Origin: Mytilus trossulus
Taxonomy: Eukaryota
Direction: 5' to 3'
Assembly (NCBI RefSeq): GCF_036588685.1
Contig: NC_086373.1
Location: forward strand, 98,580,001 to 98,644,000
DNA length: 64,000 nucleotides
Shown here: positions 1-64,000 of the stretch, one piece after another
Position numbering within the stretch: the stretch's first letter is position 1
Layout: every line of letters starts with the position of its first letter
The notes under the pieces: generated by a model
Database searches by the model: none
What the model was told of the DNA's origin: nothing
What the model saw: the letters and a program-made list of their open reading frames with translations, nothing else
Translations under genes and position numbers: made by a program

Positions 1-192
1 GAACAGTTTGTTTTTCAAATACAGTCATGTCTCATTTTATTAACTCCTATTGGTTCTCCAGAAGAGTGTCCAAGTATCACAACACGGAAAATGATAAATT
101 AATTTTAATGTCACCATTAAACATGCGGAATGTGTCATCACAGAATTTGAAAATTGAAATATACGAAAGTTAGTTCTATTACATAGAATAAT

Positions 193-2933
<2,741 letters not shown>

Positions 2934-2949
2934 TCACCCTGATTTCTAC

Positions 2950-3111
2950 AACTGACTGGCGAATTGTCTTACTCACGCGTTCGTTTTATCATGATAGACA
3001 ATCAGCTTCCAAGAATCGACTACGATTCACACGCTGTGCGTTTTCCATATAAGGAGACAGGTGCTGATTCAAAGAACTGAAAGATTATGCGTTCTCTTCC
3101 TCCAAATATAG
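2950..3111 (-). promoter_or_regulatory. Actin promoter: CArG CCATATAAGG (3045-3054), E-box CAGGTG (3058-3063), CArG-like CCAAATATAG (3102-3111), TATA-like GATAAAA (2990-2984), Inr-like TCAGTT (2955-2950)
   Basis: Motifs read directly from the sequence 55-220 bp upstream of the ATG. TATA-like to Inr-like spacing is about 30-35 bp. Confidence 0.65.
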
Positions 3112-4656
3112 ACGCTTCACATGTTCAAATCAATCGATTTTTAGAAGGAATATAGATAGAATATAAAACTCGAACTTTTTAATCAGTTTCGTATACACAT
3201 TATGACTTTTCATTCATAATTTCTAAATATAATATGATAATAAAATATGTGATTTATTGTAAAAATGCATTCATAATTATGAGGAAATAGATTTTATTGA
3301 ATTCATCTTGGTATATCAAACTGTAATAGTAAGAATATCGAATATTACAGGAACGATACAAATATATATAGATGAATCCATAATAAACATTTACACGTGA
3401 AGGAGTACTTATAATCACAGTCTTTGGGGAAATATCTGTATCATGTAGGCTATGTATACTTTGATATAAAAAGTATAAAGGGTTTTAGTTTCAGAGACCA
3501 GTGCATGGCTTTGAGTTTTTTGCTTTACACAAACAAGTGAACTATAGCATCAACAAGTTATAAAAACTTTATTTCAAATATGTGAAACACTGGCGAGTTA
3601 TGCAAACATAACTATACACAAGTGTCAAAAAACACAATACATGGTAAATGTTTTAAACAAGTGAAGTTGCTATTAATAATATATATTAGAATTATATAAT
3701 TGACCAGTGTGAACCTTATTTTTCAATTCCATAGATCGCTTTATATAGTCTACAACACTAAACAAAATATCTTTATTGGGATCTAGAATAGTTTTAAGTT
3801 AAAACTTTGAGTCCTCGTTTGAGTCAAGCTGGTTAAAATTAGGATAACGGGTTTTAATGATTGCATTTATATGGTGATTTCTTGCATTACTGTTTAATTT
3901 GGCTGTAATACAGAATAGAACAGGTCGTGGGACAGTATAAATGAATTCATAAAATGAAAACACAATAGACATCAGTATAATGAGTATGCTACGGACCGGT
4001 GTTTTCCATGTTTGCTGTGTACAGGAAGTTTATTTTTGGCTAGACTTGATGATTGAAGTAGCTTTGTGATATATTTTCTAGCTCATAACGATATATTAAT
4101 AAGATTATGGTATAGTGGATCTGGTATACATTCTACATTCTATTTGTTATAAACGTTAAAGTATTGATCTTATACATTTTTACTGCTTCAAACAAACCAT
4201 ACCTATGGAGATTTTTTTCCGGATATAAATTATTTCGGATATTTTTTTAACAGACGAGATCATTTTTTTCTCAGTATTATCGTGCATTCATGCAATTTGA
4301 AATGTGAATACTGTGTGGGTTTTTATTAAGAAAGTGGCGATTTCGGGGATATACAACAACATCAGCAATCCCGAATATACCAAAGTAATTTTGTTGAGGA
4401 AAAAAAAAAGAAGAGTAACCTTTCAGTAGTTTAACAAATTTTAATTTATAGAATTATAAGTAATCCCACGGGGCCCTTTTTCTACTTTTTAGATGTCAAA
4501 TATATCAATGGGGTGCAAAATCGGCCAGATTATCATATGGTAATGATATAATGATTGATCTGTCAATGGGTCATTACACTTTCCATCTTTGGTTAGATGG
4601 TGTGCATCTCTCCTTATAAGATAAGAATTTTAAGATAATAATTTTATTAATCTAAC

Positions 4657-4693
4657 CATGGAAGTATTATATTGACAATATAATACTTCCATG
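4657..4693. mobile_element. 37-bp palindromic mini-element (two 18-bp arms CATGGAAGTATTATATTG) with 7-bp TSD
   Basis: Perfect 18-1-18 hairpin flanked by ATCTAAC/ATCTAAT; second copy at 20483-20535. Confidence 0.75.
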
Positions 4694-5902
4694 ATCTAAT
4701 CAAGAACCCATAAAGGACATTATTTTACTACAATGTTAAGCACAGTATATGATTGAAAAAAAGCAAAACAGAAACCTAATACCATAAGCTAGTTATAACG
4801 TTATGGACAGGATCAGAGCCTAAAACAATATGTGTCTTACAACATAACTACTTATATCTACGATATATGGATGAACCCAAATCTACTTAAACTTTTATTG
4901 ATGGTGTAACATGGTTTAACTGATAATCCTTTTTATCTGATTGAGATATCACAGATTGAATGCGGTACTAAACTATGACACATATGCATATCATAAAATA
5001 CAACATATATCCATTTGAATGGGTTATCAGTCATTCTATCATCGGGGTGGAGGTAATTTCACAAGTATCAAATATACGAATATGGAGTTGTTTTAAGCAC
5101 AGTTGTATATATACTTGTGTACGTTAACTGGCCACACGCTGATTGATACTTCGATACCTTGTGTAGATAAGATTGTAACAACAGCAGGGGTCCAGTTTAT
5201 TCTGTACGAAAATATTTGCGTCAAAATCCCCGGTAATTTAATTAAAAAAAAACTAGACGCGATGAATAAGCCCAGAAACAAATAAGTTTCAGAACATCCA
5301 TCATTTTTCCATGTTTCACTCTAAACAACGAAAATAAATTTAGCTTAGTTTTAATTTGTATACCTATGTTTGCCGTATAAAGAAACCAGAGACATATAAT
5401 GCTAACTAATTTTTATTCAGTATAAAATCCAGTACAAAAGGATCATCGATGAAGTACATGAAAACGTAGATAAAATTTATAACAAAAAAGAGACAACAAC
5501 ACAGTAGACAAAACACCCACATCAATATTTCCCGTATTTTACTGGATGGACTTAGTTTTTCTGCCAATAACCATTACATTCACTCTGTCGTATATAAAGA
5601 GGCAGTATTTAAGAGACTGCAAAATAACACATAGGGCCTATCTGAGACTGAAATGGGTAACGACCAAGTTTGGCATATTGGCAATATTAGAAACATAAGT
5701 TTAGTGGTACTAACGTACAAACTAACAATAGCGAATCAAAAGCTACTCAGGTGCCAAATTTTAAAAAAAAATCTAAACATCTTGTGTTAATCTTAAGTAT
5801 AATCATATGGAAAAACTAAAAGGCGATACATGGAAATTACCCAACACTAAAGTTTACTTCTTTTGAGTGGTTTATTTCAGTTATAGATGTTATCTGTATT
5901 GT

Positions 5903-6245
5903 CTCCCCCGGGTTGACTAGGGAAACAAAATATGGCCACTTCAAGTTTGTTTTTTTTCTCGACCGGCAGTCATTGGACACTTGTCAAAGTGGGGACGGTT
6001 ATTTGGCTGTGCCCGGACGGCGGGTCTGTAGCCATGATGGCCTGTTGCAAGGCAAAATTTCTGTCCCTACCCAATATACCATCAGTTTTCTAGTGGCAGT
6101 CCAAATTTCGCCGACCATCACACCGGATAGTTTCTATTACAAGACCTACCCATTGTTTTTATTCAACTTGTTCTCGTCTTGAACACGGCATGAAATATTT
6201 GCCACCGGACGTTAAACTACCAAAAATCAATCAATCAATCAATGT
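5903..6245 (+). repeat. GC-richer interspersed repeat ending in an (ATCA)n tail, SINE/LINE-like 3' end
   Basis: Ends ...ATATTTGCCACCGGACGTTAAAC...AATCAATCAATCAATCAAT. The ATTTGCCACTGRAC motif recurs near 20413 and 25232. Confidence 0.45.
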
Positions 6246-6845
6246 TTATTGTCTCATTCTGGCCTGCCCTTGTATGACTTATATTACAGTTATTGTAAAC
6301 GTTGGTGTTTTCTTTTATGTTTTTCAATTTATGTCTAATTATCAGTCCCGCAAGCCGGATTTGTATATGAGTAATAGCAAGGAATTGTATATTTGGTCTT
6401 ATATGTACATTAGACATAAAAGATCTCTACAGGGCAATTCAATTCGAAAATAAAATATTTTCATTTATATTCTTATTTTCAATCAATCTTGAACTATATA
6501 CGAATTCTTTTTCTATACATGTGGGATTGCATCGCATACACATTACGTCAGTCACAAGTCTAAAATGAAAGTAGCCCCCATTTCACAATATAGTCCGGAA
6601 TATATATCTTTATTTCTTAAAAAAAAAATGTCCATACTGGCATTTCATTGTAAAAAGAAAAGTTTTCTATTATTTTGGGGGTACAAAGGTCTACTCATTT
6701 TTCGGTATTGATTGATAAATTCAACAAAATAAAAAAGTGTAAAAATGTATGCGGATGAATATCAATTGAACTACTTTTATCGGAAGAGGACGTAGACAAA
6801 CAAAAACAAAACACATTTATTTTACAGTTTCAGTTGTCACTTGAG

Positions 6846-9800
6846 ATGAATCTCAAAATGGGCACGGCCAATAATAAGGCCTTTCGTTGCTGTTGTTGTT
6901 TTCATGTTAGAACAGGTGCCATTTTCATCGGTATCATAAATTTGGTATGATTATTATTTATCGATCCATTTCCGTTTATAAAACACACGATATATTATAC
7001 ATACAAGTTTGTTATGAAATAACTATGTGACTGAACACACATTTCATTAACTATCTTCCAGTTGTTATTGATAACATTCCGAGAGATGTCATCACTAATA
7101 TTTGTTTTTTCTCCCCGATCATAAGACATTATAAATACCCCTGTCCATGTTCAAAACTTCATCTGGGAGGACTATAGGGTATCTCAATTGGGGGTTCCTA
7201 TCCAGATTCCCGCTAACTGTTTTGTCAGATTCCTGTATTCCTGTTACATTATGTACTTATGCAATTTTCATTTTTTGTCATTTCCTGGGTCCCACTAGCC
7301 TCATTTCCCGTTTTTACAACACAATAATTTGATTTTCACGTGTCACACTTACAAAAAATAGGCAATCCCGCCTCACACTTAGACCCCAATGAGACCCACA
7401 CTAAAGGGATAGGACCTTTATCGGACTCTGGTATCTCGTGAATTTAAGCTTGGGATTTTGGGATTGACCCTTTTTCACGATCCGGGAATTCTTTTGTCAA
7501 ATTTCAGGATGTCAGGATTTAAATTCCGTATTTCGCGATTTCATGTTTTTAAGCCCAGGATTTCAAGATCACGACCCCTCTAACCCCCACCCCTCATCTT
7601 GGACTTCTATTGAAGTGACTATCCAGACATTTCATTAAGGATCATAAAGCATCCTAGTGAATATGAAATTTTGAAATACCATCTAAGGCATATTGTTTCC
7701 CTGACCTTATCGCTGTTTGTCCACCACTACTGGACATCACCCAGGTTCCTGTAAAATTTTGACATCATAATTCAAAATATCTGACGCCACAATAGAAAAT
7801 GATTTTTGTATGACGTCAATAGTTCAAGGGGGACAGATTCTTGGGTCAGCCTGGAATAGCGATAAGCTAAATTGTGAAGAGATAAGTCACTTGTCTTTAC
7901 AGGCTCCATTGGGGTTAGGCTATACTTAACTTTAGTGGTTACAATTCAAACAGAACGTCCACTTTAACAGCGGTTATTTGTTGGGGGGTTGTATTGTACA
8001 ACTATTTTATTCCAAAATAATCACCAAGTAAAATTAGACAGTTCATTCAAAAGGCACAAATTGGGATCTTGGGTATAGCTTCCACTTATCTTAAGTCTCT
8101 TATAAGCTGTCTCTTTTCTTTCTATTAACATCTGAAATAAAAACAAAGTTGTACAATATCAATACAATAATTATTTTTTTTTTATGTAAGATAGGTCAAT
8201 ATTCCTTCAAAACATTGTTCTTTGTCCAAACAAAATTTTAAATGAAATATTGACAATTGAAATATTTACCAGAACAAAATTTTATTTGAAATATTGACAA
8301 TTGAAATACTTACCCGAACAAAATTTTATATGAAATATTGACAATTGAAATACTTACCAGAACCAAATTTCATAATTAATTGCAAAAAGAGGAGCCTTGC
8401 CTTATTTTGTACCCCAAGCTGTGAAATTGACATGCATCTGATTCTATAAGTTCCATGCGATACCAACTAAAAATTTTCACATCTAAAATAGTCATAATGT
8501 ACATTTATATTGTCTACATGTAGAAAAAACAAAAGAATGATGTACATTAGCCCGCCAACTGTTTCTAGTGTCTGAAAACTTATTTAAGATTTTATCATTC
8601 ATCTTCACGGTCATCATCTTCATTATTGTATTGTTATGATTCTCTTTGAAGAAAAAATAATTTTTAAGTAAAGACAAATTAATGATTGCTGTTCAAATGT
8701 TTAAAAAAAATTTGAATAAGTGCTTTAATATAAATTGAAGGTAGGGAAAAGAGAAAGTATGGCTACATACTACGATAAAGAGAAAATTCCATAAGATGAC
8801 TTGTGATAAGAATGCAGCACTTAAAAGGTTTAATTTATCAAATTTGTACTCTGATTATGACATTTCAGTTGGTTTTTTTTACAGCTAGGGTTCATGTTTA
8901 TGGCTTGCACTTTAATCTTCGCCTCAATTCATCCAGAGGTCCTTGAGAAATCCATGCAAACATGTCCAGTAGGGGACAACACCAAGAACCAGGATATTGT
9001 TATTGATGTTAATGTCAAAGGAGACCAAGTCAAACTGGAGACTTGTGGTGATGTCATGTTTGTACAGAAGAAGTTTACAAAAGGTACATGTACATCAAGC
9101 AACATTAAGCAAATCATTATTTGTAAAAGTAAACCATTAAAGGCAAAAGTACAGTCTTCAACACAGAGCCTTGGCTCTCACCAAACAGCAAGCTATAAAG
9201 AGCCCCTTAATATGACCAGTGTAAAACCATTCAAACAGGAAAACCAATGATTCATGTTCATTTTAAAGGGTTACATTTTGTTTTCACATTAAGTAAGCAA
9301 ATAAGAAAATGTTGTATAATTGCCAATGAGACAAGTTCAACTGTTAAAGGAAATCCAGGGATTGCTCTGGTGGCCAAAAAGACTGACAAACTTATATATA
9401 TACAATATTATACAGTTTGAATACTTCTGCATTGATTAAATGCAAATATTGCAAATCATATAATTAGTTTTAGAAAAGAACAAACAATTTTAAGAATCAA
9501 ATGAATTGCACAAAAATACACCAAAAAAGATATCTGAAGGTTATAGCAAAGTGTTTTATTTGAATGGTTCTAGTAGATGAAGTTTAATCATGTATTTGCA
9601 ATCGTTTGAGCCATCTGACAGTGTCACTACATTTGTACACTTGATACATGTAATGCAGATCTTAGATTAATTTATTGTAAAGGGGCTTTAAGATATATAT
9701 ACCAAGCATTTATTTAGAATTAACTAACTTATAATTTACTTTACAGATAACCTTTGTGTTGCCTTTGCTATTGTGATGTGTATGATAACAATAACAGGAT

Positions 9801-12136
9801 TCCTAATCTATGGTATAATGAAGGTAGGTTATAACAATAATTGGAGTGCAGTATTTTTGTGATTTCCTATCGCATGGTATATTGATGATAACTTATACAA
9901 TCATAAGTGAACTTTATCCAGGTCAAAGTGCATACCACTCATGTTGCCATGTCCCTTTGATAGACAATTTGTTTTTTTTTCAAAATTCGATGCTTTAATT
10001 GACCTTAAGACATTGTATCTTGATACATTAGAATTTTTTTTTAGACAAAATGTCAAAAAAATCACATCAAAATCAGATATATTCACAAACAAATGGCTTT
10101 TGACAGCCAGATTCTTTCAAAATTTTCCAAAATAAGGGGAAAACATTGCTGATGAATTATTCACTTGCAAGTAGTGATCAAGCTACATCTACATGAAACC
10201 ATTTTCTGTGTTCAGGTGTTGGAATTTAGTATATCTTGTCTGACTTGTTTTTATATTTTACAGCATAGACCAGGCTACATGATGCCATTCTTCTGTGTTC
10301 AGATGTTTGACTTTTGTATATCCTGTCTGACTGTAGTTGGATATTTCTCCTATGCTCCAGATATGAAGTTGTGGCTGTGTCAAGAAGGATTGGTATGAAG
10401 TTAACATTAAATTTAAGCTACCGTTCAAGTTCTACAATTTTCTGACAAGTTTTGTTTGAACTGTTGATATTAAGCTCCTTTTCAATCATGAAACTGTTCC
10501 TATCCTATTATTCCAGAGTTTCAGACTAAAGGAATTTTTCAGATGTCAAGCACTAACTAAATACTTTCGTCTCAATTTTCCAACATACTACTAAACAGAA
10601 TGATTTCATATTTGGTCAGCAGCTTGACAATGATAACTTTACGTCAAGCAAAGAACAAAGTTTGTTTAATCTTAGCCTTAATAATGCTCATTGTGTCAGC
10701 CTATTGACTATGAAATATACTGTTTGTATTATGTTTGAAATTCATAATAATAGAGATAGTTGTAACTATGCACCAAGTGGCAAAGAAACTTATGAAACAA
10801 TCAAAGGTACACATAAGACCAGAAATTTAACAGGCATTGAAACATTAAGAATCAGTGAGCTAGATTTTGAAAATTTCACATTCTGTTTTGATCTTTGAAA
10901 ATATAATGTATACCTAGGCTGTGATTGAAATGAAATATTTTTTGTAGGCTTGTCTCCCCTTGATGGACAGACTGTTAGCAATGGATCGTGATATACTGAT
11001 GATTCTTTGTCTCATCTGTTTCATTTTATGGCTGTCATTTAAGGTAAGTTGCAGAGATATGCATAAACTTGTTTTTACTTTGATTTGAAGTCAATGCATT
11101 TAAGTAGGATTGTTTGTTTTTTATGACCCATAAATGCCCCATTTATGTGAATTATATTTTTCAGTCTACACTTCTTTTTCTCCATCTGTCCTGCTTCAGG
11201 TTAAAGTTTTTGGTCAAGGTAGTTTTAAATAAAGTTGATGTCCAATCAACTTGAAACTAAGTACACATGTTCTAAAAATATGATATGAACTTTCTAATAT
11301 TAATGCCAAATTAGAATTTTGATATCAATAACAAGGAGGGGCTTGTCAACATATATCTGTTCCGCCTAACAAAAATTCCACTGGAAATTTTGTTAAAAAC
11401 ATTGTCATAATATACATTCCAGTTGAAACAAATAAATAATAAAAACTTTATAATTTGTAATGATGAATACTGAATACTTTCATGTTTTATATTATATAGG
11501 CTTATCTGATTGGAGTGATCTGGGCTTGTTACAAGTACTTACAGATGAGCCTAGTGAACAGAGATGTGGTTAGAGAATATACTGTTGATCCTGATTCCGA
11601 GGTAAATATATAGCTGTTATAAAGTCAGATATTTACTGATATCAAACAACATTCTTTGTACTACATCTTAAATCATTGCAAATAAATTTGATAACATTAA
11701 AGATAAAAATGATTTCTTTAAATGGATGTTGTTTTATGGTACATTTAAAAAAAAATTACCAGGGTATTAATTCAAAAAAGGAATAGAGTGCCTGAGTGGC
11801 CACTGATTATAATCATATACAAATTTACATGTTTTTGTTACAAAAAAATGCATTGATGGAAGTTCAGGGGGGAAAAGAGTATTTAGTATAATTTGTAATA
11901 TAATTAATTTCAGGATAATTTTTAGTTTTGATTTAGAATATCATTTTAAATAGAAATACACAAACATACAATATCACCTACTAAAATATGCACACAATAT
12001 AGTTTTTTGTCTGGGAAATTTAAAGTTTTATTTGATGAGCCAATAACTATTGTACTTACAGATGTTACTTCCTCCAAAGTATGAAGATGCTGTCAAAGTT
12101 CCCATGGACCAAGCTCCACCACCTTATGCATCATAG
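6846..12136 (+). CDS. LAPTM4: Lysosomal-associated transmembrane protein 4 family (LAPTM4/Mtp), 258 aa; exons 6846-6944, 8885-9083, 9747-9823, 10264-10392, 10948-11043, 11500-11601, 12062-12136
   Basis: Spliced frame is open with all GT-AG junctions. Hallmarks: N-terminal CCCCFHVRTGAIFIG, four hydrophobic segments, PFFCVQMFDF, FKAYLIGVIWACYKY, and C-terminal PY motifs LPPKY and PPPY. Confidence 0.92.
7404..7596 (+). mobile_element. Degenerate copy of the 200-bp GGGATTTCGGGA MITE (see 62895-63094)
   Basis: Shares GGGATAGGACCTTTATCGG...GGGATTGACCC...GACCCCTC with the intact copy. Confidence 0.65.
7706..7866 (+). mobile_element. Short TIR repeat (CTTATCGCT...AGCGATAAG); second copy at ~47464-47626; carries TGACGTCA
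   Basis: Two dispersed copies share CAGGTTCCTGTAAAATTTTGAC...GCCACAAT...TGACGTCAA; inverted termini. Confidence 0.6.
8229..8370. repeat. 44-bp tandem repeat, ~3.2 copies
   Basis: Unit AACAAAATTTTA.ATGAAATATTGACAATTGAAATA.TTACC.G starts at 8229, 8273, 8317 and 8361. Confidence 0.85.
11116..11325. repeat. Interspersed repeat, inverted relative to 13753-13985 (probable HINE-type family E)
   Basis: GCTTCAGGTTAAAGTTTTTGGTCAAGGTAGTTTT...ATGCCAAATTAGA matches the reverse complement of ~13838-13955. Confidence 0.65.
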
Positions 12137-13752
12137 AAAAATTAGGTTACAGCTCTCTTGTACATTGATCGTAATGATTTAGTGGAAGGCAATTGAATGA
12201 AGACAACAAAAATATCAGTTTTCATTGGACTGTAGGAGAGCTATTTTATTTTCGTAATGCTTAATTTAATAGGATGTAACTTTTTTTTATTTTTAAAGCT
12301 TTATTGGATCGTAATTTTTGCCATTTTTCTGGAGGATACAGGTGATAGAATCATGTATTATGAACTATACTGACTTATGTTAGTAAATGTATTTTATTAT
12401 TATGTCATGTGTTTAGGATGTGTAGAAAGATTCATTTATACTCATTATCAAGTTATCTGCAGTTTTTCTGTATAATTGAAAAATTAATGAAATACCTTTA
12501 GATGTAAATTTTACAACTAGGGTATGGATTTCAGAAATACTGTATAACTTGCATATTTAAAAATATTAACTATCTTCATCATAATTTGACATGTTAGGTC
12601 ACAGTATTTAAAAGTAACATATCTTGTGACCCTATGAACTTGTGAAGTGATAAACATCTATAGTTTAACTGAATACTTTCCATATCAGCTGTTTTCCAAA
12701 AAAGGCCCCTTTCAATTTGTCTTTCAATTTGAGATATGTTCATATGAACATTGTGCAATTAGACATGTGATAGATTTATAAAAAAGAGTTTCTTCAACAT
12801 GGTATAGAGACTTTTAACTCATTCCTTATATATATTACTTTGATGTTGAAACACTACAAATATTGTTTTTGGAATTCTTTATTGAAATAAAGTTGGTTTT
12901 ACCTAAATGACTTTAATATTATGCATGAGGTTAAACCTTCTATTCCAAACTGCGAAGCATACTAGTGCCATTTGTGCTATTTGTGTCATGCAAAGGTCTT
13001 TTTCATATTTTAGTCCATAAGTACAGGTCTAGTAAAAACAAGACATAAGTTATCTGAATGCTTTTAAGGGAAGTTGTATCTTCATTATTTTCTCGCCTTT
13101 GACAATAGGTAAAAGATCTGGATGATTCATATCATATATGAAGATACTTTATGTTAAAAAGTTTCTGTCAGTCATCTGTCTATTGTCCTTGACCTCACTG
13201 TCATTGAAAACAATAATCAGTAAGGTAGGCGAACCATTTCAGCTTGTGCACTGGTTTACATTATAAATAGATTTTGATAATCACAACTTATGAAATGATG
13301 CAGCCAGAACTATTACCAAATGCTTTTCCCCAGATATTTTATGTGTCAGCTACTGTACCATAGCAGTATCAAATAATAAAAAAAAAAGAGGAAACCTCAT
13401 CTACACTTAGCCTTTAAAATAATTCTTAACTTAGCTTGAATGAAAGAAGATAATGTGCCAGCATCAGTAAGACAGCAACCCCAAAAACAAATGCGACAAC
13501 TAGAGGTCATCACCTAGTCTTACACAATTTGCATTTACTCATATAGTGACACAGTAGACATCCTCAACATAGACCACTAAATATCTGACCGTTGGATTCA
13601 ATTCATTCATGATGAAAAAAAGAATACTGGTAGCCATAAAGCTCCAATCACAAATGAAATACTTGACTTCAGATAGAAACTGCTTTGTAAGAACTTCACC
13701 TTAACCCAGTTATCAATTGAATAACTATGGTATGTCAGTAAAAAATCAAAGA

Positions 13753-13985
13753 AACAAGAATATGTCCCAAGTGCATGGATGCCCCATCCACATTATCATT
13801 TTCTATGTTCAGTGGACCATGAAAATGGGGTAAAACCTCTAATTTGGCATTAAATTAGAAAGATCATATCATAAGGAACATGTTTACTGATTTCAAGTTG
13901 ATTGGTCTTCAACTTCATCAAAAACTACCTCGACCAAAAACTTTAACCTGAAGCGGAACGAATGGATGAACAGACAAACAAACGA
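13753..13985. repeat. Interspersed repeat family E, second copy
   Basis: Inverted homology to 11116-11325; followed by a GAACGAATGGATGAACAGACAAAC microsatellite-like tract typical of HINEs. Confidence 0.6.
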
Positions 13986-14711
13986 ATAAAGAGGTCGCCC
14001 TGATTATAACTTCAGTTCCTTGATTGATTAAAAAAAACCAAGTATTAATGGAAGGGGAAGAAGCCTTGAGATTTTGGGGTCAATAAGGTATAGCTCACTG
14101 ATTTTGGTTGGTAACTTTGAGTTTACTTAATGGTCGATATAGGAAGAGTGAAGAGGCCTGTTGATTTTGAGATCCTCAATAGATCAAAGGTCAAGGTCAC
14201 TTATTATCAAAATATATTTTGGAACAGTGTTGTTTCCAGATAATTTCTTAAGGTTCAAGGTCCCAAACTGAAATTAAAAGCATTGGAAAAATGGTTTTGG
14301 TTTATAACTTAAGAGTTTTTTCTTGCTTGATTGGAATGGAAATTATACAGATTAAACATATATACGAAGGAGGAAAAAGTCATTCGATGTTGTCAAGGGT
14401 CAAGGTTGCTGAAAATAGAAAAATGGTTTAAGGATGGTTATTTTAATTTGCATTGGTTGTTTGGAATAGCACTTACATAGATTTAAGATATAGGTAAAGA
14501 GGGGGAAGCCTATTGACCTTGAAATGTTGATGTTTCTGGAGAGAAAAAGTTTGTTTCCAGTTTTTGAAGAGAAAAAAAATAGTGGTTTTTGACTTTTTGA
14601 CCTGAGAAAAAAATGTTTGTTTCACCCTCAGCTGCCACTTTACGTAGAAAATCAAATGGTTGCTGCCTGTCCGTTGGCTATATACAGATTAATATTCTAT
14701 CTAAAGTACAT

Positions 14712-15730
14712 TTTTTTTTGTCTGGCCTGTAACGAAAGCATAGGCGGATCCAAAGAGCTTGGGCCCTGACCCCCGTTATGTTGGAAAAAATAAGTTGGTT
14801 ATATAGGGAATCACTGGGGCGGGTCTCTCCTTAGGTCAGTCAGTTGCCCTTATGAAAAGTTCTAGATCCGCTACTGGAAAGTCGTAGATTGCGGAACTTT
14901 AAGATTATGATGAGGTTGAAAATAGCAATGGTATAAACTATTCGTATAAAAGCTTTTATGCTTTCAGAGAGTAGAAGACTAAACTAACCCAAACCAATTT
15001 AACGAAGTTAACGTCTGTTACACATCCATTGTCCTTGACCTCGTTTTCATGGTCCAACAACTGCTTGAGAAAAAAAAATGTCTTGTGAATTTGTAAGTTA
15101 TCATGAGTAACATGATAACTATATTTTGTACACGTATATGGGTTCCTTCCAACTTCTACATGTCCTTAAGACAGGGTTCACCTGACCTCGACCGTATATC
15201 ACAATTACTTCTAATAGTGATAAAGGTTTAAGTTTGGTGGTCAAGTCGTAAGGTGTACATCATCCGACTGGTCGGTTTCATCCGACCTTGAACATTTTTA
15301 TAGTGTATTCATTTGAACAATGTCTATTTTTGGGGATAAGTTTATGTCTCAGGCACTGTAGGCAATAGGTCAGATATACGTGGTGTATGGAATGATTGTA
15401 CGGTGTCTGTCTTGCAGGTGTTCAGTGACCTTGAACCCATTTTCATGGTTCGTTGGTCAACATGAAGTTTTCATGGTTTTGTCAGCTACTTAGTCATCAT
15501 TACTAATTCTATAAGAAATAAGTCACCTATATTTGGTATATGGCATGGTTCATCGGACCTTGACATAATTTTCAGTAATGGTTCTTTGGTAAAAAAAGTT
15601 TTATGGTTTTGTCAGTTTATCAAGTACATTATGCAATAGGTCAACATAATTACTAGTAGTAAAATTTAATATCCTATGTAAATTATAAAATCATACTGGA
15701 TTGGAGTCTCTCAGCATTTCTACTTGTGTG
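14712..15730 (+). mobile_element. Degenerate HINE-like element of family C, opposite orientation to 43283-46370
   Basis: Recurrent GACCTTGA...TTTTCATGGT motifs are the reverse complement of the CCATGAAAATGAGGTCAAGG unit. The terminal hairpin is interrupted by the MITE at 14739. Confidence 0.5.
14739..14876. mobile_element. 138-bp MITE with apparent 5-bp TSD GAAAG, inserted in the hairpin loop of the family C element
   Basis: CATAGGCGGATC...GATCCGCTACTG termini, with GAAAG on both sides. Confidence 0.6.
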
Positions 15731-16003
15731 TCATATTTTGCATTCACCCAACAAGGAAAGGAGGAAAAACTTAATTGTGCGCGTTTCTCATTTAACGTTA
15801 TTGTTCTGTTACACTCAATGGTAGCAATATCTGACGTTGCGTCATGACTATTTTTTCAATCATGATTTAAAAAGCAGGCTTAATATTTCATTGTATGCAC
15901 TTTTGTTTATTTCCAGTAGTTGTTATGACCTATAAACTAGATTTCACAAACTGCGAGTACTCTAAGATCGATACTTTGCCTTTTAAAACAGTTTGTTTGT
16001 TAA

Positions 16004-16940
16004 TTTTATACGACCGCAATTTTTTTTTGTGATCGTATTGGTATCACGTCGACCGTGTCGTCCCAAGACAATTGGTTTCCAAACAATAACTTTAGTATAA
16101 GTGAATAGAAATCTATGAAAATTTATAGACATTGTTTATAACCTCAAAAGGAAGGTCGGACTTGATTTTAAGGATTATATGGTCCATACAGTTTAGGATT
16201 AGGGGCAAAAAAAGGGGCCCAAATAAGCATTTTAGTAGTTTCCAGACAATAAAATGTGTTTAAGTATATGAATCTCTCTGAAATTATACCACAAGTTATC
16301 ATACCTCAAAGGGATGGTAAGGATTAGGGGGTTATTGCTCAAACCATTTAGGAATTAGGGACAAAAAGGGGGAGAAACAAGGGTTTTCTGGTTAATGGAC
16401 GATTAAGACAATTTTAAAGTAGTGTAAGGGAGGTAATCCACTCACATTTAAAGAACAATGTATTTAAATGAGTAATTATGGTTGCAGACTCCAATAGAAA
16501 TTTGAATTGAGATAATGACCATATCTTGAGAGAAAGCATTTATTTGTGGAATAAGGGGAAAGGGGGGACCCCAAAAAAATAATTGGGAAGGTTGGTGAAT
16601 TAGAAAATGTTGGAGGGAACAATTTTTTCTCATTTCAGTAATTGAAAAGAAAAATTCATCAAATACTTTTTTTTGCGAAAAAAAGAGGGTGTCAATTCGC
16701 AACAGCATAGGGTATTACACAAAAGCAAAATATTGAATATAATTTCAAATCATATAACCAATTATAAGTTCATTGATTACTTTTATTCTGTTTCGGAAAC
16801 CTATAACTAGTTTGTGTCAAATATTTTTAAAAATTACAATCCAAATTTAGACCTGTATCAAGTGCTTATATTGATACTGTGTCCATTTTTATCCCAACTG
16901 TTGGAACTCTGCACTCGTAATCTGCGCTCAGTGAAGCAAT
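16004..16940 (+). mobile_element. Degenerate HINE-like element, family D
   Basis: Starts TTTTATACGACCGCAA...GATCGTATTGGTATCACGT as at 62258 and shares ACAATCCAAATTTAGA 3' sequence with that copy. Confidence 0.6.
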
Positions 16941-17629
16941 TCATTGTAACATGTAATAATCTGATGAGCCTAGGCATTTTTATTAGTATTTATAATTTAT
17001 TGTGTGCTGTTACTCCAAAGACCAAGTTGTATGAAAGGATCTGGCGCCCACAAACATGTTTTAAATTGCCCCTCTACATTCGGTATGTGCCTGTCCAAAG
17101 TCAGAAGCTGTAATTCAGTGCTTGTCGTTTATTGTGTTTGTGTCTCGTTTTTTGTTTTGTTATACAGGAAGTTTGTTTTTCCTCGTGAAATAGTCTTTTA
17201 TAGCTGTATTGAAACGACTGCCGTGGTTGATGGAATTAAATTGACAAGCAACTTGAATTAATGGAAAAATTTTGTGTATCAAGGAAGGAACATTTCAAAT
17301 ATGGTCATATCTTTTGTTTACTGTCTTAGTATTTATGCATGTACTACTTATTGTAATGTCTACTACCATGTTATATTGAACAATAAAATATTCTATTGAA
17401 AAAGTAGATAACATAGGATACATATCTATATTTATTGTCTGTTATAAGTAACAAGATTATAAAATTTTCCATTTAGAAACGAAAGACATCAGTATCTTGG
17501 ACGGCGGTTAGCGGTTGCACTCTTTGTAGTCTTTCTATCAGCAGTCACATATGTATTGATATGTGACCACATCCTCATCTAAGCTGTGTAAGCATGCCCC
17601 TTGATGTGTGCATATAAACAACACTTTGA

Positions 17630-20600
17630 TCATCTGATTGGGGAAGAATCAGTGTTCCTTGATTGCCATCGCCATAAGTCCTCACCTTAAAAATGGAAAA
17701 CATAGAACGTAGGCTATGCTTAAAAAAAAGACATATATGCTGCGCCTAAGATATCACGATATAAAATTAATTACATAACATGTGCAATATTTCATTGTGA
17801 AAATAAAATCCTATCACTATAAGAACTTATCTTGTATGAGTGAAAGCACATATTGAGTATATGTTTCAATCAGACATTCATATTGGCCGGAAAACAACAC
17901 AAATCTTTCAAATGTGTCAAAAGGACACATCGTCCAGAACGCACTTTATTATTTACATTTTTATTGACCCTGTGAAATCTTGGTTAAAACCTCAATTTTT
18001 CATATATTTCAACAGTTCCATTCATAATATAGGTGTTCAAAGTACGAAGTTGGTGTGAACTTACTACCTACAGTCAAAACTTGAAACGGTACGGACATAT
18101 GCACCGATCGGAAACCATAATGCCCCTCTACTTTTAGGCAGGGTATACCCTCCAAGTTTTAACGATTTCGTAATAGAAAAGTGTCATTTCGTAATGTCAG
18201 GCTCTAATCACCTAGCTTGTCGTTTTTGGCCGGGATGGGCGAAATCCCAAAAACCGACTTAAATAATGGTGAGGTCGGGCGACTGGATCGTCGGTTTGTG
18301 GAATCATACAACTACTTCCACAACTTCCAACCCAGATCCCGAAAATATAATAGGGGTATTGCACATATGTTGAAGTTATGCAACTGCTATTATAGGTATA
18401 ATTGAGGCAAGATTTTTCCAGACTAGGGATTAAATCTTATGAAAAAGGGCTTTTTGTTTTGTGTAATCAAATAACCTACCCCAACTCAGACTCCCTGAAA
18501 CTTTACAATAAGATTGTACATACTAGTATATTGAAGTGACTGGGGAAATTAGTATTTTTTTCAGCAAAATTAATGAAAGATTTTTGTGTAGTCAACTCCT
18601 CCTACAGTTTTCAACCCAGATCCCTGAAACTTTCATTCCGTTTTGTGGAGAATGTTTGAGGTTTTTCATTCCTTTTTATAATTTTGGAACTACTGCAAAC
18701 TATTTTTTTTAATATTTGAATGTTCAGTATAGAGCCGTCTCCATTGTTTAACAATTACACCTTCAGCACATCCCGTCAATCTGAAGATTCTGTCTATTTT
18801 CATGTTCTTTTAATATTTCATTGGATTTTGCAACCAAGAGAGCCCATTAGCTATGTGGGAAACTTTATTGTGTAGCTAATGTGAAGAACCGACTGTTTCG
18901 GGAACAAATTTTATAAATTAGAGAGCTGTTTTATCATATTTCAAATGCATAGAAAGATGTTCTTTTAAATAGTTTCATATTTAACAATCCTCGATCTCCA
19001 TCAACATGTCAGTTTAGAACGAAAGATTGTCATAAATATTTTGCTACATGAATATGCAGATATGTAAAGGTTGAGCTTATATCTTACACATTTCCTTTAA
19101 TCCTTTTGTTGATTTCCAACCTAACTCTTCAAATGCTAAATCTGGTTTACAATAAAACGATCCTATGTCCCCTGGTCTACGGTCTGCTATTCTGTACTTC
19201 ACCTTATAAAGATAAGAAATCCTCGTCTAATAGAAAACATTTCATAAGGCATGCTATGGTAAATATAAGTCTAAGTTTCGTTTTACGAAAACATTCTTTA
19301 ATTAATGTTCAGTTATATATATTGACTGTTCAGCATTATTTCAGTAACACCAGAGAATGACGTATTGTATATGTATAGCCATGCATATTCTAGAGATTGT
19401 ATTTAATATCAAAATTTCCATGAACGATAAAAAAAATACATCTTTCTGTCTGTCCTCTAGTACGCTCTTTATAAAATCAATAACTTATTCGATATCTTCT
19501 TCGATAACTTATTCGATATCGTCTTGATAATTTTTTCGATAACTGGTTCAATAATTTACAATTTATATATTTCAAAATAACATATTTGTGAATAGCAAAT
19601 AACAAGTTTTTGGATTTTGATGTGTCACATTGGTTTCCCGCTCTTGAATTAATAGACAAACAAATCATAGAAGGAAAATAAAGACATATTGGAGGTACGA
19701 AAAAAAAGACCACTTTTAAGCAGAAAAGATGAAAAGGTCAGACTTACTTCTTTACCCGATGATTTACTCATAGCATTTATCATATCCAGTACAGAATGAC
19801 ATTGGCCTGATCCCATGTTGTATATCTGTAAAATAACAAGCAATGTTCCATGACATCAATTGGTGCCTCAGTAAATATGAAAATTGAATGTAACTATATG
19901 CAATAAATATTTTATTTACATTTTGAACTAAGATCAAGCTTACTGAACTCGTGCATTCAGTGCTAGAAAAAAAGACGGTTCCAATCAATGGATAGTATAT
20001 GCTGAGAACTTTAATAATTTAAAAGTAGCGAATGCACCATAATATATATTATTTTCTGCTGACTATGTGGTACTGGCTTTGTTCATTGTTGAAGGCCGTA
20101 CAGTGAACTAACGTTGTTAATTTCTGTGTCATATAGGTTGTCACTTGTGAAAGTTGCCTCATTGGCAATCATATCACATCTTTTTTATGTACACTCTTTT
20201 TTTTCTGTTTAAAATCTCACCCGTAATCCACATTCCTTCTCCAACTTCTTTTGTGCTAATACGTGTGCATAGGCAAGATCCACCACGTGAACGTAATCTC
20301 TGACACCTAATAAAGCAAAAATTGTTAACTACACAATAAAGCTGACAAAAATAACAATGAAATGCACATTAAAACTAGTGCTAATCGTAAGGACTTACTT
20401 TTGCATCTAATATTTGCCACTGAACATCAAGCATAAAATAAGTAATAATCCCCCGGCATACCGAGTCTACAGTTAGTTAAAACATGGAAGTATTATATTG
20501 TCAATATATTATATTGTCAATATAATACTTCCATGGTTAAAACAAGATAAAATTAATTCCCATTTATCCATACAATATCTTTTATCAACGAAATATTTCA

Positions 20601-22378
20601 GAAATATAAATTCATATATACCTGTGCCATCATGGGTATCAAAATCATTTCCATATATGACAACTTCCGATCTTTTATCAGCGGCTACCTGAGCACAGTA
20701 GGCTATTAAGTATGCAGGTGGACCTTGTGTACTGTCACCAATCTTACCAGACTGATGTGCACCCGCTACATTAAAGTAACGTAGAATGATTATGTTCCAG
20801 CCCTATACAAAATATATAATGACAAACTATTAATAGTGTACATAGCAGTTGTTTGAAACAACTGTACAATCATGGCAAGGATATTACATACTATATATAG
20901 TACATCACACCATAAACTCACTTGAACAGGAGTAAATAGACACGAATAAGAAGAAAGAAAAAACCAGTTGCAAGTTAGCTTCTAATTGAATTTGTTTTGT
21001 AATGACAAAATAGTTAGTTTTTTAATCAGAAAATATACAGATATATAAATGTGTATTATACTATAATATTTGTAGACTGGTGATTATATTGGTTACTCAA
21101 ATGACTTACTTGTTCTGCTTTGCACAAATCTTTGAATAGTTCTTCCATACATTGCTTTGTTTTGCCGTACGGTTTAATACCTCGTCCAGTGCGGTGTTTT
21201 TCATCCAAAGGTAAATATTCGGGAGAACCATAGACAGATGCTGAACTTGAAAATATTAGGTTTTTAACATTGTACTCTTTCATTACCTGGAAAACAAATG
21301 GAATATATTTTTGTGATGTTAAAATTCGTTCATCAATCATACACCAAAAGGACAATCGCAATATAATGACCCCTCAAAATTTAAAATGTAGAAATATCAC
21401 ATCATGTCATGAAAAGACGAAAGGAAGAACAGTATATATGTATATGTGGTTAAGTTAACTCAATATTTTATATTACATTTCATCATGATCTGGATTCTTT
21501 GGTATATTTGTCAAATCAAACACATAACAACATAATTTTATTAAAACGAATTGGTCTTATTGAGACTATGACATTTCCTTGTACCTTGTTTATTTCTACC
21601 AGCGACATACAATACATATATGTCTCTGTTTCTACTATATATATACATACCTCTATCAAGTTAATAGTTCCACAAACATTTACTCTGTAGTACAGCAATG
21701 GTACATCACAAGATTCTCCTATAACCTTCAGTCCGGCCGTATGTACCACACTGGTGAATTTATGCTGCAATGGAGTAATACATACGTATGTACAGCTTTT
21801 ATAAAGATATACTCCCTGTACGCATCCAAAAAAGAAATACAGTTTCGAAAGTTACACAGTTATTAAATCTTGTATAGAACAGAATTCAAGAATAATACAC
21901 CTCAAGTTGACATGATTTATAATTTCATAAAATTTTCCAAGCATACTTCTATCAAAAACTTTATACCAAGCACACAAACATATTATTTTACCTTACTAAA
22001 TAAGTTCTGTAGAGCAGATTTATCAGTTAAATCTATGCTGTAATTTATTATTGTTGTTCCACATATTTCTTCTATTCTCATCATAGTTTCTGAAAAAAAA
22101 GGAAAGAAAACTTCTACTGTAATTCCAAGTCCATAAATTATCTTTCGTATGTGTCCACGAAAAAACTGCATCATTGTCAACTTGTTAAATTATAGTGTTA
22201 TTGTTTTCATATATAAAAAAAAAACATGTCTTGTCGCCAAGAGATAGTACTCACCATGACTAGCATTAACAAAGTTGTCTACAACAACAACAGAATATCC
22301 TGCGTTGATTAGTTCTATAACAGAATGGCTGCCAACAAAACCGGCTCCTCCTGTCACCAAAATACACCCACTTGACAT
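17630..22378 (-). CDS. GALE: Divergent UDP-glucose 4-epimerase paralog (GALE-like), 342 aa, intact; exons 22378-22255, 22089-21992, 21764-21651, 21286-21110, 20802-20622, 20306-20221, 19825-19748, 19202-19088, 17685-17630
   Basis: All introns are GT-AG. Exon lengths 124/98/114/177/181/86/78/115 are identical to the plus-strand GALE, with no stops or frameshifts. Motifs [40 protein letters not shown]. Confidence 0.93.
20483..20535. mobile_element. 53-bp palindromic mini-element, same 18-bp arms as 4657-4693, perfect 7-bp TSD GTTAAAA
   Basis: CATGGAAGTATTATATTG...CAATATAATACTTCCATG flanked by GTTAAAA at 20476-20482 and 20536-20542. Confidence 0.8.
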
Positions 22379-22486
22379 TTCTGTAAAAAATAATAAAAAT
22401 GTGCCATGTAAAAGCTGTGTACAAACCAGGCTTTTGTGGCAGACATGACGATTATGACGATTTAGAGTATGACATATGTGTAGAAA

Positions 22487-23063
22487 AATTTGTAAGGGTT
22501 CCGCGGAACCCAGTGTCTCGCCTATTTTTGCTGTAAATCGCAGGCTCAACAACATTGAGGAAAAAAATCAAAATATTCCACTTGTTACTATTTTATGATT
22601 GTAAGAAAATCTAAGTCCATTTAAAAGTAAATTACAGAAAAAACAGAGTAATCTTTTTACAAAATTTACTTCTGGATACAATCTTATGGTCATACATAAG
22701 CTTCTGTCCAAGTTTGGTACAAACCCAGGATAGTTTAAGAAAGTTATTAAAATTTTAAAAACTTTAACCACAGAGTGAATGTTTTGTTTCCCCGCAGAAA
22801 AAACTAAGTCCATTTATAGTAAAATACGGAAAAAATGGAATTTTATTTTTACAAAATTTACTTCTGGATACTATCTTATGATCATAAACAAGCTTCTGTC
22901 AAAGTTTGGTAGAAATACAGTATAGTTTAAGAAAGTTATTAAAATTTCAAAAACTTTAACCACAGAGTGAATATTTGTTGACGCCGCCGACGACACCGAC
23001 GTCGACGGAATGTAGGATCGCTTAGTCTCGCTTTTTCGACTAAAGTCGAAGGCTCGACAAAAA
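22487..23063 (-). mobile_element. HINE/DINE-1-like non-autonomous Helentron, family B (~190-bp internal repeats)
   Basis: Hairpin GGGTTCCGCGGAACCC, subterminal GTCTCGCCT/AGGCTCGAC, (GCC/GAC)n microsatellite, hairpin TTCGACTAAAGTCGAA, A-run flanks with no TSD. Three copies in the window. Confidence 0.8.
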
Positions 23064-24659
23064 TGTATATTGTTTATGACCGTGTGTTGGCATCCTAGCT
23101 GATATATTTTGGTTTTATTCGTTTTTTTTGTCTCATTGGGGTATGTCGTATATCCCATGTCATCCTTTTGCCATGTCAACTCTACTTAAAGTCTTGATTA
23201 TTACCATACCATGCTTTAAGAAATTTTATACATTAAAAAAGTTAGTAATAACCTACCTATATCCTGGGAACAGTATATCTATATAACCCTCATACACTGA
23301 TTCCTTAGGTCAAGTGGCATTTCTCTTTTTGTACCGTTGGTTGATTTTTGGCAATGGTCAATAGGCTTATCTAGAAGGAGCATATGTTTCAGCTAGTCAA
23401 CTGTTTTGCAAAACATCACACAGTTTTCAAATAACGCAAGTGATTCGTAAGTAACGGTGCTTTTCGGGTTTACTTAATCAACCTATGCCCTTTAATCATA
23501 CCATATTTCGTCATTCTTGTATTCGATAATTTTATTTTTAGTTCCTTTATAGATCTTTCTTTATTATGACATTTATCCGTTCTGTTTGACCTGTTTCAGA
23601 CAAAAATAACGTAAATCTACAAACGTCGGGTAGTTTATTGATCATATTGATCTCTTATGGTATCAGAACTTGTTTTCTCATTTTCATCCTTAGGGCATTT
23701 TAGCTATAATTAACCTTCTTACATTCTTCAAATTGTATACTATGTAGGCACTTTCAAAATAAACATGTCACGTTGTACTGTTGCTGTTCAAACGCAATTC
23801 ATGATTTCCTTCAGAAACACCCTATGGAGGTATAATTCCATGTCGATGTGCAGTTGTACTGTGTGAAAATAATAATTGTGGATTAATTACTACGAGTCGA
23901 AAGCAAAACATGGGTTCTTACCTTTGAAATTATTCAGTTTTGTTCATCCCGGATATACAAATCTCACATGCTAATTTTGCTTGGTCATTTTATTTTTAAA
24001 ACATTGATTTATTTTTACCTATCAGAATCAGTCTTGCGAAACATTTCTGTATAATGATAATTAAAGTTTGAGTCGAACATACAGAAGTTGACAAATTGAA
24101 GGGTGATCTACGTGATCTGGTCTCTGGTGGATAATTGTTTCTATAGCAATCACAACGCCACTTCATTTTTTTCCACGTTAATTTGACATGTTTTGTCATA
24201 AAATTATTAAAGAAAAAAATCAAAAACCTCACACTTCAAAGGTAAATCATTTTAGAATATCATTCCATAAAAAAATATATTCTGACACATTTAAGTTTTT
24301 CTCTTTTTTTCTACACATTGTGGTTGTGGGTTGTGATGCAGTTTTGCACTGATCGAAGCGTGGTTTCAGTAGAAGTTGTATATAATTTAGGGGTCCTTAA
24401 TGAGCTTCTGAAATATTTCAGGATCTCTATGATAGAATTTAAATCATCGAGGACATGGGCATATTTCGGGTTCTCTTAGAATCTGTCAAAATTTAAGGTC
24501 ATAAAATACTCAGTTTTTTTCTCAATGGGATTTCAGGACTGCTACAATTTTACTTCAGGCCTCCTTAAACGTGTATGGAGGTCCACAAATCAGTTTCTGG
24601 ATACCCTGAAGTATTCAGTGCCTATTGAAGTCCTGAAGTATTTTAAGATATCCTGTATT

Positions 24660-25128
24660 CGAATTATGGAGGTCATGAAATTATTAAGATTCCAGAAATC
24701 GAACAATAAAGGGCATGCCATATTTATTCATGAGGACCTCAATACATGGGTTTATTGGTTACCGTAACTTGAATCATGGAGGTCCTGAAATATGTATTGC
24801 CGCACGAGGACCCCAATACCAGGGGTTTTTGTTATCTTAATTCGAATCAGGGAGAACCAGAAATATTTATTCATGAGGACCTCAGTACATGGGTGTATTG
24901 GTAACCTTAAATCAAATCAAGTAGGACCTGGGATGTTTATTCACGAGGACCCTCAGTACATGGATTTATTGGTTACCTTAATTCGAATCATGGAGGACCT
25001 GGCATATTTATTCACGAGGACCCAATACATGGGTTAATTGGTTCCCTTAACTCGAATCATGGAGGACCATAAATATTTATTAATGAGGACCTCAGTACAT
25101 GGGTTTATTGGTTGTCTTATTCGAATCA
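24660..25128. repeat. ~70-bp minisatellite, ~6 degenerate copies
   Basis: GAGGACC recurs at 24732, 24806, 24875, 24945, 25016 and 25085 within a TATTTATTCAYGAGGACCTCAGTACATGGGTTTATTGGTTACCTTAATTCGAATCATGGAGG-like unit. Confidence 0.85.
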
Positions 25129-25799
25129 GAAACTGAAAAATTTCAAGGGCTTTTTAAATACAATAAATTTGACTAAATCCGAGTCTCATTTTGTTTTCTT
25201 TTTTAATTTTGAACAGAAACTATTATTAAAGATTTGCCACTGGACGTGAACCAATCACCAAAGAATGAAGGAAAGATCTGTGACACATGTGCATCACTTA
25301 TCAATCATATCATGCTTTATTTAAGAATAATTATCAACAAATGGAAGTTTTTAACGACCTTGACTGGCTATACAGCCCTTGCACGGTCGGTGAATAATGA
25401 ATTGAAAACCGTTATCTTGGATTGTAAAATAGTATGCAATGCACAATCGGTCTAGTTCTTTGCTTGAATCTGCAAATTTTCAGACAGATTGTCAATTAAT
25501 GTGCAAGACTGTTTACTCGAATAAAGAAAATTAAGTGATTTATTACATTATAATATTAAGACGGTTTCAACAAACATCAAATATTTGTTTCGAAACAATT
25601 TTCAACTTAGCCATTAAAGGGGAGATAACTCTAATAGTATTTGTTTAACAATAAAAGGAACTTAAAAGAAATTTTCATTTTTTTTCTTGAAGCAAGAAAA
25701 CAAGATCGGTGACAGTGATGTATTTGTATTTTCGTTAAACATATTTTAATTCTATATTATCATATTTTGTTTTAAAAAAAAAGCGGACTTGTAGATTGA

Positions 25800-26752
25800 A
25801 AAATTCTTAAGGGTTCCTCGGAACCCAGTGTCTCGCCTACTTATGGTGTTAATTGCAGGCTCAACAAAAGAGGAATACAATCAATAAAAATATTCCTCTT
25901 GATACTGTCTTATGATTCTAAGAAGCTTCTGTCCAAGTTTGGTAAAAATACAGTATGTTTTAAAAACTTTTTTAACAATTCCATTTATAAGTAAAATACA
26001 GATACTAGCTTTTGATCATAAACAAGCTTCTGTCCAAGTTTGGTACAGGTCCAAAATAGTATAAGAAAGTTATTAAAATTTTAAAAACTTTAACCACAGA
26101 GTGAATGGTTGTTTCCTGGCAGAAAATCTAAGTCCATTTAAAAGTAAAATGCACAAAAAATGGATTTATTTGTTAACAAAATTTACTTCTGGATACTTTG
26201 TTATGATCATAAACAAGCTTCTGCCCAAATTTGCTACAAACCCAGGATAGTTTAAGAAAGTTATTAGCTTTCAAAAACTTTAACCACAGAGTGAATGTAA
26301 TGTTTCCTGGCAGAAAAACTAAGTCCATTTTTAAGTAAAATATGGAAAAATGGAATTTTATTTTTCCAAAATTTCCTTCTGGATACTATCTTATGATCAT
26401 AAACAAGCTTCTGTATAAGTTTGGTACAAATACAGGATAGTTTAAGAAAGTTATTAAAATTTCAAAAACTTTAACCACAGAGTAAATATTATGTTATGGC
26501 AGAAAAACTAAGTCTATTTATAAGTAAAATACGGAAAAATGGAATTTTATTTTTACAAAATTTACTTCTGCATACTATCTTATGAACATAAACAAGCTTC
26601 TGTCCAAGTTTGGTAGAAATCCAGTTTAGTTTAAGAAAGTTATTAAAATTTCAAAAACTTTAACCACAGAGTGAATATTTGTTGACGCCGCCGACGGAAT
26701 GTAGGATCGCTATGTCTCGCTTTTTCGACTAAAGTCGAAGGCTCGACAAAAA
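25800..26752 (-). mobile_element. HINE-like element family B, longest copy (~4-5 internal 190-bp units)
   Basis: Same termini as 22487-23063; AAGCTTCTG...AAGTTTGG recurs near 26024, 26215, 26405 and 26594. Confidence 0.8.
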
Positions 26753-27111
26753 TAGCTAATGACCCATACTTCATTAATATGTTTAAAGTCTACATTTCAT
26801 AAAGGTATAGGAAAATTAAATCGGAGGGACTATATGCCCATAATCCACCTTAAATATGTTTCAGTTATTTTTAATTAAGTATTAACAGGGACTTGTTAGT
26901 ATAGAAAGTCCCTGGTATAAATAAAGGTAAAAAATTTGACGGGAACACTTTACTTGCTGGAAGGTTTAAACAGGATTGGGAGAGCTCATCCCTTTTCTTA
27001 ATTTGGACAGTACTATAACAGCACAGCATATTACAGCATTTAATTTTATCATTTCTAAATAGTTATACTAGTTGTTGTTACACTATATTATAACATTTGG
27101 TAGTAGTTAGT

Positions 27112-27362
27112 TGGGGCTTAGGTTGCAGAGAGGTTAAAATAATTCATCTACTATATCACTAGACTGTCAACACTGAGGTTGTGAGTTTGAGCTCACCACA
27201 CCCAGGTTCATTTATCTCCATTTTGATTGACTAGTATTGCCAGTTTTCTTACCATAGATTCGTTGCACTACTTCCAGTCTGGCTTCCTCCACCAATAAAA
27301 ACTTACCTCCTTAAAATAGCTGATAGAGCTGAAAGTGACTTTTAACATCCAATAATTGATCA
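27112..27362 (+). mobile_element. Degenerate tRNA-headed SINE (bivalve V/Meta-SINE-like)
   Basis: B-box-like GTGAGTTTGAG, then GGCTTCCTCCACCAATAAAA and GCTGAAAGTG...TTAACA tail motifs that I recognise from mollusc SINEs. Not verified by search. Confidence 0.45.
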
Positions 27363-29691
27363 ATACAGTCTTAGTAAGATAGCGGATTTTCAAGTCAAAA
27401 CTCCACGTTTGTCTTTAATTGTTTGTTTGTTCATTCATGCTGACATATGCCAATTCATCAGTACCCTTACTTTATAACAAAGAACAACTTATATATAACT
27501 TTAATTTTCAGAAAACTTGATGACATATTTTCAGATAAACATGTAGTTAAGGGAAGTATCAGAAACCAGATTTCAGTATATGTAGTTACATTAGCAAACT
27601 TGGCTAAATCTTTTTTTTGAGATGATGCATTAGGAAAGATTTCAATCTTTCCAAAAAATTGTAATTAGTTGGGACAATTACCTCCTAAATCAATCCCAAC
27701 CTTCCTTTTATGGTATGGATTCTTGTACTACCATTTAAATAGTCAAGTTATTGCATGGAAACCTAAAGTCTTTAGACATTGTCTGTTTTTATGCCCTTTA
27801 TTGAAGTACAATAACCCCAAAAATAAATACCCCCCCCCCCCCTTTAATAGTATTGAACTTTGTGCTATAATTTCATAAAGACACACACTTATACTCAAGT
27901 TAGTCTTCAATCCAAAATGTCTCCAGAAAACAAATGTCTTCAAATGACAACATATACTTAAAAATAACAGTACACATAATTTTTTAGGTCACATAAACAC
28001 ATCAAGATGTACAGGTATTAAGGCTTGCAAGTCAATAATTCAACTCACTTGAATATGTATTCACCTTAAGTTGGAGATGGAATATGCATGTGTATAGTAT
28101 AATCAGCTATCAAATGGAAAAAATGTCAACATAAGAAAGTGAACTAGCAATCAACAGGAAAGATACATTTCCTTGACTTAATCTGCGCATAAAAAATCAT
28201 TCTTATTCAGGTAAAACGATGATTTACATATTTCTTAATCAATGAAACCAACAAAAAAAATAAGAAAGTTCCATGTTATACAAATGCAGGCACCTTTTTT
28301 GTTTTATTTATATTTATGTTTACAAAAGGTCATATGAGCATCAGCATTCTTTGGAAGTCGCCTCTATGGTTAATTAACTTAATTAAAGATAGATTCCAGT
28401 CTAAAATACACATGACATGCTGATCCATGATAATTAGTCCATGCCTTGTAAATTGTTGCTCAGTATACCACCACTTAGAATTTGGCATTAGAAAGTAAGT
28501 GTCTGACAGGCCAATTAAGTGTAATAAGTGTAAAAACTTATCACTGTTACTTCACTGACCAAAATAAAATCATTCAGTTCAGTAGTCTTTGAAAAAAAAA
28601 TTAAGCCCATTCAACTTTAGTATTGGAAAATTAAAAGTATCTGTAAACAGGAAGTAGGACTCTGACATATCAGAAAGTGTTTGCACCTTAGGAGTGATGT
28701 AAACTTGCTGATTAAATACAAAGTTATTTAGTACAGTAGTACTTGGTGAAAGGGTGTTTGTTGTAAAAATAGATAGATAGGACTACCAGACGAACAAGAT
28801 GAGTGCAAAAAAAGCCATCCCTAATATACCTATTGCACAATATTAGAACTTGGCTTTACATAAAAATCTTTTAAACATCTGACCTAATTTTGATTCAAAC
28901 AGGGATAATATAAGCATCAATTGATAAAAGACACCAGAACACATGTTTCTTCATCAATTAATTGATACATTCAGATAAAAAATTGAGAGTTAGTCACAAT
29001 TAATACAGAACTGACTTTATTTTCATTTAAAAATAAGTACAAGAAATAATCTGTTAAATGTTACATTACAAATAGCATTAAAATATTCAATGTATTGAAC
29101 TATAGCAGTTATACATAGTGTACATAACTGTGAAAGACCAGGCTTATAATTTAATTTATTCTGTGACAATTTTTTAATATTATACCGACAGAAGATTTTC
29201 CTTTTTGGTAATAAAATGAAACTTGATGCATGAAATATATCCATATTATGTTATGTCCACATTAAAAAAATCTCTACCTTGCATCTTATACATATTTTAA
29301 TAAATTATACATGGCTGATGCAGTAAAAAAGTCTCTACTAGGTAACACGATATAAAATGGTGACTGTTTAAAATTATAAATAATGTTAACATGTCCTGCC
29401 ATTATACAAAAGACTGAATTTACTGCTTTTTAATTTCTTGCCACTCTTATCAAACAAATTTGATCTTAAGCCTAAATTTTAATACACTTTAGTCTTTATT
29501 CATCAAATAAAATAAATATGGGCTTAAATAAAAGTAAACTTAATTTCACATAGGAAGTCAATTCAATTTAACATTAAATTTATTTTAGCATAACAATTGA
29601 TTAAAAGTGAACCTAAAACATAAAATAGGCTTGTGTGTGTAAGAATATCTATGTCTTTTTTGGTTTAATTTGGATGGTATTCACATTAAAA

Positions 29692-31468
29692 ACTAGAGGC
29701 TCTAAAGAGCCTGTGTCGCTCACCTTGGTCTATGTGCATATTAAACAAAGGACACAAATGGATTCATGACAAAATTGTATTTTGGTGATGGTGATGTGTT
29801 TGAAGTTCTTACTTTTTACTGAACGATTTTGCTTCTTACAATTATATCTATCATGAACTTTGACCAACAGAGAACTATATTTGGTAAAAATTTACATAAA
29901 TTTACCAAATTAATGAAAATTGTTAAAAATTGACTATAAAGGGCAATAACTCCTTAAGGGGTCAATTGACCATTTAGGTCATGTTGACTTATTTGTAGAT
30001 CTTACTTTGCTGAACATTATTGCTGTTTACAGTCTATCGCTATCTATAATAGTATTCAAGATAACCAAAAACGGCAAAATTTCTTTAAAAATTACCAATT
30101 GGAGGGCAGCAACCCAACAACCAGTTGTCCAATTCATCTGAAAAATTCAGGGCAGATAGATATTGACTTGATTAACAATTTAACTTCTTGTCAGATTTGC
30201 TCTAGATGCTTTGGTTTCATAGTTATAAGCAAAAAACTGCATTTTACCCCTATGTTCTATTTTTAGCCGTGGCGGCCATCTTGGTTGAATGGCCAGGTCA
30301 TCGGACACATTTTTCAAACTAGATACCCCAAAGATGATTGTGGCCTAGTAGTTTCAGTGGAGATTTTGTAAAAGATTACTTAGATTTATGAAAAATGGTT
30401 AAAGATTGACTATAAAGGGCAATAACTCCTAAAGGGGTCAACTGACCATTTTGGTCATATTGACTTATTTGTAGATCTTACTTTGCTGAACATTATTGCT
30501 GTTTACAATTTATCTTTATCTATAATAATATTCAAGATAATAACCAAAAACAGCAAAATTTCCTCAAAATTACCAATTCAGGGGCAGCAACCCAACAACC
30601 GATTGACCGATTCATCTGAAAATTTCAGGGCAGATAAATCTTGACCTGATAAACATTTTTATATCATGTCAGATTTCCTCAAAATGCTTTGGTTTTTGAG
30701 TTATAAGCCAAAAACTGCATTTTACCACTCTGTTCTATTTTTAGCCGTGGCGGCCATCTTAGTTGGTTGACCAGGTCACGCCACACATTTTTTAAACTAG
30801 ATACCCCAAAGATGATTGTGGCCAAGTTTGGATTAATTTGGCCAAGTAGTTTCAGAGGAGAAGATTTTTGTAAAAGATTACTTTAATTAACGAAAAATGG
30901 TTAAAAATTGACTTTAAAGGGCAACAACTCCTAAACGGGTCAACTGACCATTTTGGTCATGTTGACTTATTTGTAGATCTTACTTTGCTGAACATTATTG
31001 CTGTTTACAGTTTATCTCTAACTTTAATAATATTCAAGATAATAACCAAAAACAGCAAAATTTCTTCAAAATTACCAATTCAGGGGCAGCAACCCAACAA
31101 CCGATAGACCGATTCATCTGAAAATTTCAGGGCAGATAGATCTTGACCTGATAAACATTTATACCCCCATGTCAGATTTGCTCTAAATGCTTTGGTTTTT
31201 TAGTTATAAGCCAAAAACTGCATTTTACCCCTATGTTCTATTTTTAGCCGTGGCGGCCATCTTGGTTGGTTGACCGGGTCACGCCACACATTTTTTAAAC
31301 TAGATACCCCAATGATGATTGTGGCCAAGTTTGGTTTGATTTGGCCCAGTAGTTTCAGAGGAGAAGATTTTTCTAAAAGCTAACGACGACGGACGACGAC
31401 GACGGACGACGACGACGGACGCCAAGTGATGGGAAAAGCTCACTTGGCCCTTCGGGCCAGGTGAGCTA
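29692..31468 (-). mobile_element. HINE/DINE-1-like element family A with three ~500-bp internal tandem units
   Basis: One end has CTAG, hairpin GGCTCTAAAGAGCC and subTIR GCTCACC. The other has a (GAC/GGAC)n microsatellite and hairpin GCTCACTTGGCCCTTCGGGCCAGGTGAGC. Units begin near 29932, 30408 and 30910. Confidence 0.85.
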
Positions 31469-31603
31469 AAAATCACATTATTCAATAAAAGGATTACAGT
31501 GTTATCTAAATATTAAACTATTATTGTCACTATTAATATTAAAACACTTTTTTGTATTTGTGGGAAATTTTAGATCAACAATTGTCACCTTTATAAAAAG
31601 AAA

Positions 31604-33410
31604 ACTAGAGGCTCTAAAGAGCCTGTGTCGCTCACCTTGGTATATGTGAATATTAAACAAAGGAAGCAGATGAATTCATGACAAAATTGTGTTTTGTTGA
31701 TGGTAATGTGTTTTTAAATCTTACTTTACTAAACAGTCTTGCTGCTTACAATTATCTCTATCTATATTGAAATTGGCCCAGTAGTATCAGTGGAAATGTT
31801 AATTAAAAATTTAAAATTTTATGAAAATTGTTAAAAATTGACTATAAAGGACAATAACTCCTTAGGGGGTCAATTGACCATTTTGGTCATGTTGACTTAT
31901 TTATAGATCCTACTTTGCTGAACATTATTGCTGTTTACAGTTTATCTTTATCTATAATAATATTCAAGATAATAACCAAAAACAGCAAAATTTCCTTAAA
32001 ATTACCGATTCACGGGCAGCAACCCAACAACAGGTTGTCAGATTCATCTTCCAATTACAGGGCAGATAGATATTGATCTGATAAACAAATTCACCCCAAG
32101 TCAGATTGCTCTAAATGCTTTGGTTTTGAGTTATAAGCCAAAAACTGCATTTTACCCCTATGTTCTATTTTTAGCCTTTGTGGCCATCTTGGTTGGTTGA
32201 CCTGGTCACGCCACACATTTTTTAAACTAGATACCCCAAAGATGATTGTTGCCAAGTTTGGATTAATTTGGCCCAGTAGTTTCAGAGAAGAAGATTTTTG
32301 TAAAGATAACTAAGATTTACGAAAAAATGGTTAAAAATTGACTATAAAGGGCAATAACTCCTAAACAGGTCAACTGACCATTTCGGTCATGTTGACTTGT
32401 TTGTAGATAATACTTTGTTGAACATTATTGCTGTTTACAGTTTATCTCTATCTATAATAATATTCAAGATAAAAACCAAAAACAGCAAAATTTCCTTAAA
32501 ATTACCAATTCAGGAGCAGCAACCCAACAACCAATTGACTGATTCATCTGAAAATTTCAGGGCAGATAGATCTTGACCTGATAAACATTTTTATCTCATG
32601 TCAAATTTCCTCAAAAGGTTTTGGTTTTTGAGTTATATGCCAAAAACTGCATTTTACCCCTATGTTCTATTTTTAGCCGTGGCGGCCATCTTGGTTGGTT
32701 GACCAGGTCACGCCACACATTTTTTAAACTATATACCCCAAAAATGATTGTGGCCAAGTTTGGATTAACTTGGCCCAGTAGTTTCAGAGGAGAAGATTTT
32801 TGTAAAAGATTACTTTAATTTACGAAAAATGGTTAAAAATTTACTATAAAGGGCAATAACTCCTAAACGGGTCAACTGACCATTTTGGTCATGTTGACTT
32901 ATTTGTAGATCTTACTTTGCTGAACATTATTGCTGTTTACAGTTTATCTCTATCTATAATAATATTCAAGATAAAAACCAAAAACAGCAAAATTTTACTT
33001 AAAATTACCAATTCAGGGGCAGCAACCCAACAACCGATTGACCGATTCATCTGAAAATTTCAGGGCAGATAGATCTTGACCTGATTAACATATTTACCCC
33101 ATGTCAGATTTGCTCTAAATGCTTTGGTTTTTGAGTTATAAGCCAAAAACTGCATTTTACCCCTATGTTCTATTTTTAGCCCTGGCGGCCATCTTGGTTG
33201 GTTGACCGGGTCACGCCACACATTTTTTAAACTAGATACCCCAATGATGATTGTGGCCAAGTTTGGTTTGATTTGGCCCAGTAGTTTCAGAGGAGAAGAT
33301 TTTTGTAAAAGTTAACGACGACGGACGACGGACGACAGACGACGGACGCCGGACGCCGGACGCAAAGTGATGGGAAAAGCTCACTTGGCCCTTCGGGCCA
33401 GGTGAGCTAA
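31604..33410 (-). mobile_element. HINE-like element family A, second full copy, three ~500-bp units
   Basis: Same termini; units begin near 31840, 32340 and 32842. Confidence 0.85.
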
Positions 33411-33688
33411 AAAGAAACTACTCTGAGTCAAGTAAATTATTAATTATACTGAAACTAATCTGATAATGGAATATCAAGCTAATATATAAACATACAATTT
33501 AAACAACAGTGAATTTTACCTTCTACACTGCTAACAATAAGTTTATAAAATCAAATTCAAGAGTTTTGTAAGAAAAACAAAAGCATTACAATAAATGTAA
33601 GCATCATTGAAAATCATAGTTATACTCCCTAACCATATCATACCATAACCACACAGGACTTTCATCATAAAGAACAAACAATTGGCCT

Positions 33689-36600
33689 TTAATTATAAAA
33701 CGGGTTAAATGTAACCCAGTGAGCAGACTGTTGATTCTTTGCCTTTTTTGATGTTGTAAATAGAGATTTGTATACATCTGTTGTAGTGGTGTCTTTCTGA
33801 ATACTTTCAGCTTTGTCTCCTTGTTTTCCATTGGTCATCTTCAATTTGGAATCTGACGTTTTATTGGGCAATCTAATTTTCTTATCTGAAATTCCATTGT
33901 TCAATTTTCCATTTGTACTTGGTATTCCACTGGATGATGCACTTGAAGATGCTGTCTCCACTTTGGGTTGTTTACTTGAAGATTCACCATTTATTTCTGA
34001 AATAAAGCAAAATTACCAAAATAAAATATGACTTTTAAAAGTGACAGCTTGTTATGAAGGCTTAATTATTCTTTGAAAGCTATATTTTGCCAAAAATGTT
34101 GTTCCCGCCAAATATGACAGTTGACTTTTACTTATATTTTTTAGCAATAATATGCAATATAAAAATATGAGTTAAATATTATTTTACCTGTTGCTTGTGT
34201 TTCATCAGTAACTTTGTGTTTCTGTGCTTTCTTTGATTTCTACAAGTAAGTAAGATTAACTTTAGTAACATGTGATTACAATACTTAACCCTAAGACATT
34301 TAAAATGCTAAAATAAATGTTTCTATCCCAAATTCATGTTTTAGTTTTGATGCTATATTTGTCATTCTCATTGGATTTTGTCTAATGTTTAGTTTGTTTC
34401 TGTTTGTGTTACATTTCATTGTGTCATTGTTCTCCACTTATATTTCATGTGTTTCTCTCAGTGCTAGGTTGAAACCTGGATTTGTTTTTTCTTATCAATT
34501 TATGAGTTCTGAACAGCGGTACCACTGTTGCCTTTAGTTTTTATCTGCAATATTTTCCTTTAGCCTTCTGTAAATGAAGTTTTATAATTTATTGAAGACT
34601 TGTCAGGGGTTAAAAAAATTTGTTACAGCTAACTAGCCCAGGACTTTTTGGCAGGAGGATTTTACTAGCCCTGTTTCAAGAACTGCTAGCCCATCAAAAC
34701 CAACCTGCTAGCCCAAGTATAACTTACAAATCACTCAGGGTGTGCTGCATAAGACGCTGGGAATGTGTGTCATGTTTTGAAAGGGAATGTGTGTCATGTT
34801 TTGAAAGGGCATTTGTAGACAGTCTCGGGCTTTTCATCCTCAACAATCGACCTTGCCCACGGGAATCTTTCATTCCATGTCGCTATGAACGTTCTTTTTC
34901 GCTTGTCCCGATCGTACTTTCTATTTTTTTTTTAGATGTATCAGCCTCATTAGAATCCCCTTCATTTGCCGATTTTCGCTTTGAACTTGAAGTTGATGAA
35001 GTTTCTGCGCTTGCCGTAGTAAAATATGTTGATATATTTTGTTGCATTGAAAGTTTTGTGCTCCCTGCTTAAACAGTTGTCCGACCAGAGTCTAGATGGA
35101 TCAATACCTATCAATACATTATACCCCCCGGTACCGTTAATTGAAAAACTCGACAGAACCAATGAAAAATATCCCCGTTATAACATATAACGAGAAATTG
35201 ATATTGAAAGTACAATAACTGCGATCAATACATGATACTGGGCCACCCGGAGTTATTTGTTCTATTTTTTAAACATGTTACTGTGCATGAGGTGAGGACC
35301 TGTACAAACCAGTTCAAATTCTTGGAATCCCGGATGACGTAATTGAATCTGATTGGCTAAGACAGAAAAGTGATGAAGGGATTTTCCACTTTCTATTTTA
35401 GACAAGCCAAGAATTTTTTGTTACTAGTCCGTCGGGCATACTGGGTTATAAGTTTTGGTTGCCCGAGACGTAAATGTCTAGTCCCGGGCGTCGGGCTAGT
35501 GGATTTTTTAACCCCTGCTTGTATGAAAATAACTAGAGGCTCTAAAGAGCCTGTGTCGCTCACCTTGGTCTATGTGAATATTAAACAAAGGAAGCAGATT
35601 GAAAATTGACTACAAAGGTCAATAACTCCTACAGGGGTCAATTGACCATTTCATTCATGTTGACTTATTTGTAGATCTTACTTTGCTGAACATTATTGCT
35701 GTTTACAGTTTACCTATATCTATAATAATATTCAATATAATAACCAAAAACAGCAAAATTTCCTTAAAATTACCAATTCAGGGGCCGCAACCCAAAAACA
35801 GGTTGTCCAATTCTTCTGAAAATTTCAGGGCAGATAGATCTTGACCTGATTAACAATTTTACTTCATGTCAGATTTTCTCTAAATTATTTGGTTTTTGAG
35901 TTATAAGCCAAAAACTGCATTTTACCCCTATGTTCTATTTTTAGCCGTGGCGGCCATCTTGGTTTGATGGCCAGGTCACCGGACACAATTTTTAAACTAG
36001 ATACCCCAATGATGATTGTGGCCAAGTTTCAAATAATTTGGCCCAGCAGTTTCAGGGGAGAAGATTTTTCTAAAAGATTACTAAGATTTACGAAAAATGG
36101 TTAAAAATTGACTATAAAGGGCAATAACTCCTAAAGTGGTCAACTGATCATTTTGGTCATGTTGACTTTTTTGTAGATCTTACTTTGCTGAACATTATTG
36201 CTTTTTACAGTTTATCTCTATCTAAAATAATATTCAAGATAATAACCAAAAACAACAAAATTTCCTTAAAATTACCAATTCAGGGGCAGCAACCTAACAA
36301 CGGAATGTCAGATTCATCTGAAAATTTCAGGGCAGATAGATCTTAACCTGATTAACAATATTACCCCATGTCAGATTTGCCTTAAATGCTTTGGTTTTTG
36401 TTTTGAGTTATAAGCCAAAAACTGCATTTTACCCCTATGTTCTATTTATAGCCATGGCGGCCATCTTGGTTAGTTGGCGGGGTCACCGGACACAATTTTT
36501 AAACTAGATACCCCAATGATGATTGTGGCCAAGTTTGGTTTAATTTGGCCTAGTAGTTTCAGAGGAGAAGATTTTTGTAAAAGTTAACGCAGGACGACGA

Positions 36601-39600
36601 CGACGACGGACGCCAAGTGATGAGAAAAGCTCACTTGGCCCTTTGGGCCAGGTGAGCTAAAAATGGGTGTAATCAGGCAAAATATTTTTCAATGTAACAT
36701 AGGGGAAAAATGGAGTTCAAACATCTGACCAAAATACGCCTTTTCAGAATTTAAGGCCTATTGGTAATCTCATTGTCAGTACACCAAAATGAAAATAATG
36801 TTATGTCATTGGTTGAATTTCTATTGTTTATCATACTTTAAACCAATCACAACATTTGGTGTACGTTTTTGGATATATTACCCAGAATGAATTAGAATCT
36901 GAAACAGTGAATTCCTAAACATCACTAGGTACATACATGACAGTGCATCATGTCTTCAATGGCTTCCATTATTTTTTTTATCTCAAAAAGATGTTACATA
37001 AAATAATTCATAATTTTTTCTCATTGAAATGGTAAGTAAAACAATTGAATTCAAATTTACGCATCAAATTTGCTAATTTCAGATAACAGTAAAAAAATCT
37101 ACAACCATCATCAGCAGCTATTTGTAAAAAAATTTAGACCCTTATCTACCCTAATTTTGTTTCCTGATTATATATGTATCATCCAGTTTCAAACTTTATC
37201 ATAAAAAGATATTATTATCAACTGTTGTATCTGATACATATATTTTCTCAAAATATTAATCAAATTTTTGTTTGCCAGATAATTGGAATCTTGTTTCATG
37301 AGAGCTTCAAGGTGGCCAGGAAATATCAAATACCTTAGCAAGCTTGGCTTGTTCTCGTCTTTTCTCCATGTTTGACCTTAACTCATCAACATCTGTTTCT
37401 GTACCATTTAGAACAACCATATCATCTGTAGAATAGGGTTTACCGCACTACAAAGAAAATATATATATCATTTTTAAAATTATGTACCATTCAGAACAAC
37501 CATATCATCTGTGGAATAGGGTTTACCACACTACAATGCAAATATAATTATTTCATGTAAGAAGTGTTTTCATAATACTGATGCCAAAGTCCCATGGAAT
37601 AATTCATTTTAAAACAGGTGCTAGAGAGTTCCTTTTGAAAGAAGAAGCAAATTTAAACAGACAAACAAATTTGGAATAACAGAATTTGATTGCAGTGAGA
37701 GGTATGACCTGGAAATTAGTTCTTATGAAAAAAAGAAAGGATTTAAGAGCTAACAAGAATGGAAAGAATTACAATTCATACCTTGTGACATATTTCAGAT
37801 TTGATTTCTTTTAGAGCTCGTTCAGACATTACACATCCGCAACTCCATACAAAACAAAATCTGGAAAAACGAAAAAAATGCAATTCAAGGAATTCAATTG
37901 GATTTAAAGAGTACAAATTACACAATTCAGGAAGTGACAATTTTAAAAAATTTACTAAGTGGAATGTTATGTCTTTCAAATAAAAGCTTTTTCCATATCA
38001 AAACAGTAACCAAATCTTGAAACACTGTTACAACAGTTATCTCATTAAATGTTTCATGAGCAATTGACAAAACTGAATACCATGTTTTGTTACACATAGT
38101 TTTACCTACTAAATACTATATTTGGTTAAACTTACTTTTACTTACTAAATACCATGTTTTGTTAGACATACGTTTACCTGCTAAATACCATGTTTTGTTA
38201 AACATAGTTTTACCTACTAAAAACCATGTTTTGTTAAACATAGTTTTACCTACTAAATACTATGTTTTGTTAAACTTACTTTTACTTACTAAATACCATG
38301 TTTTGTTAGACATACGTTTACCTACTAAATACCATGTTTTGTTAAACATAGTTTTACCTACTAAATACCATGTTTTGTTAAACATAGTTTTACCTACTTA
38401 ATACCATGTTTTGTCAGACATAGTTTAACCTACTAAATAACATGTTTTGTTAAACATAGTTTTACCTACTAAATACTATGTTTTGTTAAACTTACTTTTA
38501 CTTACTAAATACCATGTTTTGTTAGACATACGTTTACCTACTAAATACCATGTTTTGTTAAACATAGTTTTACCTACTAAATACCATGTTTTGTTAGACA
38601 TAGTTTAACCTACTAAATAACATGTTTTGTTAAACTTACTTTAACCTACTAAATACCATGTTTTGTAAGACATACTTTTATCTACTAAATACCATGTTTT
38701 GTTAGAATACTTTTACCTACTAAATACTATGTTTTGTTAAACTTACTTTTACCTTCCAAATACCATGTTTTGTTAGACATAGTTTTACCTACTAAATACC
38801 ATGTTTTGTTAGACATAGTTTAACCTACTAAATAACATGTTTTGTTAAACTTACTTTAACCTACTAAATACCATGTTTTGTAAGACATACTTTTATCTAC
38901 TAAATACCATGTTTTGTTAAACATACTTTTACCTACTAAATACCATGTTTTGTTAGAATACTTTTACCTACTAAATACTATGTTTTGTTAAACTTACTTT
39001 TACCTTCCAAATACCATGTTTTGTTAGACATACTTTTACCTACTAAATATTATGTTTTGTTAAACATAGTTTTACCTACTAAATACCATATTTTGTTAGA
39101 CATACTTTTACCTACTAAATACCATGTTTTGTTTAACATAGTTTTACTTACTAAATACCATGTTTTGCTAAACATAGTTTTACTTACTAAATACCATGTT
39201 TTGCTAAACATAGTTTTACCTACTAAATATGATGTTTTGTTAGACATACTTTTACCTACTAAATACCATGTTTTGTTGGACATAGTTTTACCTAAAAATA
39301 CCATGTTTTGTTAAACATAGTTTTACCTACTGAATACCATGTTTTGGTAAACTTACTTATATGTTCCGTTCATCTCCAGTCCAACTACTGGACATATATA
39401 AGGTGAGGTTTGTGTGTCTATATATGAATCACCTTTCTTTGCTGTTTCTTTTTGGTAGGCTGGATTGTCTGTGAGTTTCAATTCTTTAACATCCTACAAA
39501 TAAAATGTGATCATACTGATACAAGTTAAGACAAAACACATTTAAATAAATTACTGTACTATGGTATAACATTTTCTTCCCCTGCAGTATGAACCAAACT

Positions 39601-42600
39601 TTTATGTCTTTTAATTCCTACTTATGCTTATGTTAAGTTCTTTAAAAAAATAAATGTTTTCCTGTTTCCCAACCTGAAACAGCATCAACACAACTATTTA
39701 CCACTAGTTAGTCCTATATATTAATTTGTCCCAGTAGATTGATTAGTGTACATACCCCTTCTTTATGGTATGTTCTCATGTGGTAAAAGGTCATGTTGGA
39801 TGGCAACAGTTATCTCATTAAATGTTTCATGAGCAATTGACAACACTGAATACCATGTTTTGTTACACATAGTTTTACCTACTAAATACCATGTTTTGTT
39901 AAACATACTTTTACCTACTAAATACCATATTTTGTCAGACATACTTTTACCTACTAAATACCATGTTTTGTTTAACATAGTTTTACTTACTAAATACCAT
40001 GTTTTGCTAAACATAGTTTTACTTACTAAATACCATGTTTTGCTAAACATAGTTTTACCTACTTAATTCAATGTTTTGTTAGACATACTTTTACCTACTA
40101 AATACCATGTTTTGTTGGACATAGTTTTACCTACTAAATACCATGTTTTGTTAAACATAGTTTTACCTACTAAATACCATGTTTTGTTAAACATAGTTTT
40201 ACCTACTAAATACCATATTTTGTTAGACATACTTTTACCTACTAAACACCATGTTTTGTTTAACATAGTTTTACTTACTAAATACCATGTTTTGCTAAAC
40301 ATAGTTTTACTTACTAAATACCATGTTTTGTTAGACATACATTTACCTACTAAATACCATGTTTTGTTAAACATAGTTTTACCTGGCAGTTGAAATGATA
40401 AAACACAATTTCTAATGGGGGTTATAAATTTTTTGATTGAATAACCCTAAAATAATTAATAATTGTTTAATGATATTTTATCTAGACTGCGTTAATGATG
40501 GCAACCATTTGTGATGGTACATTGTATTTAGGCTCAACAACCATAATTCTTAAAGAATACCATAACTCTTTACATGATTTTCAAATTTGTTGGTCAAATG
40601 ATAGGATCCACTTTAATTGCAAACTGCCCAGTGGTTTCAGAGGAAAAGATTTGTGAAACAGTTGATGGATGTGACTTGATGTGATGGCAGATACTGTATC
40701 CTTTGTAGCTGGTTCATTCAATTCAGTAACGCATTAATAAACAAAGTGCAAACTAGGCCAATGTTCACCATGATTTTAAAAATTTGTAAGGGTTCCGCGG
40801 AACCCAGTGTCTCGCCTACTTTTGCTGTAAATCGCAGGCGCAACAAAAATGAGGTAAAAATCAATAAAAATATTCCTCTTGATACTATCTTATAATTGTA
40901 AGAAGCTTCTGTCCAAGTTTTGTAAAAATCTAGGATAGTTAAGGAATCTAATAAATGTTTTGAAAATTTTAACTGCAGACTGTATGTAAGTCCATTTAAA
41001 AGTAAAATACTGAAAAAATGGATTTATTTTTTACAAAATTTACTTCTGGATACTATCTTATGATCATAAAAAAGCTTATGTCCAAGTTTGGTACAAACCA
41101 AGGATAGTTTAAGAAAGTTATTAAAATTCTAAAAAATTTAACCACAGAGTGAATGTTATGTTTTCCCGCAGAAAAAACTAAGTCTATTCATAAGTAAAAT
41201 ACTGAAAAAATGGAATTTTATTTTTACAAAATTTACCTCTGGATACTATCATATGATCATAAACAAGCTTCTGTCCAAGTTTGGTAGAAATCCAGTATAG
41301 GTTAAGAAAGTAATTAAAATTTCAAAAACTTTAACCACAGATTGAATATTTGTGAACGCTGCCGCCGCCGACACCAACGGAATGTAGGATCGCTTAGTCT
41401 CCCTTTTTCGACTTAAGTCGAAGGCTCGACAAAAACAGAATAAACACTTCTTAACACATGAAGTACCTACCTTTAGTCCTCTAATATGGGCAAAACCAGA
41501 TGCATTTTCGAACTTGCTCTTGTCAATCAGAAACTCTAGGATGGACTCTTTATTATAAAGCCTAGAAATAAACATTGAAAGAAATGAAGCAAAAAAGAAC
41601 AGGTATTGTAATAAGGATCTTTTAAACTTTGTTGAAATAAATTTGTAGGTAAACTCAATAAATGTTTTATTTCTAATCAACAACTTAAATTTTAAAAAAC
41701 ACTAATTTTGTGCAGACTTTGTTTCATAAAGGTAGACAAAAGTTTAATACTAATAATAATGATTGAAAGTAGCAATACTAGTACTACTAGATAGTTTTTA
41801 CTATAATCATGATGATTAAATATGTGAAAGTCCTTAACCATCAATTAATTTCAAAATATTATGAAGTCATTGGTTAAACAATGTATCAACATATTTTAGT
41901 GGTCTGCTCATTTGTTTACAGTTGATTCCATTTAAACCATTTTGTTTAAAACTATTCAGTTGATGATCCCTTCTGTATTTTATATGTACCTTCCAAGTTC
42001 ACATCCCATAATTGGTGTTCTAAGGGGTTCCTGTGTTATAGCACATAGTTTCCATTTCGCAGCTAAATCTGCTACTTTATTTTTCTGTAATGTAAAACAA
42101 GATTAAAAAGTTTATTACTAATACACTCATGCACACATTGTGAGCAACAAGAGAAACATAATATAGTTAACAACATAATAAATTAGTCAATAAATTGGTC
42201 AAATAACATAACCCCTGTATCATGTTTATCACTACAGGAGAAAAAGAGCTTTTCAGTATTTGTGAAATTGTGAAACAAGTTCAAGGTAGTACTCCATAGA
42301 ATAAAATATTCAAGAGAGATTATTAATAGAGTGTTTATGCACTTTGAATTGAAAATAGTATTGGCTAGGTTTTACAGGTTTCATGAGAATTAATTCTGTC
42401 TCACTTTTGATTTTTCTGTTGTTTTAGTATCAGACAATTACATGGATAAATATTAGTGGGATGGGTTGAGAAAATGAATAGACTACTATCTCTAATAAGA
42501 TAAATTATCAGCTTTATTAGAGTATTTGGATGTTTCTGTAAAAAGATACAGTTTTTATATTAAAAAGTAAACAATATGAATAACAACAGGTTGTGTCATA

Positions 42601-45600
42601 ATTCACCTGAATATAAATATATTTTCAATCCGTTTAACATAAACTTTTAGTGGTAAATTTTATAATTATCATGAAACATGTAAACTATTAGTCACTTAAA
42701 GGTTTTTATATTATTCCTGTAAAAAAAATGTTGAAAATTTTGTCAAAAATCAACATTTTAAGTGTTTATATTAAACAAATAAAAACCTAATCAAAGTACT
42801 GAAGTACTGAAAATACAATGACCACAAGTTAGTTCTTGACAACCTCACAGTCTATCATATTGTAGTGATACAAATCAGTATACACTGGTTTGTTGTTATG
42901 TATTATATCACTCTATTCAACTAGTCAATAATTATAGTGCAATGTGTATGGTGGACAACCTTCTGAAATAATTTGATTTTCTAATAGATTGGATTTGAGT
43001 AAGCATTCATATTTCCAGCAAAACATTCTTGAGATATTCTCCTGTATGCTTTAAATAACACTTTTTTTCTGTACTTTAGTATAGATATTTATATCAATGA
43101 TTTTTTTACTTATAAATATATATATTTTTAACCACAAAAAATATTAATTTTCAAATGTAAGTTCTAAAAAAATAATTCTATGAGTATTCATTGAAGAGAT
43201 GAATTTATAACAAGCGATAAGGAATGTTATTTTGCACTTGATAATGTCCACCTATTTATAGATTGAATACCAGTTAAACAAGAACAAGAGTGCACACACT
43301 GAAATGTCTTGCCTTCTTTACTAATCATTGATATTATGTTGATAGTCCTAATAATAAAGCTTTATTACAACTGTCACATAAACTTAACATAAACCAAGAA
43401 AAACTAAACATTGACCTTTGAACCATGAAAATGAGGTCAAGGTCAGATGAACCATGCCAGGTAGGCAAATACAGCAAACAATTCTTCCATACAGCAAATA
43501 AAATTGACTTATTGCTTATACTTAAAGAAAAACAGACCAAAACACAAAAGCTTAACACTGAGCAATGAACCGTTAAAAATGAGGTCAAGGTCAAATAAAA
43601 CCTGCGTGACTGAGTGACATGTAGATCATGAAATATTTCTATACACCAAATATAGTTGATCTATTGCATATAGTATTAGAAAAAAAGGCCAAAACTCAAA
43701 ATTTAACTTTGACCACTGAACCATGAAAATGAGGTCAAGGTCATATGACACCTGCCAGGTAGACCTGTACACCTTACAACCATTCCATACACAAAATATA
43801 GAAGACCTATTGCATAAAGTATAAGAAAAACAGACCAAAACACAAAAACTTAACTATAACCACTGAACCATGAAAATGAGGTCAAGGTCAGATTACACAG
43901 TTGGACATGTACACCTTACAGTGCTTCCATACACAGACCTGTACTAGACCTATTGCTTATAGTATCTCAGATATGGACTTGACCACCAAAACTTAACATT
44001 GTTCACTGATCCATGAAATGAGGTCGAGGTCAAGTGAAAACTGTCTGACGGGCAAGAGGACCTTGCAAGGTACGCACATACCAAATATAGTTATCCTATT
44101 ACTTATAATAAGAGAGAATTTAACATTACAAAAAATCTTAACTTTTTTTTCAAGTAGTCACTGAACCATGAAAATGAGGTCAAGGACATTGGACCTGTGA
44201 CTGACGGAAACTTCGTAACATGAGGCATCCATATACAAAGTATGAAGCATTCAGATCTCCCATCTTCTAAAATATAAAGCTTTTAAAGCTAACACCGCTG
44301 CCGCCTTAGCCGCATCACTATCAGTCTTCACGCTGAACTTCCAGATCTACAGGCCCGGTATCGGGATTGTTCGCCCTAATTACATGTTCGCCCTAGGTTC
44401 GTTCGCACTGAGTTTGTTCGCCCTGGTGTTCCGTTCGCCCTGAGTTCGTTCGCCCTATTCTCATTAATGATATGTATATGTTACATTAATGAAAGAAATG
44501 CATATTTACATTAAAATTTATGTTTATCTATTAAAAGCTGAATACAGAATATTAATTAAATAAAATTCGGGTTGGCTGCTACATTGATACACTTTATTTT
44601 ATAATTACTTTTAATTACTGTTGATTGAATTTTGATTGCTGATTAGGTATAATTTGAAATTCTTTGATATCACTGATTGTTATATGAATTGTCTTTGAGG
44701 GATTAATAATGAAAATAAAAATTTTCTCAAATAAAATAGTCAGCTTGGATGGGTAAAAACACTGATGTACAAATTGTTAGACATGAAAGGGAAATTATTT
44801 TCGCAGCTTGGCTTCTTTGATCTCAGTGTGTTTTGACAAATTTGGTATATATGGAATTGGATTATGGAACCGGTGCATTATTCCATAAACTATGGAAGTG
44901 TACATGTGTATTTCGTGTGACAGAGAGGTCCGACCTATTCAACATGCAGTATCATGTGACGTATGTGAGAGATGGCAGCATAGATTGTGTGGCACTGGTA
45001 AGTGTTTCAATTGATAAATATATAAAATTTTGTGCAACTATCATCAGGATCTATAGGAAGATGTGGTGTGAGTGCCAATGAGACAAATTCAATCCAAATA
45101 GCAATTTATAAAAGTAAACCATTATAGGTCAATGTACGGTCTTCAGTATATATCCATATATATAATTAATGAACTTAAATAAATATATTAGGATAAAATA
45201 AGACAATATATATATATAACTACGTTAGTATGAATGTTTTCTCATATTTAGTATTATGTTCTAGTACAAGTAGATTTATATATAAAATTATTATCAATCA
45301 CGGTAATGGTCACTCCTTCTTAGTTATTTGTTTTATATTGATGTTTTAAATTATATTGTTCACATGTGATAATATTTATAATATCAAATTTCAATTTTCA
45401 GTATAACTTTTCAAGCTTACAAAGACGCCAGACATGGCAATGACCTACAGTTATATCCATAAGAAGTACACCATCCTGGAAGAGAAGATCCAGACGGCAT
45501 GGGACCAGTACATGGGCAATGTCATCACAACAACACACTTTTTGAAAGTGATTGCCAAACTGTACAAGCCGTCCGACAACCATGCCAAATACTTTGAATC

Positions 45601-46830
45601 CACAGAACCTTATCCTGGTAGCAGAAAGACAACATAATAACTTTACATACAAATTAATAGTTAAGTCTTCAGTTGTTTTACATTAAAAAAATACAATGTA
45701 GTGCTGAATTTTCGAGACACTTATTTCCCAGAAGCAGCAACACGTAATACATCATAAGTAAATATTCAGTGAATTTAAACAGACTTCAAAATATGCAATT
45801 ACATACAAATAGTTGAGTCTTCAGTTGTTTTACATTTAAAAATACAATGTAGTGCTGAAATTCACAAAAACTAATTTCCTAGTAACGTATTTACATACAG
45901 ATACTAACTTAGTTCTCAATACCTTGAAGTCAAAATATCTTGTAGTCCTGAAATTTACAGGAATATATAACCTAGCAGCAGCTAGCTGTAGACAACACAA
46001 TACATCGTAAATATTCGGCGAAATTGTAGACTGACTTCAACATATTCAATGAAATACACACAACACAACACTGTAATAAAAAATAAAAATCAGGGCGAAG
46101 GTACCCAGGGCGAACAGGTATCAGGGCGAACGGTCTCAGGGCGAAATGGAACTAGGGCGAACAGTAACTAGGGCGGACGGACCCGGATTCTACAGGCCCG
46201 CAGCTCAATTTTTGAAATTTTTTAGTTAGATTCTGTTGGCCTGTAGGTCTGATTTTTACAGGCCCGAGAGCAATTTTACCAGCCTAGGCTGCCTGGGCTG
46301 CCACTCGGCGTGAAGACTGCACTATCCCTATGTCGAGTTTCCTGCGACAAAAGTCGCAGGCTCGACAAAAATCACTGAGGCGACAACACAAAATGAACAA
46401 CTGAACAATACATCCGACCGCATGTCCTCACAGTCATCATGATATAAAATCAATAGGACATTGTTCAACTCTTGAGGTCCCTCATGGGGGTGTCTAAGTA
46501 ATCACAAAATCACATTTTTTTTATCAATGTGTAATCACATAATCATTAATTATTTTTTAAACAATATAAGCTGATAAACAATGAAATAACCCAAACCAAT
46601 CCTAAATTATTTAAAATGATTATGAATTATTTGGTCTGGTTAACAAATAAAATAAAAAGTAATCACATAATCAAAAACCCAAATGTAAACAAACAGGAAT
46701 CTGTCAGGAATATGACAAATTTTTGTAACATCGACATTTTCTGAATTTTTGTCATACGTACCTGTTCCGGTTTTTTCTTTACTCTAACAAGCTCGTCTCT
46801 TCTAGGAATGGTTCCTCCATCGCATCCCAT
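33689..46830 (-). CDS. RTF2: Replication termination factor 2 (RTF2/RTFDC1), 314 aa; exons 46830-46762, 42084-41990, 41561-41471, 39493-39357, 37860-37782, 37447-37334, 34239-34188, 33996-33689
   Basis: Diagnostic N-terminus MGCDGGTIPRRDELVR, then CELGRLYNKESILEFL, YICPVVGLEMNG, WSCGCVMSERALKE, CHKCGKP and C-terminal YKSLF...AHWVT. All junctions are GT-AG and in frame. Confidence 0.95.
34604..35517 (-). mobile_element. Internally deleted hAT-like DNA transposon, 14-bp TIR CAGGGGTTAAAAAA, 5-bp TSD CTTGT, with a frameshifted transposase N-terminal remnant
   Basis: TIRs at 34604 and 35504-35517 with CTTGT on both sides. Minus strand from 35047 reads MQQNISTYFTT...KRK, then after a frameshift in a 10-nt A run ...KRKRTFIATWNERFPW, resembling the start of a TTF-type zinc finger. 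Confidence 0.7.
35532..36660 (-). mobile_element. HINE-like element family A, third copy (two ~502-bp units, internal deletion) in RTF2 intron 6
   Basis: Same termini; units begin near 35608 and 36110. Confidence 0.85.
38073..39356. repeat. 36-bp minisatellite, ~35 copies, RTF2 intron 4
   Basis: Unit TACTAAATACCATGTTTTGTTAAACATAGTTTTACC; produces the spurious KYHVLLNIVLPT repeat ORFs. Confidence 0.95.
39846..40384. repeat. Second array of the same 36-bp minisatellite, ~15 copies, RTF2 intron 3
   Basis: Same unit and same ~40-bp left flank as the first array. Confidence 0.95.
40780..41435 (-). mobile_element. HINE-like element family B, third copy, RTF2 intron 3
   Basis: GGGTTCCGCGGAACCC ... 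AGTCGAAGGCTCGACAAAAA termini; ~190-bp units. Confidence 0.8.
44322..46319. mobile_element. ~155-bp MITE (TIR CAGTCTTCACGC, 6-bp TSD CACTAT) split by the MULE insertion
   Basis: CACTAT|CAGTCTTCACGC at 44316-44333 and GCGTGAAGACTG|CACTAT at 46308-46325. Confidence 0.8.
44357..46190 (+). mobile_element. Non-autonomous MULE (Mutator-like) element with TTCGCCCT subterminal repeats, 9-11 bp TSD and a transposase C-terminal remnant
   Basis: TACAGGCCC is duplicated at 44348-44356 and 46191-46199. About six GTTCGCCCT motifs on the left are mirrored by AGGGCGAA on the right. 45434-45637 encodes KKYTILEEKIQTAWDQYMGNVITTTHFLKVIAKLY, resembling invertebrate MULE transposase C-termini. Confidence 0.75.
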
Positions 46831-47463
46831 GTTTCTTGAATATATAATATGATGACAAAATAGGCCACAAATAATCCACAAATAAGCAGCGAAAAGGGAG
46901 GTCAGTCAGATTTCCTTTTTAGTTTCGGATGAATTTCGGTAATCAAATATTATCCATATATTAAACAATTGAATAAAAATACATTTTTTTTATAATTTCA
47001 CTGATGCCCCAATGATCTTTACGGGTCCTTAATTTTAGTCATGTATGGCCTGTTTTTATTTTCGTATGTACACTGTAAAAGTTGACACGACAGCGGACGA
47101 GACAGGTGCTTGTGCCTTAGTTTTGTTAAAAAAAAGTAGGTACTTCATAACGTTATCTGAATGATAATAAAACACTGTTCAGCTTTAAATCTTGCATTTA
47201 TGAATCTTACATTTAACATTTATTCTTTTTATAATGTCCTGTTTTCTTCCTCTTTTGCTAAAACAATTGAAACGTTAAGCCTTTAGGAAGTAAAAATGAG
47301 TGAAAACGATAGTAGATCCTACATGCAACGAAATTATTAAGAATGACTAGAGCACTTCACACAAGATGTAATGATTTATCACTTATATGCTTGAGTATCA
47401 TTATCCTCTTAAAATGTGTGTGTACTAAGTGGCCCACCATTACCAATCCCAAGGACAATACAG

Positions 47464-47626
47464 CTTATGGCTATTTGTACGACATTGCTGGATTTCACAC
47501 AGGTTCCTGTAAAATTTTGACGTCATGAAACAAAGTATCTGCAGCCACAATGGAAAAGTGATTGTTGTGTGACGTCAAAACTTACAAAAGTTCAAGCCGC
47601 CGGGTTAGCCAGGAATAACAATAAGG
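47464..47626 (+). mobile_element. Second copy of the 7706-7866 TIR repeat, with two TGACGTCA palindromes
   Basis: Sequence similarity to 7706-7866; TGACGTCA at 47518-47525 and 47570-47577. Confidence 0.6.
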
Positions 47627-48777
47627 TGTATACAACAGTACTAGTCATGCTAGTCAGTAGATACTGGTTGCGTAACTAAAATGACTCAGCAACTAGGTTG
47701 GGAACCACTTGAACACAGGATTGCTAGGAACAGCTAATTGTACATACATGACTGTTTTTAGCTGTTCGCTCGTATTGGAGTATATACACTCAAAAATGAG
47801 TCCACTCCTTGACGGGAAGATAGATAGATAGATAGATACATTATCGAGTGCTGTATTCTGTGGTTGTAAATGTATCCATACTCACAAGCTAAACCTGCTA
47901 GAACACCTTAGCCGTAAATTGTGTTTTTCTTTGCAAGTAAACAGAAATATTTTCTAATAGCTTTGCCTAGTAGCGATAGAAAGGGATTTACATTATTAAG
48001 GGCAGCCTCCCCTCTGTAAAGTAATGTTCCTAAACAAAATACAATTAAATAGAAGAATTGTGAATTATATTCTTCTCTGTTTACTGGAGGTGGTCCATAT
48101 ATAGGACAGATCGACTAAAAGAAAAGGCAAGATAGCAAGTAGAAATTAAGATACTAACCTGGGAGTCACAGAATAAAAATAAAATAGCATTTCAAGACGT
48201 CTGAATTCATTGAACTAGAATAACATGGAATGGATACTAGTAACACAAACTATCATTGAATTTGAACTGACATAATTTTCTGGTTTTCAACTCTATCAAT
48301 TGAAATATCAAGCTAACAGTTGGCAATGGAGCCAGACTGGTTTGTCTCATATACTTGTACAAATATTAAAACTAGGATGCCTTGAAAGGCTATCTTATTT
48401 TTATCTCTGATGTCTTCCTTGGGAGACAGAAACAAAATTAACATATTCTTCAAAAGCAGTAGTTTATTTATTAATTTCACCTGTGTTTAACAATAAATAT
48501 GTACATGATTCATGTTATTGGTTATTTCAGAACATTACAACTTTAACTTGAAGGTTTTGGCTATATTTCAAGATAACATTGGCCATCAAGTTCCAAGTTT
48601 CAACTTGGCTACACTATTGCAACTACTTGCACCCTTACCTTTGAGAATTTGTCACTCATGTCTGACAGATTTTACCAACTAGTAACTTGTATTGTACAGA
48701 AATGAGTGCAAGATGCAAATTATAAAAAAAAATCCCTTACATTGTATTATAGATTGTGTATTTTTTATTTACAGAAA

Positions 48778-56568
<7,791 letters not shown>

Positions 56569-58965
56569 CACATAAATTTGTTAGCAAACCCTAGGTGCTA
56601 GAAGCTAGGACAATTATCTGTGATCATAAGGGGAATGATTTCTCATGTAGTCTAGGTTTAATTTGGTATTAATTTAATGGTTAGTGTTCATTGGAAGTAC
56701 AAATGTTTCAGTGTATCTTCATGGGAGAAAATGTAGAATAGCTGTAACTATAGTCATATGTAACCTGGGAAACTTCTTGTAGTCATAGTTAGGGACAAAA
56801 ATAATCTTTAATTTGGGATCTCTTAACTTAAATAATTTGCTAACAAAATTGTATGGGCTTTTATGTTTAATAATTATGAAAGTATTACTATTATTCCCCA
56901 CTTTAAGACATGTGACAAGTTGACACAAATGGATGATAGTTACTTTTTTTTTATAAAACATTTATGTATTAATTGAGGGCTTCCTTAACTTGTTATATTC
57001 CATTTGCAACCAATTATTATATTTCAATCACAGTTATTAACCATGATTTCAGTATTGAGGTATGCATATATATATACTAACATTGTTTTGTAAACTGGTT
57101 TTAATTTAACAGAAATATATTATGTGATATTATATTTTGTTCCTATGTAAATGTATATGAATACAAGTCCTAACCAATCTAGCTTAGTGTCATGTTTGTT
57201 GACAATCAGTTTATGTATGTTATCACTTCATGAAGTCCCTATTTTATTAATTTGGGGGTTTATGTGTCTTATCCTTGGTTTTGGGATATTTCAGTCCCTC
57301 TTTACATTTTTTTGTTCCAAAATTTCTGTTTTATTGAATGTATATTTCTTTATTTTTTCCGTCCCTCTGAAATTTGTTCCGATATGAAGACCTTTATTAC
57401 AGATCTAATTTTTTGAAACTCTTAAAGTCTGTCTTTTTATGTTTCTTTAAGATTGGACAAGCATTATGACATTTCCTGCAACTATCATACTTACCCAAAT
57501 TTGATGCAACTTTTTTATGCAATGTTATCAAAAATTTAAGATTTGTTTTCTTGCTGGTACGCTCTGTAACTATTGATTATTACCAACTGTCTAACTGGAA
57601 ATATGTTTTTTTTTTTTTTTTTTAAATAATTGAAGGTTTGTTAAATCTACGCTAATTCTCAACGATAGTATTGTTGTTAAAGGTTCACAAAATTGATATA
57701 CAAATAAATAATATGAATATCTGACAACTAACAAACTTAATATTTTAACCACTATTGTTTACAATCTGTTAGAATTATTTGTAGCAGACAACAACATGTC
57801 ACAAGGAAAAATCATTATTGCTGATTAACATAAAATTATGACTAAAAACTTCTCATTGTTTTATTTATATTTTTTCATTTAGAAATTTTTATTATAAGTG
57901 ACATGTCTACTAGTAAATAGTGCCCTATGATAATCGCTCTGTCTGTTTGTCTGCATTTTCACATCATAGTGAAGTCAAGATTGCTTCAATGATGTCCTTC
58001 ATTTTTATACACAATATGAAACCCTGTAAAAGGTGGAATTTGGTCAAAACTTAGTCATTTGTTATAAGATCAATTTTGAGACAGATCTTTTTGTTCTTGG
58101 ATTTCAACTAAAATTGGTATACAGCAATAATTTTAATAAGCTATTTGAAAATGATATGCAGGTACCAAAAATATTAAAAAATTCTGTAATTAACTAATTT
58201 CCTGTTAAAAAAAATCACAAATTGAGAAATGATCTTAGGCTCAAGAAAAAAATTATAACAATGATTTTCAGTGTCAAAATAGGTTGAAAAGTTAATTATT
58301 GAGACGGATTTCAAGGAAAATTCACATCAGTATAACTTGCATTTCAATTTGATTTTTTTGCCTGAGGTCAAAATTATTGTTAAACACTTTTGTTTTTTCG
58401 GTATGTTAAAATTTTGAGACACCTATGTTTTTTGCTTGGATTTGATATGATATTCCAAATTAATTCCTTGTGTTCAAAATTGTAGGTTGCTCTCCATTTG
58501 GCTGCAAAAATACATGAAGTTTGGATTTTAACAATTTTTTTATTTATGAGGAACACATCCTGATCAAATTCTTTACATTAAAATTGATACCCAATGAATA
58601 TGAATAGTTTTGTTTGCTTCAGTATTAATTATTGGATTTTGTGGCTCACACAAAAGGGTGCAAGAGGAGTATTTGCTGTCATTAACTTAAAACTTTGTAC
58701 ACATGTTCATTATAAAGTGAAATTTCAAATATATATGACATGTATATGCAAAATTAGGGTTGTGACAAAGATTTCAGAGTTCACTGAATAATGATACAAG
58801 ATAGTGTGACTTGAGTTTTGTGTCCTATGGACACATATTCTTGGTTGTTTTTTTCTTAGTTTTGTGCATTTGAGAGACAAATGTTTTACTGTAGCTTGGT
58901 TTGTCTATTTTAATCAAAACTTTTCCATATTTTGATAGTAATTATACTTACTGATAAATGTACAA

Positions 58966-59183
58966 TACTGTGGATTCATTTATTTTCGTGGGTACCAGTT
59001 TTCTGTGGATTTAATATAGAAATTTTACATGTTCGTGGTTATTTAATTTCGTGGTTTTGCAAAAATCTGCATACAATCCTATAGACATTTTTTTTATTCG
59101 TTGAACATTTAGTTTCGTGATTCACCTTTACCCACGAAATCCACTAAAATTGGTATCCTACGAATAATACTGAATCCACAGTA
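58966..59183. mobile_element. TA-flanked MITE (Tc1/mariner-like), TIR TACTGTGGATTCA
   Basis: TACTGTGGATTCA ... TGAATCCACAGTA with internal TTTCGTGG repeats. Confidence 0.7.
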
Positions 59184-60231
59184 CTCAAACATTTTTTGGG
59201 GGCAAACTTTACATATTTAATGATAACATTTAATACACATTCATTTTCTTTTTAATACTTCCTTTTTATATGTCAGATATAGCTTTAATACACCAGCTCT
59301 ATTACACCAGTTATGAATTATACTAAATGTTTTGTTATGAAATGCGTTTATTGATTTGCCAGTTTTGTTTTGAACGACCACCAAGTTATGCAATTATATG
59401 GATATTTTGTTATTATAGTATGGGATACATTATTCTAGTATATTATATTGGGATACATTATGTTATTATAGTATATGGAGACATTGTGTTATTATATAGT
59501 AAAGGGATACTATATTTTTGTTTTCTGTTGGACATTAGTGTTTCAGGTGCATAAGCAAAAATGTTCTGTAATATAGATTAAAATATTTGTAATTTGGCAT
59601 TAACCCGGAAACTTACCAAGTTTTATTCAATATTATTTTTCATGGTAATCTCAAAAAGGAAGTTTTTTATATTCCTGTCATAGATTGGATGTATTATGGT
59701 TTACTGTTTATAATCAATGATATATAATAAATAATCATAATCATGTTATTCAGGGTGTTTGCTATTCAGGTTTTTTTTTTTTCTTCTATATTGTGGAGCC
59801 TGGCTTGTGTTTTCCTAGGATAAATATTGTAATGCTTCACTCTGTATCTTATGTAGCTCCTCTTGTGTTTTCCTAGGATAAATATTGTAATGCTTCATTC
59901 TGTAACACCTGTAATTTTTTATATTTCTTTGAATCTTCTTTATCAAAAACATGTCTGGTCAAATATTTGAAAATTGATTTATTTCATCAACAAAAATTCA
60001 TGTAGTTTAATGTTCATTTCATCCGTTAGATAAAGATAAAATTTGTTTGTCAGGAGTTTGAATTTGAATGATTATATGACACACAAAAAGTTACAAAGGC
60101 ATACATAAATTTTCCATTTCATTTACTGCTAGTTATTATATATTTTTTTTAAAATCATCTAATAAAATGTAATATATTTTTTTATTTGAGCAGCAAACAC
60201 CCTACATATTGCTATAAAGATAACTATTTAA

Positions 60232-60620
60232 GGATGTCTGCTGCTCTAATTTAAAATAACAAGGATTTCATGTGGTTGCTTAAAATGAAAACAACTTTGA
60301 TATTTAAACAAAATAAAGTGATAAAATCATTAGTCTCGTGTGTAGTTTTCAAAATACGAGACATTTAGAAAATGGCGGGAAAAGGGTTTTCTTCAGACTT
60401 TACTATTTGTTAACATTGGAATTGTTTTTTACCCTTTAAACCAAGAAAAAATAACAAGGATTTCATGCCGCCGGATCCCTAAATCTTAAATGATCTATTG
60501 AACAGATTTATGAAGACAAAAGTGGGGTGTCGTGTAAAAAAATTTAATACATTTGGATGGATAAAACCTGAGAAAATCGAAAATATGACAAGAATTCAAA
60601 AACATGACCAGCAGACATCC
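60232..60620. mobile_element. TTAA-flanked non-autonomous element with GG..CC termini (Kolobok-like)
   Basis: TTAA|GGATGTCTGCTG ... CAGCAGACATCC|TTAA. Confidence 0.7.
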
Positions 60621-61314
60621 TTAAATAATTCTACTAGAAAATGCTTGTTCAAGAGAAATTCTGCCTTACAATGAAAGATTATTTTAGTTACAGATTCTAA
60701 TAAAAGTCATTGATAAATTAGTTTCTTGTTTATTGAAATGTAAACTGGAACACACCCTTAACATTCAGGTCTGTGATTGAACTAATGTACTTGCGTCTTA
60801 TTTATTTCCTGGAATTTTTACTATTCATATTGTCATTTGATCAAGTCATGCTGATTATAAGGTGCACAGTTTTTCTTGCTTTCAAAATCTGTCTGTTTGA
60901 AACCGTCCCGGTTTTCTCCCTTCAATATAGGTAGATGTATGATACTCAAGATAGCAGAGGGAAGAAAAAAAAGAAGATAAATTAAAACTAGAATGTGACA
61001 TATACTGTTGGTATTGGTATCAGATTCAACACATAACTTGTTCATTATTGGAAATGTTAATTATGTGGAAAATAAAAGGGCCTGAAAAGTTGTAATATTT
61101 AATCTACACCATTGTCCTATACAGCATGCCAGCTAAAGAATTTGACCTTGTTCTTTTAGTAGTATAGATAGCTTGGACTGCAACAAATCATTAGTTTGAG
61201 CACTGTGTTTTTCCTTCATTATACTGAACCTTGATATTTAGAACTATCAAAATATTATAAGCCTACAAAGATTCGAGAGACAATACTTTCACAAATTGTT
61301 GAATCGGGTTATGT

Positions 61315-61930
61315 TTTTTAGCTTAACTGGCCCTCTGAAACTACTGAGATAAATTCAAACAAACTTGGACACAATCATCATTGGGGTATCTTGTTTAAAA
61401 TATGTGTTAGATGCCCCTGCCTTCCAACCAACATGGCAGATTTTGGCTTATATAAGTATCCCTGAAACTAAAGCATATATATAGCAAATCTGACAATAGG
61501 TAAACATGTGTATCAGGTTAAAATCTATCTGCCCTGAAATGTTCAGACTCTAATTGGGTTGATGCCCCTGATTTGGTAACTTTAAGAAAATTATGCAGTT
61601 TTTGATTATTACGGGTATCTTGAATATTATTATAGACAGAGATAAACCTAAAACAGCAATAATGTTCAGCAAAGTAAGATCTACAAAAGTCGACATGAAA
61701 AAAATGGTCAATTGACCCCTTGAGGAGTAATTGATCTTTATAGTAATTTTTTATCAATTTTTTCAAGTATTGTTATCTTAGAAAAAAAATTCTCATCTGA
61801 AACTTCTTAAACAATTTTAACCACAATCATCATTAGGGTATATAGTTTTCAAGTGAAGTCTGATGACCCAGCCTACAAAACAACATGGCAGACATGGCTA
61901 ATAATAGAACATAATTGTAAAATGCAAGGT
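61315..61930 (+). mobile_element. Old degenerate family A HINE fragment, opposite orientation to the full copies
   Basis: Reverse-complement matches to the 500-bp unit, e.g. AAACAGCAATAATGTTCAGCAAAGTAAGATCTACAAA. Confidence 0.7.
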
Positions 61931-62257
61931 TTTTTTTTTTACTTAAACCTTCTTGAGAAAATATAGAAAGGACCAAAAAATATTCAAAAAAATTCGCTCT
62001 ACCATTTGTCCTTATACCTCAAAACTGTTGAAACTGTGATGAATTTGTAGAAAAAAAATCAAATCCAATGTAAACATGTTTCAGGTGAATACCATATGAC
62101 ATATTCTTATTGTTATATATACTAGTAATATATTTATAAAATGAAGAATATGAATAAATGCTCTTAAAATTTAAAACTACTACATTTAGGAATACATAGA
62201 TAATAGAGGTAAAGGGGGCTGGTTGAGATCTTACAAAACACATTAAACCCTGCTGCT

Positions 62258-62588
62258 TTTTATACGACCGCAAACAATTTAATTTTTTGGTCGTATATTG
62301 GTATCACGTTGGCGTCGTCGTCTGCATCGTCGTTGTGTTATTTCTTCAACAATTTTTGAGAGGATTAATATTCAACAGCAAAGTGAATTGCTCAAAGACA
62401 AACAAAAAATTTTAAGTTCATTAGACCACATTCATTCTGTGTCAGAAACATATGCTGTGTCAACTATTTAATCACAATCCAAATTTAGAGCTGAATCCAG
62501 CTTGACTGTTTTGTCCATACTTGCCCCAACCGTTCAGGGTTCAACCTCTGCGGTCGTATAAAGCTGCGCCCTGCGGATCATCTGGTTT
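62258..62588 (+). mobile_element. Short HINE-like element family D with both ends, inserted in a T-run of another repeat
   Basis: subTIRs TATACGACCGCA (62261) and TGCGGTCGTATA (62549), (GTC)n microsatellite, 3' stem-loop-like sequence. Confidence 0.7.
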
Positions 62589-62894
62589 GCACATGTTCCA
62601 AGTCAGGAGCCTCTGACCTTTGCAAGTCTTGTAAAAATTTTAATTTTTTAGTTTATTTATTAGTTTTTGAGTTAAGTTTGACGTCCATTTTCATTTTTGT
62701 TTAGAGGCCAGCTGAAGCCTGCTGTGTTGAAGACTATTGGTGGCCTTCAATTTTTTTCTGCTCTTTTGTCAGGTTGTTGTCTCTTTGACATTCCCCATAT
62801 ACATTTTCAATTTTTCATACGATTTACTCAAACAATTAAGGGTTTTAAATAAACACCTTTTCAGGGCGCTTCTCCTTTCTATATATCTATTAAA

Positions 62895-63094
62895 GAGGGG
62901 GGATAGGACCTTTATCGGGACTCCGGGATTGGGTGTTTTTAAGCTCGGGATTTCGGGATTGACCCTTTCGGGATCCGGGAATTCTTTATTCGAATTTCGG
63001 GACCTCGGGATTTCGTGTTTTTAAGTCCGGGATTTCGGGATTTTATGTTTTTAAGCTCGGGATTTCGGGATCAGGACCCCTCCTATCCCCCCTC
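62895..63094 (+). mobile_element. 200-bp MITE, perfect 14-bp TIR GAGGGGGGATAGGA, 6-bp TSD ATTAAA, internal CGGGATTT repeats
   Basis: ATTAAA|GAGGGGGGATAGGA ... TCCTATCCCCCCTC|ATTAAA. Confidence 0.85.
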
Positions 63095-63291
63095 ATTAAA
63101 GTTTTCACAATAATAGACAAAACTGAAAATAATTGATAAAACTGGACATTTAAGGCCAATAACTGCCATATGAAGTAGTCTAACAGTGTGTTGGTATACA
63201 TGGATAGTTGTTAGATCTCAACATTCTTAACGTATCTGTTCACTTCAGATTTTCTCTTACAAAGTAGTTTTCATGGTAATAGACAAAACTT

Positions 63292-63517
63292 ACATTTTAT
63301 CCCGATGTTCTATTTTAGCAATGCCAGCAATTTTGGTTGACAGACAAGGTCATCAGATACGTTTTGTAAAGTAGATACCCCAAAATTGATTGCAGCCATT
63401 TTTGTGTAAATTTGCCGACTCCAGTAGTTTCCACAGAATATTTTTGGAAAAGTGTACGGAAGATAAGAACGAAGAGATCAGAAAAGCTCACTTGGTCTTT
63501 TGGCCAGGTGGGCTAAA
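63292..63517 (-). mobile_element. Degenerate terminal fragment of family A HINE
   Basis: Ends AAAAGCTCACTTGGTCTTTTGGCCAGGTGGGCTAAAA. Confidence 0.65.
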
Positions 63518-64000
63518 ATAAAAGAGAACCCATTAAAACTGACAAAATCAAACATTATTAACCAACCAAACGTGTGTTGAACATATGTTGTATTCCCGAT
63601 TTCGTATAGGCCTTTTCTGAAGACGAATATATGGATTAAGCTTGGTTTTATAGATAGCTAAACCTCCCACTTGAAAGGCAATTCTTTCAAGGTCTGTTAT
63701 ATTGCTAATATTGGGTTAACTTTTCAGAAAACTGTCATTTATTTTGGCAAATTGGTCATTTGCAATGTTCATTTACATTAATGACTTCACAATACATCAC
63801 TTAATGTAACAATAGATAAAAATATCTTTTTTGACTACAACATTCGAACAGTTTAACATACATTTTCATCAAATTAATATTCATAGCATAATCCCAAATA
63901 CAAATTTTCAAATATTCCTGGAACCAACTCTTTTAAAGTCGAATGGAAGGATTATCAAGACAAGATCTGCAAACATGACGCTAAAAAATCAAGCAATGAG

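What the first reader, a model, noticed from the sequence alone, without database searches (positions are those of the whole stretch)
19155..19157. Gatekeeper switch Cys to Phe between the two GALE paralogs
Seen: TTT (Phe) at 19157-19155 in [10 protein letters not shown] versus TGT (Cys) at 55315-55317 in [10 protein letters not shown]. Established: human C307 permits UDP-GlcNAc/GalNAc turnover, whereas a bulky residue (E. coli Y299, human C307Y) restricts the enzyme largely to UDP-Glc/Gal. Inference: the locus encodes one broad and one narrow epimerase, potentially uncoupling galactose metabolism from GalNAc supply.
Basis: partly seen in the sequence, partly recalled or inferred. Interest (0 to 1): 0.7.

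Follow-up and report, generated by a model that had tools for sequence, protein, structure and literature searches.

The report
Mussel's narrowed duplicate sugar epimerase
Mussels keep a normal copy of the sugar-flipping enzyme GALE next to an intact, spliced duplicate whose sugar pocket carries two bulky residues, so the duplicate likely handles plain glucose/galactose but not the N-acetylated sugars; abalone and a freshwater mussel carry similar duplicates, and the abalone one arose independently.

Summary
Observation confirmed: TTT (Phe) at 19157-19155 and TGT (Cys) at 55315-55317 both align to human GALE Cys307. The locus is a Mytilus GALE triplication. A is canonical (Cys), B lies on the minus strand (Phe), and a third copy C just past the window has Thr. 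B is a 9-exon, 342-aa gene, spliced in transcript-like contigs, under purifying selection, with Phe in all five Mytilus species on record.

B also replaces the near-invariant Asn207, the other wall of the sugar pocket, with Tyr (0 of 322 homologs checked have Tyr). In all, 18 of 124 conserved columns are fixed-different in B and none in A. The catalytic Ser/Tyr/Lys and the UDP-binding residues are kept.

Abalone and Sinanodonta also pair a Cys copy with Phe copies; a single origin of the Phe copies is rejected (AU p about 1e-6).

Best reading: a UDP-Glc/Gal-only epimerase (0.55). A new substrate or low activity remains open; nothing was assayed. "Uncoupling" needs cells without A, which is untested. 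The scan earlier noted a related gatekeeper swap, by twin exons, in an arthropod GALE.

The parts
17630..22378 (-). GALE-B, divergent paralog, 342 aa; coding exons 22378-22255, 22089-21992, 21764-21651, 21286-21110, 20802-20622, 20306-20221, 19825-19748, 19202-19088, 17685-17630
   Evidence: Exon model with AG/GT ends and open frame; joints at all 8 introns in contigs of X7 and X19, 7 of 8 listed for X6, none in DNA run X1; ortholog P0001 scores 392 bits on TIGR01179 galE, cut-off 262.3
19155..19157 (-). Phe302 (TTT) = human Cys307, gatekeeper / C5-pocket wall
20710..20712 (-).
   Evidence: Tyr in 10 of 10 B-type proteins; Asn in 115 of 115 and 57 of 57 closest homologs
20713..20715 (-). Ala201 = human Asn206; this Asn is also replaced in every other Phe-gatekeeper mollusc copy seen
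20767..20769 (-). Val183 = human Pro188, next to the retained Asn182 (= Asn187, 20772-20770)
   Evidence: Pro in 115 of 115 homologs
21155..21244 (-). Intact catalytic triad of B: Ser127 (21244-21242), Tyr152 (21169-21167), Lys156 (21157-21155) = human S132/Y157/K161
21723..21728 (-). Lys87 kept (= K92); Val88 replaces Ala93, followed by Ile for Val94
23922..23949 (-). 3' end of a non-coding 5' exon of GALE-B, followed by a GT donor at 23921 (5' extent not mapped)
   Evidence: Loose end of an X6 contig at 22382 maps here once, 1 mismatch
33692..46830 (-). RTF2 (replication termination factor 2) coding exons, between B and A, head to head with A
   Evidence: tblastn of P0131
48778..56568 (+). 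GALE-A, canonical copy, 346 aa, same 9-exon structure, Asn206/Asn207/Cys307 intact. A third copy, GALE-C (341 aa, Thr gatekeeper), follows on the same strand about 11 kb beyond the window end (G000:C1:98655092-98662277)
   Evidence: A identical to P0258 and C to P0137; 0 of 124 conserved columns changed in A; C located
55315..55317 (+). Cys302 (TGT) of GALE-A = human Cys307

Best explanation
GALE-B is an intact, spliced, conserved duplicate of mussel GALE whose sugar pocket carries Phe for Cys307 and Tyr for Asn207, and it likely works as an NAD+-dependent 4-epimerase of UDP-glucose/UDP-galactose that no longer turns over UDP-GlcNAc/GalNAc. Shown: gene structure, splicing, fixation in five species, purifying selection, retained triad and UDP-binding residues, and a GALE fold in the model. 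Established for the family: Tyr157/Ser132 with bound NAD+ oxidise C4, the keto-sugar flips, and hydride returns; the flip of an N-acetylated sugar needs room at both the C5 pocket (residue 307) and the C2 pocket (Asn207 swings out). Inferred: aromatic side chains at both walls exclude the N-acetyl group, as in the T. brucei enzyme (His and Leu at these walls). Copy A keeps supplying UDP-GalNAc, which frees B to specialise. B would add galactose/glucose capacity that does not draw on, and is less inhibited by, the UDP-HexNAc pool; true uncoupling would need cells where A is low.
For: Phe at 307 makes Neisseria GalE monofunctional, shown by reciprocal mutants (PMC5349592). Human C307Y gives 0.02 GalNAc and 1.21 Gal activity (PMC6668579). 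A bulky C2-pocket residue marks the Glc/Gal-specific T. brucei enzyme. Triad, K92, N187, L208, R239, R300 and D303 are kept in all full-length B proteins. Listed coding differences to run X19 are 21 synonymous to 5 non-synonymous of 26, omega about 0.07, binomial p 6e-10. A-B dN/dS is 0.15. The model has pLDDT 93.8 and TM 0.95 to human 1HZJ. Every named species seen with a Phe copy also has a Cys copy: Mytilus, Haliotis rubra, H. asinina, Sinanodonta woodiana. Both activities are essential in Drosophila (PMC3359975 abstract), which fits the Cys copy never being lost.
Against: No assay exists. Asn207 hydrogen-bonds the sugar O2 and Tyr there was seen in none of 322 homologs (115+57+150), so even UDP-Glc/Gal turnover may be impaired or the substrate changed. 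18 of 124 conserved columns are fixed-different in B. B differs at 14-31 of 342 residues between Mytilus species against 4-11 of 346 for A, so constraint is relaxed; the omega estimate uses only 26 of at least 33 coding differences from one run. The ortholog P0001 falls just under the PRK10675 cut-off (383.8 vs 394). The gatekeeper rule fails in C. jejuni Gne. The X6/X7/X19 runs are only guessed to be RNA and give no tissue or level.
Confidence: 0.55

Rival explanations
1. B has moved to a different small nucleotide sugar, for example UDP-xylose/UDP-L-arabinose, a 6-deoxy sugar, or a 4-keto reduction, using the same NAD+/Tyr chemistry in a rebuilt pocket.
For: Changes cluster in and beside the substrate site (93, 94, 134, 154, 155, 188, 199, 201, 206, 207, 210, 307; nearness of the non-hexagon positions is recalled, not measured). 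Catalytic residues are untouched and the stem branch is long (0.35-0.5). Val188 with an aromatic at 207 recurs in a distant bacterial GalE group: in the set 65 of 119 have Val188 and 58 have His207 (that set was selected by B's own words). Bulky walls suit a sugar without C6.
Against: No substrate evidence. K92, S132, Y157 and N187 (O6 contact) are kept, as expected for a hexose. A review of mollusc N-glycans has no mention of arabinose (0 hits, PMC8699351). B nests inside mytilid GALEs (100/99), not with other epimerase families.
Confidence: 0.2
2. B is a low-activity or inactive copy kept for fold, NAD/UDP-sugar binding or a regulatory role such as mixed dimers with A.
For: Loss of Asn207 and Pro188, both invariant in 172 of 172 close homologs; faster evolution than A.
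Against: The whole catalytic triad and the nucleotide-binding set survived a branch on which about 30% of residues changed; strong synonymous excess.
Confidence: 0.15
3. B is still bifunctional: the other pocket changes (Ala for Asn206, Val188, Ala210) reopen room for the N-acetyl group.
For: C. jejuni Gne is bifunctional with Leu294 and its mutants did not follow the predicted pattern.
Against: Each aromatic 307 variant cited in the passages read loses HexNAc activity or all activity; B adds a second aromatic at 207.
Confidence: 0.1

Closest known systems
Human GALE (group 2, bifunctional; PDB 1HZJ/1EK5)
   Same: About 55% identity, same fold (TM 0.95), triad S132/Y157/K161, K92, N187 and UDP-binding residues. 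Copy A matches it at all six pocket walls.
   Different: B has Phe307, Tyr207, Ala206, Val188, Val93/Ile94. I found no report of an animal with a dedicated narrowed paralog.
Neisseria GalE alleles F300 (monofunctional) / S299 (bifunctional), PMC5349592
   Same: Natural Phe at the same position, experimentally monofunctional.
   Different: Those are bacterial alleles plus a truncated remnant copy, with the other active-site residues reported as conserved; here intact eukaryotic paralogs coexist and the C2 wall is also changed.
Trypanosoma brucei GalE (group 1a; His221, Leu gatekeeper), PMC6668579 and PMC10482301
   Same: Bulky residues at both pocket walls, specific for UDP-Glc/Gal: the closest functional analogue of B's pocket.
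   Different: Only 32-33% identical; His/Leu rather than Tyr/Phe; independent origin.
E. coli GalE (group 1b, Tyr299) and A. nidulans GALE (Leu320)
   Same: Bulky gatekeeper blocks UDP-GlcNAc/GalNAc turnover.
   Different: Both keep Asn at the 207 position.
Oyster MgUGE (PMC6032241)
   Same: The only characterised mollusc GALE I found; converts UDP-Glc/Gal.
   Different: The paper has no occurrence of 'GalNAc'. The oyster proteins seen have Val at 307 and Asn207.

Membership tests
GALE / UDP-glucose 4-epimerase (SDR1E, TIGR01179) | Family HMM above curated cut-off | tested here: met
   P0001 (94% identical ortholog) 392 bits vs 262.3; but 383.8 vs 394 on PRK10675
GALE / UDP-glucose 4-epimerase (SDR1E, TIGR01179) | GxxGxxG NAD motif and Ser/Tyr/Lys triad | tested here: met
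GALE / UDP-glucose 4-epimerase (SDR1E, TIGR01179) | Two-domain GALE fold | tested here: met
   pLDDT 93.8, TM 0.95, rmsd 1.6 to 1HZJ; a prediction built on GALE relatives
GALE / UDP-glucose 4-epimerase (SDR1E, TIGR01179) | UDP-binding residues N187, L208, R239, R300, D303 | tested here: met
GALE / UDP-glucose 4-epimerase (SDR1E, TIGR01179) | Measured UDP-Glc/UDP-Gal epimerisation | not testable with these tools
   no assay found
Group 2 (bifunctional) GALE | Small residue (Cys/Ser) at the C5 pocket | tested here: not met
   Phe in B; met in A
Group 2 (bifunctional) GALE | Flexible Asn at the C2 pocket | tested here: not met
   Tyr in B; met in A
Group 1 (UDP-Glc/Gal-specific) GalE | Bulky residue at the C5 pocket | tested here: met
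   Phe302
Group 1 (UDP-Glc/Gal-specific) GalE | Asn (1b) or His (1a) at the C2 pocket | tested here: not met
   Tyr; bulky like 1a but not identical. B may work like group 1 but descends from group 2
Group 1 (UDP-Glc/Gal-specific) GalE | No turnover of UDP-GlcNAc/GalNAc | not testable with these tools
   needs assay
Group 3 (WbpP-type, HexNAc-specific) | Gly/Ala/Ser at the 92/207/307 walls | tested here: not met
   Lys/Tyr/Phe in B

The most novel reading that the evidence does not exclude
Molluscs have repeatedly (mussels, abalone, probably freshwater mussels) duplicated GALE and closed the N-acetyl pocket in one copy, and in Mytilus the copy has gone further, with a Tyr207/Phe307 pocket seen in no other GALE checked, to become an epimerase for a nucleotide sugar not yet known in animals (such as UDP-xylose/UDP-L-arabinose or a deoxy sugar).
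Probability: 0.2. Interest if true: 0.8.

Novelty: new variant of a known kind. Interest (0 to 1): 0.5.

Why it matters
Animals studied so far run both 4-epimerisations through one GALE, and the two activities had to be separated artificially with bacterial transgenes in Drosophila (PMC3359975, abstract). A natural, repeatedly evolved animal paralog that drops the HexNAc reaction would show selection for separating them. It gives a close three-member series from one genome (Cys, Thr, Phe/Tyr; 65-84% identical) for testing the pocket model, and could supply a eukaryotic Glc/Gal-only epimerase for glycoengineering. If the substrate is new, it points to an unknown sugar in mussel glycans. The gatekeeper principle itself is long established.

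Tried and rejected
1. Sequencing error, rare allele or pseudogene: rejected.
2. Haplotype duplicate: rejected; A-B are 69% identical, dS about 1.3, and both copies exist in five species.
3. Folding P0001 without an alignment failed (pLDDT 39.8); repeated with 149 rows. Model coordinates were not used in my scripts, so pocket volumes were not measured.
4. No RNA holder is on record for the stretch; contig depth cannot rank expression, so tissue and level are unknown.
5. Orthology of B with the unnamed Phe/Cys207 clade P0138 (93/96, 83/94) vanished when exon 1 and pocket columns were dropped, so it is unresolved and may be convergence.
6. A joint origin of the Sinanodonta and Haliotis Phe copies is not rejected (AU p 0.09); Sinanodonta with mussel B is rejected only at p 0.013. 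Two independent origins are firm and a third is likely.
7. B as a mere read-through of RTF2 (the fused model VDI41840): unlikely, since B has its own upstream non-coding exon.
8. Five paper searches for mussel, mollusc, oyster, abalone or invertebrate GALE paralogs listed nothing on these copies. I saw only the listings (top 20 where longer), the library lacks most subscription papers, and no supplements were read.
9. Complex prediction of an A/B dimer was not run; it would pass by likeness to solved GALE dimers.

Full report
Observation. The codons are as stated: TTT at 19157-19155 on the minus strand and TGT at 55315-55317 on the plus strand. A PDB search with the exon aligns the Phe to Cys307 of human GALE without gaps. 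Human numbers below follow the alignments (window residue + 5 after residue 41).

Locus. A galE family search of the own genome found three intron-containing copies in about 65 kb, plus unrelated intronless SDR genes elsewhere. Exon models give GALE-B (minus, 22378-17630, 342 aa), GALE-A (plus, 48778-56568, 346 aa) and GALE-C (plus, just past the window at G000:C1:98655092-98662277, 341 aa). All have the same nine exons and canonical splice sites; identities are A-B 69%, A-C 84%, B-C 65%. A and C equal proteins named Mytilus trossulus GALE-like, and B ends in one. RTF2 lies between B and A, head to head with A. B has its own non-coding first exon near 23922.

Is B a working gene? Contigs from three runs guessed to be RNA join B's exons at the predicted introns: 8 of 8 in X7 and X19, 7 of 8 listed in X6, none in DNA run X1. 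The Phe codon is unchanged in X7, X19 and X1; one X6 difference in that exon was not listed. Nine of 10 listed B-type proteins from five Mytilus species carry Phe, the tenth skips the exon, and all 10 carry Tyr at 207. Five of 20 cluster members were not listed, and P0124 is not independent of the window. Of 26 listed coding differences to X19 (out of at least 33; sites near piece ends are not listed), 21 are synonymous: omega about 0.07, p 6e-10. Against this, B differs at 14-31 of 342 residues among species and A at only 4-11 of 346. B is therefore constrained but less tightly than A.

What changed in B. Among the 115 hits ranked below the mytilid clusters (many unnamed), 124 columns are at least 95% conserved. 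B-type proteins differ at 18 of them, C at 5, A at 0. Kept: the NAD motif, S132, Y157, K161, K92, N187, L208, R239, R300, D303. Changed: A93V, V94I, T134S/A, T154I/V, N155K, P188V, E199D, P201T, N207Y and P210A/S, plus N206A and C307F at more variable columns. That the non-hexagon positions lie near the sugar is my recall of the human structure, not a measurement. Asn207 is Asn in 115 of 115 and 57 of 57 close homologs and in 137 of 150 diverse representatives, and never Tyr. Position 307 is naturally variable: C 70, V 35, F 3, M 3, I 2, L 1, S 1 of 115. So Tyr207 is the more unusual change. The predicted fold is a normal GALE.

Mechanism from the literature. PMC6668579 (passages and part 1 of section 7) describes two pockets. 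Residue 307 forms the C5 pocket, the primary determinant. Asn207 forms the C2 pocket and swings out for the N-acetyl group; T. brucei has His there and is Glc/Gal-specific. Human C307Y keeps 1.21 of Gal and 0.02 of GalNAc activity. PMC5349592 (passages) shows by reciprocal mutants that Phe at this site makes Neisseria GalE monofunctional. PMC3792076 (passages) shows the same for Leu in A. nidulans, with weaker inhibition by UDP-HexNAc in bulky variants. The C. jejuni preprint (10.1101/2020.09.22.308395, passages) is the counter-example: bifunctional with Leu294, and its mutants did not fit the rule. PMC10482301 (passages) also warns that sequence alone is not enough. Loss of HexNAc turnover in B is therefore likely (about 0.9 across my rivals). 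What B does instead is less certain: Glc/Gal epimerase 0.55, new substrate 0.2, low activity 0.15.

Repeated evolution. Haliotis rubra has one Cys and two Phe copies on one scaffold, H. asinina one of each, and Sinanodonta woodiana one of each. All these Phe copies keep Asn207 but lose Asn206 (Ser, Arg, Arg, His), as B does (Ala); Asn206 is replaced in 13 of 172 homologs overall. An unnamed mytilid-like clade (P0138) has Phe307, Cys207 and Thr188. Trees place the abalone Phe copies inside Haliotis and B inside mytilids. One clade of all Phe copies is rejected (AU p 6e-5 with all columns, 1e-6 without exon 1 and pocket columns), with 3 and 4 changes on the trees. The Sinanodonta copy is a long branch of unsure place, and the link of P0138 to B depends on the pocket columns. 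Trees used 34-50 hand-picked rows, mostly molluscs. No named species with only a Phe copy was seen, which fits both activities being essential in animals (PMC3359975, abstract).

On uncoupling. GALE is an equilibrium enzyme, so any A in a cell will still link UDP-GlcNAc to UDP-GalNAc. B can uncouple the two only where A is low; otherwise it adds Glc/Gal capacity. Expression by tissue could not be measured here.

Novelty. The gatekeeper principle and natural Phe alleles are known. I found no paper on these mollusc paralogs in five searches (listings only). The one characterised mollusc enzyme, oyster MgUGE, has no GalNAc test in its text (PMC6032241, passages). A mussel gill proteome lists one UGE spot without naming a paralog (PMC5302490, passages). 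An earlier scan note (e1-7594056, unchecked) describes twin exons swapping the same region in an arthropod GALE, a parallel that I did not test. Verdict: a real, conserved, spliced new variant of a known enzyme, with untested function; interest 0.5.

Noticed in passing
window 22378-22255, 48778-48901 and L002:1092-1215; window 53451-53528 and L002:6084-6161: Exon 1 is 90-95% identical among A, B and C, and exon 7 is 94% identical between A and C, while the other exons compared are 59-77%. This looks like exon-sized gene conversion between old paralogs.
   Followed up: partly
P0262 (M. californianus isoform X1) and P0267 (unnamed): Proteins with A-type exons 1-6 and a C-like 3' end carrying the Thr gatekeeper. 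They may come from alternative 3' exons, splicing from A into C, or chimeric models; if real, one gene would make Cys and Thr forms.
   Followed up: partly
L002:1092-8277 (G000:C1:98655092-98662277, GALE-C): Third copy with Thr307, Asn for Ala93, Cys for Ala133 and a one-codon deletion in the 201-207 loop; listed for M. trossulus, edulis and galloprovincialis only. Expression not tested.
   Followed up: partly
L006:2231-3400 (-), L008:2729-3820 (+), L007:2577-3377 (+, one stop): Intronless SDR genes, the two intact ones with an N-terminal hydrophobic stretch. L006's best PDB matches are 5U4Q and 6ZL6 (6ZL6 recalled as a UDP-glucuronate 4-epimerase). On C8 each follows an intronless ORF with a DxD motif that looks like a glycosyltransferase (no NCBIfam hit). 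This may be a plant- or bacteria-like UDP-GalA pathway in a mussel.
   Followed up: partly
window 33692-46830 and 17630-22378: A public model (VDI41840, P0132) fuses RTF2 to GALE-B, which pulls RTF2 proteins into the B cluster; probably an annotation artefact.
   Followed up: partly
Haliotis rubra XP_046544730/731/735; H. asinina XP_067679264/265: Cys and Phe GALE copies 90-92% identical within a species, with Asn207 kept: the cleanest natural pair for testing the gatekeeper.
   Followed up: partly
window 29688-36664, 38031-40385, 22483-26755: Large tandem repeats (about 500-bp units and 36/72-bp units) and a dispersed element of about 190-bp units, in and around RTF2.
   Followed up: no
PMC7700177 reference list: [quoted passage not shown]
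   Followed up: no

Follow-up and report, generated by a model that had tools for sequence, protein, structure and literature searches.

The mussel Mytilus trossulus carries a cluster of three intact UDP-glucose 4-epimerase (GALE) genes, and in one of them, copy B, both of the pockets that are published to prescribe GalE substrate groups have acquired bulky aromatic residues. Our favoured reading, which is tentative and predicted from the residues, is that copy B is a functional mussel-lineage GALE paralogue that would act on UDP-Glc and UDP-Gal only, like the group 1 GalE enzymes, having come from a bifunctional group 2 ancestor, and that the canonical copy A would still be bifunctional. New here are copy C and with it the three-gene cluster, the origin of copies B and C within the mussel lineage, a protein branch of copy B about seven times that of copy A under purifying selection, the departures of copy B at 27 of 142 near-invariant columns, and its unique Tyr207.

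Gene models and the three-gene cluster

The model of copy B was rebuilt from the sequence of the window, the whole stretch of 64,000 nucleotides that was analysed. It has the same endpoints as in the initial annotation, and the complete nine-exon ORF without disabling mutations that was claimed there is borne out, with all eight introns being GT-AG. The features of copies A and B are as follows.

22378-17630, minus strand: copy B, GALE paralogue; 9 exons, 1029-nt ORF, 342 aa
22255..22378, minus strand: copy B coding exon 1; ATG at 22378; GxxGxxG and D33/N34 NAD-binding motifs
21992..22089, minus strand: copy B exon 2; AG/GT boundaries and frame continuity; homologous to copy A exon 2
21651..21764, minus strand: copy B exon 3; K92 retained; F88T, A93V and V94I altered
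21110..21286, minus strand: copy B exon 4; S132, Y157 and K161 retained; T134S; GGCTN to GRGIK ahead of Y157
20622..20802, minus strand: copy B exon 5; YFNP to YFNV (P188V); loop 199-210 rebuilt; N187 and L208 retained; N224V
20221..20306, minus strand: copy B exon 6; R239 retained, in GVRDY
19748..19825, minus strand: copy B exon 7
19088..19202, minus strand: copy B exon 8; R300 and D303 retained; A305G, A306S and C307F altered
17630..17685, minus strand: copy B exon 9; CEDLWRWQ... then TGA; C-terminal NPxGF to NTDSS
48778..56568, plus strand: copy A, canonical GALE; 9 exons, 346 aa, with N206, N207 and C307
48778-48901, 49910-50007, 50957-51070, 51375-51551, 52153-52333, 52758-52843, 53451-53528, 55270-55384, 56501-56568, plus strand: copy A exons

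The stop codon of copy B is a TGA that ends at 17630, and an AATAAA or ATTAAA lies 194 nt past it. At the other end, all three copies have an acceptor-like ttttttacag 2 nt 5′ of the ATG, suggestive of a non-coding exon upstream of coding exon 1 in copies A, B and C. The model of copy A is identical to the M. trossulus protein XP_063409580.1 (P0414). Copies A and B lie head to head with their starts 26.4 kb apart, and their exons 1-8 are equal in length and phase. The nucleotide sequence of copy B exon 1 is 93% identical to that of A and 95% to that of C, and the flanking DNA is without similarity.

Copy B had been described as a "second" GALE, but the cluster holds three; copy C, the third intact GALE, of 341 aa and about 11 kb past the window end, had been missed. 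Since copy C is intact just beyond the window, the GALE locus is a three-gene cluster, in which copies A, B and C lie on one chromosome within about 65 kb, and all GALE matches in the M. trossulus genome (1.3 Gb), three in number, are inside it. Copy C has nine coding exons as well, of which exons 1-8 have the lengths and phases of those in A and B, except that exon 5 is one codon shorter. Its pocket changes are A93N, A133C, C307T and the deletion of one Asn of the N206/N207 pair, together with G203C. The identity is 69% between B and A, 65% between B and C, and 84% between A and C. Separately, the sequence P0010 is a C-like fragment.

Family membership, mussel-lineage origin and selection

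By its motifs and phylogeny, copy B is a member of the UDP-glucose 4-epimerase family (GALE/GalE, extended SDR, TIGR01179). Every exon aligns colinearly with human GALE, and copy B falls inside the animal GALE clade with its cofactor, catalytic and UDP contacts kept. GGAGFVG and VDNF are present in exon 1, which aligns to human residues 5-38 and matches the Pfam Epimerase family PF01370, and exon 4 aligns to human residues 118-175 with SSS...PYGKTK kept, i.e. the catalytic Ser-Tyr-Lys. In an exon-by-exon scan against NCBIfam, exons 1 and 3-6 matched the galE equivalog TIGR01179 best; for exons 7-8 a related UDP-glucose 4-epimerase subfamily model came first, with TIGR01179 close behind, and exon 2 had no match. 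The matches are colinear along the TIGR01179 profile. Summed over the exons, copy B scored about 263 bits and copy A 291 on this profile (422 for the full protein of A), the curated cut-off of 262.3 being one that applies to a whole protein; the joined protein of B would therefore probably exceed it. The biggest drop in profile score of copy B relative to A is in exon 5.

Copies A and B share 237-238 of 342 residues, in agreement with the roughly 69% identity to a canonical GALE 26 kb off that was first reported, and the heavy divergence noted at synonymous sites is reflected in an NG86 dS of 1.63 and in 47% identity at four-fold sites. In ML trees, copies B, C and A and another mytilid sequence formed one clade (100/99) inside the bivalves, including scallops and oysters; by these trees, copies B and C originated within the mussel lineage, after its split from scallops and oysters. 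A topology in which copy B split before the mytilid P0297 was not rejected (AU p = 0.21). The ML branch of copy B measured 0.61, that of copy A about 0.08 and that of copy C 0.18.

Copy B is under purifying selection, though its protein evolved much faster than that of copy A. Codon ML gave it an omega of 0.11 with free and 0.19 with equal branch lengths, values that are averages for a long branch on which dS is near saturation and that are compatible with a recent relaxation or silencing, and omega = 1 was rejected (p = 3e-11 and 6e-32). The proposal that copy B was retained by selection, for which a dN/dS below 1 had been named as the check, agrees with these values.

Active-site residues and the two specificity pockets

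The exons of copy B were aligned one by one to human GALE chains, the numbering of which is used here, and R239 was placed from the A/B alignment. Copy B retains GxxGxxG, D33/N34, K92, S132, Y157, K161, N187, R239, R300 and D303, which upholds what the initial annotation had said of the NAD, catalytic and UDP-contact residues, and the contacts to UDP and the hexose O6 (N187, L208, R239, R300 and D303) are present. Every pocket change that had been listed was verified against the human chains, namely F88T, A93V, V94I, T134S, G152R/C153G/T154I/N155K, P188V, N206A, N207Y and C307F, with codons 20715-20710 reading A-Y and 19157-19155 reading F. Further changes relative to human GALE are E199D, D200S, P201T, I204P, M209I, P210A, N224V, A305G and A306S. 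The codons at the specificity positions are the following.

20710..20715, minus strand: codons of human 206/207 (C2 pocket); Ala-Tyr instead of Asn-Asn
19155..19157, minus strand: codon of human 307 (C5 pocket, "gatekeeper"); Phe instead of Cys

Loop 199-210 of copy B has lost three prolines and gained one. Among the 335 GalE/GALE sequences compared, a Tyr at 207 occurs in copy B alone, and the combination of Y207 and F307 with the rebuilt loop is absent elsewhere; a Tyr at this position in GalE is without characterised precedent. At near-invariant columns (at least 90% conserved, n = 142), copy B departs at 27, copy C at 11 and copy A at 3, and the conserved columns changed in copy B are 6 of 9 in loop 199-210 versus 21 of 133 elsewhere.

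In Bifidobacterium GalE, Lys85, Asn200 and Cys299 (human K92, N207 and C307) prescribe the substrate groups (PMC6668579). Group 1 enzymes, whose C5 pocket holds a bulky Tyr or Leu, use UDP-Glc/Gal only, and the C2 pocket of the UDP-Glc-specific Trypanosoma GalE contains a large His; in group 2, a small Cys or Ser leaves a large C5 pocket, and a flexible C2 Asn swings out for the N-acetyl group (PMC6668579). Copy B differs from human and other group 2 enzymes at both positions, since Phe307 replaces the small Cys, and Tyr207 with Ala206 replaces the flexible Asn, that admit N-acetylated sugars, whereas copy A keeps N206, N207 and C307. The rebuilt loop 199-210, P188V in the YFNP motif, F88T, A93V and V94I set it further apart from human GALE. 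Its bulky C5 side chain is of the same kind as that of group 1 enzymes (E. coli Tyr299; Leu in T. brucei), and its large ring-bearing C2 side chain recalls His221 of T. brucei; however, copy B has Phe and Tyr where these enzymes have Tyr/Leu and Asn/His, and it arises within the animal group-2-type GALE clade and not from the group 1a/1b clades. Copy B may therefore work like a group 1 GalE, but by ancestry it is not a member of that group.

Because bulky residues in the C2 and C5 pockets are the published association of group 1, a narrowed form of the known activity is the likeliest for copy B. We propose that aromatic bulk would fill both specificity pockets, through N207Y in C2 and C307F in C5, that N-acetylated sugars would then no longer be admitted, and that the bifunctional group 2 ancestor would have been narrowed in copy B to a group-1-like epimerase of UDP-Glc and UDP-Gal only. 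The bifunctional role would stay with copy A, and copy C has its separate set of pocket residues (C307T, one Asn deleted and A93N). The rebuilt sugar pocket put forward in the initial annotation is thus retained in that the published positions 207 and 307 are altered, but a "new nucleotide-sugar enzyme" with an "extra interconversion route" is less likely than such a narrowing; of the substrates it had offered, non-acetylated hexoses only is the likeliest, and a pentose or deoxy UDP-sugar is a minority possibility.

It is unlikely, in our estimate, that copy B is instead a redundant bifunctional duplicate, kept because of dosage or because its expression is specific to a tissue or stage, in which the pocket changes are tolerated drift. 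Such a duplicate would be consistent with the retention of all catalytic, NAD and UDP residues, with an omega well under 1 and with a fairly even distribution of the A-B differences over the protein, at 8-12 per 30 residues. However, both specificity positions are now bulky, the conserved-column changes are enriched in the C2-pocket loop, and the 307-equivalent residue alone shifts specificity, as found by mutagenesis and structures (PMC6668579).

A shrunken and more aromatic pocket could also have been fitted to a new substrate, such as a UDP-pentose (Xyl/Ara), a hexose in 6-deoxy or methylated form, or a uronic acid, which we consider very unlikely. The uniqueness of Y207, F307 and the rebuilt loop, the accelerated protein evolution under maintained selection, and the parallel pocket changes of copy C, which suggest a diversification of specificity within the cluster, all point in this direction, and with a similarly slim chance copy B would be retuned to a UDP-sugar outside those of canonical animal GALE, the cluster being a natural radiation of nucleotide-sugar specificities in one animal genome. 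Against this, the UDP-Xyl and UDP-GlcA 4-epimerases known so far belong to other SDR clades. Moreover, copy B retains all UDP contacts and N187, the residue that recognises the hexose O6 hydroxyl in GalE structures (PMC6668579). In the neighbourhood are the remaining GALE copies along with an actin gene and repeats, which likewise give no biochemical or metabolic context.

GalE/GALE is a textbook case in which a few pocket residues set the substrate range, and to our knowledge nearly all the evidence on its specificity comes from point mutants or from comparisons across distantly related enzymes of bacteria, protists and humans. Here, one animal has three recently related intact copies, the canonical A, the aromatic-filled B with a rebuilt loop and the differently altered C, and if the predicted division of labour between a narrowed copy B and a bifunctional copy A holds, the two-pocket model would have in them a clean experiment of nature. 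Such a division would also hint at a separate regulation of UDP-Gal and UDP-GalNAc supply in mussels, with a bearing on their glycans, which are unusually diverse. If copy B is unexpressed or inactive, it would be a commonplace lineage-specific duplicate, in a genome whose gene-family expansion is known.

Invariant positions and related sequences

About half of the 27 departures of copy B are conservative (V/I, T/S, L/M, Y/F), which is what one would expect if the protein is still able to fold. P188V, P201T, P210A and G218D hit positions that are invariant in 123 sequences, and such changes could impair NAD handling or activity instead of tuning specificity. Copy B might then be decaying, silenced or catalytically crippled, for instance a copy recently on its way to a pseudogene, a dispensable gene of the presence/absence kind or a protein retained for some non-enzymatic role, which we hold to be decidedly unlikely. 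The ORF, intact over nine exons and with canonical splice sites throughout even at a dS of about 1.6, the strong rejection of omega = 1, and the intact catalytic triad and cofactor motif argue against decay, to be set against the near-invariant departures, N207Y among them, and the loss of the conserved C-terminal NPxG motif.

The searches for B-like sequences bear on decay as well. With copy B exon 5 as the query against 1.84 billion cluster representatives, the best 150 matches were all nearer to A than to B, and the metagenome contigs gave bacterial GalE only, at 54-59% identity. A profile search from alignment A3 recovered many named mollusc GALEs, with no B-like or C-like protein among the matches listed, where the lowest scored 513 bits and the models of B and C score 551 and 517; the absence of a full-length B-like protein from these matches would fit a decaying copy. 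However, this search covered cluster representatives within a length window, and even P0277, which heads the query alignment, was missing; therefore, the absence of a B-like match is not evidence, and its weight for decay is small. For GALE paralogues of molluscs or of Mytilus, the literature yielded nothing specific. A hidden orthologue of copy B among the 123 aligned sequences was rejected, the best sharer, P0021, being a distant GalE, and P0125 is a Hungatella GalE whose full-length search gave Clostridia only.

Beside copy B, which we prefer to read as a functional epimerase with a narrowed substrate range, the horseshoe-crab "UDP-glucose 4-epimerase-like" proteins (P0006 of Tachypleus and P0155 of Limulus) are likewise divergent animal GALE paralogues on a long branch (1.5). 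In their loop, GDDSKGPPQNLMPF, E199D, D200S and a Pro at 204 are common to copy B, whereas their GxxGxxG is lost (LLLTSSCQYLGSH) and N207 is kept, the opposite of copy B, in which the motif is kept and N207 is changed.

Organization of the GALE cluster

Rebuilt from the window sequence, copy B, the GALE paralogue flagged in the initial annotation, forms an ORF of 1029 nt (342 codons plus TGA) from nine exon segments joined by canonical GT-AG introns throughout, and re-derivation returned the same span (22378-17630) and exon count as first proposed.

Exons of copy B
22378-22255, minus, exon 1, 124 nt
22089-21992, minus, exon 2, 98 nt
21764-21651, minus, exon 3, 114 nt
21286-21110, minus, exon 4, 177 nt
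20802-20622, minus, exon 5, 181 nt
20306-20221, minus, exon 6, 86 nt
19825-19748, minus, exon 7, 78 nt
19202-19088, minus, exon 8, 115 nt
17685-17630, minus, exon 9, ending with TGA

Exons 1, 3 and 4 matched Pfam Epimerase. In the exon-by-exon NCBIfam scan, galE (TIGR01179) ranked first for exons 1 and 3-6; for exons 7-8 it came just behind a related UDP-glucose 4-epimerase subfamily model. Exon 2 gave no match, and the matches were colinear along the galE profile.

The canonical copy A (346 aa, plus strand, 48778-56568) matches copy B exactly in the length and phase of exons 1-8; the two start codons lie 26.4 kb apart, and the genes are transcribed away from one another. Its exon model is validated by identity at all 346 residues to XP_063409580.1 (P0414; 'UDP-glucose 4-epimerase-like [Mytilus trossulus]'). 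As annotated, A and B agree at 237-238 of 342 aligned positions and their synonymous sites are strongly diverged (NG86 dS 1.63, dN 0.19, dN/dS 0.12; four-fold degenerate sites 47% identical). The largest loss of profile score from A to B falls in exon 5 (TIGR01179, 81 vs 70 bits; subfamily model PRK10675, 103 vs 66 bits).

A six-frame search of the whole 1.3 Gb genome with exon 5 of copy B returned only three matches, namely B, A and a third copy, C, whose exon 5 lies 13.5 kb past the window end in separately fetched downstream DNA (L005).

L005:1092-8277 (window-equivalent 75092-82277), plus, copy C, nine GT-AG exons, intact, 341 aa

Therefore, copy B, initially described as a second GALE gene, is indeed an additional intact copy, but belongs to a three-gene cluster. 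The copy C protein shares 84% identity with A and 65% with B. Exon 5 of copy C has lost one codon, and with it one Asn of the N206/N207 pair (human numbering, as throughout); the protein further carries A93N, A133C, G203C and C307T. The same deletion occurs in P0010, a 112-aa genomic fragment from public assemblies that is 93% identical to C across exon 5.

Age of the copies and selection on copy B

A profile search with an alignment (A3) of two full-length scaffolds plus the exons of copy B returned many named mollusc GALEs. In ML trees (LG+C20), A with its Mytilus orthologues, C, B and the mytilid sequence P0297 formed one clade (100/99 support) nested in a bivalve group with scallops, pearl oysters and oysters, which places both duplications in the mussel lineage. 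The branching within the clade was (P0297,(B,(C,A))) with 88/82 support, and the AU test did not reject a split of B ahead of P0297 (p = 0.21). Since the A orthologues of other Mytilus species are 97-99% identical, the duplications are much older than the radiation of these species. Branch lengths after duplication were 0.61 for B, 0.18 for C and about 0.08 for A.

A GY94-type codon model (F3x4) was fitted to the A/B/C star. With free branch lengths, omega was 0.06 for A, 0.11 for B and 0.08 for C, and with equal neutral branch lengths 0.04, 0.19 and 0.07, respectively, values whose exact size is soft because dS is near saturation; omega = 1 for B was rejected in both fits (p = 3e-11 and p = 6e-32). 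These estimates clearly indicate purifying selection on copy B, in line with its proposed retention at a dN/dS below 1. One omega shared by the three copies was also rejected (p = 3e-14, equal branch lengths), and purifying selection on B has been either weaker than that on A, by a factor of 2-5, or interrupted by adaptive change.

No B-like orthologue was retrieved by the protein search, which covered cluster representatives inside a length window. In a local rerun of A3 that exactly reproduced the reported search scores, the copy B protein would score 551 bits, vs 513 for the lowest listed match. P0277, the first row of the A3 query, was itself missing from the results because the representative of its cluster is a 57-aa fragment; with representatives only, a length window and P0277 also missed, the absence of copy B orthologues says little.

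Remodelling of the sugar-binding pocket

Aligned exon by exon against the solved human GALE chains, copy B retains G9xxG12xxG15, D33/N34, K92, S132, Y157, K161, N187, L208, R300 and D303, as well as R239 within GVRDY. It is changed in its N-terminal half (F88T, A93V, V94I, T134S, G152R, C153G, T154I, N155K), at positions 188-210 (P188V, E199D, D200S, P201T, I204P, N206A, N207Y, M209I, P210A) and beyond (N224V, A305G, A306S, C307F). The kept and changed residues listed in the initial annotation are borne out by these alignments, and its A206/Y207/F307 signature was read directly from the codons.

20715-20710, minus, Ala-Tyr codons of copy B (human 206-207)
19157-19155, minus, Phe codon of copy B (human 307)

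When the three copies are aligned with 123 GalE/GALE proteins, most of them from animals and some from bacteria, copy B departs at 27 of the 142 columns conserved at 90% or more, C at 11 and A at 3. About half of the departures of B are conservative, while P188V, P201T, N207Y, P210A and G218D fall at columns invariant in all 123. The departures concentrate in the loop 199-210 (6/9 conserved columns vs 21/133 elsewhere, Fisher p = 0.0016) and in the region 185-231 (11/28 vs 16/114, p = 0.005), both regions having been picked post hoc. The loop motif is recognisable in 335 sequences, of which 329 have Asn at position 207 and only copy B has Tyr; at position 307, Cys occurs in 211 of them, Val in 37 and Phe in 4. 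Two horseshoe-crab 'UDP-glucose 4-epimerase-like' proteins (P0006/P0155; Tachypleus, Limulus) share E199D, D200S and Pro204 with copy B in this loop, which may have been remodelled in parallel in this other animal lineage; their branch is very long (1.5), and GxxGxxG is lost.

The equivalents of K92, N207 and C307 differ among three GalE groups and 'prescribe their substrate specificity'. The size of the C5 pocket, set at position 307, matters most: the pocket is large with Cys or Ser, as in groups 2 and 3, and small with Tyr or Leu, as in group 1, which acts on UDP-Glc/Gal only (PMC6668579). The C2-pocket Asn swings out for the N-acetyl group in the human and Bifidobacterium enzymes, whereas the UDP-Glc-specific Trypanosoma enzyme has a large His in its place, and N187 recognizes O6 (PMC6668579). 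Copy B keeps the catalytic machinery and the residues that contact UDP and O6, but aromatic side chains fill both its C2 and its C5 pocket. Its position 199 is also changed, where we take E199 to be the partner of the swung-out Asn in the human UDP-GlcNAc complex. The most economical reading of these residues is that copy B may be a working 4-epimerase limited to non-acetylated UDP-hexoses, that A would still be bifunctional, and that C, with Thr at 307 and a shortened Asn pair, may be biased otherwise. The annotated reading as a candidate new enzyme is partly supported: copy B is a selected and unusually remodelled GALE paralogue, and the evidence points to a known specificity narrowed within a three-copy mussel cluster rather than to a new nucleotide-sugar reaction. 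Copy B belongs to a well-known kind of enzyme, and the proposal is readily testable.

Other features of the locus

Exon 1 is far more alike than the rest of the genes, with nucleotide identities of 93% (A-B), 90% (A-C) and 95% (B-C) vs 60-76% for the other A-B exons, and the 150 nt flanking it on each side are at chance level (about 50%). The pattern resembles that of gene conversion restricted to this exon, or of constrained synonymous sites. In all three copies, an acceptor-like pyrimidine tract with an 'acag' end lies 2 nt upstream of the ATG, which suggests a spliced non-coding exon upstream.

Exon 1 and the acceptor-like tract ahead of it
22255-22378, minus, exon 1 of B; tract 22379-22390
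48778-48901, plus, exon 1 of A; tract 48766-48777
L005:1092-1215, plus, exon 1 of C; tract L005:1080-1091

Further features of the window
193-1266, minus, actin gene, or a large exon of one, at the start of the window, 357-aa frame with a strong Pfam Actin match (447 bits, profile 43-410)
38072-40384, satellite array in the B-A spacer, 36-bp unit x64, 75% matches
22480-22976, 25799-26676, 40778-41347, short tandem arrays of one family of repeats, unit about 190 bp
41252-41683, minus, 144-aa open frame

One copy of the 190-bp repeat adjoins the 5′ side of copy B and gives rise to an in-frame upstream ORF that is spurious; its peptide recurs at 40858-40778 and 25873-25799. The 144-aa frame, perhaps a gene fragment or exon, weakly matches the Rtf2 RING-finger at a score under the threshold (24.8 bits; cut-off 27.4).
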